A stretch of 64,000 bases of DNA from an uncultured Spirochaetota bacterium (GTDB taxonomy: Bacteria; Spirochaetota; Brevinematia; Brevinematales; JAOACQ01): positions 480,001 to 544,000 of the forward strand of contig CAWAOD010000011.1 in assembly GCA_963783575.1 (NCBI GenBank), given 5' to 3'. Shown in pieces: positions 1 to 64,000 of the stretch (positions within the stretch are counted from its first letter, which is position 1; each line of letters starts with the position of its first letter). The notes beneath the pieces were generated by a model. That model was not told the origin of the DNA and did no database searches. It saw only the letters and a program-made list of their open reading frames with translations. The translations under genes were made by a program, and so were the position numbers.

Positions 1-2
1 GA

Positions 3-332
3 ATCACCCCGGAAAATATTGTTAAAGATTTGATCAATGCCGGCGCTGATATCATCGGAACAAATTGCGGAAACGGCATTGCAGGTATGATAGGTATTGT
101 CGCTGAAATAAGAAGAATAAATATGAATATACCGGTAATAGTACAGGCAAATGCAGGCTTGCCCGAAGTTGTCGGTGGACGTATAATTTACAGGGAAACT
201 CCAGAAATTATGGCTTCCTATATTCCACAACTAATTGAAGCCGGAACGAATATAATCGGCGGCTGCTGCGGAACAACGCCGGAACATATTAAAAAAATCA
301 AAGAAGCGGTTTTAAGATTTATAAACGGGTAA
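3..332 (+). CDS. Homocysteine S-methyltransferase family protein, C-terminal part (5' end outside window)
   Basis: GTNCG, NAGLP and IIGGCCGTTPEHI Zn-binding motifs; frame is open from the window edge. Confidence 0.85.
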   Translation: MTPENIVKDLINAGADIIGTNCGNGIAGMIGIVAEIRRINMNIPVIVQANAGLPEVVGGRIIYRETPEIMASYIPQLIEAGTNIIGGCCGTTPEHIKKIKEAVLRFING

Positions 333-493
333 AAAACATTTTTTAAGAAATGCGGAAATAAGACCCAACGGTAGGATTTTTTTTATTAATGGCGCCGTTG
401 ATATTATCAAGGTTTGCTGCACGGGCAGTGCATCCAAAACAGACGTAACCTGGTTTGAAATAAAGATTCCGGATTTTATATATTTACTTCTAA

Positions 494-1510
494 TTATACA
501 CCGTAAGTTTTCTTGTTATATCTGTTTATCTCATCGGTAATTATCGGATCCACATGAGGATAAATCGTTCCTATTGCGCCGTATGTGATGCATGGTATAA
601 AATGGCCCCTGGGAGCGTATTCTTCACAAGCTCTTCTTGTCTCGTTCCTTATCTCTTCTTCGGTCGCATCTGCGCGGTCTACTATTGCGGCATCAATTCC
701 ACCCATCAGTGTCATACGGCCGTCAAGTTTTTCCTGAATTTCCGGAATATCGTTTTGAGGAAGAACCCCCTGCCAAATATCTATACCAAGTTCAGCCATA
801 TCTTCAACTATCGGCTCAAGATAAGAATCCGCGTGATGCATAATAATTACTCGTTTGTCTTTCATATATTTATAGGTTTTTATATATTGTGGTTTGATAA
901 ATTCACGCCAGGCATCCGGATTCATAAACAGATTAGATTTAGTCCCCCAGTCGTCATGACTCAGCATAATATCCGGCTTCAGATTGTCGACTATTAATTT
1001 CATATAGTTATAGCGGTATTCACCGACGACCTGGCAGAATTCTGCCATATATTCCGGCTCGATCAGCATGTTCGTTAAAGTATCTTCAAACCCCATAAGA
1101 AAATGCAGCTGCTCAAACACACCGGTAGGCATAAATGTCATAAGCAGATAATTTTCACGGTCAATCTTGGAAATGGCTTCAAGGGCCGGTTCCCAAAGTT
1201 TCGGATCAGAGCAGTTTGCTAAAAGATCCGGTACTTTTATATATTCTCTCCATTTTGTAATATCAGGTAATACCTTGTCATCAGGAGTGACATGAGGCAT
1301 TACTCCATATTGATCTTCCGGCCACAAAACTGTTGTTCCCCATCTATCCTTGAGTGGCGGCATTCCTCTAAAACGTTTTCCCCGAATGTAAGCTGCAACC
1401 GGTTCGGCAAGGAAAAATATGCAATTCTCGTACTGATTAACCAGGCGATCTGGCTTACCGTATTTTCTTACTGTCTCAAGAAAATTTTCTTTGGCTGTCA
1501 GCAATCTCAT
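494..1510 (-). CDS. UroD/MtaA-CmuA family protein, probable corrinoid methyltransferase (O-demethylase MT1-like)
   Basis: 338 aa; GFEDTL, HDDWG, HHAD and LMGGID motifs of the UroD/MetE-like fold. Confidence 0.8.
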   Translation of the reverse strand: MRLLTAKENFLETVRKYGKPDRLVNQYENCIFFLAEPVAAYIRGKRFRGMPPLKDRWGTTVLWPEDQYGVMPHVTPDDKVLPDITKWREYIKVPDLLANCSDPKLWEPALEAISKIDRENYLLMTFMPTGVFEQLHFLMGFEDTLTNMLIEPEYMAEFCQVVGEYRYNYMKLIVDNLKPDIMLSHDDWGTKSNLFMNPDAWREFIKPQYIKTYKYMKDKRVIIMHHADSYLEPIVEDMAELGIDIWQGVLPQNDIPEIQEKLDGRMTLMGGIDAAIVDRADATEEEIRNETRRACEEYAPRGHFIPCITYGAIGTIYPHVDPIITDEINRYNKKTYGV

Positions 1511-1628
1511 CCTTCCTTATACATTTATTGAAAAATGAAGATTTTAATAGACGATATATTACTGAAATAACTTAAATAAGTCAAAAAACAAGCTATCTAA
1601 TCCCAAATTGCCTTCAAAATTTAAATTA

Positions 1629-3286
1629 TTATTCGTCATCCAGAGTTTCAAAATATTGATCACCAAGATCATTCGGATTAAAGGCTTTTTTGATTTTCGA
1701 CTGATATCTAAAAGCATTCGGCTGAGGGGCTGCAAGATGCATTTTATCACGTTCTTCTTTCGGAGTAGTCCGTCCATCCGAACCTCTTGCGGCAGCATTC
1801 CATTTTTCCATACCACATGCAATCCAGCCATTTTTTTGTGAAAACTCAGATGCGGCATTGAAAAATTCCAGCGTCCCTTCTGTTGATTCCCTGTCAAAAG
1901 GATCCCAGCATGTAAAGTTTTCCCAAAGACCTGTTCCTCCGCCTCCCTGTCCTCCAATGGGGCCCATCATACAATCGCCTCCGGCATCAACAATCGCTCC
2001 CTTTTTCTCCCATGGGATTTTAAACTGAGCACTTTCCTCAGCATGGGCAGCTCCGTAATCCATAGGCATTAATAATCCGTAACATCCGTCATAGCCGCCG
2101 CCGAAAACAAGATTTAAATTCTTATGCCCTAACCTTACCAGGTAAAGCAATACCCAATCTCTAATTTCAGGCGCATTCATTGCTTCAACCTTCCATCCGC
2201 CCGTTTGTTTAAGAATTTCATCGAGAGCCTTGTCCTGCCATTCGATATCATTTTTCGTCATTCCTGCCATAACAAACTGGAAATCTCTAATGGATTCGTC
2301 AGTAACTTTTTTGACTTCTGGATCCTCAAGAAATTTTTCAAGGTCATTGAGAGTTTTTGTAGGATCGGTAAGAATCTTAACCATCGCATATTTTAAATCC
2401 CTTCCCAACATATTGAATTGTCTATGACCAAGATATCCGATTCCCGCGTCCCAGATTGCATAAGCGCCGTCAGCCCAGGCTTTCCATGATGGGAATGAAA
2501 GTGTATATGCTCTAAATTTTTCTGTCAAATTCATCCTGTACGCAGGAACAATTCCTTCAACCGGCAATTTCGCAGGTCCGGGCCATGCAAAAAGCTTTAC
2601 CGAACATTTGGTGAAAACACCCATTGCCCCTTTAGTTCCCAATAATCCTCTGAATATTCCCCTCATGTCGGTCCTGGCCCTTCGCCGCAAAACCATCCGC
2701 AACCCGATCCTAAAGAACCTGTCCGCAAAATCTCTCCGTCAGGCATTACCCACTCAACTCCGAGAAGGTTTTCATATAATGACCCGCCATAAAGATTTCC
2801 TGGTCCGGAACCCAAATAAGCGGCTGCGCTTGCCAGAACCGAACCGCTGCATCCTGATCCGGGAATATGAGTATTCAATCCCACTTTCATCGCTTCAGCC
2901 TGAAGTTGAGCCCCGATTACCCCAGGTTCAACTACTGCTATCATATTTTTTTCATCAATTTCTATAATTCTGTCCATTCTTCTCATATCCAGCTGGATCG
3001 TATCGTCTTCTGACGGATATCCCATAGCAGCCCAGAATGTACTTGCTGCCTTAAATTTTACTTTATATTTATTGCAAACTCTTACAATTGCCTGAACTTC
3101 TTCCAAACTTCCGGGAAGTAAAACGGCAGCTCCCCGGGGACTATAAACATCAAAAAAAGGTCCCTGATGGTTTGAAGTTTGAGACATTGAATATCTATAT
3201 GAATCAAGCAATGCCGGATCGTTTGAAATATTTTTTGAACCGACAATTTCTTTAAGCGCCGAATAAATTTCATTTGATAATGCCAT
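1629..3286 (-). pseudogene. FAD-binding oxidoreductase (PCMH/GlcD type) split by a 1-nt frameshift near 2668
   Basis: ORF 2663-3286 carries the FAD-binding domain and ends GEGPGPT*; the adjacent frame continues [21 protein letters not shown]; one added base fuses them. Confidence 0.8.
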
Positions 3287-3297
3287 TTTGACCTCCT

Positions 3298-4569
3298 TTA
3301 TAAGGCTTTAAAAACCAGTTCAACGATATCGTAAACTTCCATTGTTCCCTTATTTTCTTCTATGGCTTCAATAAAGTTGCTCTCACACCACGGGCACGCA
3401 GATACCATCGCTTTTGCGCCTGTGGTTTTTGCTTCATCTATTCTTTCCATTGCAGTCCACTTTGATAATTCGGGGTACGCCTCACGTACTCCTCCGCCTG
3501 ATCCGCAGCACCAGCTGTATTCCCGTATTCTTTCCATTTCAACAAGTTCAATTCCGGGAATACTTTTTAAAATATTTCTTGGCGGTTCATATACTCCCCA
3601 GGCACCGTTATATCTTGGTTTTTTCGGTTCATAAACAATGATTTGGTTTTTGATTTTCTTTTCTTTTCCGCTCCAGGGTATATAAGGTTCTCCCTGTCTT
3701 CCAAGATGGCATGGATCGTGGTAGGTGACAGTCATTGGGATTTTTTTAGTAAATTTCATTTTTCCTTCTTTAATCAAGCCATCAATGTATTCGACAGAAT
3801 GAATTACTTCAATTCTGGAACCGTATTTCGGATAAAGATGCTTGAAAGTGTAATAACAATCCGAACATGAAGTTACAATTTTTTTAACTCCGGATTTTTC
3901 CCATAAAGCAATATTTGCTTTTGCAATTTTCTCAAATTCGGCATCATATCCCATTGAATATATTCTTCCGCCGCAACACATTTCTTTTCCACCCATAATT
4001 GCAAAATCAATTTTCATTTTCTGGAAAATCTGTGCGGCTGTGCACACCGTGTTTTGTAATTTCTCGTCAAAACTGTATCTGCATCCTGCAAAAAAGAGAA
4101 CTTCTTTTTTTTCAGTTCCAAGAACCTGCAGATTTAATCCATCCGACCATTTACCCCTTTTACTCCTTGGCTGAGACATCGAATTTTGATCTTTATTCAA
4201 ACTTTCAATAATCTTTTCATGAACTTTTAATCCTTGTCCATCCTTAACGAGTTTTGATTTAAGTTCTCTTACCATTTCAAGTGGTTCTAGATTATAGCGG
4301 CATATTTTACAGCTCACATCGCATGAGCCGCAATTAAGGCAAGAAAAAGCAATATCCTGTACGGTTTCAGAATAAGTACTCTGTCCTTTCAGCAAAGACC
4401 TTCCTACCAGATACCTACCTCGCGCAGAATAACTGTTAAAATTATTATAAGAAACGCTCGGACAATTTTTAGCAAACCGCCAGCTTTTTACCTGATCGAA
4501 TGGAACCCATTTACAGTAAGAACATGCGCTGCATCGTTCCATTTCAGCCAAAAATTTTTCCAAAGCCAT
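3298..4569 (-). CDS. Fe-S oxidoreductase with CCG domains (GlcF/HdrD-like)
   Basis: CxxCxxC and [11 protein letters not shown] ferredoxin motifs; [13 protein letters not shown] and CCGSGGG motifs. Confidence 0.88.
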
Positions 4570-4596
4570 ATATTTACTCCTTTATTGTTATCTTTT

Positions 4597-6063
4597 TCAA
4601 AAGCAGAGTTTATGGGGATTCATGATATGATTAGGGTCAAAAATATCTTTTATTTTCTTCATTGTAATTGTAGTTCTTGCATCCCTGTTATAGGTCATTT
4701 CCGACCATATTCCATAAGGCCGAGAGAAATAAGCGCCTTGATTCTGTATAACTATGCTTGCATCATTAAACAATTTTTCAGATTTCAAAATTTCGGAACC
4801 ATCTTTGTTATTCACCGGTAATATAAACTCGCAATGACAGCTTACTCCCTGATGAGCAGGCTGTAAATAAACCCCAATATCTGAAACCGGATATTGATGT
4901 TCTTTTGCTTTATTACTCATTTTAATAATGAAATCCGGTGTTTTATCCATTGTCGTCATAAAGAATATTTCTTTCATGCTTCCTTTGCTTCTTATTTTCC
5001 AGTATGGGTTTTCAGACGGTTTTTGTAATATCTCATAGAAGTCCTGACTTCGGCATTCTCCAATCTGATTTTCCAATTTTAAACCGAATTGCTGGGCAAT
5101 ATCTCTGATATCCGCTTCCTGTCCTTCAACTTTTTCTTTAGGTAAAATTTCACCGCCTGTAATCCCTATAATAACTGCCCATTCGGGTAATATTGATTTT
5201 AAAGATTCTGTTTCGTCTGAATTTTTTGATAAGATATTGGCAAAATAAGCGTTATTTATAATAAATAATTCATCGCCGAATCTAAATCTCAGAAGTTTGT
5301 AAGTAAAATCGATCAGGCTGTTTATGTTATTGGAAGGGACAAAAAACAATTTCCTGTATGATGGCAGAACTTCGCATTTTACAGAAGCCCAGGTTACAAT
5401 ACCCATACTTCCCTGCGCGCCTGAAATAAGCCGGTAATAATCTACCTGAGCCGGCCCCGGACCTGTTGCCGGTACGATTCCTTTTTCCCAATCCTCCTCT
5501 TTTAAACTGCGAAATCCACCGCTCCCGCTCCATAATTTATCACCGTTTCCCCATATTATTTCAAGGCTTCTTAAAGGATCCATCATATTCCACTGGAACC
5601 TCGGAGAAACTATCGGCTCACGTTCTAAAAGACTTGCTATAACAGATTTATTCATCCTCGGTAAAAGAGGAGTAATAAGCCTCATACCTTCTTTTTCAAG
5701 AGCAGGCTGGAGTTCTGAATATGTAACTCCAGGTTCTATAACAGCCAATCTATTTCTTCTGTTTATTTTCAAAATTTTTTTCATTTTAGTCAAATCTACT
5801 ATTACCGCTTCCGGTAAGGAAGGAGCACTGTCTCCGCGTATATGCGGAGCCCCCGAACTGACAGGTATAAGCGGAGTTTTAGTTTCATTTGCCCATTTTA
5901 CGACTTCCTGAATTTGACCGACTTCAGCCGGCTTAACAACAAACCAGGGTTTGATATTCATTCCAGAGCTATTATCATTTTTGTAATTATCAAGAATCTC
6001 CGGGTCATCCAAAACATTCTCTTGGCCTAAAATTTTTACAAGACTGTCTTTGGTGCCGTTCAT
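4597..6063 (-). CDS. FAD-binding oxidoreductase (PCMH/GlcD type)
   Basis: EPGVT, GAQGSMGIVT and C-terminal FDPNHIMNPHK motifs. Confidence 0.85.
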   Translation of the reverse strand: MNGTKDSLVKILGQENVLDDPEILDNYKNDNSSGMNIKPWFVVKPAEVGQIQEVVKWANETKTPLIPVSSGAPHIRGDSAPSLPEAVIVDLTKMKKILKINRRNRLAVIEPGVTYSELQPALEKEGMRLITPLLPRMNKSVIASLLEREPIVSPRFQWNMMDPLRSLEIIWGNGDKLWSGSGGFRSLKEEDWEKGIVPATGPGPAQVDYYRLISGAQGSMGIVTWASVKCEVLPSYRKLFFVPSNNINSLIDFTYKLLRFRFGDELFIINNAYFANILSKNSDETESLKSILPEWAVIIGITGGEILPKEKVEGQEADIRDIAQQFGLKLENQIGECRSQDFYEILQKPSENPYWKIRSKGSMKEIFFMTTMDKTPDFIIKMSNKAKEHQYPVSDIGVYLQPAHQGVSCHCEFILPVNNKDGSEILKSEKLFNDASIVIQNQGAYFSRPYGIWSEMTYNRDARTTITMKKIKDIFDPNHIMNPHKLCF

Positions 6064-6086
6064 CTATTGCCTCCCCATCTTTAATT

Positions 6087-6130
6087 AAAAAAAGTTACGA
6101 GTGGCTAATATTAAGTCTGCCACTCGTAAC
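6087..6130 (-). terminator. Intrinsic terminator downstream of the MFS gene
   Basis: Perfect 12-bp stem GTTACGAGTGGC (6094-6105)/GCCACTCGTAAC (6119-6130), then a U7 tract on the minus strand. Confidence 0.75.
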
Positions 6131-6181
6131 AGTAATATTTTTTATTCTTTGAATTATGCCGGTTTGTATTTTATCTCAATC

Positions 6182-7402
6182 CTATGCTTGTTTAAGTGAT
6201 TTTCTAATTCTGCCTGCAACGGGCAATATAAACAACCCGGCAAACAGGGTAATTGGAATCAGGACGATCAGCACTTGTGCCGCAGTTTTTCCACCGCCCA
6301 GTAAAACACCAGCAAGCATAGGCCCGGCAATCGTACCAAGGCGTCCGAAGGATACGGTTGCTCCGACACCGGTATTTCTGATTTCAGCCGGATAACAGAG
6401 CGGAGCGAAAGCGTAAAGGATAGACTGTGCACCGGTTACTGCAAGGCCTATGACGAATGCTACAGGCAATATCAGTCCGAAATTCAGGGAAGCGAAGCCT
6501 AATATGGCTAAAAATACTGCAAGCGCAATATACGCAGTAATAGGCGTAGAAAATGTAAATTTCTTATCCAGCATATAGCCCGCTAATGCCGCTCCTGCGG
6601 AAGAACCTAAGTTATAAATCATCTGGATAACCTGCGCATTCTGCTTGGATAGCCCCATAGCTTCCATTAAAGAAGGCATCCAGCCTAAAAGTAAATACAT
6701 AACCAGAAGTGTCAGAAACGTAGCCAGCCATATGGATATCGTTGTGGTTCCCTGACCCTTTCCGAAGATCCCGGATAGTAAATTACCACCTGATGCCATA
6801 GATTCAGTTTCCTTTTTTGATAAAACCGGTTCTTCTTTAGGAAGGAAAAACGCGAGAAGAGGCGCGACAATAATAGGAGCCAGACCACCTATCAGGTAAA
6901 CAGGCTTCCAGTTATTGCCGAAAGCTCCAATCATCATTACTACACTGGAAAGCAACCCGCCTATTGGAATGGCGCAGTAAATAAAACCTACTGCCCTTTT
7001 CTTAAGGTGTGCAGGGCTGTGGTCGCTGGTCAGGGCTATAACAACCGGCATAGCCGCCCCCAGTCCGAGACCGGTAAAAAACCTTGCCACCATAAGCGAC
7101 GAAAGTCCGGTAGCAAACAGTGTTGAAATCGATGAAATACCGAACAATAAAACGCCCGTTACTACAACCGGCTTTCGTCCAAAACGATCGGCCAGAAAAC
7201 CGCCCAGTACTGCTGCAATAAAAACGCCTATGGCGCTTGCCCCAAGGAAAGCACCCATCTGGGCAGGTATAAAATGAAAAGCTGGTGCGAGCCTTGGTGC
7301 GGAAACACCGGCAGCCTGGAGATCAAATCCCTCCAGTAAAATAACAAGAGCGCATAAAATAATAACACGATAGGTATGAAGCGATTTTACAGTGTTTTCC
7401 AT
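6182..7402 (-). CDS. MFS transporter, aromatic acid:H+ symporter family (MhpT/PcaK/VanK-like)
   Basis: LEGFDLQ in TM1, GFLADRFGRK MFS motif, YPAEIRNTGVG; about 12 hydrophobic segments. Confidence 0.85.
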   Translation of the reverse strand: MENTVKSLHTYRVIILCALVILLEGFDLQAAGVSAPRLAPAFHFIPAQMGAFLGASAIGVFIAAVLGGFLADRFGRKPVVVTGVLLFGISSISTLFATGLSSLMVARFFTGLGLGAAMPVVIALTSDHSPAHLKKRAVGFIYCAIPIGGLLSSVVMMIGAFGNNWKPVYLIGGLAPIIVAPLLAFFLPKEEPVLSKKETESMASGGNLLSGIFGKGQGTTTISIWLATFLTLLVMYLLLGWMPSLMEAMGLSKQNAQVIQMIYNLGSSAGAALAGYMLDKKFTFSTPITAYIALAVFLAILGFASLNFGLILPVAFVIGLAVTGAQSILYAFAPLCYPAEIRNTGVGATVSFGRLGTIAGPMLAGVLLGGGKTAAQVLIVLIPITLFAGLFILPVAGRIRKSLKQA

Positions 7403-7662
7403 GAATATCCTCCAAAATATTTATTCACCGAACTAGTTCTGCTAACTGATTCATTTTAAAACTATTGTTAAAAAAGTCAATAGTTTTAATAAATAAAATA
7501 TTTTTTCAGGATATCGAACCTAAAGAAGGCAGTGAAGTAATGATTATATTATTACACAAGCAATCTCGCCTTTGGAATAGCGGTTAGAGCTGTTATTTAA
7601 GCCTCTTTTGACTTTTTTCATTATTCATTTTAATATAAATAGATATTATTTTGGAGGTATAA

Positions 7663-8973
<1,311 letters not shown>

Positions 8974-9020
8974 CAATTTGTTACAAATAGTAATTTGTTT
9001 AAATAGAAATTAATCTATAG

Positions 9021-9058
9021 GCCTTCTTTGAAGTAAGTTTAAAGAAGGCTTTTTTTTT
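9021..9058 (+). terminator. Intrinsic terminator of eno
   Basis: GCCTTCTTT/AAAGAAGGC stem followed by T9. Confidence 0.85.
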
Positions 9059-9228
9059 AAATTACTAAATTTAATTGATTCATTATAAATTGTCTTTTAT
9101 AATTCAAATGATTAATATTTGATTTTTATTTTAATTATTAAATACAACAAATTCAAACAGACTGAATTAATAGATCTATTTTGATTAATATTTATTGTTT
9201 TTTTAAAAATTAGTGACTTGCGGGCTTA

Positions 9229-10890
9229 GTGGGGGTTATGCCAAACATATTTTCTCTTCTGTCTTTTTTTGTTTTCTGCCTTAATATTATACTGGGCTTT
9301 TATATTTTAAATATTGATAAGAAATCGATGGTCAATAGATTATTTATTTCCTTATGCTTGTGTATGGCAATCTGGGCTTTTGCTTACACTTTTATTTATT
9401 CGAATAATGATCAGAAGAATATATGGATTTGGTACAAAATTTCCTCGATAGGCTGGTGCCTGTTTCCATCAGTTTCCCTGCATTTGATGCTAATTGTTTC
9501 AAAAAAAATTAATAAATTCAGTAATTCTATGCTGATCTTATTGTTATACCTGCCGGCAGTAATATTTTTTGCAGAAGTCTTAAGCGGAAATATGATAGCA
9601 ATAGGTTTTATAAAAAAATCATTCGGCAATATGGAAGTCTTAAATACTGGATCAATCTGGTATTGGCTTTATATCTTTTATTATTCATTATTTCCATTAA
9701 TAGGTTTTAATTTTATAGCAGGATGGGGTATTAAGACCAAATTTAAAATCGAAAAGAAACAATCGGCGGTAATTTTGTTGTCGGGCTGTATTGTTTTAAT
9801 TCTTGGTTCGGTCTTTAATATAATATTACCTTCAATGAAAATATATGCTATTCCTTCGATAGCTCCCATTATTTGTATTATATGGTTGGCTTTTATGGCA
9901 CATGCAATTTTAAATTATAAGATACTGAATTTAAATCCCGTAATTACCATGGATGAAATCATATCAAACATTCTGGATGTTATAATTATTGTTGATTCAG
10001 ATAATAAAATAATTAAAGTAAATCACAAACTTGAACAAGTTCTTAATTATAAAGAAAAGGAACTGATTGGAAAACCCATTGATTTTTTGATCTCAAAAAA
10101 TCAGATTGATCTAATTGAATATCAGAATATACAGCAAAATGTTACATCAAAAATGGGATGGGAAATTTTTTGTTATGATAAAAAGGGGGAGATTATACCA
10201 TTCAGTTTTTACAAAGCCCCTATAAAAAACCGCTATGAAGATATGATTGGTATTATATTCATAGGCCGGGATTTAAGATTGATCAAACGTCTGGAAAATG
10301 AAATCAATGACCGCCAGCTCGCTGAAATGGAACTAAAAAAAGCCAGAGATAATCTTGAAGCCAAGGTAATTGAAAGAACAAAGGAATTGGAATTGTATGC
10401 AACTACGGATACTATGACGGGTATTTATAATAGGCGGATCGGTTTATTAATGCTTGAAAAGGAAATTCACAGGTCAAAAAGGGATAAAACCAATCTAGCA
10501 GTCTGCTTTATCGATATTGACGATCTGAAATATATTAATGATACCTATGGACATATGGAAGGCGATTCATTAATTATGACTGTAGCCGATATTCTAAAAA
10601 AATCATTACGGAGATCCGACATAATTTGCCGTATGGGAGGGGATGAGTTTCTTCTCATACTTCCACGTTGTTCAAAATCACAAGGCTTATTGATCCGGAA
10701 TACCATTGAAAAGAAAATTAAAATAAAAAATGAACAACGTCAAAAAAAATACAAAATCAGTATAAGTTATGGATTTTCGGAGTTCGACTATTTAAATCCT
10801 CTATCGCTTGATGAACTTATTTCAATTGCCGATTTAGAGATGTATCAATATAAAAAAGATTCAAAAAAAAAACAAATTGACAAAATTTAG
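9229..10890 (+). CDS. Diguanylate cyclase with N-terminal 7TM (HisKA_7TM-like) sensor and PAS domain
   Basis: Hydrophobic N-terminus, PAS-like segment, intact GGDEF with RxxD I-site (RRSD); start may be 9238. Confidence 0.9.
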   Translation: MGVMPNIFSLLSFFVFCLNIILGFYILNIDKKSMVNRLFISLCLCMAIWAFAYTFIYSNNDQKNIWIWYKISSIGWCLFPSVSLHLMLIVSKKINKFSNSMLILLLYLPAVIFFAEVLSGNMIAIGFIKKSFGNMEVLNTGSIWYWLYIFYYSLFPLIGFNFIAGWGIKTKFKIEKKQSAVILLSGCIVLILGSVFNIILPSMKIYAIPSIAPIICIIWLAFMAHAILNYKILNLNPVITMDEIISNILDVIIIVDSDNKIIKVNHKLEQVLNYKEKELIGKPIDFLISKNQIDLIEYQNIQQNVTSKMGWEIFCYDKKGEIIPFSFYKAPIKNRYEDMIGIIFIGRDLRLIKRLENEINDRQLAEMELKKARDNLEAKVIERTKELELYATTDTMTGIYNRRIGLLMLEKEIHRSKRDKTNLAVCFIDIDDLKYINDTYGHMEGDSLIMTVADILKKSLRRSDIICRMGGDEFLLILPRCSKSQGLLIRNTIEKKIKIKNEQRQKKYKISISYGFSEFDYLNPLSLDELISIADLEMYQYKKDSKKKQIDKI

Positions 10891-10904
10891 AATAGGAGAA
10901 CAAA

Positions 10905-11159
10905 ATGAGGCTAATTGGTTTGATTGTGATATTTGGTTTAATCGGCGCTGCGGCCGGATATTTAATTTTCGGGCAGTTTAACGGGCAATATCTAGCATTA
11001 CAAGATCTTTTTTTGAAACCGAAAAATATTCTGGGAAATCTCGGCCAGGCAATAACCGGAGCTGCCAGAATACGCCAGAATATCCTTATTTGTGGAACAG
11101 CCGGAGCGGCAGCCGGCCTTATTATCGGATTATTTACTGGATCGAAATCAAGGCGCTGA
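10905..11159 (+). CDS. Small membrane protein of unknown function
   Basis: 84 aa, two Gly/Ala-rich TM segments, AGGAG RBS. Confidence 0.7.
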   Translation: MRLIGLIVIFGLIGAAAGYLIFGQFNGQYLALQDLFLKPKNILGNLGQAITGAARIRQNILICGTAGAAAGLIIGLFTGSKSRR

Positions 11160-11167
11160 TATTTTTA

Positions 11168-11542
11168 TTAATTAATTTCACCTAATACACGTTCGATTGT
11201 TTCCTGCAATTCATCAATATTAAAAGGTTTGTATAAGCATTCAAAGATGCTGTACTGACTGTCTTTCGATTCAAACACAAAATTGGGATCGGGACAGCTG
11301 CTGAAAATAACAACTTTCAGTTCCGGCTTTATTATTTTTATAATTTTCAGCGCTTCCAAACCTCCCATTACAGGCATATGAATATCCAGAAAAACAATAT
11401 CAAGAAAATTATTTTTTACCACTTCAACAGCTTCCATTCCATTTCTGGCTGTATATATTTTAAATCCCTGCGGTTCAAGAAGATAGCAGAATAAATCACG
11501 AATTCCCTCTTCATCGTCGGCAATTAGTATTTTCTTATCCAT
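11168..11542 (-). CDS. Single-domain response regulator (REC)
   Basis: ILIADD, FLDIHMP and KPF motifs. Confidence 0.88.
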   Translation of the reverse strand: MDKKILIADDEEGIRDLFCYLLEPQGFKIYTARNGMEAVEVVKNNFLDIVFLDIHMPVMGGLEALKIIKIIKPELKVVIFSSCPDPNFVFESKDSQYSIFECLYKPFNIDELQETIERVLGEIN

Positions 11543-11570
11543 TTAAGTCCTCATTTATTGGTAGATTTAT

Positions 11571-11709
11571 GGCTCAGGGCAGGCTACTTGACTAGGTTTT
11601 GATTCCTCACGAAACAAAGTTACGTATAGCTATATGGAGTTTAGCCCCCAATAGAAGATACTTTCAGTTTTTCTGATTTTAATACCTCAAGACTCTGCCT
11701 CAAGGATCT
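11571..11709 (+). repeat. Diverged copy of the modular palindromic repeat
   Basis: Colinear with 57255-57407 (caggct-cttgac, gattcct-acg, tagaagat, ttctga-tttaatacctcaag-ctctgcct); begins GCTCAGGGCAGGCT as at 31816. Confidence 0.8.
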
Positions 11710-11845
11710 TTATATTTTTATTCCAGATTCTATCGGTGACAATGTTTTATCGATTATTAGATTTATATCCATTTTTTCGGCCTTCCCAGATATATGGACC
11801 TCACACAAATCAGAAAAACTGTATAGTGAGCCAAGGCTAATAAAT

Positions 11846-13279
11846 TCATATTTTGCCTGAATCTAAAACTTTTAATAACGCCGTTACTATATCAGTATCA
11901 AATTGTTTGTTACTGTTCAAAATAAGTTCTTTCCTGGCGTCGTCTTTTGTCAATGCCTGACGGTAAGGACGATCGGTTGTCATTGCGTCGTAAGCGTCGG
12001 CAACCGCTATTATTCTTGCTTCAAAGCAAATTTCTCCGCCTTTAAGCCTATCAGGATATCCATTGCCGTCAAATCTCTCATGATGCTGTTTGATAATCTG
12101 TGCAATATCTCTCAGGTTTCCCAGCGGTTCAAGAATTTGCGCACCTTTAAACGGATGAGATTTCATTTCTTCCATTTCAAAATCACTCAATTTGCCCTTT
12201 TTTTTGACTATATAATCGTGAATACCTATCTTACCCAGATCATGAATTTGAGAAGCAAGTTGAATTTTCTGCACATCCTTAATATTTAACCCCAATTCTT
12301 CGGCAATAGCTACGGCAATCTCAGTTACACGTTCTGAATGTTTGTTTGTGTAAGCGTCTTTAGCATCGATCGCATTAGCCAATGATCTGATTGCAGATAT
12401 ATATAAAGAATTTAGTTCTTTAAATAATTTAGCATTTTCAACAGCCAGAGCTATCTGGGAAGCGAATACTCCGGCTTTTCTCAGGTCGTTTTCTATAAAA
12501 GGCTCATTATTTTTAATCCGGTTTATATTTAGAGCACCCATTACTTCCGCTTTTCCAATTAATGGTATAACCATTGAAGATTTGATCCCTTCCCTGCCTT
12601 TTATGTCTTTAAACCGGGGGATCTTATTCAGATCACCATTCAATAGAAGGGGCTGCTTCTCTTTAATAGCCAGACTCACAATCTGATTTTCTGAGTTTAA
12701 CTCAGTTGTTTTATTAGCTCCTGCTTTAAGATTGTAAGATGCCGCAGCTATATAAAGATTCTTCTCATCATTAAAAAGAGTCAACGAAGCGCTATCCGAA
12801 TTTAAAACCTTCATTGTTAAATTGATTGATAATTTTAACAGCCGGTCAAATTCTATTGTAGAAAGTATTGCTTTACTTATTTCATAAAGGGCTATAATTT
12901 CTTTTAATCTTTGTTTTTCTACGGCTTTTTCTACAACAATAGTTATCACTTCAACATTATACGGCTTTGTTATATAATCACAAGCTCCTCTTCTCATGCT
13001 TTCAATAGCCGTTTCCATTGTTCCATATCCCGTGCTCATAATCACTTCGATATCCGAATCGATTTTTTTTATATTTTCTAAAACAGTAATACCGTCCATT
13101 TCCGGCATTTTTATATCTACAATTGCTATATCAAATCTCTCTTTTTTAACTTTCTCAATCCCCTCAATTCCGTTTTCTGCAGTAACTACAGAGTAACCCT
13201 GCTTTCCAAGCTCATAGAAAAGCCAGTCACGCATCCCTTCCTCGTCGTCAATAATCAATATTCTAATATCAGGATTCAT
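11846..13279 (-). CDS. Response regulator REC-GAF-HD-GYP (c-di-GMP phosphodiesterase)
   Basis: N-terminal REC, GAF ending ALAVENA, HDLGKIG and HHERFDGNGYP. Confidence 0.92.
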   Translation of the reverse strand: MNPDIRILIIDDEEGMRDWLFYELGKQGYSVVTAENGIEGIEKVKKERFDIAIVDIKMPEMDGITVLENIKKIDSDIEVIMSTGYGTMETAIESMRRGACDYITKPYNVEVITIVVEKAVEKQRLKEIIALYEISKAILSTIEFDRLLKLSINLTMKVLNSDSASLTLFNDEKNLYIAAASYNLKAGANKTTELNSENQIVSLAIKEKQPLLLNGDLNKIPRFKDIKGREGIKSSMVIPLIGKAEVMGALNINRIKNNEPFIENDLRKAGVFASQIALAVENAKLFKELNSLYISAIRSLANAIDAKDAYTNKHSERVTEIAVAIAEELGLNIKDVQKIQLASQIHDLGKIGIHDYIVKKKGKLSDFEMEEMKSHPFKGAQILEPLGNLRDIAQIIKQHHERFDGNGYPDRLKGGEICFEARIIAVADAYDAMTTDRPYRQALTKDDARKELILNSNKQFDTDIVTALLKVLDSGKI

Positions 13280-13337
13280 AAACAGTATCCTTGAATTTTA
13301 ATCATAAAAAACTCCCAGTGTTACTTTTCACATCCTA

Positions 13338-15188
13338 TCAAGCCGTCATTTCTCCGAATAATACCGGTAATTTTATAATAAAGACGGTTCCATTATCAGG
13401 TTCGCTTTTAACTTCAATTGTACCGTTATGCTTCTGAATGATCTCATAACATAAGCTTAATCCCAATCCTGTTCCCTTGCCGATTTCCTTCGTAGTGAAA
13501 AACGGTTCAAACAAATGCTTTTTTACATCTTCGTTCATACCCATTCCGTTGTCTGATATTTCTATCAATATAAAACCTTCAGTTTCTTTTGTTGAGAGTA
13601 TAATCTTTCCCCCGTCAGGCATAGCGTCAATGGCATTATTACATAGATTGACAATGACCTGTTGTATCTGGTTCTTATTAATCATTATTTTCGGAAGTTC
13701 TCCGCTGTATTCCCTAATCATAATAATACTCATTATTTTAGCTCGTGCCTCCACAAAGGATAATGTTTCTTCAATGGTCTGGTTTATATCTGCTTCTTCG
13801 GCCTTTGTTTTTTCAGTCCTGGAGAATGTCAGTAAATCCGCTACAAGTTTCCGGCATCTCACTGCCTCACGTTCGATCGATTTTAACGGCATATAAAGGG
13901 AATCGTCTTCTTTTATCCTGCTTGCGATGCTCTGGGCAAAACCCAGTATTACTCCCATCGGATTATTGATTTCATGAGCCACACCTCCTGCCAGCTGTCC
14001 TACTGCCGCCATTTTTTCCGACTGTATAAGCTGATCCTGGGCTGTTTTCAATTTATTGTATGCCTCCTGCAGTTCCTGCGATCTTTCCTGTAGCGCTTCG
14101 GTTCGTACTTTTTCAGCTGCAAGTTCCTTCTCTCTTTTCTGCAGCAATAAAAAGTCCCGCATATCTCTGGCGACTCCTACAAAACCTAATAAATTACCCT
14201 CTTTATCTTTCATCGCGGAGACTGAAAAGCCGACTGGAATATCTTCGCCTTTTTTTGTGCGTAAAAAAATTTGATGTTTCCCGGATGAGTATTCTTCCGG
14301 TAAAAAATCTTTTTTATTATCTACAATTTGAGCTAAACCTTGCGGGAAAAGGATCATTGCCGGCTTACCTGTTATTTCTTCTCTAGTGTACCCCAGAAGT
14401 ATCAAAACGGCATTGTTAACTTCAATTATTTTGCCCTCTTCTCCAATTAGAATCAAACTGTCGCTCATGGTAGCAAGAATATCGGAAGCCGCATATGCAG
14501 GTGTAAGGGTCATGAAACCGTATTTCGTTATTTCATAAACAAATGCTCCGGCAACTATAAGCGCCATAATTGATCCAACCGGAGGAATAATATAAATACT
14601 AAGCTGAGGAAGAACAACATCTGCGATTGTCGCAGATATTAAAAAGAAAAGACCCGAATAAATGATTAATTTAATTCTTTTTTTCTCATATATATACTTT
14701 TGTTTTTTAATTGACGTAAAACCAAAATAAAAAGAAACAGTTAGAATTGAAATATAAGAAACATAAAAGATCCATGGCCATAAGGATTTTGACCATATAT
14801 GCGACCATCCATAGGATTTTCTTACAATGTCAAAAATCAACCCTCCCGACCATTGCTTATAGATGAAAAAAGCGGGAATTAAAAATATTAAATAAAAATA
14901 CCATTTACCCAATATTTTTCTATCAGTTGTCATTAAAAGCGCCAGCCATAAGGCAACAACTGAAATACTTCACCATCCAATTGAGGAAATATTCAGCCAG
15001 ATCATAGCATAATCATGTGAAACCGAAGCCTGAAAGAATGTAAAAGCAAAATTCCAGACTGCAATACAGAATAAAATTAATGCGCAAACCCAATTCAACA
15101 GATCTTTCGTATTCCTGGACAGTACAAAAAACATCAGCCATAGATTTACAAGAAATACTGTAAAATGAAGCATGGATAATGGATTCAT
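13338..15188 (-). pseudogene. 7TM-PAS sensor histidine kinase with one in-frame TGA at 14970-14972
   Basis: ORFs 14970-15188 and 13338-14933 share a frame; H-box GVAHEINNP, N-box NLCNNAIDA, G-boxes DNGMG and GTGLGL. Confidence 0.8.
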
Positions 15189-15218
15189 ATGATATACTCC
15201 ATATTTACTTATTTAAAA

Positions 15219-16166
15219 TCACGCCAATTCACCAATGGTTGGCATCGCGGCTATAGCTCCATATTTTGTAGTAACAGCCGCGCCACACCTGTTTGCAAAA
15301 TCAGCGGCCTTCTTTAAATCTTTCATTTTGAAAGTATCGCTCTTTAAATTATCTAGAAGCAAAAGCCGGTATAAAAAACCGGCCATAAATCCGTCGCCTG
15401 CGCCTGTAGTATCAATGGATTTAACTTTATATCCGGGCAGCGTCATAATTTCTCCGGAATTACTTAATATAGCCCCGTCTTTTCCCAGTGTAACAACAAC
15501 AATGACCGGACCTTTTTTATGAATTTCTTTGATGCCTTTCTCAAAATCAGAAAAACCTGTTATAAATTCAAGCTCATCCTCAGAAATTTTTACAAGATCG
15601 GCAAAAGGCATTCCCAGATTAATTCCGTCCAGAGCCTCATCGGTATTATTCCACAGGTTTAACCTGAGGTTCGGATCATAGGATATAAATGCCCCGTTGT
15701 TTTTTGATAATTCCAGGCAGGTTAAAACTGTTTTTTTTATATCACCCCCGATCATGGATATTGAGCCGAAATGAAATATTTTTGCCGTTTTCAGGTAGTT
15801 CTTATCAATTTCTTCAATTCCGAGCAGAGCATCGGCGCCCGGTTCCCTGATAAAAGTAAAGTCCCTCTCGCCGTCAGCCTGGATCGAGACAAACGCCAGA
15901 GTTGTTTTTGATCTGGAATCGAGAATCATTCCGGAAACATCCACGCCTTCTTTTTGTAAAGTTTCTCTTAAAAATATACCGAAAGGGTCTTTTCCTACCT
16001 TGCCGATAAACCCGGTTTTAACGCCGAGCCTTGCGCAGCCGGCCGCGACATTCGCAGGCGCTCCCCCGGCTTTTTTTGTGAAATTAATACCGTTCACAAG
16101 ATCAACCCCTGTATCTGAACACATAAAATCAATGAGCATTTCACCAATACAGATTATATCAGGCAT
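15219..16166 (-). CDS. PfkB-family carbohydrate kinase (fructokinase-like)
   Basis: GGAPANVA, YDPNLR and DTTGAGD; start reassigned to ATG at 16166. Confidence 0.92.
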   Translation of the reverse strand: MPDIICIGEMLIDFMCSDTGVDLVNGINFTKKAGGAPANVAAGCARLGVKTGFIGKVGKDPFGIFLRETLQKEGVDVSGMILDSRSKTTLAFVSIQADGERDFTFIREPGADALLGIEEIDKNYLKTAKIFHFGSISMIGGDIKKTVLTCLELSKNNGAFISYDPNLRLNLWNNTDEALDGINLGMPFADLVKISEDELEFITGFSDFEKGIKEIHKKGPVIVVVTLGKDGAILSNSGEIMTLPGYKVKSIDTTGAGDGFMAGFLYRLLLLDNLKSDTFKMKDLKKAADFANRCGAAVTTKYGAIAAMPTIGELA

Positions 16167-16191
16167 AAAAAATCCTTTATTGCATTCCTTA

Positions 16192-17637
16192 TCAGTCCAG
16201 GCAAACCCGCATCTCTCTTGCAGCCTTTGTTTCATCAAGCCTTGATACAGGCGTACTCAAGGGGGATTGTTTGAGAGCTTCAGGGTTTTTATACGCTAAA
16301 TCCGCAATTTCGATCATTGCCGAAATAAAACCATCAAGCATTGATTTGCTTTCGGTTTCAGTCGGCTCAATCATGATTGCTTCCTTTATTATTAAAGGAA
16401 AATATACCGTTGGAGGATGAAAGCCCCGGTCAATCAGGGCTTTTGCTATATCTATGGCATGAACGCCTTTTTCCGCCTGCTTAACGGCTGAAAACACGCA
16501 TTCATGCAAGCATGTCCTGTCATAGGGGAGATCATAATATTTTTTAAGTTTTTCCATAACATAATTCGCGTTCAGGACAGCCTGTTCGCTTGCCTCAATC
16601 AGGCCTTCCTTTCCCAGAATAAGAATATACGCATAGGCTTTAAGCAAAACGCTGAAATTTCCGAAAAAGTCGGATATTCGTCCGATACTTAGCGGATTAT
16701 CATGTTCCAGGCGGTATGAGCCGTCCGGTTCTTTAATAATTACCGGTAATGGAAGAAATTTTTTAAGAAAATTTTTAACACCCACGGGTCCAGCGCCAGG
16801 CCCTCCGCCGCCGTGGGGAGTACCGAATGTTTTATGCACATTGACATGTACAACATCAAAGCCAATGTCGCCCGGCCTGACCTTACCCATTACTGCGTTA
16901 AGGTTGGCCCCGTCATAATACATAAGAGCGTCCACGGAATGAGCGGCATCGGACATTTCTTTTATTTTTGTTTCGAAAACGCCCAGTGTGTTCGGGCAGG
17001 TCATCATAACGGCAGCGGTATCTGCATTTAAAGCCTTTTTGAATTCTTCCAGATTCATCTCGCCGCTTGAAAGACTTGGAATTGTAATTACATCATAACC
17101 TGCCATCGCGGCGCTTGCCGGATTTGTGCCATGCGAGGAATCGGGTACTATTACAAACCTTTTATTATTTCCTTTTGATTTATGATAAGCGGCAATAAGC
17201 ATAATACCTGTCATTTCGCCATGCGCGCCGGCCAGAGGCTGTGTTGTTACAAAGTCCATCCCTGTTATTTCACAGATCATTCTTTCAAGGTTATATAAAA
17301 TTTCAAGCGCGCCCTGCGATTCATCCGAATCTTCAGAGTACATGGAAATCAAAGGATGAAGGCCGGTAAAGCCGGGGAGGTCGGCTATTTTCTCTAGGAT
17401 TTTCGGGTTGTATTTCATTGTGCAGGAGCCTAACGGGTAAAAATTAGTATCAACCGAGAAATTGAGCCTGGAAAGATTTGTATAATGTCTCACAAGATCA
17501 AGCTCGCTTATTTCTGGAAGATTCGCCTTATTTTCTCTGAGATATTTCTCCGGTAAAGGCTTTCCTGCAGGTACATCGGAAGCAGGAAGCTTAACCCCAT
17601 TCCTTCCGGGAACGGATTCTTCAAAAATCAGCTCCAT
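16192..17637 (-). CDS. gcvPB: Glycine dehydrogenase (decarboxylating) subunit 2
   Basis: YPLGSCTMKYNP, HGTNPASA, HKTFGTPHGGGGPG. Confidence 0.97.
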   Translation of the reverse strand: MELIFEESVPGRNGVKLPASDVPAGKPLPEKYLRENKANLPEISELDLVRHYTNLSRLNFSVDTNFYPLGSCTMKYNPKILEKIADLPGFTGLHPLISMYSEDSDESQGALEILYNLERMICEITGMDFVTTQPLAGAHGEMTGIMLIAAYHKSKGNNKRFVIVPDSSHGTNPASAAMAGYDVITIPSLSSGEMNLEEFKKALNADTAAVMMTCPNTLGVFETKIKEMSDAAHSVDALMYYDGANLNAVMGKVRPGDIGFDVVHVNVHKTFGTPHGGGGPGAGPVGVKNFLKKFLPLPVIIKEPDGSYRLEHDNPLSIGRISDFFGNFSVLLKAYAYILILGKEGLIEASEQAVLNANYVMEKLKKYYDLPYDRTCLHECVFSAVKQAEKGVHAIDIAKALIDRGFHPPTVYFPLIIKEAIMIEPTETESKSMLDGFISAMIEIADLAYKNPEALKQSPLSTPVSRLDETKAAREMRVCLD

Positions 17638-18965
17638 AACACAGCCTCCAGGAATTCCTTATATTCAAGTATCTCTTTTTTCGATCTTTTCTCAGTCACT
17701 GCGACAAGCAGTAAATTATCCATGTTCTTAAAATAATTGCCAAGCGGCAGACCGCAGGCTATATTTTTTTCAATCATTTTACGTGCAACTTTAACCGCGT
17801 TAACTGGAAGATCAAGAATAAATTCATTAAAAGTAGGATTACGGTTCCAGATCGAAACGCCTTTTATTTTTGAAAATTCTTTTTTAGCAAATTCCGATTT
17901 ATCATAATTCAGACCGGCAAGATTTGCAAATCCTTCTTTACCGATAGCGGAAAGGTAAATTACCGATTTTAAAGCGCAGAGACTCTCATTGCTGCAGATG
18001 TTTGAGGTTGCTTTCTGGCGCTTTATATGCTGCTCCCTGGCCTGAAGAGTCAGAACAAAACCGCGTTTCCCGTTTTTATCGACTGTTTCCCCGATTATAC
18101 GTCCCGGAAGTTGGCGGATGAATTTCTTTCCTGTGGCGATAAATCCGAATGTCGGCCCCCCGAAATTCATAGGATTGCCTACGCTCTGGCCGTCACCGAC
18201 GGCGATATCTGCTCCGGAATCACCGGGTGGTTTTATCAGGCCGAGCGATACCGGATAAACCGATTCAACAATCAAAGAACCTTTTTTATGCGCCATCTCG
18301 GTTATTTCCGAATAATCTTCAATACTGCCGAAAAAATTCGGGTTCTGAAGAATTATGCAGGCAGTATTATCATTCAGTTCATCTATTAAAGTTCCGCGGT
18401 TTAAAGAATCGAAATTTGACCCGATAGTATTAAGTTCGAGATCATGATTTAAAAGATAAGTTTCCAGTACTTTTCTATAATGGGGATTGACGCTGTTCGC
18501 TATGATGATTTTTTTTCTGTCCGTTATTCGAACTGACATTAGCGCAGCTTCAGCCAGAGCTGTTCCGCCATCATAAAGCGAGGCGTTGGAAACTTCCATA
18601 CCTGTCAGCCTGCAGATTACCGTCTGGTATTCAAAAAGGGCCTGCAGAGTCCCCTGCGAACATTCCGGCTGGTACGGTGTATATGCAGTATAGAACTCGG
18701 CGCGGTTTGACAGCGCATCGACAACCGATGGAATATAATGATCATAAATCCCGCCGCCCAGAAAGCAGGCTGCGCCTGTCTTATTTGTTTCTGACAATGT
18801 TTTGGTATGATTATAAACTTCAAATTCGGATAATCCGTCAGGCAGGTTTAACAGGTGTGTCTTCAAATCAGAAGGTATGGAATCGAATAAATCACCGACT
18901 TTATCAGCACCGATAGCTGAAAGCATTTGTTGCTGTTCGGCTTCGGTATTCGGACAGTAATTCAT
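17628..18965 (-). CDS. gcvPA: Glycine dehydrogenase (decarboxylating) subunit 1
   Basis: YTAYTPYQPE, NASLYDG, REQHIKRQKATSNICSN. Confidence 0.97.
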   Translation of the reverse strand: MNYCPNTEAEQQQMLSAIGADKVGDLFDSIPSDLKTHLLNLPDGLSEFEVYNHTKTLSETNKTGAACFLGGGIYDHYIPSVVDALSNRAEFYTAYTPYQPECSQGTLQALFEYQTVICRLTGMEVSNASLYDGGTALAEAALMSVRITDRKKIIIANSVNPHYRKVLETYLLNHDLELNTIGSNFDSLNRGTLIDELNDNTACIILQNPNFFGSIEDYSEITEMAHKKGSLIVESVYPVSLGLIKPPGDSGADIAVGDGQSVGNPMNFGGPTFGFIATGKKFIRQLPGRIIGETVDKNGKRGFVLTLQAREQHIKRQKATSNICSNESLCALKSVIYLSAIGKEGFANLAGLNYDKSEFAKKEFSKIKGVSIWNRNPTFNEFILDLPVNAVKVARKMIEKNIACGLPLGNYFKNMDNLLLVAVTEKRSKKEILEYKEFLEAVLWS

Positions 18966-18968
18966 ATA

Positions 18969-19340
18969 TTATAATCCATTAACATAAGCTTCGTACTGCT
19001 TAAGATCCATTAAACCTGATTTTTCTGAAAGGTCTGAAAGTTCAAGCCTGGCGATCCATCCTTCGGAATCCGGTTTTTCATTTATTACCTCGGGTTTTGA
19101 TTCCAGGATTTTATTTATCTGAATAACCTTGCCGGACATCGGTGAGTAAATATCGCTGGCCGCTTTAACGGATTCAATCGCACAGAGCACATTTCCCTTT
19201 TTTATTTCTTTCCCGATTTTCGGCAGATCGATAAATGTTATGTCCCCGAGCTGATGCGCCGCATAACCTGTTATTCCGATTTCCCCGGTTGATCCGTCAA
19301 TTTTTATCCATTCATGTTCCCTGGTAAAAAATGTTTCCAT
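18969..19340 (-). CDS. gcvH: Glycine cleavage H protein
   Basis: HEW and lipoyl-Lys motif ESVKAASD. Confidence 0.97.
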   Translation of the reverse strand: METFFTREHEWIKIDGSTGEIGITGYAAHQLGDITFIDLPKIGKEIKKGNVLCAIESVKAASDIYSPMSGKVIQINKILESKPEVINEKPDSEGWIARLELSDLSEKSGLMDLKQYEAYVNGL

Positions 19341-19355
19341 TCCAATCCTCCGAAT

Positions 19356-20447
19356 TTATTTTCTTAACGAACCTTTTTTATAAAAAGGAAGTTCAGCAAC
19401 TTCCGCTTCAATTTCAACATTCCCTGATTTTATGATTATCTCTGACCCGATTTTAGAAAATTCAGGCTTGACATATCCCAGGCCGATCCCGGCGGATAAA
19501 GCAGGCGAGAAACATCCGCTTGTGGTTTCCCCAATGTCAATTCCTCCGGAACTAATCCGGTAGTGCTGTCTTGGCGATCTTCTTGAAAGAGTTTTAAAAG
19601 CGATTTTCATTTTCTTTAAACCGGATTTTTTTTGTTTGATAAGCGGATCCTTTCCCCTGAAATCTTTTGAAAAATCAACAAAAGCTTCAAGACCGGCTTC
19701 AAGGGGAGTTATTGACTCGTCGATGTCATTTCCGTAAAGACTGTAACCCATTTCGAGACGCAGGATATCCCTCGCGCCAAGACCGGCAGGCTTTGCTCTT
19801 TTATCGGCGAGAATCAGGTCCCAGAGTTCCATGGCTTTTCCGGAATCGATATATATCTCATAGCCCAACTCTCCGGTATAACCAGTACGGCTGATAATCG
19901 CCTCTTTACCTAAGAGTTTTGTTTTTTTGAAGCCGAAAAATGGTATTTCAATTATAATATCTCCGAATTTTTTAGCCATGATTTCACGGCTTAGCGGTCC
20001 CTGAAAATCCAGCTTGGCAGTATTGGAACTTATATCGGTCAATGCCGTTTTATCGTTCATGCAGGATTGGATAGCCTGAAAATCCTTATCAGTAGTTGAT
20101 GAATTGACTACGATCATAAGTTCATTCATGGAAAACCGGTATACAATCAAATCATCAATTATCCCGCCGTTTTCGTTGAGCAGTAAACCATATTTGCATT
20201 TTCCCGGAGAGATTTTCGATAAAGAGAAGGAAAAAGCTTTCTCAATACCGCTTTTATTCAAATCGCCGTTAAAATAGAATTCGCCCATGTGGCAGATATC
20301 AAAGAGTGCCGCGGATTCCCTGCATACTTTATGTTCCGCAAGGATACCGCTGTATTGAATCGGCATTATCCAATCCCCAAACGGCGCCATTTGTGCATGG
20401 AGATTTTGATGAACATCATAAAGAGGAGTTTTTTTAAGATTTTCCAT
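19356..20447 (-). CDS. gcvT: Glycine cleavage aminomethyltransferase T
   Basis: KTPLY, LFDICHMG, SRTGYTGELGYE, GARDILRLE. Confidence 0.97.
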   Translation of the reverse strand: MENLKKTPLYDVHQNLHAQMAPFGDWIMPIQYSGILAEHKVCRESAALFDICHMGEFYFNGDLNKSGIEKAFSFSLSKISPGKCKYGLLLNENGGIIDDLIVYRFSMNELMIVVNSSTTDKDFQAIQSCMNDKTALTDISSNTAKLDFQGPLSREIMAKKFGDIIIEIPFFGFKKTKLLGKEAIISRTGYTGELGYEIYIDSGKAMELWDLILADKRAKPAGLGARDILRLEMGYSLYGNDIDESITPLEAGLEAFVDFSKDFRGKDPLIKQKKSGLKKMKIAFKTLSRRSPRQHYRISSGGIDIGETTSGCFSPALSAGIGLGYVKPEFSKIGSEIIIKSGNVEIEAEVAELPFYKKGSLRK

Positions 20448-20511
20448 TTATAAAACCTCAGAAAAGCAGGCCGCTTAATCTATATTATTACTTTCCAACC
20501 TTTAATAATAA

Positions 20512-20667
20512 TTAAGCAATTATATTATAAAATATTCTGGCGGAATTTTCAATTGAAGGGACTCTAATCATAAAAAGATATGAGAACAGTGCCCAGCTCA
20601 TACTATTGTTAAGATCAACAAAATAACCATCCGGCGATATGGAATTGAAAACCGTTAATTTCCGCAT
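20512..20667 (-). pseudogene. Truncated dihydrofolate reductase/RibD-C family gene remnant
   Basis: AAGGAGG RBS, then MRKLTVFNSISPDGYFVDLNNSMSWA; similarity is lost after about 26 codons and the frame stops after 51. Confidence 0.6.
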
Positions 20668-20676
20668 GATTATCCT

Positions 20677-20755
20677 CCTTAACATTTCGCAATAATTAAA
20701 ATCTTAACCGGTTAAGAGGCTTTTCCGGTGCGGAAAGTTGAAGCCATTGTTATAT
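20677..20755 (-). other. Degenerate attC-like site
   Basis: Minus strand ATATAAC-aatggc-TTCAAC...GGTTAA...gcgaaat-GTTAAGG; overlaps the upstream stop codon and abuts the next RBS. Confidence 0.5.
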
Positions 20756-21559
20756 TAGTCGGTTTTCATTGTAAACAATTCCACAGTTCTTAAATTCGCA
20801 ATTCAATCCTAAACCGGCATGAGTCTGAATTGGTTTTCCTTTTATTTTTCCTTCGATTATTTTTTCCACTCCCATTATCATCTCATCAATATAAAATGTC
20901 TCTAGGGGAGAATCGCCATGGGCGGGCAGAAACCTGTCAAATTTATTTCCCAAATCTCTGATTTTCTGAAGACTTTTTAAGTACACACTCAAAGATGCTG
21001 AAACATCAAGGTGCAGCCATACCTGACCTTTCAGAATAGAATCCCCGGTATATAACATCCTGTTTTTTTCATCTAATAGAACGATACTTCCATCAGTATG
21101 CCCGGGCATTGTTATCACTTCAAGCGTTAAATTTCCAAGCTCAAATTTAAATCCTTCTCTTATCACATTTATATGCTTTAATTCTGCATTGAACCATGAC
21201 TCAATCAAAGATTTATCATTAATCCTATCGATCAATAGATTTTCATATTTCATTTTCCTGTATTCTATGTCAAAGCAATTCTTTAAAAGCGGCACTTCAT
21301 TTTCCAGGACATAAACCTCGTCGAACCAAAATGATCCGCAAGCATGATCAGGATGCCCATGAGTAACAATAACCATGACTGGTTTCGATGTAATGCGGCG
21401 AAGCAATTCCGGAATATCAAATATGCCCCACCCAGTATCAATTAAAAGCGCTTTTTCTTCACCCTCGATTAAATACATGGTATCAAAACCAATATCATCA
21501 ATGGCAAAAACATTTTCAAACAACTTTCTAAAAGTAAGACTGCTATATTTTATTCCCAT
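20750..21559 (-). CDS. Metallo-beta-lactamase fold hydrolase
   Basis: LIDTG, THGHPDH, PGHT, TGD and PAHG motifs. Confidence 0.9.
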   Translation of the reverse strand: MGIKYSSLTFRKLFENVFAIDDIGFDTMYLIEGEEKALLIDTGWGIFDIPELLRRITSKPVMVIVTHGHPDHACGSFWFDEVYVLENEVPLLKNCFDIEYRKMKYENLLIDRINDKSLIESWFNAELKHINVIREGFKFELGNLTLEVITMPGHTDGSIVLLDEKNRMLYTGDSILKGQVWLHLDVSASLSVYLKSLQKIRDLGNKFDRFLPAHGDSPLETFYIDEMIMGVEKIIEGKIKGKPIQTHAGLGLNCEFKNCGIVYNENRLI

Positions 21560-21625
21560 TCCGGGTACCTCTTTAATTGTCTAATAATAAAAGCTTCTTT
21601 AATCAGACTGGCAATGGTTAACCGC

Positions 21626-22288
21626 CTATATCCCTTCTGGACAAGACACTAAACACAAACCGCAAGAGTTTTTCCTGCTGTGCTTCACTATAAACTTACT
21701 TCTCTGTCTATTACATTCCTTATAATTAATTATCGAATCACGTTTCATTCCGCTTTTCCACCGAATTCCTTTTATCAGTTTATACGGGCATGAAATCATA
21801 CAATTAAAACATTCCGGCGGACATTTTGAGTTCAATACCGGATTTGATTTATTGAAATTATAATCAACCAGAATAGCGGACAATCTTATCCTCGGAACGT
21901 ATTTTTTCGTAATCAATAAATCATTCCTGCCTATCCAGCCTATCCCTGCATTCGCAGCGGCTTCTTTAAACGGGAACCTGGCTTTAAGTTCTATTTCATT
22001 GTCCTGTGATGACGGAGGAATAAAGTATCTTATATTCCTGTCATTACAAAACGAAGCTATTCTTCTTAGTATTTCATCAGCCTTTTCACCGGCTTCGGCG
22101 ATAAGATTTTCCAGTTTCTCCTCTTTATAAGTCTGCGAATCAATCATTTCCGTATATGGAACAGCAAAGACCAGCGCTCTTTTATACTCATCGCTATAAT
22201 TGCTAAAATCAGTACCTGCCATTCCCCATAAAATATCGCCATAACTCTCAAATATATTCTCTATTCCGGATCCAGGATTATTTTTCAT
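21626..22288 (-). CDS. Epoxyqueuosine reductase-like (QueG/RdhA-like) 4Fe-4S protein
   Basis: KEAAANAGIGWIGRN, PRIRL, CxxxCxxCxxxCP and CGLCLVSCP. Confidence 0.8.
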   Translation of the reverse strand: MKNNPGSGIENIFESYGDILWGMAGTDFSNYSDEYKRALVFAVPYTEMIDSQTYKEEKLENLIAEAGEKADEILRRIASFCNDRNIRYFIPPSSQDNEIELKARFPFKEAAANAGIGWIGRNDLLITKKYVPRIRLSAILVDYNFNKSNPVLNSKCPPECFNCMISCPYKLIKGIRWKSGMKRDSIINYKECNRQRSKFIVKHSRKNSCGLCLVSCPEGI

Positions 22289-23019
22289 TTCTGTCTTATC
22301 CTCAACGCTTCATTTTCGATGTATTTTTGTGTATATAAACAAGTTGCAATACAAATGCCGCAAAATGTATCTTCAATATTTGTTCTTTCTTTTGCAAGTT
22401 TTCTTGCCGCCAACCGGCATTTGTCAGGATCAAAAAATTTATCTCTAAACAAACCCTTATGCCAATTTATCCCTTTGGGGGCTTTCCCCGGACATTTTTT
22501 TACACAAATATCACAATCTTTACAATATGATTCGGAAATGGAATTATCCTCCACATTAATATTAATATTTGCCAGAACAGTCGTGAATCTTATCGCTGAG
22601 CCAAACTCTTTTGTTATTAAGAGCGCACATTTACCGATCCAGCCTAATCCTGATAAAGTGGCCATTGTCTTATGCGGCAAATCTGTCATGTGATGGCCAT
22701 AAATTCCATCATTAGTCGCTCCCCATCTTTTTGTTCCATAGCCTAAATTATTTATATATTTTGTAATAAATAAGCTCAATTCATCCAGCTTATTATTAGT
22801 GTTCTCATATTCATGATAATATTCAGTTGTCGGCCCATTTTTTATTCCATTTATTATAAATGGATTCAATGCGATGCCTATTGAAATCCCTATTTTATTT
22901 TCGCCTATTATTTTTTTATCAATGATATCCAAACCGGCAAAACCCACAAGAGAAGCACCTTTCTCAATTAATTCATTTCTTATGGAATTTATTAAGATTA
23001 TATCTTCTTTATGGTTCAT
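22285..23019 (-). CDS. Epoxyqueuosine reductase-like (QueG/RdhA-like) 4Fe-4S protein
   Basis: HKTMATLSGLGWIGK, CKDCDICVKKCP and CGICIATC. Confidence 0.82.
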   Translation of the reverse strand: MNHKEDIILINSIRNELIEKGASLVGFAGLDIIDKKIIGENKIGISIGIALNPFIINGIKNGPTTEYYHEYENTNNKLDELSLFITKYINNLGYGTKRWGATNDGIYGHHMTDLPHKTMATLSGLGWIGKCALLITKEFGSAIRFTTVLANININVEDNSISESYCKDCDICVKKCPGKAPKGINWHKGLFRDKFFDPDKCRLAARKLAKERTNIEDTFCGICIATCLYTQKYIENEALRIRQK

Positions 23020-23254
23020 AAAAGACCTCTACTATAAGTCAGTTATTATTCTAAAATACCGGCCCTATTTTGTCAAAGGGGCTGACAGTACCGGGATTAT
23101 GAGTTCATTTTCCGCTGCGATGCAGAACTTCCGGTTTAAAATTTGTCTTCAGGATTTTTGCGGTTTTTCCATCCCCGAAGTAGAATATATAACTGTTGTA
23201 AAATAATTTTTCTATTTCAGACTGTCAGAATTGGTTAAACATGGAGGCTTTATT

Positions 23255-23659
23255 ATGAAAAGGAATATTTTTATTCTCGGCATATTTATCTCGTTAATCT
23301 TTATGGCTGTTTCATGCACTATAGCCCCAAATTCAAGCTCATCTTCCTCAACGGCAAATTCATCCTCATCATCGGCAAGTTTATCTTCATCTAACTCTAT
23401 AGTCGGCACCTGGGCATTAAATTATTATTATTCAAATGCCGGAAGCGGTATTACCGCTACGACTTTCTCTGCGGACGGGACTTATTTTCAACAAGACGGC
23501 GACGGAGGGACCTGGACTCAGAATGGAACTAATGTCCGGTGGGTTACAACACATGCAGTGGCTGGTGTCGTATTTGACGGAACGATTTCAGGAACCAATA
23601 TGTCAGGTGTTATGACTAACGGGAGTTTAAACGGTTACTGGAGCGCTGTAAAGAATTAA
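23255..23659 (+). CDS. Lipoprotein with Ser-rich linker and small beta-rich domain
   Basis: GGAGG RBS, signal peptide ending AVS-C, poly-Ser spacer. Confidence 0.8.
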   Translation: MKRNIFILGIFISLIFMAVSCTIAPNSSSSSSTANSSSSSASLSSSNSIVGTWALNYYYSNAGSGITATTFSADGTYFQQDGDGGTWTQNGTNVRWVTTHAVAGVVFDGTISGTNMSGVMTNGSLNGYWSAVKN

Positions 23660-23673
23660 TATTTCATTACTAA

Positions 23674-24432
23674 TTATTTATCATAATAATTCCTGTATAA
23701 CTCCGGTAAAATTATAGACAGGTTGGTGTATTCCCGGCTGCAGTGTTCGGCAAGCTCAAATGCCAGATTCTTGTTTGCGATTTTTTTCCAAACCATTTTT
23801 GGAAGATGCTCGCCTATCCAAAAACGGCTGATTAATGTAAGCCCATTTTGATTTTTCTTAAATATATGAGACATTTCGGTATGTTCAATAACGCCTTTTA
23901 ATAAGCCAACATGACCGCATATTAAAGTTTCTATGCCATTCTTTAAAAACAATGATTCATCAAAACCAAACTGCTGAGAAGTTAAAAACCTGATAGAAAG
24001 ATATGCTTTTGCAGCACCTATACGTTCAACGGGATATTGCATATTTGGCTTAAAGCCAATAAACGGCTCCCTGAAATAGTTTGCATTTTTTGCCGCAAAG
24101 CCGATATTGAAATGTTCCCCGGGAAACCAGACCTGATAACGTTCTTTTTCCTGTGGGTGCCACCAAAACCACCAGTCAATCATTTCCCGGGTAATACCGG
24201 GCATTTCGGTTTTCATGGCAACAAGCCAGCATCCGGAAGGCAGCCGTATAAAACCTGTTTCATTTTGCAAAGTAGTATCCCACAACAGCCTGTTTTTATC
24301 GGAAAAAGCAAGCGGAGTAATATCAGGGGACTGTTCAAGCTTTATTCGAATTTCTTCAGTAATCTGTGGAGCCGGGCAGTTCATTAATTTGATATACAAT
24401 TCTTGTTTCAAGAATACAGCCTCCTTAAACAT
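23674..24432 (-). CDS. DAPG hydrolase (PhlG)-like protein
   Basis: MPGITREMIDWWFWWH, RYQVWFPGEH, SRFWIG, HCSREY. Confidence 0.8.
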   Translation of the reverse strand: MFKEAVFLKQELYIKLMNCPAPQITEEIRIKLEQSPDITPLAFSDKNRLLWDTTLQNETGFIRLPSGCWLVAMKTEMPGITREMIDWWFWWHPQEKERYQVWFPGEHFNIGFAAKNANYFREPFIGFKPNMQYPVERIGAAKAYLSIRFLTSQQFGFDESLFLKNGIETLICGHVGLLKGVIEHTEMSHIFKKNQNGLTLISRFWIGEHLPKMVWKKIANKNLAFELAEHCSREYTNLSIILPELYRNYYDK

Positions 24433-24434
24433 TG

Positions 24435-24830
24435 TTAATGATCTTTTTTTCTTTTTATTTTTTCTTCTTCTCTTTTTATATTTTCTGAAACTCTGAATTT
24501 TACAATTTTACCGATCAATTCAAGAGGCAACGGTTTATCGATCGGAAATTGTACCGTACCTTTTGCAAATTTATATGATGTCAGTTCATTCTTAAATGAT
24601 TCAATACCGCTTGATGTAGGATAAAACCCAATGTGATTTTGAAAAGCTGCAAAATAAACTAAATTTCCCTTAAGCCAAAATGCAGGAATTTGATAACTGA
24701 TTCTTTCTTCCGCACCGGGAGCGGCTGTTTTTATTACTTCCCGTATTTCTCTCAATTTTTCCTGCACTTCTTCCGGAAAAGCCATAATGTATTCATCTAT
24801 AGTTTTATAGATATTTCTCTTATTTTCCAT
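24435..24830 (-). CDS. DUF1801 (YdhG-like) protein
   Basis: IDEYI, ISYQIP, HIGFYP, KGTVQFP. Confidence 0.88.
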   Translation of the reverse strand: MENKRNIYKTIDEYIMAFPEEVQEKLREIREVIKTAAPGAEERISYQIPAFWLKGNLVYFAAFQNHIGFYPTSSGIESFKNELTSYKFAKGTVQFPIDKPLPLELIGKIVKFRVSENIKREEEKIKRKKDH

Positions 24831-24867
24831 GATTCCTCCTCGATTTTTTATTATAAAACGGCCTCCA

Positions 24868-24890
24868 TTAACCAGGTTGAAGCCAAATTA
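24868..24890 (-). other. Collapsed attC-like remnant
   Basis: Stop TAA-tttggc-TTCAACCTG-GTTAA; same L'' box as the site near 31.9 kb. Confidence 0.4.
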
Positions 24891-26087
24891 TCCAATCCCC
24901 GCAATCTTTTTATACTCGAAAATCGCATCGACCGCTGCTTTTACTCCGTTACTTTCATGCAGAAGTTTTGAAAGTTCCCGGCTCTTCTCGCGAAAAGCCG
25001 GTTCTTTGAGTACATTGGCGATAGCCCGTGCAACCGCACTTGCATCAAGTTTATTCAGATAGAGGCCGCATCCCAAAGCCGTGCATTGAAGGGAAACCGT
25101 TCTTTGTTCTTCCTGGAACGGAACAAAGATAAGCGGGACACCGCAATACAATCCTTCATGTGCGCTGTTCATTCCTCCATGAGTTACGAAGACATCGGCG
25201 TTTTGAAGTACTTCCATCTGATTGACAAAACTGCGGACCACAAAATTGCCGGGAATAGTTCCCATTGCGTTGATATCGATTGCCTTGCCAACAGACATCA
25301 CTATCGTTCCTTCAAAACCGCACAGGGCTTTAAATGATTTTTTGTAGAAATCAGCCTGCTCATGCATTACGGTTCCGAATGAAATATACACAAGCGGTTT
25401 TTTTAGCCCCGAATAGTCGCTTTCACCGGCATTGACCCTCCCGGAAGAAATGGAGGGTCCAATAAATTTGAATTGCGCAGGATCATAGGAATCGCCATGC
25501 GGCTGTAGTTCCTTTATTGTGTATATGATGTTGAGCGGCGAAGTATTTACAAGGATTTCAAGGAGTCCGGTTTCTTTAATTCCATAATTTTTTCTCAAAT
25601 ATCTAACGCTCTTTGCTGATTTGGATAAAGCTTTCAAATCGACTGGCCTGATCCGGGAAATTATACTAAAAACGTTTTGTAAATTGATTGAATACGATCT
25701 GAAGAGGAAAGTCGTGATAGATGCAACTGAAGGAGTATTCGTTACGATTGCGGCAAACTTGCCCCAAGCCGCCAATGAATCGTGAATGACATAATCGGGT
25801 TTTTCGGTACGGATGATTTCAATACTCGGTTCGATTTCCCGGGAGGCTGTTTCTATAATTGCGCGGTACAAATACGATAAACGGCTTGATGTAAATGCCA
25901 GATTGATGCCTAGTTCCTTTCCCGGAGATTCGCGATACTCGGCCCCAGTAGAGAGTATCTTTTCCATAAACTCGGGGAAGGAATAATAAATAACCTTTTC
26001 ACCCTGTGAGGTCAATTCCCTTACTAAACCCAATGATGGATTAGTGTGACCAAGGGCTGGCATTCCAAAATACAAAACTTTGCTCAT
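24888..26087 (-). CDS. GT1/MGT-family (macrolide-type) UDP-glycosyltransferase
   Basis: GHTNP, VYISFGT, FVNQMEVL, FVTHGGMNS. Confidence 0.9.
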   Translation of the reverse strand: MSKVLYFGMPALGHTNPSLGLVRELTSQGEKVIYYSFPEFMEKILSTGAEYRESPGKELGINLAFTSSRLSYLYRAIIETASREIEPSIEIIRTEKPDYVIHDSLAAWGKFAAIVTNTPSVASITTFLFRSYSINLQNVFSIISRIRPVDLKALSKSAKSVRYLRKNYGIKETGLLEILVNTSPLNIIYTIKELQPHGDSYDPAQFKFIGPSISSGRVNAGESDYSGLKKPLVYISFGTVMHEQADFYKKSFKALCGFEGTIVMSVGKAIDINAMGTIPGNFVVRSFVNQMEVLQNADVFVTHGGMNSAHEGLYCGVPLIFVPFQEEQRTVSLQCTALGCGLYLNKLDASAVARAIANVLKEPAFREKSRELSKLLHESNGVKAAVDAIFEYKKIAGIG

Positions 26088-26164
26088 CTTTTAAACCCCA
26101 TTTTTAAATTGCTTCTATTCCAAAAAGCCCGGTAAAAATAAAACGAACAAGCCTATGAGATAGG

Positions 26165-26461
26165 TCAACCATAAAGTGTTCCAATAACCGCGCGTGCCAT
26201 CGGCAAGACTTCATATTGAAGGAGTCCTTTGGCCGGGTCTTGCTCCAGGAGGCCGCGCATTTCGGCCTCGTCCCTGACCTGATAAATACCGATTCCATAC
26301 ACACCCCTGGGGTCCATCACCGGTCCGAAAATAATTGCGATTCCTCTCTCAGCTTTTTCTGACCAATATGCAACGTGTTTATCCATAATCGAGCGTTCCT
26401 CGGAAGTCATATCGAGGTGGAACGTAGGTCTGGGGTTCTGGGTTCTTATGAAAAAGTACAT
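26165..26461 (-). CDS. YciI-like protein
   Basis: 98 aa, HVAYW, FGPVMDP, DP; AGGAGG RBS. Confidence 0.78.
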   Translation of the reverse strand: MYFFIRTQNPRPTFHLDMTSEERSIMDKHVAYWSEKAERGIAIIFGPVMDPRGVYGIGIYQVRDEAEMRGLLEQDPAKGLLQYEVLPMARAVIGTLYG

Positions 26462-26491
26462 ACAAACCTCCTTTCTTTGGTCCGGGGCAGC

Positions 26492-27352
26492 TTAGTTATT
26501 TGGAAGCTCTTGCTGGAAATCTTTATAATTCTGCACCATAATATTTTCTGGTTCATAGCAGACTCTTAAACAATCAAACAGCTTAGAAGATATATCTTGC
26601 GATAATCTATCATTTGTTAGACAACCATCGAAGTATGTTCCTAAGACATAGTAAGTTGCATCTATAAGATTACTTGCAATTCTAGATGAATGGCTTTTTT
26701 CGAACATTGCATTTTCAATCCATTTTAAACAAAGTAATGTAACAGCTAGGCTAAATCTAAATATAAAGGAATTTGCTCTAATGTTTTCATTTTCTTCAGT
26801 CTTATAACCATGGGTTATCCAGATGGCATGAGCATCTTCTAGAGCAAGGCTCACAATTTTCTGTTTTAATTCAATAGAAGCGGAATACCAATTAGCATAT
26901 TGCTTTAGTTCTTTTTGTATAAATCCAGACTTAAATGTTCTGAGTGAATCAATCTCATCCTGTGCATTACGATCTTTTTCTGAAAACCAATTATTTGCAA
27001 TTTCACTATTTTGCTTTAATAATTCGTCTTCAGTCTCAATAATATTAAATACTAGCGAAGAAAAAACGGTCGTTTTTCTGTCAATTAAATCATCTGGGTT
27101 TACGATTGTATTATTCGTTATCCTGATGACATCACGCATATCTTTAAGGAAAAGAATTTTTTTCGGGTAATTTTTTACTACTTCTATGGATCTTCTAAGA
27201 TTTATTTGAGCGTCTCCACGGGTTGACTCAAGAGCTGTATAATCATGCAAAATTGCAATATTTCCATCTTTCAAATATTGCATTAATCCACTCTCCTTAG
27301 TTGACAGTCTTAAGTAATTTTGATCAACTACTTTTCTTTTCTGTACGATCAA
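26492..27352 (-). CDS. Hypothetical protein, possible PIN-like fold
   Basis: 286-aa ORF with N-terminal VVDQN and C-terminal D...FDGCLTND acidic motifs; start uncertain. Confidence 0.6.
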   Translation of the reverse strand: MIVQKRKVVDQNYLRLSTKESGLMQYLKDGNIAILHDYTALESTRGDAQINLRRSIEVVKNYPKKILFLKDMRDVIRITNNTIVNPDDLIDRKTTVFSSLVFNIIETEDELLKQNSEIANNWFSEKDRNAQDEIDSLRTFKSGFIQKELKQYANWYSASIELKQKIVSLALEDAHAIWITHGYKTEENENIRANSFIFRFSLAVTLLCLKWIENAMFEKSHSSRIASNLIDATYYVLGTYFDGCLTNDRLSQDISSKLFDCLRVCYEPENIMVQNYKDFQQELPNN

Positions 27353-27737
27353 ACCTACCTCCCGGATCGAATTTTACTATTTGTATGTTTGGTATATGTT
27401 TATAATGCTTATCATTTGCGGTAAGAAGGATGTCAGAATTATTGATGCAGGTTGCCGCTATTAAAGAATCCGCCAGCTCCATGGAGTGACTTAGGAAATA
27501 CTCTTCAGCATAAATCATTGCGCGAGCAGAAATATCATTACTGATCTGTATTATGTCAACATTCCATTTTGATATTTGTTTGTTAAATTTATTGAGTTCC
27601 TGCTTGTTTTTCATTCCCTGAACAAGTTCAATATAAGTAACAACGGAAATACTAAACGGAATATTTTTATAAATTATTTCTTTTGCTTTTAAATTACCCC
27701 GCAATTCCCAAATAATTACATCGGTATCGATTATCAA
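27324..27737 (-). CDS. vapC: VapC-family PIN toxin
   Basis: IIDTDV, ELVQG, DSLIAAT, LTANDKHY. Confidence 0.9.
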   Translation of the reverse strand: MIIDTDVIIWELRGNLKAKEIIYKNIPFSISVVTYIELVQGMKNKQELNKFNKQISKWNVDIIQISNDISARAMIYAEEYFLSHSMELADSLIAATCINNSDILLTANDKHYKHIPNIQIVKFDPGGRFDRTEKKSS

Positions 27738-27973
27738 AAAGCCCTCCTTTTCCTAAGTTCGCGGACTTGTTCATCAATGGATATATTTTGATTATGCTTC
27801 TCCCACATACCAAATATTTCATCCCTGTCGATATTCTGCTCTTTATTATTTTTATAAGGGATAAGCCTGGCAGCTTTTTTCCCGCGCAAAGTAATTATAA
27901 TTTCGATTCCCCTGGCAGCCTGCTCTATTATTTTACCGGGTTTACCCCGCAGTTCTTTAGCGGAAACTTCCAT
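27734..27973 (-). CDS. Phd/YefM-family antitoxin
   Basis: 79 aa, SAKELR...IIITLRGKKAARLIP; 4-nt overlap with the toxin gene. Confidence 0.88.
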   Translation of the reverse strand: MEVSAKELRGKPGKIIEQAARGIEIIITLRGKKAARLIPYKNNKEQNIDRDEIFGMWEKHNQNISIDEQVRELRKRRAF

Positions 27974-27989
27974 ATTGACCTCTTAAAAC

Positions 27990-28031
27990 AAGTATACACT
28001 ATAAGTATACACTTTCTTATCAGTTTGTCAA
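27990..28031 (-). promoter_or_regulatory. TA operon promoter with tandem operator
   Basis: TTGACA-16 nt-TATACT on the minus strand; direct repeat AAGTATACACT (27990-28000, 28003-28013), each with a GTATAC palindrome, overlapping the -10. Confidence 0.7.
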
Positions 28032-28855
28032 CTTTTTTTTTCAAACTCTTTTCCATAAAGATTTTTTGCGCTTGACTGCATTACTGTTACCGCGGCTTTC
28101 CGGCTCAGGATCTTCCTCATAAAAAATGACGCCAGTTTATTTACAAATCCTGGAATAAAAACAACACGGCTTCCGAAAGCCTTTAATGCCTGTTCGGCTA
28201 CATCCGATGGTTCCATTACAGGTACTCCCGATATTTTTCTGTCTTTTGGAAGGCTTTTAAGAAAGTTTTCTGTCCGTGTAGCCCCGGGACAGCATACCAT
28301 CAGGTCAATACCGCTGCTTTTAAATTCACGGGCAAGACCTTCCCCCAATATAAGCATATAAGCCTTTGACGCGCCATAGTTGGATAGGAAAGGCGTGCCT
28401 TGAAACGCTGATAATGATGACATCAGGATAATACCGCTATGTTTCCGTTTTTTCATTAATCTGCCGAAATGATGAATGATCCTGACAGGCGCACGGCAGT
28501 TGATGTCGATCAGCTTCATATGGTCTTCAACAGGCTGGTCAAGAAATTCGCCGATAGCCGGAAATGTCGCGTTATAAATCACAATTCCAATATCAAGGCC
28601 TTGAGTTTTGTTATCCAACTCCGTTAAAAAATCCGGAGAACCGAGATCTATGGTTAGAGCCCGTATAGAAACCGAATACTTTTTCGAAAGACTTTCCGAA
28701 AGAACGGAAAGCTCTTTTTCTCTCCTTGCGATCAGGACAATATTTAACCCTCTTTCGGCGAGCCTGTCCGTGTATGCTGCTCCTAGGCCGGCCGAGGCTC
28801 CCGCAATGAGCGCCCAGGGGCCGTAAACATCATTGAATTCGCTTTTTTTTCTCAT
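28028..28855 (-). CDS. SDR-family oxidoreductase (17beta-HSD/KAR-like)
   Basis: GASAGLG, YGASK and CPGAT motifs. Confidence 0.9.
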   Translation of the reverse strand: MRKKSEFNDVYGPWALIAGASAGLGAAYTDRLAERGLNIVLIARREKELSVLSESLSKKYSVSIRALTIDLGSPDFLTELDNKTQGLDIGIVIYNATFPAIGEFLDQPVEDHMKLIDINCRAPVRIIHHFGRLMKKRKHSGIILMSSLSAFQGTPFLSNYGASKAYMLILGEGLAREFKSSGIDLMVCCPGATRTENFLKSLPKDRKISGVPVMEPSDVAEQALKAFGSRVVFIPGFVNKLASFFMRKILSRKAAVTVMQSSAKNLYGKEFEKKS

Positions 28856-30077
28856 TTTTCAGTCCTCCTTTCGGTAAATGGGTGATCGTTCTTCCAGATC
28901 CTAGCAATGATAATAAATGGAAAAATAAACCAGGCCGCGCAAGAAGCAGGGGATCGAAATGCCCTTCCCACCAATGCACCACATCAATGAAAATCCGGGG
29001 TGGCCATGCCGGATAGGTAAAATTCGAAGGGTTCAATGTAACCGGGTTAGGTATAACGATCTGCTCCAGGCTGATAATATAAGAGACAAACAGGAAATTG
29101 AACAGAATATACCCAAGGATTATAATATCCAGTGGACACTTGCGGAGGGGAATTACAGTTTCGCCCTCTCTCAGGTGTTGCGGGGGCAGAGGAACCAGGG
29201 CGGAAACGCTTTTCATCCTCTCCTGGTAGTCCGGACGGCCGATTTTCATCCTCCGGTCCGCAAGGGGAACACTGACAAATGTAAAAAGGATGATAATAAC
29301 TGCTGGGCCGACAATCAGCCGGAGTTGAAACGACCCGGAAGCGACGGCAAAAATGAAAATTCCGCACCAGAAAAGAATTTCCCCGAAATAGTTTGGGTGC
29401 CTGGACCAGGCCCACAGACCTTTTTCAAGCAACCGGCATTTTTCCACGCTTTGCTTTTTAAATTCCCAGAGCTGCCGGTCAGCTATCGATTCTATCAAAA
29501 TCGCGCCTGCGCTAACCATTAAAGCAATGAGATCAGCAATATTCAGCGGATCCGCTCCACGGCGGAATACTGAAAAGAGGGGCAGTAAGGCTAGGAATAC
29601 AATAACTGTAGGAAAAAGATGAAATCCCAGAAAGCTCAAAGCCCAATACCAGTTTCCCGACTTTTTTCTGAAATCGGAGTATCTCCAGTCTTCGTCTTCA
29701 AACCCCCGCCAACGCCTCATCCAATTCCAGGTAAGCCTTATTGACCAGATCAGGATGACAATAATTACAATAACTCCCCGGGCAGAAAAAATACCCTGAG
29801 AGAATGCCATATAAAAAACAATCGGAATCGGCGCAACGCTCCAATAAGGGTCGTAAAAGCTGGAATTATCGCTTAATATGCTAAAGATAAAAATAATTAC
29901 CGTTGCGGCCAGGTCTGCCAGGGCAGCAACCCGGATAATTGGCTTACCCTGGAATAAAATTACAACTAAGGCCGCCGTTAATAAAGCGAGCAGATAAATA
30001 AGGCCGCAAAATAAAAGCGATCTTGTTTTCGTAAGCGTGCCGGTTTTACCCCGCTGTCCTTTAGCTGAAACTTCCAT
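28830..30077 (-). CDS. DUF1295 (steroid 5-alpha-reductase-like) membrane protein with a C-terminal EBP/EXPERA-like fragment
   Basis: NSSFYDPYWS, EDWRY, ADRQL, GLWAWSRHPNYFGE; start reassigned to ATG at 30077 after GAGG. Confidence 0.8.
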   Translation of the reverse strand: MEVSAKGQRGKTGTLTKTRSLLFCGLIYLLALLTAALVVILFQGKPIIRVAALADLAATVIIFIFSILSDNSSFYDPYWSVAPIPIVFYMAFSQGIFSARGVIVIIVILIWSIRLTWNWMRRWRGFEDEDWRYSDFRKKSGNWYWALSFLGFHLFPTVIVFLALLPLFSVFRRGADPLNIADLIALMVSAGAILIESIADRQLWEFKKQSVEKCRLLEKGLWAWSRHPNYFGEILFWCGIFIFAVASGSFQLRLIVGPAVIIILFTFVSVPLADRRMKIGRPDYQERMKSVSALVPLPPQHLREGETVIPLRKCPLDIIILGYILFNFLFVSYIISLEQIVIPNPVTLNPSNFTYPAWPPRIFIDVVHWWEGHFDPLLLARPGLFFHLLSLLGSGRTITHLPKGGLKNEKKKRIQ

Positions 30078-30122
30078 ATTAACCTCTTTTAACAAGCGTA
30101 CCGCTTTGGTTCCCTTCGTCAA

Positions 30123-31812
30123 CAGACTGTGTGAAAACACAGTAAATATGCTATAATTATTAGAACAAAATAATCGGAGTAAAAGATGAAGCATATTGAG
30201 GGAGAATCAAGGGATCAGATAGTTCTGTTCAATGAAACACTGGAAGATCTGTTAGGAGAAGAAGATCCGGTAAGGTTTATAGATATTTTTGTTGATAAGC
30301 TAAATATGAAAGGAGTTGGTTTTAAAGTAAAAGAAGCATCAACCGGCAGAAGTTCATATAAATCCGAAATACTTTTAAAAATCTATATTTACGGATATTT
30401 GAATAAAATCAGGACAAGCAGGAAATTAGAGAGAGAGTGCCGAAGAAACACAGAGTTGATGTGGCTGACTGGACGACTAGCGCCGGATTTCAAGACGATT
30501 GCCGACTTCAGGAAAGATAATAAGAAGGGAATACAGTCGATATTCAGAGAATTTTTGAAGATATGTCATAAAGCCGGGCTTTTATCATTTGACGTTGTTG
30601 GAATTGATGGAACCAAGATCAGTGCGCAAAACCACAATAACAATGTTTATCATAGGAAAAACATAGAAGAAATCATACATAGAATAGATCAAAAGATCGA
30701 AGAATATTTGAATGAGATGGATAAGAACGATAAGGAAGAAAAGAATGAATTTGAATTTCTTTCCGGAAAGATAGCGGAACGTTTAAAGAAAATGAAAACA
30801 AAAAAGGATAAAGTTGAGGCTATTAAAAAGATTTTTGAGGGAAATCCTGAAATGGAGAAATATTATTCAAATGACCCGGAAAGCCGGTTTATGAATGATA
30901 AAGGGAAATCCGACATTGCATATAATCTGCAGATGGCAGTAGATGATGCGAATAAACTGATTGTGGTGATTGATGTGACGAATGAAAACAATGATATCAA
31001 ACAGATGGCAGGAATGTGTGACCGAGTAGAAGAAATAAAGGACGAGCTTAAGGTAGAGACTGAAACGGTCAAAGTATCGGATGCCGGTTATTACAGCGAA
31101 CCGCAGATACTGGAATGTATAGATAAGGGACATAACGTATATATGCCGAATCCGGATGACGGACATAAGGCAAGGATTCGAGGCAAAGAAGATAATAAAG
31201 GAGTACCTGCTGAAGAATACCAGGTTGATAAATTCAAATATGATCCGGGACAAAATGTTTATTATTGTCCGGAGGGAAACCCATTAGTGAGAAATGGGAA
31301 AAAAGTAGAGAAGGTCAATGGAGGAAAAGAGATAGTCAGGTACAAGTGCGGCTTATGCAGCCAATGTGAAGTAAGAAATAAGTGTACTGAAAGCGTGGAA
31401 GGACGAAGTATCAAAGTACCAGTTAGAAAAGAAGAAATTGAGAACTTCAAGAGGAAAATTCGTTCTGAAGCCGGGAAAAAGATCATAGAGAAAAGGAAAG
31501 AGATATGTGAACATCCATTTGGATCGATAAAAAGGAATATGGGTTACAGTTATTTTTTAATGAAGGGAAAGGATGGCGTTCTGACGGAATCCAGTTTGGC
31601 AGGATTCATTCATAATTTAATAAAAGTATTGAATATATTGGGAATAAAGAGACTTATGACTCTGGTTTGATGCTAATAAACCATCGTTTATCGTATTCGG
31701 ATAGATTTTTTAAACTAAGATTTTTTTAGCTTGAAAAATATATCAAAAAATGGAGTTTTTGTATAATTAATCGATTTTACTATAAAATTTTACTGAGTTT
31801 TCACACAGTCTG
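30123..31812 (+). mobile_element. IS1182-family insertion sequence
   Basis: 24-bp terminal inverted repeats (30123-30146 and 31789-31812, 23/24 match), 3-bp target duplication CAA, single transposase. Confidence 0.92.
30186..31670 (+). CDS. IS1182-family DDE transposase
   Basis: SRKLE, PDFKTIADFRK, IDGTK, DAGY, CP-G zinc-finger-like segment, EHPFGSIK. Confidence 0.93.
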   Translation: MKHIEGESRDQIVLFNETLEDLLGEEDPVRFIDIFVDKLNMKGVGFKVKEASTGRSSYKSEILLKIYIYGYLNKIRTSRKLERECRRNTELMWLTGRLAPDFKTIADFRKDNKKGIQSIFREFLKICHKAGLLSFDVVGIDGTKISAQNHNNNVYHRKNIEEIIHRIDQKIEEYLNEMDKNDKEEKNEFEFLSGKIAERLKKMKTKKDKVEAIKKIFEGNPEMEKYYSNDPESRFMNDKGKSDIAYNLQMAVDDANKLIVVIDVTNENNDIKQMAGMCDRVEEIKDELKVETETVKVSDAGYYSEPQILECIDKGHNVYMPNPDDGHKARIRGKEDNKGVPAEEYQVDKFKYDPGQNVYYCPEGNPLVRNGKKVEKVNGGKEIVRYKCGLCSQCEVRNKCTESVEGRSIKVPVRKEEIENFKRKIRSEAGKKIIEKRKEICEHPFGSIKRNMGYSYFLMKGKDGVLTESSLAGFIHNLIKVLNILGIKRLMTLV

Positions 31813-31919
31813 CAAGCTCAGGGCAGGCTCTGCTCACCACGGCTCAGCTCAGGGCAAGCTGCTTGACCCGCGAACGGGCTTATGCTGGGAGTCAGGTTGA
31901 AGCTTACGTCAACCAGATT

Positions 31920-32753
31920 TCACCCCACCCTGGTTGAAACGATACTATTGATTTTTGGCACCGGCAATTTATCAACCCGGTTCTTAAAATAACGTTTTTC
32001 AATTTCTTCCGGGGTCAGGAAGAAAGTATCGGTATAGTTCAGTTCAATAAGCAATTTTGCTATTTCTTCATCTGAAAATTTTGACTTCCATTTTTCACCC
32101 AGATCCTCCGCCCTGTCTTCAAAAATCGATTTGTCTTTTATCTTATTGGAATATGTAAAAACAATTTCACTGCCTTTTAGAAACAAATGAATTGTATCAA
32201 ACACCGCCCTTATCGAATCAAGCGATAAGTACATAGTCACTCCAAGCCAGGATACGAATGTTGGAACATTAAAATCAATCCAGGTTTTCTTCAGACCGTC
32301 TTCCAGTGATTCCTTCTCGAAGTCAATGGATACAAAGGATAAATTTCCTGGTAAAATAATCCTGTTCTTCGATAGAATTTGTTTTTTGGCGGTCTGGGTT
32401 TCATGAGAGTCAACTTCAAATATCCTTAATTTTTCCGCCCAGTCCGGCTGCCTGTAGGCAAATGAATCCAATCCGGCACCGAGTATTATATACTGCCTGA
32501 TCCCTCGGATAACCGCCTCCCGCAGGCAATCTTCCGTGAACCTTGACCTGAGAAGAACATGTGAGCGAAGATAAAGCCGTTGAATTTGCTGATAATACTC
32601 TTTCGAGGAAATTATTTTTTCCACCCCGTTTTTTCCGATTATTTCAGCTGCAATATAATCGTTCAAGATCCATGGCTCGGAATCAATCAGCAAATGTGCG
32701 GCACGAGTATAAGCTACACCAAACGCAGTTCTGCTAATGGCTTTATCCGGCAT
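31920..32753 (-). CDS. Class I SAM-dependent methyltransferase (LCM/Rv3399-like)
   Basis: SRTA, ILGAGLDSFAYR, FEVD, WLGVTMYL. Confidence 0.9.
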   Translation of the reverse strand: MPDKAISRTAFGVAYTRAAHLLIDSEPWILNDYIAAEIIGKNGVEKIISSKEYYQQIQRLYLRSHVLLRSRFTEDCLREAVIRGIRQYIILGAGLDSFAYRQPDWAEKLRIFEVDSHETQTAKKQILSKNRIILPGNLSFVSIDFEKESLEDGLKKTWIDFNVPTFVSWLGVTMYLSLDSIRAVFDTIHLFLKGSEIVFTYSNKIKDKSIFEDRAEDLGEKWKSKFSDEEIAKLLIELNYTDTFFLTPEEIEKRYFKNRVDKLPVPKINSIVSTRVG

Positions 32754-32894
32754 TTTTACTCTCCGTATATCTTTTATTTCTCCCTGTCAAGTTCATTGGC
32801 TCTGTTGAATGTCCATTTGTTTTATCTTTGCTGCTTTAGTTATTACATTAATGGCTTAACCTGCGAACGGGCTTGTCTCCATATTATTCAACCC

Positions 32895-32941
32895 ATATAA
32901 AGAATTATAATGAAGTGAATATAAAACCTCAATAAAACATT
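32895..32941 (-). promoter_or_regulatory. Sigma70-type promoter, copy 1
   Basis: TTGAGG-17 nt-TATAAT; 41/47 identical to 34190-34236. Confidence 0.65.
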
Positions 32942-32965
32942 TAATAAAATAGTAATCAAAGTAAA

Positions 32966-32992
32966 CGACGCTTGCTTTAATTGCAAGCGTCG
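32966..32992. terminator. Hairpin (probable terminator) downstream of the GH43 gene
   Basis: 10-bp perfect stem CGACGCTTGC/GCAAGCGTCG with A/T-rich flanks. Confidence 0.65.
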
Positions 32993-33025
32993 CTTTTATT
33001 GTCATTACTGAAGTATTTTATTGGT

Positions 33026-34045
33026 TTAGTTTGTAAGCCCCGTTGATGTCCTGACGATCAAAGGAATTGTTCCATCGGCATTGAACTTTAAATATTCGCC
33101 CATCACCTGTCTCTTCATCCCGCCCGTAGGCAGCTTGTCATGATAATAGAATGAGTAGTGATTGTTCCATTGTATGATTGAGGCTTGAATAGTCCATTCA
33201 TCGGCGCTTTTTTCCATTATATGGCCTTTATAGGTATATGGACCCGTTACGCTGGTTGCCATAGCATACCATTCGGCTTCTCCTCCGTTATCATAAATCG
33301 CACCGATTAAATAATACTTTCCGTTAAATTTAAATATCGAACCGCCTTCCGTATACGAATTAGGCATACCGGAAACATTTGCGGCTGCCGGTGTTCCGTT
33401 CGCCTGTATCATATTGGTATTCATTTTAACAATCCAGGTCCTTCCGCCAGAATATCCAACGGTGCAGTATACCATATACGGAGTGCCATCGTCGTCGATA
33501 AATACTCCAGGATCGCTTGCATAACCTGTTATGCCTTGAAAATAAGTTGAAAGCGGCGTAAATGGTCCGTCTGGATTGGCCGAGGTTGATATCCCAATTC
33601 TCGAAGTGCCGCCCGTATCATTATCAGGTACATATAGCCAGTATTTTCCATTTTTGTATATACAATCAGGCGCCCATAAATGATTTCCGCTTTTCTTTAC
33701 CCATGAGTAATCATTTTCATGCAATATTACTTTTCCGGTCCAATGAACCTCATCCGTAGATGTATAAACATATGTATTGCTCATCGGATAAGTCCCTGGA
33801 GCATTCAAGTCGCTCGACACATACAGGTAAATCTTCCCGTTAAAAATACGAGCCTGAGGGTCTGAGGTGTTAACGCCGGGAATCATCACTTTTCCATATG
33901 TAGTAGCTGCTGAAGCGACACTCAAATTTAAATCGTCGGGTGATCCTGCTTTACCATCCAGACTCTGATTGGTCAAACTGCACCCAAAAATGAGAGTAAT
34001 AAACAAAGCAAGAATTCCAAACGAAATTAACCGCATCTTTTTCAT
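33026..34045 (-). CDS. Glycoside hydrolase family 43 lipoprotein
   Basis: Lipobox IFG-C; SDP, LWAPD, DPGVFIDDDG and TEG motifs. Confidence 0.88.
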   Translation of the reverse strand: MKKMRLISFGILALFITLIFGCSLTNQSLDGKAGSPDDLNLSVASAATTYGKVMIPGVNTSDPQARIFNGKIYLYVSSDLNAPGTYPMSNTYVYTSTDEVHWTGKVILHENDYSWVKKSGNHLWAPDCIYKNGKYWLYVPDNDTGGTSRIGISTSANPDGPFTPLSTYFQGITGYASDPGVFIDDDGTPYMVYCTVGYSGGRTWIVKMNTNMIQANGTPAAANVSGMPNSYTEGGSIFKFNGKYYLIGAIYDNGGEAEWYAMATSVTGPYTYKGHIMEKSADEWTIQASIIQWNNHYSFYYHDKLPTGGMKRQVMGEYLKFNADGTIPLIVRTSTGLTN

Positions 34046-34189
34046 AACTTTCCTCCTCTAGGAAATATTAATATTTATATTTTATAATGAAAAGATTATT
34101 AATTATTTAAATTCATTCATCGACTTTATAAAAGTTTTTTCCTAATTTTTAACTTTCTTTAAACTTGATCGCTTCCACATCGACGATTG

Positions 34190-34236
34190 ATATAAAGAAT
34201 TATAATAAACTGAATGTAAAACAGCAATAAAATATT
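34190..34236 (-). promoter_or_regulatory. Sigma70-type promoter, copy 2 (upstream of GH43)
   Basis: TTGCTG-17 nt-TATAAT; near-duplicate of 32895-32941. Confidence 0.65.
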
Positions 34237-34429
34237 CAAATAAATTTTTTATCATGGAGAAATTTAATGAGGTTTTGAAATATGGCTAAAATAAAAAATC
34301 TCTATGTCTCTTTGCCTTTGTGGTGTATTATAATTCCCCAACAAAAATTTCTTTGTTTTGAGACAATATATATGGTTTCAATTGATATGCAAAATAATTT
34401 AATTGAAAAAGTCAGAGCAAGACAATTAT

Positions 34430-34513
34430 GAATCAACAGGGTCAATCAACCTGCCTGGCCTGCCTACACCTGGATCTCCGGCAGGTAGACGGAAGACAGG
34501 TCACGCTTGTTAA
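34430..34513 (-). repeat. Modular palindromic repeat copy
   Basis: Reverse complement reads TTAACAAGCGTGACCTGTCTTCCGTCTACCTGCCGGAGATCCAGGTGTAGGCAGGCCAGGCAGG; its TAA is the stop of 34510-36726. Confidence 0.9.
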
Positions 34514-36726
34514 TTCTTCCCCGGCCGGAACACCCTTCCCGTCAGTTTCCAGGATTTATCCAGCCAGCTGTTTCCGTTAACTTCATATTCTGTCATCGGG
34601 TTCAGAAAATTAGGGCCGGGCGGGTTTTCATAATCAAAGGCCCGGTAATATCTTGTTCTTTTTTCATTTTCATTAACCTGAAAAATCGGGCGTCCCGGAA
34701 ATCGGTCTGTAATTCCAAGTTCGGTAGCAATTGTTTCGGGAATATCCCCTAAAGAAACCGGGGCGTCTGAAGTTTTCAAATCGCCTTTTGCGTTAAATCG
34801 TTTTGCAAGAATCAAAGGAATTCCCCGGGTTTTGTAAAACTCAAAAGTCGGAGTATTGTAGCCCGTATTTACGGATTTGTTATCCGGGTTATTATACATC
34901 TCCGGTACTCTCCCGCTACCATGATCTCCGGCTATAATTATTAAAGTATTATCGTAAACACCAAGACTTTTCAACTGTTCAAGGAACATCTTTGCGAGTT
35001 TCATCATAGCTTTGAACTGTCCTGAATAATGCACTCTTGAGTATGTAATATCTGCGAGCAATCCGAAATTCTCATCAAACCTCAAAGGGACATGCATTCC
35101 TTCAATATGATAAAACTTAAAAATCCCTTTGTTGCTGATAACCTGGGATTGGAGAACCATGTCGTTAATAAATCTGATACTGGGATTAAAAGTCACAAGG
35201 TCCTGAGAAAACGTAAAAGAATACGGCCATTTTCTTTTATTGAAAGGGCTTTTCGTATAAAGCATTTTAGACTCCCAGTATAACAGCCAGTTAGCGTCGT
35301 TGTAAATATACTTTTTCAGGAAATGAGGGACATATCTGTACAAGCCGGTATCATAAAGATAAGCCATTTCCTTTATAAGCTCGCTTAAACTGTCCCTTTT
35401 TTTCAGGTTCGACACAATCTTCTCATCGAAATAAACCGAATCGGGGGTTATTGGAAACTGGTCAACCTCGAAATTATTTTCTTTCAAAGTCTTAACGATC
35501 GAATGGCTTAGAAAAGCATTTTCAATATACTTTTGCAGCGGTATCGAATTATCGTAATAATCGCCTGTTAAAATGGAAGTTACCGAGGGAGAGGTAAAAG
35601 GGAATGTACTTAATGAATTTCTGAAATAGGTGAACCCGTCGAAAATTTTACTATATTCGGGATTGTTTTTAATAAATTCCTGAAAAATATCCGCCTGCGA
35701 TTCATCGATAATAAATATTATCACATTCGTATTTCCGGAGAAATTAAACTCTACATTTTCATCTACGGTAAACCTGCGGAAGCCCGATTCTTTGCTATCT
35801 TTATTCATTGGTTCCTTTATAACGGATAAAAGCGTAAATATCACCTGCAATAATATAAAAAAGACACTAATATTAGGTACATATTTTTTAATAAGTTCCG
35901 GCTTGATTATAAAGATTGAGATAATTAAAATAATCCATACACTGCTGTCGATTATTCCGAATAATAAATAATTTCCCCATTGAATCTTGCTGTTGTCAAT
36001 AATCCCGTAATTCCAGACCATCACGTTACCCTGAAGCCAGAAACCAAGCGATAATGCGAATATAACACCCATTGCCCTCAAATATAAACCGGACTTTACC
36101 GGAAATAACAAGAGAATTCTGGTAATTATAAGTGTCATGACAACAAATAATGGAATTAAATATAGTATGAGTTTATGAAGCACAAAATAAAATTCATTCG
36201 GATTAGCAAGGAATATCTGAAGAGGGCCGAAAAATCCGGCGGTTGATGAAAAGAAAACGGAAACCAGCAGCGCAGATTTGTATTTAAGTGAAAATTCCCT
36301 GGCTGTATATCCGGCTAAAAATAATTTTTCAGCAAGAATATAAACTATTAGAGGAACAATTAATAAAAGCGCCTGATTGAATATGAATGAACCGTTTGAA
36401 TAAATCTTCAGCGGGTAAAACCATAATAACCATATAGGAGCATGCAGCAAAGTAAGCTTTCCGGCCGATTCTTTATTGAGAGCACTCATAAGTAACCATA
36501 AATACAAAGTTCCAACCAATAATCCCAATATACCGCCGGCAAAACCCCTGAATAATACGCCGTCAAAGAAACTTATTTTCTGCCCGGAAAATCCCGAAAA
36601 CAATTTAATTAGCCTGTTATTCTGAGCCCAATTGATTTGTGAAACCGAAAAGATAGTTACTATCGCCCCGATTATCACAAGCAAAAAAAATATTTCCTTT
36701 ATTTTACCCGAATAACTTTTTACCAT
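34510..36726 (-). CDS. Membrane-anchored alkaline phosphatase/sulfatase-superfamily transferase (LtaS/EptA-like)
   Basis: Multi-TM N-terminus; IIFIIDE, FPFTSPS (Thr), HIEGMHVP and AGDHG metal-site motifs. Confidence 0.8.
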   Translation of the reverse strand: MVKSYSGKIKEIFFLLVIIGAIVTIFSVSQINWAQNNRLIKLFSGFSGQKISFFDGVLFRGFAGGILGLLVGTLYLWLLMSALNKESAGKLTLLHAPIWLLWFYPLKIYSNGSFIFNQALLLIVPLIVYILAEKLFLAGYTAREFSLKYKSALLVSVFFSSTAGFFGPLQIFLANPNEFYFVLHKLILYLIPLFVVMTLIITRILLLFPVKSGLYLRAMGVIFALSLGFWLQGNVMVWNYGIIDNSKIQWGNYLLFGIIDSSVWIILIISIFIIKPELIKKYVPNISVFFILLQVIFTLLSVIKEPMNKDSKESGFRRFTVDENVEFNFSGNTNVIIFIIDESQADIFQEFIKNNPEYSKIFDGFTYFRNSLSTFPFTSPSVTSILTGDYYDNSIPLQKYIENAFLSHSIVKTLKENNFEVDQFPITPDSVYFDEKIVSNLKKRDSLSELIKEMAYLYDTGLYRYVPHFLKKYIYNDANWLLYWESKMLYTKSPFNKRKWPYSFTFSQDLVTFNPSIRFINDMVLQSQVISNKGIFKFYHIEGMHVPLRFDENFGLLADITYSRVHYSGQFKAMMKLAKMFLEQLKSLGVYDNTLIIIAGDHGSGRVPEMYNNPDNKSVNTGYNTPTFEFYKTRGIPLILAKRFNAKGDLKTSDAPVSLGDIPETIATELGITDRFPGRPIFQVNENEKRTRYYRAFDYENPPGPNFLNPMTEYEVNGNSWLDKSWKLTGRVFRPGKN

Positions 36727-36778
36727 TCTTTTACCTCTGGCTCCCGAATTATTTTATTATTTTGGATGAGAATAATAG

Positions 36779-38653
36779 TCACTGGGAATTGCGCTTTTTT
36801 AAAACCGACAGATAATTTCCTAGTAAACCGACAAACCTCTCCATATCTTCGGCAAACATTTCGCCTATATTTGCTATCCTGAAAGTTTTTGCCTTAGAAA
36901 TTTTGCCCGGATAGATTGTAAAGCCTTTGTTATAAAAATAGTCATGCATTTTTTCAAAGTCATATTCGGGATAATCCGGTTCCAAAATCGCAGTAATCAT
37001 TTTCGATTGATGTTCTAGCGGGACAATATATTTCAAGTTAAGCCTTTTCAACCCATTAATCAAAACTTCCCAGCAGGCCGTGTATCTTTTATACCGGTTT
37101 TCTATGCCTTCAGTTTTCGCTTCAATAATGGCCTGCCTTAGCGCGTAAAAAGTCTGAACAGGCGGAGTAAAGCGCGTCTGGTGTGTTTTTTCAAAGTATT
37201 CATACTGCTTATAGAGGTTAAGATAATAATTCCGCATTTTGATCGATTTTGTTTTTTCAATTAAACTTCTATTTGCTATTATAAAACTTAAACCGGCCAT
37301 TCCCTGTATGTTTTTATTGGAACTTGCCGTCATAAAGCTGATATTCATGGCTTTCATATCGACCGGGATTGCCGCGAATGAACTGATACCGTCAACCAGA
37401 AGAATAATCCCGTATTTACCGCAGATTTTACCGATAGCTGTAACATCGTTCAGTAAACCGGTTGTTGTTTCATGATGAACAACAAATAAATGGGATATTT
37501 TTCTTTTTTCTGAAAAGGTTTTCTTTATAAAGGATTCAAGTTCAACAAGGTCAACGGCATTATCCGGCGGGCTTTTAAATTCCTGGTAATTTATTCCATA
37601 AACCTCAGCAATCCGGCACATCCTTTCTCCGTATGCGCCGTTATTAATAATCAGAACAATATCCTCGCCGACAACCGAAGACAGCATAGCTTCCATAGCC
37701 GCTGTTCCCGAGCCGCCGAAAAGCACGGTTGCATAATCCTTCGTGTCGGCTACAATGGATGTAAGCTCCATTGATACAAATTCCATAAGATCGCCGAATT
37801 CCTTTTCCCTCGGGCAGATATCAGGGGCAACCTGGGCATATTTTACGCTATCGGTTGTTGTAGCCGGGCCGGGATTTAGAAGCACATTTCTTTTTACGGA
37901 AAGAAGAGATTCTTTTTCACAAATAAGGGGATGTATTTTAGACCGCGCTCTTTCCAGATGTTCTTCATCATCTATTTCACACCACGAATAATCCTGGATT
38001 TTTTTAACATAGAATGGCTCCGTATTATTTTGAATATTTAGAATTGAAATCTTTGCCAGGGCTGATTCATAATCCATTTTTTTACATATTGCAGGTTCTT
38101 TTTCAACAAAATTACAAATCCCGGTAAAAGCCGGGTATGATATTTTAGAAATTCCCACCAATTCGCCGTAAATGCTCATTAAATTATCTTTTATTTTTGA
38201 AACCTGGATAAGATGGAATTCTTCATCGGTTTCAATGAAAACTTCGTCATTTGAATTTGTATAACCGCTTGCAAGTATAACGTCTTTATGAAAATCGTTC
38301 AGAAGAACTTTCAAGCCTGTTTTATCATAAAGAAGATCGGATTCAAGAAGCAGAAAATCATCTTTGATTAGTTCCTTCATATTATACAGAGTGTACAAAC
38401 TTCCCGAGACCGCATAATCCGGATTGAACCTACAGGTTATCTGATAGAAATTCCGGGCAAATTCCTCATATTTTTCATAAAGATAACCGGTACCTATAAA
38501 TATATTTTCAATACCGGATTCAATAAGCTTTCTAACAGATTGTTCAATAATAGTCTTTCCACCGATTTCCAGAAAACCCTTAGGCTTCTCTTTTGTTCTG
38601 TCTTTTAACCTGCTGCCAAGTCCGGCTGCCAGAATTACCGCAGTTTTAACCAT
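36779..38653 (-). CDS. aepZ: Fusion of NTP transferase (LicC/PntC-like cytidylyltransferase) and 2-aminoethylphosphonate transaminase
   Basis: N-terminal ILAAGLGSRL...KPK and EIDD; C-terminal class V PLP domain LLNPGP, HHETTTG, SSNKN, RFTPP, GFTIYPGK. Confidence 0.9.
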   Translation of the reverse strand: MVKTAVILAAGLGSRLKDRTKEKPKGFLEIGGKTIIEQSVRKLIESGIENIFIGTGYLYEKYEEFARNFYQITCRFNPDYAVSGSLYTLYNMKELIKDDFLLLESDLLYDKTGLKVLLNDFHKDVILASGYTNSNDEVFIETDEEFHLIQVSKIKDNLMSIYGELVGISKISYPAFTGICNFVEKEPAICKKMDYESALAKISILNIQNNTEPFYVKKIQDYSWCEIDDEEHLERARSKIHPLICEKESLLSVKRNVLLNPGPATTTDSVKYAQVAPDICPREKEFGDLMEFVSMELTSIVADTKDYATVLFGGSGTAAMEAMLSSVVGEDIVLIINNGAYGERMCRIAEVYGINYQEFKSPPDNAVDLVELESFIKKTFSEKRKISHLFVVHHETTTGLLNDVTAIGKICGKYGIILLVDGISSFAAIPVDMKAMNISFMTASSNKNIQGMAGLSFIIANRSLIEKTKSIKMRNYYLNLYKQYEYFEKTHQTRFTPPVQTFYALRQAIIEAKTEGIENRYKRYTACWEVLINGLKRLNLKYIVPLEHQSKMITAILEPDYPEYDFEKMHDYFYNKGFTIYPGKISKAKTFRIANIGEMFAEDMERFVGLLGNYLSVLKKRNSQ

Positions 38654-38674
38654 TGCATTACTCCGATGAGATAA

Positions 38675-39805
38675 TTATTGTTCGATAAACCGCATAAGAC
38701 GTTCTTTTACTTCAAACGGTTTAATCTTCGGTCTTGCCAAATTTTCTTTTGAACCGGTCCTGATCCGGATATATATGAATGTCAGAGAGTGTTTTTTATT
38801 CCATTCTATCATGGCGTTTTTAAGTTCATCCATATTATGGGCGTATACAACATTCGGGTAACCGCATGATGCAGCTATTCCCGGAAAATCGATATTTTGA
38901 GAAACCGTTTTCTGCCCTCCCGTAGATTCATGCGCATTATTGTCAAGAAGTATGTGAAGCATATTTTCATTCCTGTAGTATCCGTTCGTTGCCAGAGAAC
39001 CCATTCTCATTAGAACGGCTCCGTCCCCATCAATAACTATTATGTCTTTTTTACTTTGTACAACAGACAGTCCAAGCCCAATCGAACCTGCGCAGCCAAG
39101 CGAACCTACCATATAAAAGTTGTTCGGAGTGTCTTCGATTTCATAAAGCTCTCTTCCGGTAAAACCTGTTGATGCGATAAAAACAGTATTTTTATCCCTG
39201 AAAGCAACGACTTTCTGAAGGACCTCCATTCTTAACGGTAAAGTATCGGCATATTTCGAATCCGTAATTTTAACGGAAACTTTTTCCGGTGGAGGCTGTT
39301 TTTTTAAGGCCACTTTATCGAAAGTTCCTTTCCTGACAACAAAAAAGAAGCTTTCTTCCTTTTCAATCGACTCATTCGCCCTGTCAAGCTGTTCAAGGGC
39401 TTCTTCTTCTATGTTGGAAATATACTCCCATTTGATTTTCATAATATCAAGCATTGAGGTTGTAATCGAACCCATCAGTTCATGCTGCGGTTCATCCTGC
39501 AATCCCGGCTCTCCCCTGAGACTGACAAAACCCAGTACCGGAATTTTGAATATGTAATTCAGGGATGTTAAAGGCGAAATTGCATTTGTAAGACCGGAAT
39601 TCTGCATCAGAACAACTGATTTCATCCCGCCGATATATGCTCCGGCGCAGGCTGCGACAGCATCGCCTTCATTCGTGGCCATGATATAGCGGCAATCATT
39701 GATTGCGTAATTTATCAGATCCTTCAAAAAAGAGCAAGGAACACCGCTATAAAACTGAAAACCGTATTCTTTCATTTTCATTCCAAAATGACGGGTATTC
39801 AGCAT
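38675..39805 (-). CDS. aepY: Phosphonopyruvate decarboxylase
   Basis: SGVPCS, NEGDA, QNSGL, DEPQH, GDGA (TPP), HESTGGQ; start reassigned to ATG at 39805. Confidence 0.95.
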   Translation of the reverse strand: MLNTRHFGMKMKEYGFQFYSGVPCSFLKDLINYAINDCRYIMATNEGDAVAACAGAYIGGMKSVVLMQNSGLTNAISPLTSLNYIFKIPVLGFVSLRGEPGLQDEPQHELMGSITTSMLDIMKIKWEYISNIEEEALEQLDRANESIEKEESFFFVVRKGTFDKVALKKQPPPEKVSVKITDSKYADTLPLRMEVLQKVVAFRDKNTVFIASTGFTGRELYEIEDTPNNFYMVGSLGCAGSIGLGLSVVQSKKDIIVIDGDGAVLMRMGSLATNGYYRNENMLHILLDNNAHESTGGQKTVSQNIDFPGIAASCGYPNVVYAHNMDELKNAMIEWNKKHSLTFIYIRIRTGSKENLARPKIKPFEVKERLMRFIEQ

Positions 39806-39806
39806 T

Positions 39807-41405
39807 TTAGAAACCCTCCGCTTTTTGTAAATCAACGATGGTATTTATATCAAGCCATGAGCCCTTTATAAATTTAACCTTGATTCTGCAGGATTTAACC
39901 GCCTCATTAAGGAGATCGTTCATTCTTAACTGCTTAAAATCAGACCGGCCAGACAATAGCTCTAAACAGTTTTTTATTGTTTCAATACCATTTTTATTTA
40001 CCTTGAATATGCCTATGAACTCTCCATTAATCTCTTTTTTATCCAGTTTCGATGACATCTTTTCAAAGCATACAGGTTGAAGGAATATTTTTTTTGAATA
40101 AGGAATATCGGTTTTTACATAATCATGGAAATTCTGTTCGTCAAATTCAAAATCTGCATCAGCAATAAGAGTAATATCGCCGTCGTCGTTCAACAGGTCG
40201 TTAAGAATATAGCTTTTGAATATTATATCTCCATAGCTTACAATCGTATTTTCATTAAGTTCTTTTCTTGACAGATACAACGAATATAATTCTTTTGTAC
40301 AGGCATATTCGTCATTATCGACAGTCTTTATGTTATTCAAAAAAACTTTGTCTTTTGCAAAACCCCTGACCACTGTTATATCCTTTACGCCAACCTGGTT
40401 AAACAGATCGACCTGCGTCGAAAGAATGGGTTTCCCATTAATTTTTATAAGAGTTTTGGGGATTTCTTTTGTAATTTCCCCGAATTTGTCACCGCGTGCT
40501 GCCGCCAATATGATTGCGTTGACATTCTTTCCCGCAGCAGGGAGGTATTTTTTTTCGGCATCTTTCAGTTCATCCGCTCCCTGGAGCCTGAAAACCTCGC
40601 TTACGGATGCTATTTTGCTTTCAACATTTATCAGCGATTCGTCATTAAAGATTTGCATTGAGGTATTCTGCATTGATGTTACGGCCGATCTGAGATTATG
40701 ATTTGCCCAGATAATCAGGCTTATTCCCATATTACGGAAAACATCGGTTGGTACAGAATAATATTTTGTGGGAACAATAACCACCGGGTGCCTTCTGCCC
40801 CAAACATCCATAAAGGCTTCAATATCAGACGGATCTGATTTTTTACTATGCACCAGGATCGCGTTGGCGCCGGCTTCCCTATAAGCATCGGCTCTCCTGA
40901 CTGCTTCATCAAGGCCCCAACCTGTTATAAAGGCCTCTGTTCTCGCTACAACAACAAAATCACCATCTGTCTGCGTGTCCTTGGCGGCCTTGATCTTACC
41001 GCAAAATTCATCAATATCGGCAAGCGGCTGAAGCTCCCCGCCGATAAAAGAGTTATTCTTGGGGAAAAGCTTGTCCTCTATGCATACTCCGGCAATCTGA
41101 CGCTGTTCAAGTTTGGAGATAAGACGCCTGACATTGTTAAAATTACCATAACCGGTATCGCCATCCAATAAAATAGGTATTTCAGTGTTATCGCTCATAA
41201 ATTCGAGCACTTCCAGTACCTGTGTCCAGGATGCCTCATTATTATCCCTGACACCCAGAGATGCCGAGATTGTGAGCCCGCTTGCCCAAATACCCTTAAA
41301 ACCGGTTTCCTCGACAATTTTCGCAGAAAGACCGTTATGGGCTTCCATTATAAATTCAAGTTTATTCGAATGAATCAAATTTTTTAATTGCGTAGTTTTT
41401 CTCAT
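39807..41405 (-). CDS. pepM: Phosphoenolpyruvate mutase fused to a C-terminal NTP transferase
   Basis: [13 protein letters not shown] and diagnostic EDKxxxxxNS ([10 protein letters not shown]); C-terminal ILAAARG...PK and YGDI. Confidence 0.96.
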
Positions 41406-41467
41406 AATAAGAATTTTCCTTTACGAATATTATTTAACCGGAATTCGGCAGCGCATAATCCATCCTG

Positions 41468-42619
41468 TTATTTGCATAATTCAATAATTGCATCTCCGCC
41501 GGCTTTTGAGGAATTCAGCCAGTTATATAAATATTTTTCCCTATAATTTATGATTGTATTTTTATACATATCATGGCGTTCTATAAAATCCTTGCAGATA
41601 CTTTGTATATTATCGATATCCTTTATTTCAACCGATTTTCCAATCTGGTTTCTTATAGTAAATTCAAGGGGTTCAATCCCGAGTTCTTTATAATCCGGGT
41701 TATCAACACGCGGAGGAGTATTGATAAAAAGAACCGGTCTTTCCGTTCCGAATGCATATTCGAAAGAGATTGCCGACCAGTCTGTAATTAGAATATCAGC
41801 CTGATGAATACTCGTACCCTTAACCATATCGAGTTCCAGAGTCAAATTGGATATTCCTTTTATATTTTTCTGTATTTTTGCAATAGTATCCCATTTTCTT
41901 TTAATGAATTCGGGATGAGGCCTTATTAACACATCGAATTCGGAATCCCTGAAATTTTTAATCAGCCTATCTATGCAAGATTCAAGTATGTTGCCGGGAT
42001 TCCAGGAGGGGGCTATCAGGATTTTTTCCCTTGAATTCGCGGGATTTTGATTTTCTTTTATAAAATTCCGGTGGTCATTATAGATTTTTTCAACCCTGTA
42101 ATAACCGCAGGGTATCAAATTTTTAGGTTTTAAATGATAAATCTCCTCGGCTTTTCTGATTTCTTCAGTATCTCTTTCGCCGACGCAGAGTATTGTATCA
42201 TAATGATCAAAGGCATTTTTATGATATGTCAAATGAGTGCTGCCGATTCCGTGAAAAATATAGACATGGTTTACAGGGTTAACCGATCTTTTTAAATAAA
42301 AGTTATCTAAATCCGGCGTTGTCATTACAAGGACCTTTGAGTCGAGATTTAAAATAACCTGCGTTAGGAATTCTTTAAAATATACCGGTTTAATTCTCGG
42401 CTCATCCATCTTAAATACAGGATCATTAAGATCGGATGTAATATAACAGATATCGAGATCGGAATGTTCTATAATATATTTTATATACCCTTCATAGTAT
42501 TGATAATAAATGTCCCTTTCGGAATAAAAAACAAGCGTCCTTGATTTTTTATTTTCATCTGAAATAAATGAAATATAATTAAATAGTTCTTTAAAAAAAA
42601 GAAAAAAGCCCTTAAACAT
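41468..42619 (-). CDS. CDP-glycerol:glycerophosphate transferase (TagB/TagF-like) family protein
   Basis: FHG, LIAPSW, RPHP and ILITDWSAISFEY motifs. Confidence 0.82.
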   Translation of the reverse strand: MFKGFFLFFKELFNYISFISDENKKSRTLVFYSERDIYYQYYEGYIKYIIEHSDLDICYITSDLNDPVFKMDEPRIKPVYFKEFLTQVILNLDSKVLVMTTPDLDNFYLKRSVNPVNHVYIFHGIGSTHLTYHKNAFDHYDTILCVGERDTEEIRKAEEIYHLKPKNLIPCGYYRVEKIYNDHRNFIKENQNPANSREKILIAPSWNPGNILESCIDRLIKNFRDSEFDVLIRPHPEFIKRKWDTIAKIQKNIKGISNLTLELDMVKGTSIHQADILITDWSAISFEYAFGTERPVLFINTPPRVDNPDYKELGIEPLEFTIRNQIGKSVEIKDIDNIQSICKDFIERHDMYKNTIINYREKYLYNWLNSSKAGGDAIIELCK

Positions 42620-42643
42620 TATAACCTCTTAATAAGTTACAAA

Positions 42644-42883
42644 TTATTTTTCTGATGATTGACCAGAGTCCTGACTGATCCTGAAGATTTTCTTAAAAAG
42701 AGATTTGATATTTCCCCAGAAAAATTTTATGCCCATAATAATACCGACAAGGCCTCCGGCAAGAACCTGTAAATAAAAGTTTATTGAAGTCGGATCAAGA
42801 TATGCGTATGTAATTTGAGGTATTGAAATAAGCAGGACAACCATTAATACTGTAAAAAAAGGTAATGTTTTTAAGATAATCAT
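42644..42883 (-). CDS. Small membrane protein with an AYLDP motif
   Basis: 79 aa; signal-like N-terminus ending AYLDP, one TM helix, basic tail. Confidence 0.72.
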   Translation of the reverse strand: MIILKTLPFFTVLMVVLLISIPQITYAYLDPTSINFYLQVLAGGLVGIIMGIKFFWGNIKSLFKKIFRISQDSGQSSEK

Positions 42884-43102
42884 TTTAAACTCCTATCATA
42901 TGCAACTTAAATATATTGTGATATTGAACGGATTAATTATCAATAGTATTAATTCTAAATCAATTAATCCAATAAATCAAAATATATTATAAAAATAATA
43001 CATGTAATTTGAGATACAATAAATATTATTGAGGCTTCTGCAATCTTCTGTCAGAATATCCCCTTGAATCGATGTTCCAAGCCGAAGCAGCTAATTGAAA
43101 TA

Positions 43103-45334
43103 TTAATGATTATGAGGTTCAAAAGTACGGTTCTTTTTCCATGAAGATGTGTCCCAGCTATCTCCTTCCACACTGTATTCCGTAATAGTCCCAAGGAAAT
43201 GGTCGCCGGCCCTTTTCTCATAATCATAAGCCCGGAAATATCGGACGCGTTTCATACTATTCGTGGATTTTAGGACATCTATACCCGGAAAATCGGCTGA
43301 TATTCCCAGCTCCGATACAATGGTTTCAGGTGTATCGAGGACAGTAATCGGGAAATGTGAAGTTTTTAATTTTCCCCTTGCCGAAATGGGTTTTACCAGA
43401 TAAAGTGGTATGCCCCTCGATTTGCAATAATTAAAATTATAGACATTATACGTGAAGTTTGTCAGCCGTGAAAAATCCTCCACGGGTCTTATATACATTT
43501 CTTCACTACGGCCGCTTCCATGATCCCCCATAATAAAGATAAGCGAATTATCATAAACGCCCAATTGTTTAAGTCCCTCCAGAAACCATCGAATAATCCG
43601 CATATTTGCCTTTGCGGTACTTATATATGCTTTGTGGCTATATATCATATCCTTTATTACAAAGTCCTCATTCAGGGATAACCGTACATGGATACCGTTG
43701 ATGTGATAAAATTTAAAGGGGATTTTAGATTTGGATCCATTCTTAAGATATTTTACTTCTGCCTGTGACCAGAAATCGGTAATAAATCTTATATTATTAT
43801 CTTTTAAAATCTGATAACCGTTAAATGCATAAGTTGCTTTTCTCCCGGGTAAATATTTTTTAAATACAATGTTGTTCAACCCGGCAAAGAGAAACCACCT
43901 TGAATTATTATAGATGAAAGGTTTAATAAAATGTGGCATGTAATAAAATAAAGAAACGTCATATAAATATGAAAGTTCTTTTATTCCTTCAATAATCTGG
44001 CCCCGTTTGCGGATATTGGAAATAATTTTATCATCATAATAAACCGTATTTTTATCCTGGGGATAGACATCAACTTCATAGCCGTTTTCTTTTAGGCTTT
44101 TCAAGATGGAATTGCTCATATAGGTCTGCTCAATAAACCTCTCGATCGGTATTGTGTTGTCATAAAGCTTGCCTAACAATATGGATGGAACGGCAAGTTC
44201 TGTAAAAGTAAACCCTGCCAAAGCATTAGGAAAATAAGTAAACCCATCAAAAACATCTTCATACTCCGTCTTTTCTTTAATTATTTCCTGAAAGATATCG
44301 GATTGATACTCGTCAACAACTAGAATAATAACATTTGTCTCTGAAGAATAATCAAACTTTCCGGTTTCATCCACCGTATATCGCCGGAAGCTTGGTTCTT
44401 TAATATGAGCCTCTTTTGGAATCTGCTGAAAAATAAATAATGTATAAACAACCGCCTGTAAAAGAATAAAAAACAGGCTGGCATTTTTCAACAGTTTATC
44501 ATAGTGACTTAGCAATAAAACAGATATAATTATGAGAATTAACCATATGCTGCTGTCAATTATGCCGTAAGCAAATTTTTTACCCCACTCTATACTGCTT
44601 CCATCCAATACACCGTATTTCCATCCAAGAATATTCCCCTGGATCCATAAAGCTAAAGAAACGGCAAATATAATAGCTGTAAATACTTTATAACTCTTTG
44701 AATTGTAAGGGAAAATAAGAAATATCTGAAGCAATATTAAATAAACAATAGCATAAACAATCAGAGTATTTATAATAATCTGATATATTGAAAAATAAAA
44801 CTCCATCGGGTTGGTTAAATAAATCTGAAGCGGGGCATAAAAAAGGAGGGTGAGACTGAAAAAAAGCGGTACAGCCCAGGAGGATTTTAACTTTTTTTTA
44901 AAATTCAAACAAGTAATACGGATTAGAAAGAAATATTCTAATAGTATAAGGTAAGAAATAATTGCTCCGGAGAAAATCAGGCTGTTAAAAAAATCAACAT
45001 AAAGAAATTCAAACCGGAAGGGCATAAGTCCGGTAAATAAAAAAGGAATATGTGCGGCTGCTAATTTGCTGATAATCTTTTCTTCTGCCAATCCCAGCCT
45101 TTTATGAATGAATCTAACCCAGAAACTGATATAGAATAAACCAAACAATATACTGACTATTATAGTTACCGGCAGACGGAACCATAAGCGGTCAAAGACG
45201 GTAAGCCATTCATTATAAATATTATTCTGCATCCAAACTGCCTGAGGAGAAAATAAAATTATTATAAGCGACAGAATAATGAAACCGATCTTGAGCATTT
45301 CCTTTTTGTTACGGTTAAGTAAAAATTGAATCAA
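43103..45334 (-). CDS. Membrane-anchored alkaline phosphatase/sulfatase-superfamily transferase, paralog of 34510-36726
   Basis: Shared blocks PLQI, WxQGN, FDGFTYF, GDHGSGR, RGIPL; FTFTELA (Thr); start uncertain (TTG 45334 or ATG 45298). Confidence 0.8.
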   Translation of the reverse strand: MIQFLLNRNKKEMLKIGFIILSLIIILFSPQAVWMQNNIYNEWLTVFDRLWFRLPVTIIVSILFGLFYISFWVRFIHKRLGLAEEKIISKLAAAHIPFLFTGLMPFRFEFLYVDFFNSLIFSGAIISYLILLEYFFLIRITCLNFKKKLKSSWAVPLFFSLTLLFYAPLQIYLTNPMEFYFSIYQIIINTLIVYAIVYLILLQIFLIFPYNSKSYKVFTAIIFAVSLALWIQGNILGWKYGVLDGSSIEWGKKFAYGIIDSSIWLILIIISVLLLSHYDKLLKNASLFFILLQAVVYTLFIFQQIPKEAHIKEPSFRRYTVDETGKFDYSSETNVIILVVDEYQSDIFQEIIKEKTEYEDVFDGFTYFPNALAGFTFTELAVPSILLGKLYDNTIPIERFIEQTYMSNSILKSLKENGYEVDVYPQDKNTVYYDDKIISNIRKRGQIIEGIKELSYLYDVSLFYYMPHFIKPFIYNNSRWFLFAGLNNIVFKKYLPGRKATYAFNGYQILKDNNIRFITDFWSQAEVKYLKNGSKSKIPFKFYHINGIHVRLSLNEDFVIKDMIYSHKAYISTAKANMRIIRWFLEGLKQLGVYDNSLIFIMGDHGSGRSEEMYIRPVEDFSRLTNFTYNVYNFNYCKSRGIPLYLVKPISARGKLKTSHFPITVLDTPETIVSELGISADFPGIDVLKSTNSMKRVRYFRAYDYEKRAGDHFLGTITEYSVEGDSWDTSSWKKNRTFEPHNH

Positions 45335-45658
45335 GACTCTTCTCCAAAAAATAAAAAATCAGAAGACACCTTCGCATCATTCGATATTTTTGCCGGAAAT
45401 TCATAATTTTCATAACATAATACTGTCAGGCAACATTATTTTGGGGTTTGAACTTATATTCTCCGGCAGATTACCCCGCAAATAGGGAAAATTATAATTA
45501 ACAGACTAATAAACTGCAAAAAAAATTAATCCTCAATTTATCTGATAAAAGATTATCAGTTTTATATTGAAGGAAAACCATTTTCAATTTATAATTTATT
45601 AGCTTTTTGATTTCAATAAATATTTGGATGGAAATCAGACAGTTTAAGAGGTAATGTA

Positions 45659-46285
45659 ATGTCTGATGAAGAGTTTCTTGGCGTATTTAAACAGATAATT
45701 AATGAATTTAGGATTTTGAATGAACACTTTGATGCCAAAACAAAATCAAAGACAACCGATTATGATTTTGTCTTTTCACATTGGACAAGAGATATGAATA
45801 AGCGGTATAAAGGCTTGCCGATTAATATGCACTGGGGGACAAGTTCTCCTCAGATTGCAAAAAATGAGATTCTATTTGATGTACGGTTTAAAGACGAATA
45901 TTTTTGCGAGATTAAATATAAGTTTGACTCTAAATTTGTTGCAAACTTCGTCAATTCTTTCAAAGAGTTTGTGGAAATGTTTCTGAAAATAATGGAAAGT
46001 TTTAATAAATTTAATAAGAATTTTGATATTAAATCAAGTCCCAATATTACGGATTATGAAAAATCATTTTCAAACTGGAAAAAAGAGGTTTATGTTATTC
46101 ATCCGGATATTGCGCTTGATATACACTGGGAAAAGAAAACTGAAACAATCAGCCAGAATTCTGTTTTTATCAATATTATGATGAGAGATGATTATCTGTT
46201 TGAAAAAAAGCATAGTTTTATTGATGAAGGTGAGTTATTAAAACCTATTTCACTGGATGCTTTCGATGAAAGGTTTATTATTTAA
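45659..46285 (+). CDS. Hypothetical protein with two tandem homologous domains
   Basis: 208 aa; the pattern EF..F..I...F...N..FD.K....TDY...FS.W...HW occurs twice; GAGG RBS. Confidence 0.75.
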   Translation: MSDEEFLGVFKQIINEFRILNEHFDAKTKSKTTDYDFVFSHWTRDMNKRYKGLPINMHWGTSSPQIAKNEILFDVRFKDEYFCEIKYKFDSKFVANFVNSFKEFVEMFLKIMESFNKFNKNFDIKSSPNITDYEKSFSNWKKEVYVIHPDIALDIHWEKKTETISQNSVFINIMMRDDYLFEKKHSFIDEGELLKPISLDAFDERFII

Positions 46286-46389
46286 CAAGCGTGACCTGTC
46301 TGCCGTCTACCTGCCGGAGATCCCGGCGTAGGCAGGCCAGGCAGGCTGCTTGGCCCAGGTTAATTCCTTGCGGCTCTGCCTCGAGGATT
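46282..46389 (+). repeat. Modular palindromic repeat copy (short form)
   Basis: About 70 bp near-identical to 57198-57267, then terminal hairpin AATTCCTTGCGGC-TCT-GCCTCGAGGATT; its TAA is the stop of 45659-46285. Confidence 0.9.
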
Positions 46390-46455
46390 ATTTATTGTAA
46401 TTTTATCATAAATATGATTTATCATAATATAATTTCATAAAATAAAGGAGAGTTT

Positions 46456-47478
46456 ATGCGTATTTTGAGCGGGATTCAGCCGACAGGGTATATGCATCTT
46501 GGAAATTATATCGGAGCATTACAGAATTGGGTTAAACTGCAGAATGACCCGGCAGCGAAAAATGAGACTTTTTATTTTATAGCTGATGTACATTCTTTGA
46601 CATCCAACCAGGGTTCTTATAAAAAAGAAACTAACGATTATATATTTAATCTGGTTGTGGATTTATTGGCATCGGGTATAGACCCGGACAAATCAATCAT
46701 ATTTTTACAATCGGATATTCCGGAACATTTTGAGCTTTATACACTTTTATCAATGGTAACGCCAATTTCATGGCTTGAGAGAAATCCCACATATAAGGAA
46801 AAAATGGATGAAATCGAGGGTAAAGACCTGGACAACCTTGGTTTTCTGGGTTATCCGGTACTTCAAACTGCGGATATAGCTCTTTATAAGGGCGAAGGTG
46901 TCCCTGTTGGAAAAGACCAGGTCCCTCATCTGGAAATCAGCCGGGAAATTATAAGAAGGTTTAATAATATCTATAACTGTGAAGTATTAGTGGAGCCCCA
47001 GCCGCTTTTAGCCCCGGTAGCCAAACTCAATGGGCTGGACGGGAGAAAAATGAGTAAATCTTATAATAATGCCATATTTCTGTCCGATGATGAGGAAACG
47101 ATTCGTGTTAAAGTCATGTCGATGGTAACTGATATTAAGAGGGCTAGAAAGGTTGATCCGGGACATCCGGATGAATGCAACCTTTTTCCATATTATCTTG
47201 CTTTCTGTACCGATGAAAATTTTATTTCTAAAATTAGAAGAGATTGCGAATCAGCCGAAATGGGCTGCGTTGATGATAAAAAAATACTTATAAAACTTTT
47301 ACTTGAGGTATTTGCAGATTACAGGGCGAAAAGACGGGAACTTTTAAGCAGGAAAGACTTTATTTATGATGTTTTAAGCGAAGGATCAAAAAAAGCTTCT
47401 GCTATTGCAAAATCTACTATGGAAGAAGTAAGGGAAGCGGTGGGGATGATGTCAAAAAACCGTTATAGGAGAGTTTAA
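46456..47478 (+). CDS. trpS: Tryptophan--tRNA ligase
   Basis: SGIQPTG, HLGN, YPVLQTAD, PVGKDQ, KMSKS. Confidence 0.98.
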   Translation: MRILSGIQPTGYMHLGNYIGALQNWVKLQNDPAAKNETFYFIADVHSLTSNQGSYKKETNDYIFNLVVDLLASGIDPDKSIIFLQSDIPEHFELYTLLSMVTPISWLERNPTYKEKMDEIEGKDLDNLGFLGYPVLQTADIALYKGEGVPVGKDQVPHLEISREIIRRFNNIYNCEVLVEPQPLLAPVAKLNGLDGRKMSKSYNNAIFLSDDEETIRVKVMSMVTDIKRARKVDPGHPDECNLFPYYLAFCTDENFISKIRRDCESAEMGCVDDKKILIKLLLEVFADYRAKRRELLSRKDFIYDVLSEGSKKASAIAKSTMEEVREAVGMMSKNRYRRV

Positions 47479-48209
47479 TGCTGGGTGTTCTGAACAGCGG
47501 ATGCACATTAAGGATTAGTAACTTTGAAGGACCGCTTGATTTACTGCTTGATTTGATACAAAACTCGAAGCTTGATATCACCGAAATTTCATTATCTTCC
47601 ATAACCGACCAGTATCTATTGTACCTGAAAACACTGCAACTATTTACTGTCGATATTGCTTCCGAATTTTTTGTAATCGCGGCAACACTTGTCTACATAA
47701 AAACAAAAAGACTGCTGCCTAATCTGAAGAACGAAGATGATGAAATTTTTGATGAGAAAGAACTTATTGAAAAGCTCAAAGAATATAAAAAGTATAAATA
47801 TATAGCAAGAATTTTATGGCAGAAAAAAGAAGAAGGCGATATTTATTATTCAAAGGGATATCAGGCGAATCCGATGTATAAAACTAATGAATTTAACGAA
47901 GATAATATACAGATCGGAGATTTACTGCAGGTTCTAAACCGTTATAAAGGCGCCTTTATAAGAAAAGCCATACCGATTAAAAGAAGGGAAGTGAATGTTG
48001 AAGAAAAAATGAATTTGATTTTAAGTATTTTAAATATAAAAAAAATGATAAAGTTCAGTGAATTGGCTATGATGGAAAAAACAAAAGTCGATAAAGTTGC
48101 AACATTCCTGGGAAGCCTTGAACTAAGCTTCAGGCAGAAAGTGTTGCTGAAACAGCTTGAATTGTTCAGAGATATTGATATTCTCCAGAGGGAAGAAACA
48201 TTAATGTAA
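47478..48209 (+). CDS. scpA: Segregation and condensation protein A
   Basis: FEGPLDLLLDLI, TFLGSLEL. Confidence 0.93.
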   Translation: MLGVLNSGCTLRISNFEGPLDLLLDLIQNSKLDITEISLSSITDQYLLYLKTLQLFTVDIASEFFVIAATLVYIKTKRLLPNLKNEDDEIFDEKELIEKLKEYKKYKYIARILWQKKEEGDIYYSKGYQANPMYKTNEFNEDNIQIGDLLQVLNRYKGAFIRKAIPIKRREVNVEEKMNLILSILNIKKMIKFSELAMMEKTKVDKVATFLGSLELSFRQKVLLKQLELFRDIDILQREETLM

Positions 48210-48220
48210 GGAAAAAAATA

Positions 48221-48874
48221 ATGAATGGGTCATTGTTTATTAATAAAACTTATTCCAGAGGCGAATTGAAAGGCTTACTGGAAGCGGTTCTTTTTGTAAA
48301 CGGAAAATCAATTTCAAATGATGAACTACAGAGGGTTTTTGAATCTTCAAAAGATGAAATATCTGGTTTGATAGATGAAATGAATAAGGATTATCTGGAC
48401 CGAAAAAGCGGATTGACAATTCTTCCGGTAGCCGGAGGATACCAGCTTTTCTCCAGTCCGGTATATAAAGATGAATTAATGGAGTTATTCGGTAAAAGAA
48501 ATGAGAACCAGCTTCCGAAAAGCGCGCTTGAAACTCTTGCAATAATTGCTTATAAGCAGCCCGTTTCAAAAGAAGATATCGATAAGATAAGGGGTGTGTC
48601 AAGCAGCAGGAGTGTGAATATTTTAATGGCTTTAAAGCTCGCTACAATTTCAGGATTATCGGATGACTTGCTAAAATCTCCATTGTTTGTTACAACCAGC
48701 CGTTTTCTTGAGTATTTCAGGATGAAGAACCTTGGGGATCTGCCATCAATCACCAGCCTTGATATGGTTCAATTGAGCGGGAATATGGGAGATGAGGATT
48801 TTGATGAGATCGAAGAAAAAATATCCGCTGAAGATGAAACGGATGACGGCATTTTCAATGGGCTGAAGCAGTAA
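48221..48874 (+). CDS. scpB: Segregation and condensation protein B
   Basis: LEAVLF, VAGGYQ, ALETLAIIAYKQP, IRGV. Confidence 0.95.
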   Translation: MNGSLFINKTYSRGELKGLLEAVLFVNGKSISNDELQRVFESSKDEISGLIDEMNKDYLDRKSGLTILPVAGGYQLFSSPVYKDELMELFGKRNENQLPKSALETLAIIAYKQPVSKEDIDKIRGVSSSRSVNILMALKLATISGLSDDLLKSPLFVTTSRFLEYFRMKNLGDLPSITSLDMVQLSGNMGDEDFDEIEEKISAEDETDDGIFNGLKQ

Positions 48875-48891
48875 AAAAATCGGAGGAAGAT

Positions 48892-49983
48892 ATGGATATA
48901 GATTTAAAAAGTGATAAAATGATGCAGGAATTCAGAACCAAGATCAATGACATCGATATCAAAATTGTGGAATTACTGGACGACAGGGCAAAATTTGTGA
49001 AAGAAATCGGGGAATATAAAAAAGCTCATAATATTCCGGTTTATCAGCCGGAAAGGGAAAAAGAAGTTAAAGAAATGGCGCTAAATCATTCCAAACAGCT
49101 TTTTCCAACATCCGGCCTTCTTCAGATATTTACGGAAATTGTTTCTGCTGCACGTTCGCTTGAAGAACCGATCACAGTATGCTATCTAGGGCCGGAGGGG
49201 TCTTTTACGGAAATGGCGGCCCGGAAGCAGTTCGGGAGTTCTGTGATAATGAAACCGTTGGCTAATACTTCCGATGTTTTCCGCGAAGTTGAAAATGGTA
49301 AGATGGATTTTGGGGTAATACCGATAGAAAACTCGCTTGGAGGAATAGTTCCTGTTACCTTGGACGAATTCGTCGATTCTCCGCTTAAAGTTATCGGCGA
49401 GGTTTATCTGACTATCCATCACAATCTGCTGGCCAATGTGGCGAATATTTCAGAGATCAAGCGAATTTACTCGCATCCTCAATCATTTACACAATGCCGT
49501 ATCTGGCTTGAAACCAATATACCGAATGTTGAAAAAATTGAAGTTGCTTCGAATTCCAAAGCGGCCAGCATGGTGCCATGGGATAAATTCTCAGCCGCCA
49601 TAGCCGGAGCCATTGCTGCGGAAAGATATGGGCTTAATATCCTGGCGGATAATATTGAAGATAATCCTGAAAATACTACAAGGTTCTGGATTATTGCGAA
49701 CAAAGACTATAAATTTCAAAACCCGGAAAAAACAACAATCCTTGTATCCGTAAAGGATAAACCCGGAGCGCTTCTGCAGCTTCTGGACCCATTTAATTCG
49801 AATAATATCAATCTTTCTAAAATTGAATCACGTCCATCCAAAAGAAGACCTTGGGATTATCTGTTTTTTATTGATCTGGAAGGAGGAATTGAAGATACAG
49901 GCCTTCAAAATTCTTTGGAAAAAGTAAAGGAAAATTCGGTATTTTTAAAGGTCCTTGGTTCATACCCAAAGAATAATTACTGA
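48892..49983 (+). CDS. pheA: Chorismate mutase/prephenate dehydratase
   Basis: CM domain, YLGPEGSFT, PIENS, NTTRF, ACT domain with KIESRP. Confidence 0.96.
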   Translation: MDIDLKSDKMMQEFRTKINDIDIKIVELLDDRAKFVKEIGEYKKAHNIPVYQPEREKEVKEMALNHSKQLFPTSGLLQIFTEIVSAARSLEEPITVCYLGPEGSFTEMAARKQFGSSVIMKPLANTSDVFREVENGKMDFGVIPIENSLGGIVPVTLDEFVDSPLKVIGEVYLTIHHNLLANVANISEIKRIYSHPQSFTQCRIWLETNIPNVEKIEVASNSKAASMVPWDKFSAAIAGAIAAERYGLNILADNIEDNPENTTRFWIIANKDYKFQNPEKTTILVSVKDKPGALLQLLDPFNSNNINLSKIESRPSKRRPWDYLFFIDLEGGIEDTGLQNSLEKVKENSVFLKVLGSYPKNNY

Positions 49984-50001
49984 TGAGAGCCCGCAGTTTC
50001 T

Positions 50002-51612
50002 ATGCAGAATAGATCTGATGTCAAGGGTTTCTGGCTGCTTGTGTTGCATGCGCATCTGCCTTTTGTCAGACATCCGGAATTAAATGATTCGCTTGAAGAA
50101 AGATGGCTTTACGAGGCTATCACGGAAACTTATATTCCTCTTCTGGATATTTTTGAAAGGCTAATCGATGAAGGGGTGGATTATTGTGTTACAATTTCCA
50201 TTACTCCGCCTCTCTGCAATATGCTTTCTGATTCATTACTTCAGGAAAGATATATAAAATATCTTGAAAGATTAATAGAATTAGCTTTGAAAGAGACTTC
50301 AAGAACAAGATATGTCCCTGAATTAAGCCGTTGTGCGGAGATGTATCTCAATAAGTTCAAATATATATACGACTTATATGTTAACCGTTATAATAAGGAT
50401 TTGATAAAGGGTTTCAGAAAGCTTCAGGTTGCCGGTAATCTTGAAATAATTTGCAGCAGCGCGACCCATGCCTTTTTACCTCTGCTGCAGCTTTATCCTA
50501 ATGCGGTAAGAGCCCAGATAATTACCGGAATTAATGATTATAAGCTTAGATTCGGCAGGAAACCTTCCGGCATATGGAATGCGGAATGCGGTTATTACCC
50601 GGGGCTGGAAAATATATTATCTGAAACAGGAATTAATTATTTTTTTTTAGATACCCATGGAATACTGCAAGCTGGCCAGATGCCTGAATACGGAGTATAT
50701 GCCCCAATGGAGACATCCGGCGGAGTAACCTGTTTTGCGCGCGATATGGCAACATCACACTCGGTCTGGAGTTCTGAGACCGGATATCCGGGAAATCCCA
50801 ATTACAGGGAATTTTACAGGGATATCGGGTATGATCTTGATGAGGATTATATTAAGCCTTATGTTCATGAAAGCGGTCTTCGAATCGCAACCGGTATTAA
50901 GTATCACAGGATAACAGATAAAAAATTACCTCCTGATAAAAAATTGATTTATATACCGGAAACCGCGGGTTATCAGGCTATGCTTGATGCCGTTGATTTT
51001 GTAAGTAAAAGAGAGTCGGATATAGAATTTTTATCCGTAAAAATGAATAGGAAACCGGTTATAGTATCAATGTATGATGCCGAGCTATTCGGTCATTGGT
51101 GGTATGAGGGCGTTGATTTTGTTTATCATACCATAAAGAAAATGTCGGAAAATAGTAATATATCAATGATTACCGCTCCGGAATATTTAAGTATGTACCC
51201 GGATAATATAAAAGCCGTTCCTTCGATGAGTAGCTGGGGATCGAAAGGCTACAATGAATTCTGGCTGAACAGCTCAAACGACTGGATTTATCCCCATATT
51301 CACAAGGCAAATTTGATGATGATCGATCTGGCTAATTTATACAAAAAATCTACAGACAGAAATCTGAACGATGCGTTAAATCAATTGGCCAGGGAATTGA
51401 TGCTTGCCCAGTCTTCGGATTGGGCTTTCATTATGAAGGCCGGTACAATGACTGATTATGCTGTGAAAAGAACAATGGATCATATCGGACGGTTCATGAA
51501 GATATATGATATGATCAAATCAGGAAAAATTGATAAACATTATATAAAAAATATAGAAGAAGCGGATAATATATTTAAAGAAATTAATTTTGAAATTTTT
51601 GCAGATAACTAG
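50002..51612 (+). CDS. GH57 1,4-alpha-glucan branching enzyme
   Basis: LHAHLPFV, ETYIP, WNAEC, YDAELFGHWWYEG, QSSDWAF. Confidence 0.92.
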   Translation: MQNRSDVKGFWLLVLHAHLPFVRHPELNDSLEERWLYEAITETYIPLLDIFERLIDEGVDYCVTISITPPLCNMLSDSLLQERYIKYLERLIELALKETSRTRYVPELSRCAEMYLNKFKYIYDLYVNRYNKDLIKGFRKLQVAGNLEIICSSATHAFLPLLQLYPNAVRAQIITGINDYKLRFGRKPSGIWNAECGYYPGLENILSETGINYFFLDTHGILQAGQMPEYGVYAPMETSGGVTCFARDMATSHSVWSSETGYPGNPNYREFYRDIGYDLDEDYIKPYVHESGLRIATGIKYHRITDKKLPPDKKLIYIPETAGYQAMLDAVDFVSKRESDIEFLSVKMNRKPVIVSMYDAELFGHWWYEGVDFVYHTIKKMSENSNISMITAPEYLSMYPDNIKAVPSMSSWGSKGYNEFWLNSSNDWIYPHIHKANLMMIDLANLYKKSTDRNLNDALNQLARELMLAQSSDWAFIMKAGTMTDYAVKRTMDHIGRFMKIYDMIKSGKIDKHYIKNIEEADNIFKEINFEIFADN

Positions 51613-51679
51613 AATCCAATTTAAAATATAAAAGTTATTATCAGAAAGTTTATATTGTAATAAAAATTTTGAGGGTATT

Positions 51680-53737
51680 ATGTCCGAATCGGAAGTAGAT
51701 TTACAGGATATTTCCAAACTTGATCTTTCAGTCTTGTATGTTGAGGATGATGAGCAGACAAGGAATGGATTATATGAATTTTTATCATTACGAATAAAAA
51801 ATGTGTACGCCGCAAAAGACGGAAAAGAGGGCATTGATTCATATTTAAAAAATCATCCTGATATAATCATAACCGATATACGAATGCCTGTTTTAAATGG
51901 CATAGAAATGGCAAAACAAATAAAAGCTATAAATAAGGATATTCCATTTATTGTTACCACTGCTTATAATGATGTTGAATTTCTTATTGAGTCTATAGAT
52001 GTTGGAATAAGCCAGTTTATCTTAAAACCAATTGTCGGCGCAAAATTAATGCAGGCCGTTCAGAAATGCATGCGGGGATTAACGCTTGAACAGGAAATGG
52101 TTAATATTACAAGTATGCTCAGTCAGTACAAAAGAGCAATCGACGCGAGCGGTATTGTATTAAAATTTAATACCGATTACAATATTAATTATGTGAATGA
52201 AGTATACTGTAGGCTTTCCGGATTTGAACCGGGTGATGTTCTCGGCAGGCAATTCAAATATATAATTTATTCCGGCAATCCGGATGAACAGATTGAAAAA
52301 ATCATTGAAACTATCAGGGCAGAACAAATCTGGAAAGGTATAATAAAATGCAGAAAAAAAGACGGCAGTGCTTTTTATGTAAATGAGACAATCACTCCGA
52401 TATCCGGTATGAGAAATGATCTGATAGAATTTATGACCATTGGATTTGAGATTACGGAACTTGTTCAAAAAAGCGAGGAATTATTTCATCAATTATATAC
52501 CGACACTATGACAGGGCTTCCGAACCGGGCAAAGCTTCTTGAAGATGTTGAAAAGTCAAACCATCCGGTATTAATTCTGATCAATGTGGATAGCTTTCAG
52601 CAGATCAATGATTTTTATGGAAATAGTATCGGGGACTTTATAATTTGTGAAATCGGCAGCAGGCTGCATGCTGTTCTTCCAACATCCGATTACAGATTAT
52701 ACAAAATGACTGCAGATGAATTTGCAATTTTATTGGATAAAGAAGTAACTCCAAAGGACCTGGAGCCATTGATAAAAATATCGCGCGATGAAGTTAATGA
52801 AAAGCCTTTTGTTTATCATGGAACTTCGATACCCATAACGGCGGCAATAGGTATTGCTGTAGGCAAGAAGTTTAATGAAGAGAATTTGGAAGACATAAAA
52901 TGGCATAGTCTGGCTTTAAATGCCGATATGGCCCTGAAGAAAGCAAAAAAATTACAGAAACACTTTATTATATATGATGAATCGATGCAGATAACCAAGG
53001 AATATGAAAATAATATCAAATGGACAACAAAGCTTAAAGAAGCCATTAAAGATAATAGGATTATTCCGTATTTTCAGCCGATACTCAATAATCACACCAA
53101 GAAGATTGAGAAATATGAATGCCTGATCCGTATGATAGATAATGACGGGCAGATAAAACCGCCAAAGCTATTCCTGGATCTGGCGAAAAAATCAAAATTA
53201 TACCATGAATTAACAAAAATTATGATTCAGAAATCCATTGAGGTTTTTAAGGATACGGATTACGAATTTTCAATCAATCTTTCGGTCGATGATATAATTG
53301 ATGAAGAGACTTATTATTTTATAAGGGCCATTTTAAAACTCAATAGAAATGTTTCTCAAAGGCTGGTTTTTGAGATTCTTGAATCTGAAGGAATTGAGAA
53401 TTATGAGGAAGTTAAGACATTTATTGGGGAAGTTAAGAATCTAGACTGCAAGATAGCTGTTGATGATTTCGGATCCGGTTATTCAAATTTTTCACATATA
53501 TTACGTTTAAATGTGGATTATATAAAAATCGATTCCTCGATAATAAAAACCATAAATCAGGATTTGAATACACAGATTGTAACCCAAACAATAGTTGAAT
53601 TTGCAAGAAAACTGGGTATTAAAACAATTGCCGAATTTGTTCATTCCGAAGAGGTTTATCTTAAGCTTCTTGACCTTGGCGTGGATTATTCCCAGGGTTA
53701 TTATTTCGGAGAACCGAAAGACTGCCTAATAATTTGA
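51680..53737 (+). CDS. REC-PAS-GGDEF(degenerate)-EAL protein, probable c-di-GMP phosphodiesterase
   Basis: REC, PAS, TADEF in place of GGDEF, ECL, DDFGSGYS and QGY. Confidence 0.9.
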   Translation: MSESEVDLQDISKLDLSVLYVEDDEQTRNGLYEFLSLRIKNVYAAKDGKEGIDSYLKNHPDIIITDIRMPVLNGIEMAKQIKAINKDIPFIVTTAYNDVEFLIESIDVGISQFILKPIVGAKLMQAVQKCMRGLTLEQEMVNITSMLSQYKRAIDASGIVLKFNTDYNINYVNEVYCRLSGFEPGDVLGRQFKYIIYSGNPDEQIEKIIETIRAEQIWKGIIKCRKKDGSAFYVNETITPISGMRNDLIEFMTIGFEITELVQKSEELFHQLYTDTMTGLPNRAKLLEDVEKSNHPVLILINVDSFQQINDFYGNSIGDFIICEIGSRLHAVLPTSDYRLYKMTADEFAILLDKEVTPKDLEPLIKISRDEVNEKPFVYHGTSIPITAAIGIAVGKKFNEENLEDIKWHSLALNADMALKKAKKLQKHFIIYDESMQITKEYENNIKWTTKLKEAIKDNRIIPYFQPILNNHTKKIEKYECLIRMIDNDGQIKPPKLFLDLAKKSKLYHELTKIMIQKSIEVFKDTDYEFSINLSVDDIIDEETYYFIRAILKLNRNVSQRLVFEILESEGIENYEEVKTFIGEVKNLDCKIAVDDFGSGYSNFSHILRLNVDYIKIDSSIIKTINQDLNTQIVTQTIVEFARKLGIKTIAEFVHSEEVYLKLLDLGVDYSQGYYFGEPKDCLII

Positions 53738-53815
53738 AAACTTCCATTAAAATGCATTTCTTAACATTTATACCATTCATTCCGACATTATATTAAAAAT
53801 TCAGGATGATCTTAC

Positions 53816-54424
53816 ATGAAATTTATAAACAAAATGAAAAATAAAAAGAAAATATTTTTTTCTTTTCCGGATTTTAAGCTGGAAAGTATAATAAATAAAG
53901 AATTCGGTAATATTTTCAACATTATAAAAAATCACTTGATAATTAATGAAATTGATTATAGTATTTTCGGTTTAAATAAAGATATGAAAGTCTTCAGTGA
54001 TAAAAAAATGATTTTTATTGAAGCCGGGATTAATGAAAAAAATTTAACCGGGCATAATGATATAGATTCTGTTAATGATGATTTAAGCAAAAACATTTCT
54101 AATCTCAGTGAAAAATTAACAGATTTTGACACAAAAAAAGTATATGTTAAAAAAGACGGCCACGGAATATTCTTTTGCTTTAATAATCAAATACCGTCAA
54201 TTCAAAAAGAAAATATTGCAAAACAGGAGATCATTAACTCCTCTTTGAATAATGGCTTATCACATCTAACATTATTATTTACTGATGAAATTGATATTGA
54301 CAATGCTGCAGCAGTTCTCCGATATTTTATAGATTTGTTAAAAGAATCAGGTATTAGTCCGGATTATTTCAGAATAGGAGTTGTTGTAGATAATACGGCA
54401 GCAAGTGTTGAAATTTCGGTATGA
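53816..54424 (+). CDS. Hypothetical protein
   Basis: 202-aa ORF in AT-rich DNA filling the gap; no motif recognised. Confidence 0.6.
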   Translation: MKFINKMKNKKKIFFSFPDFKLESIINKEFGNIFNIIKNHLIINEIDYSIFGLNKDMKVFSDKKMIFIEAGINEKNLTGHNDIDSVNDDLSKNISNLSEKLTDFDTKKVYVKKDGHGIFFCFNNQIPSIQKENIAKQEIINSSLNNGLSHLTLLFTDEIDIDNAAAVLRYFIDLLKESGISPDYFRIGVVVDNTAASVEISV

Positions 54425-54512
54425 GCAGCATGATGCTGCACCCGAATAAATTGTGCCAAATTTTAACAGTTGATCGTTTTTGATCTGTAATATCGATCAA
54501 GAGACATGCTTA

Positions 54513-55760
54513 TTAAACTATCAGGTTTAATCCCTTTATTTGTTTTACGGTAACGGCTTCTTCCTTTTTAATTGAACGTTCGGCTGAAGCATTCCATATC
54601 TCTCCATGTATCTTAATCTGTCCCCTGCCATTTTTAAAATCGTCGATTGCAATACCGGTACTACCGATTAAGTTTTCTCTGCCTGATACTGCTTTTCTAC
54701 GTATGGTTTTCCCAACTATGTATACCAGTCCTCCTACAACAGCAAGTGTTGTTAATGCAACCGTCAATACCGACGATACATGCAGCCTGAGAAAGGGCAG
54801 GGGGGAATCGAAGAGCATTGCGGACCCCACAATCAGGCAAATCATTCCACCGATAGTCATTAAACCGTGTGAGGTTATAAAAATCTCAAGTATAAATAAA
54901 ATAAAAGCAAGTGCTATTAAAAATAATCCGGCATAATTGAATGGAAGCGTCTGCATCGAATACAGCGCAATTATTAAAAATAATGCCCCGAGCGCTCCTG
55001 AAAAGATTGTGCCGGGATGGATGATTTCGTAAAGTATTCCGTAAAACCCGAGTATAAGAATAAAATAAACCAGGTTCGGATTTGCCAGAACACTGAGAAG
55101 ATCTTCAGCCCAGCTTTTTTTTATTTCAATAAACTTATAAGTGTTTTCAGTACCGTAAATCTGTTCAGCAAGATCTGTTTTGTCCCTGGCAATGTAATTA
55201 ATAACATGGTTTGAAAGCGCTTCATCGCTTGTAATTGAAACGCTTTCTTTTACGGATTTGACAGCCCATTCAGTATTCCTGTTCCTGAGCTTAGCTATTG
55301 ATTCTATAAAAGCCACAGTATCGTTTTCTATTTTTTTAGATAGGGTTTTTGTATTTTCATTATCACCCTGTGATCCTCCGATACCTTCCATACTTACCGG
55401 GTGAGCAGCTCCAATGTTGCAGCCGGGAGCCATCGCGGCATATTTTGCAGAAAGGGTAATAAATACTCCAGCAGATCCGGCTCGTGATCCCTTCGGTGAT
55501 ACGTAAACAATGGAGTCAAGTTTTGTGTTTAAAAGCTCCTGTACAATATTCCTTGTGCTTTCCAATAAACCGCCGGGAGTATCAAGAGTAAATAAAACTG
55601 CGTCATATTTTTTTAATTCCGCCGTTTTTAATGTTCTTTTCATGAACCTTTCCGTAACAGGTGTTATCGCTTCTTTTATTTCGACAGCGGCAATGGTCTT
55701 TTCAAGGCCATAAAGACAGTTTGATACAATAAATAACAATACTAAAAATAACTTCTTCAT
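54513..55760 (-). CDS. nfeD: Long-form NfeD membrane-bound serine protease (ClpP class)
   Basis: DTPGGL, AGSAG, IGAAHP, TM bundle, C-terminal GEIWNA OB-fold. Confidence 0.9.
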   Translation of the reverse strand: MKKLFLVLLFIVSNCLYGLEKTIAAVEIKEAITPVTERFMKRTLKTAELKKYDAVLFTLDTPGGLLESTRNIVQELLNTKLDSIVYVSPKGSRAGSAGVFITLSAKYAAMAPGCNIGAAHPVSMEGIGGSQGDNENTKTLSKKIENDTVAFIESIAKLRNRNTEWAVKSVKESVSITSDEALSNHVINYIARDKTDLAEQIYGTENTYKFIEIKKSWAEDLLSVLANPNLVYFILILGFYGILYEIIHPGTIFSGALGALFLIIALYSMQTLPFNYAGLFLIALAFILFILEIFITSHGLMTIGGMICLIVGSAMLFDSPLPFLRLHVSSVLTVALTTLAVVGGLVYIVGKTIRRKAVSGRENLIGSTGIAIDDFKNGRGQIKIHGEIWNASAERSIKKEEAVTVKQIKGLNLIV

Positions 55761-55865
55761 CCTTTTTTGCTCCTTTTTATGAGTATAGGAATCTTAAGAT
55801 TAAGTTAGAAATGTATTTCATTATTATAATATAATATACATAAAAATGTAAGTCAATTAAGATAA

Positions 55866-55906
55866 AGCATAGAGCTAAAGCTTAAAGCTTATAGCTTAAT
55901 GCTTAG
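55866..55906. repeat. Short degenerate heptamer tandem repeat (AGCTTAA)
   Basis: agcatag-agctaa-agcttaa-agcttat-agcttaa-tgcttag. Confidence 0.6.
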
Positions 55907-56394
55907 GTTTTTAATCCATTGTTTTTTAGTGTGCCGAGAACAAATTGAATGATGTTCTTTGAAAAATCTGAAATTAGGAAAGCATACTTAATATTTTGAT
56001 AATCCGGAATATTTTTTATTATTCCAGTGGAATTTGCCAGTGTGATTAATACACCGGTAATAATTATTAGCTGAAAAAGGCCTAAAACTCCGCCTAATAA
56101 ACTGTCAAGCCATTCAAGTTCAAGAAATTCCATCATATCGATAAAAAGGTAGGATAATTTTCTAATTATAAAATATATAATTGTAAAAATAATTATGAAT
56201 AGTATGATATATCCTACCTGGGAATTTTTTTGCGATACTATGTGGGGAAGAATTAACGGTACAATCTTGCCGGCGCCGAAAATCCCGGCTATTATCGCCA
56301 TCAGGCTGAAGATCATATAAATAAAGCCTTTTGAAAAACCCCAGACAAAACCGATTATTATTAACACAATAACAATAATATCAATTATATTCAT
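55903..56394 (-). CDS. cvpA: CvpA family membrane protein
   Basis: IDII...GFSKGFI and LDSLLGGVLG; 4 TM segments. Confidence 0.85.
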   Translation of the reverse strand: MNIIDIIVIVLIIIGFVWGFSKGFIYMIFSLMAIIAGIFGAGKIVPLILPHIVSQKNSQVGYIILFIIIFTIIYFIIRKLSYLFIDMMEFLELEWLDSLLGGVLGLFQLIIITGVLITLANSTGIIKNIPDYQNIKYAFLISDFSKNIIQFVLGTLKNNGLKT

Positions 56395-56545
56395 ATATTT
56401 TCCTTTTTTCTATTAATAAAATATCGGAAGTTAAGGATTTATATTGATAAAATAATCAAATCAATTTTGAATTGCTAATGGAGATGTGCCTTAAGTTTAC
56501 AGTTTAAAAAGGTCCTGGAATTATGATTTTTTTTAAACAGAAACT

Positions 56546-57799
56546 TCAGCAGTTAGTAGGGTATTTATTTTTGAGATACCACAATACGGTTTTCAAAATA
56601 CCGCTTTCAAAGTTTTCCTCAGCCTTCCAGCCGAGTTCCTTTTCAATTTTAGATGCGTCAATAGCATATCGTCTGTCATGGCCGGCTCTGTCCTCTACAA
56701 ATGAAATCAATTCTTTATACGATTTTTTATCAGTTCTTGGCTTCTGCACGTCAAGTATGCCGCATATTTTATCGGTGATGTAAAGGTTATCTCTCTCATT
56801 CCTGCCTCCGATATTGTAGGTTTCACCGCTTCTTCCTTTATGAAACGCTATGTCAATCCCCTTACAATGGTCTAAAACATAAAGCCAATCCCTTATATTC
56901 TTTCCATCTCCGTATATAGGGATTTTTTCGAGTGATAAGGCTTTTCGGATAATAGTCGGAATTAATTTTTCATTATGCTGTTTCGGTCCATAGTTGTTGG
57001 AACAATTAGTTGTAATTGTATTTAAGCCGTAAGTATGATAAAAAGCTCTGACAATAAAATCGCTTGAAGCCTTGGATGCGCTGTAAGGAGAATTTGGGGA
57101 ATAAGCGGTTTTTTCTGTGAATAAACCGGTTTCGCCGAGGCTTCCATAAACCTCATCGGTCGAAATATGATGAAACCGGTATTCCGAATTATCGTTTTTA
57201 ACAAGCGTGACCAGTCTGCCCCTACCTGCCGGAGATCCCGGCGTAGGCAGGCCAGGCAGGCTGCTTGACCCGGGTGTAGATTCCTTACGCGACAAAGTTG
57301 CGTATAACTCTGCCGCGTTTCTACTAGAAGATGCTCCCAGTTGCGATGCACTGAGTTTATCGAAGTGTTCTGACTTTAATACCTCAAGGCTCTGCCTTGT
57401 GGATTCTTTATTATCCGGCGGTTTGACTCTCCATGCATTCCTTGCCGCATTACATAAGTTAAAGGTTCCGTTTATATTTGTTTTGATGAAAACATCGGGA
57501 TCGGCAATGGAATTATCAACATGAGATTCTGCGGCAAAATGAATTACTCCCCGAATATCGTATTCTTTAAAAATAGAATTGATTAATTTCCTGTCACAAA
57601 TATCACCTTTCAGAAAGTAGTATCTGGGATTACCTTCAACATCTTTCAAATTTCCCGGATCGCCTGCATATGTCAGTTTGTCAATATTTAAAATAAAATA
57701 GCTCTTGTATTTATTTATGAAATAAGGAATAAAATTTGATGCGATGAAACCGGCTCCTCCGGTTATTAATATTGTTTTTAAGGATTTATCCCTCAACAT
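56546..57799 (-). CDS. rfbB: dTDP-glucose 4,6-dehydratase with an in-frame insertion of about 70 aa
   Basis: TGGAGFI, DKLTYAG, HFAAESHVD, ISTDEVYG, YSASK, DRAGHDRRY. Confidence 0.93.
   Translation of the reverse strand: MLRDKSLKTILITGGAGFIASNFIPYFINKYKSYFILNIDKLTYAGDPGNLKDVEGNPRYYFLKGDICDRKLINSIFKEYDIRGVIHFAAESHVDNSIADPDVFIKTNINGTFNLCNAARNAWRVKPPDNKESTRQSLEVLKSEHFDKLSASQLGASSSRNAAELYATLSRKESTPGSSSLPGLPTPGSPAGRGRLVTLVKNDNSEYRFHHISTDEVYGSLGETGLFTEKTAYSPNSPYSASKASSDFIVRAFYHTYGLNTITTNCSNNYGPKQHNEKLIPTIIRKALSLEKIPIYGDGKNIRDWLYVLDHCKGIDIAFHKGRSGETYNIGGRNERDNLYITDKICGILDVQKPRTDKKSYKELISFVEDRAGHDRRYAIDASKIEKELGWKAEENFESGILKTVLWYLKNKYPTNC
57198..57407 (+). repeat. Longest copy of the modular palindromic repeat, located inside rfbB
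   Basis: Homologous to intergenic copies at 11571, 34430 and 46282; reading frame preserved. Confidence 0.9.
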
Positions 57800-57825
57800 A
57801 TAATTACTCCGGATATTTCGAATTT

Positions 57826-58689
57826 CTATTTTAATTTCATTTTTTCAATACATTCTTTCAATGAATCCCGCCAATACGGTATTTCAATCCCAAGATCTAA
57901 TTTAATCTTTGCCTTGTTTAAAACGCTGTATCCGGGCCTTTTTGCCGGGGTGGGGTAATCTTTTGTTTCAATCGGGATGATGCCGCATTTTATTTCCGAA
58001 AACTCGCAAATTGCCTTGGCAAAATCATACCAGCTTGCCACGCCTTCGTTTGAATAATGATAAATTCCGCCATTTATATTTATCAATTGATCAATATTTC
58101 CCAGGATTGTCTTTGCCAAATCCCTTGCATATGTCGGTGTACCGATTTGATCAAAAATCATTGTGAGTTTATTTCTTTCTTTTGCCAGCCTAATAATATT
58201 CCTGACAAAATTACCGCCGTATTGAGAATAAAGCCAGGATGTTCTTATAATTACAGTTCCGGGACAAAATTTATTAGCTTCCCTTTCGCCTTCCAGTTTG
58301 GTTTTTCCATAAATTGACAGGGGGTTTGGAATATCGGTTTCAGCATAAGGCAAAGATTTTGTACCGTCAAATACAAAATCAGTCGATAAATGGATTAATT
58401 TGGCACCGGCTTTTTTTGAAATAACAGCAAGGTTTCTTACAGCCTCGGTATTTATCAATTCCGCGGTCTTTTCATCGCTTTCGGCTTTGTCTACCGCAGT
58501 ATAAGCGGCACAATTAATAATGAAATCAAAATTTTCAGCATTAAAAAACTCTTCCAGAGCTTCGGGGTTTGTGATGTCCAGTTCGCCGATATCGGTAAAA
58601 ATAAAATTCCATGATTGATAGTTTTTTGATAATTCTTTAATTTCAGAGCCAAGCTGGCCGTTTGATCCTGTTATTAAAATTTTCATCAT
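57826..58689 (-). CDS. rfbD: dTDP-4-dehydrorhamnose reductase
   Basis: GSNGQLG, AAYTAVD, STDFVFDG, YGKTK, DQIGTPT. Confidence 0.96.
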   Translation of the reverse strand: MMKILITGSNGQLGSEIKELSKNYQSWNFIFTDIGELDITNPEALEEFFNAENFDFIINCAAYTAVDKAESDEKTAELINTEAVRNLAVISKKAGAKLIHLSTDFVFDGTKSLPYAETDIPNPLSIYGKTKLEGEREANKFCPGTVIIRTSWLYSQYGGNFVRNIIRLAKERNKLTMIFDQIGTPTYARDLAKTILGNIDQLININGGIYHYSNEGVASWYDFAKAICEFSEIKCGIIPIETKDYPTPAKRPGYSVLNKAKIKLDLGIEIPYWRDSLKECIEKMKLK

Positions 58690-59249
58690 ATATTTCCATA
58701 AACTAAATTATTTTCAACTTTGTCCAATGATGGGTTAGCCTTGTCTTTATCAGAAATTATTATGTCGTTTAAAGGGATCTGCCAGTCAATTGCAAGAATT
58801 TTATCATTGTATGCGATCCCTCTTTCCATATCAGGTTTATAAAAGTTATCGCATTTATAAAGCAGTTCAACTGTTTCGCTTAATACGGCAAAACCATGGG
58901 CGAATCCTCTGGGAATAAATAATTGTCTTTTGTTTTCAGAGGATAGTTCGACGCTGACCCATTTCCCACAAGTCGGTGAGCCTGTCCTGATATCTACTGC
59001 AACATCGAGGGCTTTTCCAAAAAGAACCCTGACCAGTTTTGCCTGAGTATAAGGATAAAGCTGATAATGCAAACCTCTTAAAACACCGTAAGTTGACCTG
59101 GATTGATTATCCTGGACAAAATCTGATGTGATACCTTCTTTATTAAATAAATTCCTGTTATAACTTTCATAAAAATAGCCTCTGTTATCAATAAAAACTT
59201 TCGGCTCAATGATAATAACCTCTGGAATTCCAGTCTTAATGAATGGCAT
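58686..59249 (-). CDS. rfbC: dTDP-4-dehydrorhamnose 3,5-epimerase
   Basis: DNRGYF, QDNQS, RGLHYQ, GFAHGF. Confidence 0.97.
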   Translation of the reverse strand: MPFIKTGIPEVIIIEPKVFIDNRGYFYESYNRNLFNKEGITSDFVQDNQSRSTYGVLRGLHYQLYPYTQAKLVRVLFGKALDVAVDIRTGSPTCGKWVSVELSSENKRQLFIPRGFAHGFAVLSETVELLYKCDNFYKPDMERGIAYNDKILAIDWQIPLNDIIISDKDKANPSLDKVENNLVYGNI

Positions 59250-59262
59250 AATATTCTCTCCA

Positions 59263-60132
59263 TTATTGATTGGCTATGCTTAATAAATATTGTCCGTATT
59301 GATTTTTTAAATAAGGCCTGGCTAAATTCAAAAGCTGTTCTTTTGTTATATATTTTTTTGTATAGGCAATTTCCTCGATACAGGCTATCTTTAATCCCTG
59401 TCTGTGTTCAATTGTCTCGACAAAATTGCTTGCTTCCAGCAGGCTTTCATGTGTTCCTGTATCAAGCCATGCCATTCCGCGTCCTAATAGCCCGACTTTA
59501 AGCTTTCCCATTTTCAGGTATTCTTTATTAACATCGGTAATTTCCAATTCTCCTCTTTGCGACGGTTTTATGTATTTGGCTATATCGATAACTTTATTAT
59601 CATAAAAGTAAAGGCCGGGTACTGCATAATTTGATTTTGCCTTAACGGGTTTTTCTTCAATACTTATAACATTGCAGTCTTGATCAAATTCAACCACTCC
59701 ATATCTTTCAGGATCATTTACATAATATCCGAAAATCACAGCTCCGTCCTTTGTCTTGTTTGCTTTTATCAGCATCTCAGTGAAACCGTAGCCGTAAAAA
59801 ATATTATCACCTAAAATTAAGCAAACCTCATTTCTGCCAATAAAGTTTTCACCAATGATAAAAGCCTGAGCAATTCCATTCGGTTCAGGCTGAACAGCAT
59901 ATTCGATATTCAATCCTAGTTTACTTCCGTCACTTAATAAGTTTTTAAATAGCGGCAAATCTTTATCTGTGGATATGATCAAAATTTCTCTTATTCCGGC
60001 AAGCATTAAGGTTGATAGGGGATAATATATCAACGGTTTATCAAATACAGGTAAAATCTGCTTTGATAATGATACGGTTAACGGATATAGCCTTGTTCCG
60101 CTACCGCCCGCAAGTATTATCCCTTTCCTCAT
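59263..60132 (-). CDS. rfbA: Glucose-1-phosphate thymidylyltransferase
   Basis: [37 protein letters not shown]. Confidence 0.98.
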
Positions 60133-60397
60133 AATCCTGCCCCCTTCTCAAATGTTAATTATTTAAATATAATATTATATCAAGAATGATTTCGTTCAAC
60201 ATTAAAAACTTCTATATAATTAAAACGTTTGACAGTAATACTATTAATAAACCTGACAATTTAAGGAAATATTGATAAAGGAATGTTTGAAATTGATCAA
60301 ATAAATTATGTCACTGAAATTTTTTTAAGAATTATTATAATACTATGGATGTTAATAGTCAAAAAATGCAAATGATATTCATATTTACATTATGTTA

Positions 60398-60892
60398 TTA
60401 AAGTTTTGATTGATGAATCATGTAAATAATTTTTTCCATAGCGGTCTCATCGCATTGCATAATCTTTGGACAGCCCAGGCAATCCCTCCATATTTTTTGA
60501 GGAAATTTAGATTTTTCAACTTTAATATATCCAAGCTTTCCGAAAAATTTCTCGCTTATAGTTAGTGCAAATACAGATTTGATGCCTTCTTCTTTTATAA
60601 TTTCCTCGGCTTTTTCAACAAGCATTTTACCTGTTCCTCTACCTCTCAAATTATCGCTGACGGCAAGTGAGCGAATTTCTGCAAGTTCGGATGAAAAAAA
60701 GGAAAAAGCGCAGCATCCTATAATCTTACCGTCAAATTCCGCAACAACAAAATTACGTATTGATTCGATAATTGATTCAACGGATTTCGACAGCATTAAT
60801 CCCTGTTCCGAGTATGTATTTATAAGTCGGGAAATTTCTAACGCATCCGATAACTTTGCGTTTCGAATACATATTTCATTCTGCACTATCAA
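60398..60892 (-). CDS. GNAT N-acetyltransferase (short ArgA-like)
   Basis: AEIRSLAV, RGRGTG, KIWRDCLGCPK...CDE. Confidence 0.85.
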   Translation of the reverse strand: MIVQNEICIRNAKLSDALEISRLINTYSEQGLMLSKSVESIIESIRNFVVAEFDGKIIGCCAFSFFSSELAEIRSLAVSDNLRGRGTGKMLVEKAEEIIKEEGIKSVFALTISEKFFGKLGYIKVEKSKFPQKIWRDCLGCPKIMQCDETAMEKIIYMIHQSKL

Positions 60893-61199
60893 TTATTCCT
60901 TTGATTTTATTTTTTGAAACCGGCCCAATAACTTTCTCTGCTGGCAGGCCGTCTTTAAAAAGAATTAATGTTGGAATACTGTTTACATTATATTGTGATG
61001 CTATACCTGAGCTTTTGTCGACATCAACTTTACCGAATTTTATTTTACCCTGATATTCATCCGCAAGACTTTCAACAATTGGAGTAATCATTCTGCAAGG
61101 TGCACACCATTCTGCCCAGAAATCAACTAAAACCGGCTTATCGGATTTTACCACTTCAGATTCAAAATTGGTTTCCGAAAGATATAAAACTGCTGACAT
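60876..61199 (-). CDS. trxA: Thioredoxin
   Basis: VDFWAEWCAPC and SIPT; start reassigned to ATG at 61199 after AGGAG. Confidence 0.93.
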   Translation of the reverse strand: MSAVLYLSETNFESEVVKSDKPVLVDFWAEWCAPCRMITPIVESLADEYQGKIKFGKVDVDKSSGIASQYNVNSIPTLILFKDGLPAEKVIGPVSKNKIKGIIDSAE

Positions 61200-61459
61200 A
61201 CTATTACTCCTTAATTTTAAATAAGTTATATTAAAACAACTCATAATTCTAAATTAGAACTTACCATATATTATAATCAATATTAAGCATAAACTCCAGA
61301 TAAATTTAAGTTAATAATAATTTTGTGCAATAATTAAATCTCATTTACTTGACCTTTTGATAGATTATGCTAACCTATTATAGATAAATTTTTACCCTAA
61401 GTAAGGGGAGATTATTAGAATATATTAAAGAATTTTGCTTTAAGGCTTAGGAGACTGTC

Positions 61460-63544
61460 ATGAATACGCCTGATGATAATATTATAAACAAATATAAAGA
61501 TGTTCCAAGCTGGGTGTTTTATCAGGAGCGTCAAAAAATTGAGCTTTCCAATGACTTGGGTATAATGGATAAAGATGAATTGGCTCTGTTATTCGCAATA
61601 ACCGAATATGCCGAGAAATATGGCACGACATATCTCCCGATTCAAAATCTTTACAAGTATATATATGACTATGGATTAAGAGTAAATAACAATACTTTAA
61701 AAGTTGAAGATAATATTATTAATTTAATTAAAAGCGTTTATATTTCGCTGCACAAAAAAAAATACTGTACGGTGGAGAGTAAGGACAATAAATTGATAGC
61801 ATTGATACTACTTGATCCTCAAATTTTGAGTCCCGAACAGACCAGGTCAGTGATCAATAAACTGAAAAAAATATATTCTTCGTCCGATCAGGATTATTCG
61901 GTAATGTTTCCGGGCAGTGATGATATACCGAAGAGTGGATTATCAGGTAAAATTCTTAACACAGTTTCAATTAAAGAAATGAATAATCAAAAAATCAAGG
62001 AATTGGAACAGGCAGGACCGATTACTAAAGTATTTATGCCTTCAAATGAAGATATTGTGGTTCCAACAGATGAATTGAACAGATTATACAATAGGGCTTT
62101 TCAAAAAATTAAAAAATATATGTATGAATCAAATGATTTCAGTTCTTTGATTTCACTGAAATTAAAGCAGGCTTTCCCGAATAATCCAAATTTAAACTCA
62201 TCCTCCGGAATAATGAAAGTTGTAGAAACCGATCCAAAATTTGCAGTTGCATTATCAAATGAAATATTAAATAATACTCATAATAACGATAAAGAAAGGA
62301 GTATTAACCAGGCAGCAGATATTTTAAAGAATATGTCTATTATGCAAAGTGAGCAGGCGCAATTGAAAACTCATATGGAAAAATCCATGGAAATGATGTT
62401 GAAGATCATGGAAAATTATCCGGTAGCTTTTAATAGAAACCAGCTTCTAAAATTAAGGGAAAAACATACTTTTCTAAAGTTATATACTGAAAGGGATTAT
62501 ATTGATGTTGTAAATAATTTTATTCAGCATTATACATTTTCGGATTCAGTAGATATACCCCCGATTCTGATTCAATTAAAATTGGAAGGTGAAAATAAAT
62601 ATATCCATAGGGAACATTTTTTTTATACTTTTTTTGAAAAAGTTGAATCTATAGCTTTTGAACTAAAAAAAGAATTTGTAACTTCCTGGGAACAGGCAAA
62701 TTATAATCCTGATAATGACAGGATCTTAAACGATCCCGCAGTCTTTGAAAAATATATTGATAATTATTTCCATAATAAAGATGAATACCTGGCTCAAATG
62801 ATAGATAATTCCAAGCTTTTGTATAATTTATTCGTTTTTGTCGGTAATAAAGACCTAAATATTAAAAAGCAGATGGATAGATTCTTTTTTTCACCTTCAA
62901 GCAGTGATAATCCAATAAAGCGGCCCACCTATGAAATTCTTTTATTTGACAGGAATAAATTATTAAAGGAGGCATATGATCATTCACCAATGTCAATGAA
63001 ATTTTCTCTTATAAAATTCATATTTAGTTTATTCCGGGGATTTGGCAAACGGATGGAAAAAGCAATAGAAACGCAAATGGTTGAAAAGAAGAATATGCCT
63101 AAATTTTCAGAATTATTGCAGCAAAATAAGTCTGCACCCGATGACCAACAGGGCAAAAAAACATCCGTACAGGAACCGGCAAAAACTTCAATTGTTGATG
63201 AGAAGAACGAGGCAATAAAAAAATCACTTCAAAACTTCAGGGATGAATTCACCGGGGGTAAAAAAACCGATGAGATGCTTCAATTTTTTGAACAGCACTG
63301 GAATCATGTTATTAATAATAATGCCCGGGAAGAGAACCTTAAAATTATAAAGGAAAAGATCCATCATCGTTTAAAATTTATGAAAAATGCGGCACCGCCT
63401 TTGATTATTAAAGAAACCAATGATATGATGAAAACCGAGAGTATTTTTAATAATATAGCCGATCATGATTCGCTTAAAAGTTATATCATTCTTTATATGA
63501 CAGAATATTTCATACAAAAGAACATCAAAGCCGAAAAGAAATAG
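61460..63544 (+). CDS. Large soluble hypothetical protein
   Basis: 694-aa ORF with AGGAG RBS; no motif recognised. Confidence 0.8.
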   Translation: MNTPDDNIINKYKDVPSWVFYQERQKIELSNDLGIMDKDELALLFAITEYAEKYGTTYLPIQNLYKYIYDYGLRVNNNTLKVEDNIINLIKSVYISLHKKKYCTVESKDNKLIALILLDPQILSPEQTRSVINKLKKIYSSSDQDYSVMFPGSDDIPKSGLSGKILNTVSIKEMNNQKIKELEQAGPITKVFMPSNEDIVVPTDELNRLYNRAFQKIKKYMYESNDFSSLISLKLKQAFPNNPNLNSSSGIMKVVETDPKFAVALSNEILNNTHNNDKERSINQAADILKNMSIMQSEQAQLKTHMEKSMEMMLKIMENYPVAFNRNQLLKLREKHTFLKLYTERDYIDVVNNFIQHYTFSDSVDIPPILIQLKLEGENKYIHREHFFYTFFEKVESIAFELKKEFVTSWEQANYNPDNDRILNDPAVFEKYIDNYFHNKDEYLAQMIDNSKLLYNLFVFVGNKDLNIKKQMDRFFFSPSSSDNPIKRPTYEILLFDRNKLLKEAYDHSPMSMKFSLIKFIFSLFRGFGKRMEKAIETQMVEKKNMPKFSELLQQNKSAPDDQQGKKTSVQEPAKTSIVDEKNEAIKKSLQNFRDEFTGGKKTDEMLQFFEQHWNHVINNNAREENLKIIKEKIHHRLKFMKNAAPPLIIKETNDMMKTESIFNNIADHDSLKSYIILYMTEYFIQKNIKAEKK

Positions 63545-63607
63545 TTAGCGATAAGAATTTTTTTTATGATTTCAGTATCTCAAACAATTAATAATCCGGA
63601 GTATTTA

Positions 63608-64000
63608 ATGAGTGGGCAAACATTAAAAACAAATGGTTTGAGGACCAATATTGAAGTACTGGATAAAATGCTTGGATGCGATTTGACAGACTCACCGGAT
63701 ACAAGTCTTCCCCCTGGTTCTGTATTTTTAATCCGTGGCGAACCGGGAGCCGGTAAAACAACCTTGGGATTACAGATTCTCTCCGCTCAATTAGCCCAGG
63801 ATGATAAAAATCAGAAAGATGAAGATAAGAAAAGTGAGATAATTTTATTCTCCCTGGAGAAAGATCCGGAAAGCGTCATCGATTATGCAAATAAGGAGTT
63901 TGGATTATTTCAAAATATTAATGAAGACCGTATCATGAAAATTGGTGAAGATTTGATGGAGAAGTTTCTAGAAACAATAGTTATAGTTAAAAATCCCATT
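63608..64000 (+). CDS. KaiC/RAD55-like RecA-superfamily ATPase (3' end outside window)
   Basis: Manual translation MSGQTLKTNGLRTNIEVLDKMLG...LPPGSVILIRGEPGAGKTTLGLQ...FSLEK; GGAG RBS. Confidence 0.82.
   Translation, partial: MSGQTLKTNGLRTNIEVLDKMLGCDLTDSPDTSLPPGSVFLIRGEPGAGKTTLGLQILSAQLAQDDKNQKDEDKKSEIILFSLEKDPESVIDYANKEFGLFQNINEDRIMKIGEDLMEKFLETIVIVKNPI

Follow-up and report, generated by a model that had tools for sequence, protein, structure and literature searches.

Among described systems, the supply of activated 2-aminoethylphosphonate (AEP) in the locus studied here is closest to the Pnt pathway of Treponema denticola, which has a Ppm-nucleotidyltransferase fusion, Ppd and a PntC-AEP transaminase fusion (Tde1415; structures 6PD1 and 6PD2; PMC6697681). 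In the available portion of that report (Rice et al. 2019) LicD-like or glycosyltransferase neighbours are suggested, and the steps beyond CMP-AEP to bacterial surfaces are named as an open question. The Selenomonas 'Group 4' pepM clusters also have several sulfatase-annotated genes adjoining AEP genes, but these were noted as gene content only, and TagF-like, microprotein and YidC parts are unmentioned there (PMC8942020). For the transfer of groups from cytidylyl donors with release of CMP, the relevant GT-B-fold enzymes are TagF, TarL, Cps3D and Clostridium difficile CD0244, the last with genetic evidence and a proposed activity in the available text of PMC10714395. A precedent for a tyrosine microprotein shuttle is DltX: in the DltB/DltX/DltD and PatA/PatB systems, as far as the accessible part of PMC12148441 describes them, a membrane microprotein or fused motif carries acyl groups on an invariant outward Tyr between loader and unloader, with MBOAT and SGNH folds and a C-terminal FxYxxF motif, the MBOAT reaching the Tyr through the membrane. 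Finally, NoeA is described as a kinase plus methyltransferase with a conserved neighbour of ~65 aa that was called hypothetical, and Nod-factor or envelope decoration was proposed (PMC9758233). A literature search found no paper describing the downstream route considered here.

The window (the whole 64,000-nucleotide stretch of DNA that was analyzed) carries a cluster of seven ORFs. All lie on the minus strand, and their coordinates bear out the gene order given in the original prediction:

43103..45334, minus strand: transferase B, 743 aa; membrane-anchored alkaline-phosphatase-superfamily (LtaS/EptA-type) phosphoform transferase with DE, H and GDHG motifs (PF00884, 28 bits)
42644..42883, minus strand: YLDP microprotein of the membrane, 79 aa; a segment resembling a signal peptide is followed by A-Y-A|Y28-L-D-P, a single TM helix and a basic amphipathic tail
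41468..42619, minus strand: TagF-like protein, 383 aa, no TM segment; TagB/TagF-superfamily GT-B phosphotransferase (PF04464), candidate CMP-AEP-using loader
39807..41405, minus strand: PepM-NTP, PEP mutase with a C-terminal MobA/LicC-like nucleotidyltransferase domain (TIGR02320, PF12804)
38675..39835, minus strand: Ppd, phosphonopyruvate decarboxylase (TIGR03297), with Met12 the likely start
36779..38653, minus strand: NTP-AEPT, PntC cytidylyltransferase-AEP transaminase fusion of the Tde1415 type (TIGR03301)
34510..36726, minus strand: transferase A, 738 aa; LtaS/EptA-type phosphoform transferase (PF00884, 46 bits)

From transferase B to transferase A the intergenic gaps are 219, 24, 62, 4, 21 and 52 nt, and an AGGAG stands shortly 5′ of the YLDP start. 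The cluster genes gave no LicD or CDP-alcohol transferase family match, as had been predicted, and LicD was also not found genome-wide (genome 90% complete), a difference from the neighbours suggested for T. denticola; six PF01066 genes lie elsewhere in the genome. A family search of the cluster likewise returned no CDP-glycerol supply or teichoic-acid genes, the surroundings that would mark a teichoic-acid polymerase TagF proper. The full set of genes for AEP supply is present, but the description of the cluster as self-contained had to be qualified: a third A/B paralogue sits ~230 kb away inside a glycosyltransferase locus, and the corresponding locus of a same-genus genome has a single transferase, on the opposite strand, with transferase B absent there.

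Judged by homology, the cluster is a set of genes for making AEP and CMP-AEP, chemistry that is already known. The HMM searches called for originally returned TIGR02320, TIGR03297, TIGR03301, PF04464, PF00884 and PF12804 matches, and the predicted synthesis and CMP activation stood, with curated cut-offs exceeded by PepM (389 bits, cut-off 320), Ppd (422 bits, cut-off 313) and the AEP transaminase (397 bits, cut-off 361). PepM has the ten-residue EDKxxxxxNS motif. The PntC-AEP transaminase protein matched 6PD1/6PD2 over its full length (E 2e-198) and has all of the active-site residues R15, K25, E104, K153 and E196, identical to those of Tde1415, while the nucleotidyltransferase fused to PepM reads AARGDK...PK at the GxG(T/S)Rx4-8PK site and is 26% identical to the PntC domain. 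From homology to characterized enzymes, AEP would be made by PepM, Ppd and the transaminase, and CMP-AEP by PntC.

The assignment of a TagB/F-like enzyme was borne out by a PF04464 score of 44 bits (cut-off 22); it is the sole copy in the genome, and plasmids gave no TagF-like match. A fold search with the model of a 24%-identical homologue returned TagF (3L7I-M) as first match, with a GT-B fold and a structural identity of 13-16%. H235 aligned with TagF H584, and H123 is conserved and presumably equivalent to TagF H444 by motif position, the TagF alignments not having reached that region. Compared with TagF, TarL, Cps3D and CD0244, the enzyme differs in its microprotein and outer transferase partners. 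By family chemistry, this cytoplasmic protein would use CMP-AEP to place AEP on a hydroxyl acceptor, releasing CMP.

Transferases A and B are 42% identical, both score above the PF00884 cut-off of 25 bits, and their predicted LtaS/EptA fold is supported by intact catalytic residues; in A, D341, T378, H545, D601 and H602 are invariant across 55 aligned homologues. Transferase A (AF2 model, mean pLDDT 75) has three to four lineage-specific N-terminal helices, then five conserved TM helices and an outer catalytic domain. The multi-TM anchor, outer alkaline-phosphatase-superfamily domain, Thr nucleophile and D/H/DH metal ligands are shared with LtaS, EptA (MCR-1) and OpgB, but the relationship is distant (profile E 6e-7 to 3e-5), the donor is probably neither PG nor PE, A and B have extra N-terminal helices, and their relatives include proteins with a YidC-like domain. 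The N-terminal 140 residues of A and B were considered as a degenerate YidC or YLDP and rejected, with hhalign probabilities of only 0.1% and 1.1%. A complex prediction for A (141-738) with YLDP (22-70), which was run without folded controls, scored 0.02 against a mark of 0.32 and was given no weight for or against an association.

The YLDP microprotein, to which the original prediction assigned no role, matched no Pfam family; a word-index search gave four homologous proteins, and the family was instead assembled from loci. Its Tyr is conserved in 115 of 115 profile matches, an invariance inflated by seeding of the profile from Tyr-containing motifs, and is the only invariant residue, with D, P, G, T and G varying in the conserved D-P-G-T-G-S cap beside it. 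Fused forms that lack the signal-peptide-like segment yet keep the Tyr (29/39) exclude that it serves only as position +1 of a cleavage site. The C-terminal tail is positive in 102 of 103 cases, and this charge bias predicts that after insertion the Tyr lies outside, on the same side as the transferase domain. The microprotein occurs with the TagF-like gene in 78 of 78 genomes, out of 401, and YLDP was found in 53 of 88 metagenome loci (14/23 among those with at least 3 kb on either side).

The TagF-like protein, microprotein and transferase form a real and widespread module, of which the YLDP microprotein is the constant part. In a survey of homologous loci, the trio proved to be a conserved unit that is often beside pepM, but phosphonate specificity was rejected: pepM/ppd adjoins just 16 of the 88 closest (metagenome) homologous loci and seven of 40 spirochaete loci, the others having choline, ethanolamine or hydroxyethylphosphonate supply genes, and the supply label switches at least nine times on a quick version of the TagF tree. 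TagF-like and transferase domains also occur as natural single-chain fusions in two orders. YidC was present in 33 of 34 longer TagF-like proteins, 29 of these 33 having an A/B-type domain as well and three a YIDP segment. Among the spirochaete loci, a YIDP-TagF fusion was seen in 37 of 40, a YidC-transferase fusion in 35 and a transferase within the locus in 38, and in the YidC-like domains there the basic residue normally conserved in the groove (Arg/Lys) is gone. A transferase match was lacking in nine of 23 long loci. No YidC-like gene was seen at the locus in 87 of the 88 closest loci (many of them short) or in the cluster itself; the genome studied has one YidC, on another contig and neither dedicated nor fused, and a search for a hidden paralogue found none.

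The same microprotein family occurs beside a different cytoplasmic enzyme. Directly upstream of the NoeA kinase-methyltransferase it was found in 10 of 10 matches, with an AP-fold gene adjacent in eight, while TagF-like, nucleotidyltransferase and YidC-like genes were seen in none of the 10 stretches; the microproteins of the two settings look alike. In Sinorhizobium a homologue (HMM E 6e-19) precedes noeA, and the TagF-like gene is absent there. To our knowledge, the chemistry of the noeA-noeB host-range genes has been unsolved since 1995. The Sinorhizobium nodL-(71-aa ORF)-noeA-noeB and Legionella Lani_1193/1194/1195 cassettes (PMC9758233) resemble the module in the microprotein family, to which Lani_1193 probably belongs by its size and position, and in a membrane enzyme of the AP fold that has D-E, T, H and GDHG, but differ in that the loader is a kinase-methyltransferase and a nucleotide-activated donor is absent. 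One NoeA-like query gave no match in the genome studied.

The cluster likely decorates the cell envelope by a three-step relay. The best reading, which we hold at slightly less than even confidence from comparative sequence evidence and analogy, is that the microprotein Tyr would carry the group covalently: charged on the cytoplasmic side, it would be brought out by YidC and then discharged by the LtaS/EptA-fold enzymes. The acceptor of the TagF-like enzyme would be Tyr28, modified while its segment can be reached from the cytoplasm. The Tyr-bearing segment would then be moved outward by YidC, the weakest step, using the housekeeping copy here and a dedicated or fused copy elsewhere. By fold chemistry, the catalytic Thr of A, B and the third paralogue would pick AEP up from the aryl ester, and the three enzymes would then serve different acceptors among the glycans or glycolipids of the envelope. 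Such a relay would be donor-agnostic, with NoeA-type kinase-methyltransferases as alternative loaders of the same peptide. The Tyr carrier is favored because the Tyr alone is invariant and is more than a cleavage-site residue, because the microprotein joins two unrelated cytoplasmic enzyme types that both act on hydroxyls, because fusions link all parts of the module and because the charge bias places the Tyr on the transferase side. The microprotein may work like DltX by analogy; it is not homologous to it or a member of its family, having an N-terminal YLDP and GT-B and AP partners.

These comparisons suggest a Tyr carrier at least as strongly as the lipid or glycan carrier originally proposed, yet several observations weigh against it. 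The final topology sets the Tyr opposite the loader, so that the carrier model requires the Tyr to be loaded before insertion or flipped repeatedly. The first would be costly, and is difficult to envisage for 410-aa YIDP-TagF fusions; for the second we know of no precedent. The enzymes of both families would also depart from their characterized members, since TagF-family acceptors are sugar or polyol hydroxyls and LtaS/EptA donors are phospholipids. The distribution of YidC-like genes counts against the carrier as well, none standing at the locus here, in 87/88 of the closest loci or at NoeA loci, as do the missing groove residue and the limited share of metagenome loci with YLDP. The main rival, which we consider rather unlikely, extends the original model: the TagF-like enzyme would put AEP on an inner-leaflet lipid, a YidC-type groove would scramble it outward, and A and B would use it as LtaS and EptA do, with the microprotein an anchor or scaffold and its Tyr a docking residue. 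The layout of five TM helices and catalytic domain in A and B is that of lipid-donor enzymes, insertases are reported to scramble lipids in the available part of the source, a groove without Arg/Lys would suit this role, and the single long helix modelled for residues 13-42 of the YIDP-TagF fusion could simply anchor the enzyme. A mere anchor, though, needs no invariant outward Tyr with a D-P-G-T-G-S cap common to two unrelated enzymes, and both of these loaders would need to produce a lipid donor.

Two separate jobs are a more doubtful explanation still, and an improbable one. The TagF-like enzyme would add AEP directly to a glycan or a lipid-linked repeat unit in the cytoplasm, the activity proposed for CD0244 in the accessible text of PMC10714395, and A and B would act independently with AEP-diacylglycerol, made by a CDP-alcohol transferase of the genome, or with ordinary phospholipid. 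The CD0244 precedent, the six PF01066 genes, the third transferase in a glycan locus distant from the AEP genes and the long loci without a transferase match are all consistent with this, but the single-chain fusions in two orders and the transferase in nearly every spirochaete locus speak against it, and the microprotein is left without a role. Very improbable is that A and B are hydrolases or editors, similar to phosphonate monoester hydrolases, that trim or recycle the decoration. In searches with their family profile, sulfatases and phosphonate monoester hydrolases do score at least as high as LtaS and MCR-1; the nucleophile, though, is the invariant Thr378 and the formylglycine motif C/S-x-P-x-R is absent. 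The five TM helices are conserved, a genome has several paralogues, and the genes are tightly linked to those for donor synthesis, all of which also speaks against this reading.

Returning to the Tyr carrier, a wider form of it is put forward tentatively, as a minority expectation: YLDP microproteins would be general carriers for anionic head groups, charged by interchangeable cytoplasmic loaders (TagF-like enzymes with CMP-AEP, CMP-HEP, CDP-choline or CDP-ethanolamine; NoeA making methyl-phosphate; perhaps a sulfate version), carried through the membrane by YidC and unloaded onto the envelope by LtaS/EptA-fold enzymes. If so, surface decoration could be free of lipid and LicD, an insertase would have been turned into a small-group exporter, and rhizobial noeA-noeB would be explained; DltX logic would reach from acyl to phospho(no) groups. 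The microprotein is common to the phosphonate, phosphocholine and phosphoethanolamine versions and to these host-range genes. In the present cluster the donor pathway is complete and each candidate part for transfer has a gene of its own; since the loader is soluble and the candidate carrier is short enough to be synthesized, the transfer of AEP to the surface is open to direct testing in vitro. Scans of the sequence for promoters and terminators were uninformative, with 58 promoter sites, against 46.7 ± 7.6 in shuffles, and 14 terminators, against 9.5 ± 3.1.

All seven ORFs of the cluster (transferase B, YLDP, TagF-like, PepM-NTP, Ppd, NTP-AEPT and transferase A) were found in one orientation with tight spacing, as the original prediction had it. 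In the coordinates used here, G000 is the source genome and the window spans G000:C11:480001-544000. The cluster's PepM, Ppd and 2-aminoethylphosphonate (AEP) transaminase were confirmed by profile search, each scoring above its NCBIfam cut-off, and the EDKxxxxxNS motif is present in PepM. The 624-aa PntC-AEPT fusion gave a full-length match to T. denticola Tde1415 (E 2e-198), and alignment of the two showed that R15, K25, E104, K153 and E196, residues treated by Rice et al. in the available part of PMC6697681, are all retained. Because of the NCBIfam scores, the PepM motif and the Tde1415 match with its kept residues, AEP and CMP-AEP synthesis can be deduced from established knowledge, and this half of the pathway is already in print. 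The nucleotidyltransferase domain fused to PepM (window 39807-40530) would be a second activating domain in the cluster and carries an altered motif, AARGDK.

The TagF-like and A/B transfer enzymes look intact. No transmembrane segments were found in the TagF-like protein. A homologous YIDP-TagF fusion (YIDP being the YLDP segment in fused proteins) was modelled with pLDDT 91.6, and structure search gave S. epidermidis TagF in its top ten ranks (E ~1e-11); in alignment, TagF H584 corresponds to H235 of the invariant RPHP motif in the TagF-like protein. In transferase A, D341, T378, H545, D601 and H602 are invariant across 55 aligned homologues, and the model comprises three to four N-terminal helices (low confidence), five transmembrane helices (confident) and an alpha/beta domain.

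Linkage was examined at 88 loci, those of 8 genomic and the best 80 of 567 metagenomic close homologues of the TagF-like protein. A second set came from 401 sampled genomes of the phylum, 78 of which have the TagF-like gene; 40 of these were examined, picked for long contigs. All these counts include kin, and the entries are not independent. The close loci carried YLDP in 53 cases, a transferase in 39 (A/B or the HPF subfamily, related to A/B at 97.9% by hhalign) and a nucleotidyltransferase in 24. For the 23 long loci (3 kb or more on each side) the figures were YLDP 14, transferase 14, nucleotidyltransferase 9 and pepM/ppd 9. The 40 phylum loci gave YLDP 40, transferase 38, YidC-like 38 and nucleotidyltransferase 23. 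The expected association of the trio (TagF-like, YLDP and A/B) with pepM was present, but the link is facultative, with pepM or ppd in 16/88 and 7/40 loci. In a quick tree built from 74 TagF-like rows, 11 changes of the pepM label were needed, at least nine of them forced by well-supported branches. Donor genes were LicC-LicA with LicB at locus L132, a kinase fusion with EutH at L147, PepM/Ppd/Fe-ADH at L012, L050 and L069, and elsewhere a nucleotidyltransferase with class I/II aminotransferase, MFS or phosphonate ABC genes. These three genes make up a module that is not specific to phosphonate, the trio's donor supply varying from locus to locus.

A TylF-like O-methyltransferase gene adjoins the TagF-like gene in six of the 88 loci (L013, L020, L021, L035, L037, L050), some also with pepM/ppd/Fe-ADH, possibly pointing to methylated phosphonate head groups. 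In four loci (L063, L065, L081, L083) the TagF-like gene is accompanied by radical SAM/SPASM genes and a fused PepM-NTP, with no YLDP or transferase within the stretch examined; the product there is perhaps another phosphonate.

The YLDP microprotein is the module's constant part, being found in 78/78 TagF-like genomes and in 11 further genomes without a TagF-like match. Its Tyr was invariant in 115/115 matches (103 distinct) to a profile seeded with Tyr-containing motifs, including 21 that break the D-P motif. The post-helix tail was net positive in 102 of the 103 distinct sequences, which would place the Tyr outside. A signal-peptide-like segment was present in 44/64 stand-alone forms, compared with 10/39 fused forms. 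Seven of the 11 YLDP-only genomes are explained by NoeA-like loci, and two have YLDP near contig ends beside transferase genes. The remaining two carry the following feature:

L172:6054-8108 and L173:3706-5763, YIDPGTG segment fused to the N-terminus of a 684-aa phosphodiesterase-family (PF01663) protein

Both loci adjoin cysD/cysN-like genes, L173 also with a sulfatase-fold gene, and the Tyr peptide may have a third use here, one related to sulfate.

A YidC domain lay immediately N-terminal of the TagF-like domain in 33/34 longer homologues, 29 of which also had an A/B-type region, in two different domain orders, and three a YIDP segment between the YidC and TagF-like domains. In the spirochaete loci YIDP formed the N-terminus of the TagF-like protein (37/40) and a YidC-like domain was fused to the transferase (35/40); one stretch, L186, is a complete AEP system like that of the window in fused form. 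The source genome's sole YidC (566 aa) is on a different contig, and no YidC-like gene was found in 87 of the 88 close loci (the exception, in L069, lies on the other strand and looks like a housekeeping copy), so the window represents the fully split, YidC-free form. The groove basic residue, whose importance is discussed in the available text of PMC8920935, is Lys in the genome's own YidC and in 18/18 aligned fusion proteins; Thr, Asn or Ser occupies the position in 61/63 locus YidC-like domains. In one YidC-TagF fusion, P0139, C-terminal BspA-type leucine-rich repeats stand where the transferase is expected.

In 60 rhizobial records from a plasmid search, a YLDP homologue lay immediately 5' of noeA. 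Both S. meliloti 1021 and E. canadensis show the arrangement nodL, a 71-aa ORF, noeA, noeB; the ORF, which is either labelled hypothetical or left without annotation, matches the YLDP HMM (E ~1e-18), and NoeB matches the HPF profile (E 5e-16):

L160:6968-7216 (S. meliloti pSymA) and L161:6941-7189 (E. canadensis pT173b), 71-codon YLDP gene overlapping the noeA start

No TagF-like or YidC-like gene lay within 7 kb of noeA-noeB in either. Among NoeA-like matches in the sampled genomes, YLDP was directly upstream in 10/10 and an AP-fold gene adjacent in 8/10, with TagF-like, nucleotidyltransferase and YidC-like genes in 0/10 (stretches of 6-16 kb). According to the available part of PMC9758233, NoeA combines a kinase with a methyltransferase, NoeB has an AP fold, and a ~65-aa hypothetical protein adjoins NoeA in 65% of 816 neighbourhoods; this neighbourhood is already in print, without a mechanism in that part. 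NoeA-like genes, whole or as fragments, also stand beside YLDP in seven of the 88 TagF-like loci (L011, L018, L023, L026, L036, L043, L060); either both kinds of loader coexist there, or one may have replaced the other and left traces.

Since YLDP is common to two unrelated cytoplasmic enzymes that need a hydroxyl and to an outer enzyme class that needs an activated ester as donor, it is most simply their common substrate. The YLDP Tyr would then be the covalent carrier of AEP between a cytoplasmic loader and the outer transferase; phenolic esters make good donors. We hold this Tyr-carrier relay tentatively, as a serious possibility. Stand-alone YLDP is shaped like M13 procoat. M13 procoat is a YidC substrate according to the available text of PMC8920935, and in that of PMC12148441 an invariant Tyr carries acyl groups in DltX and PatA, the role proposed here for the YLDP Tyr.

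It could be that a lipid is the carrier and the microprotein a scaffold, which is somewhat unlikely. Separate jobs for the TagF-like enzyme and A/B have a precedent in CD0244 (PMC10714395, available part) and are improbable. The A/B family is about equally distant in sequence from LtaS and MCR-1 and from sulfatases, and has Thr in place of the formylglycine motif; that A/B are hydrolases doing editing is very improbable. It is highly probable that these genes serve to decorate the envelope with AEP along some route that does without LicD. No LicD match was found in the source genome (89.9% complete), and its six CDP-alcohol transferases all lie outside the cluster. The data show the identities of the genes, the conserved residues, the linkage and the fusions; we infer each transfer step, the membrane crossing and the acceptors. 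Candidate acceptors are lipid A or LPS, and also the glycan encoded around the third paralogue; LpxC is encoded in the genome.

Sulfatase-annotated genes adjoining pepM have been noted in Selenomonas (PMC8942020, available part). A literature search, with subscription journals mostly outside it, found no publication on the TagF-like/YLDP/transferase route or its noeA-noeB link. The cluster is real and joins known synthesis to a transfer module that is widespread, donor-agnostic and hitherto undescribed, present here as its simplest split version, which makes an open question directly testable.

The source genome has a single PF04464 gene. Of its four sulfatase-fold genes, one is a third A/B paralogue. 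The TagF-like gene was detected in 1/11 other genomes of the same family, which fits horizontal gain. Surrounding features were as follows:

L189:15094-17340 (G000:C11:281094-283340), opposite strand, third A/B paralogue
Window 30186-31670, intact-looking transposase (DUF772 and DDE domains), ~3 kb downstream of the cluster
Window 45659-46285, 208-aa ORF without Pfam match, divergent from transferase B, with apparent internal duplication
Window 56546-60132, dTDP-rhamnose-type sugar-nucleotide genes (NTP transferase, RmlD, dehydratase), 11 kb upstream of the cluster
Window 61460-63544, 694-aa ORF without Pfam match

The transposase is presumably of IS1182 type. The third paralogue sits in a glycosyltransferase cluster (GT2, GT4, GT10, GT87, epimerase), and the glycan made there is a candidate target of that paralogue.
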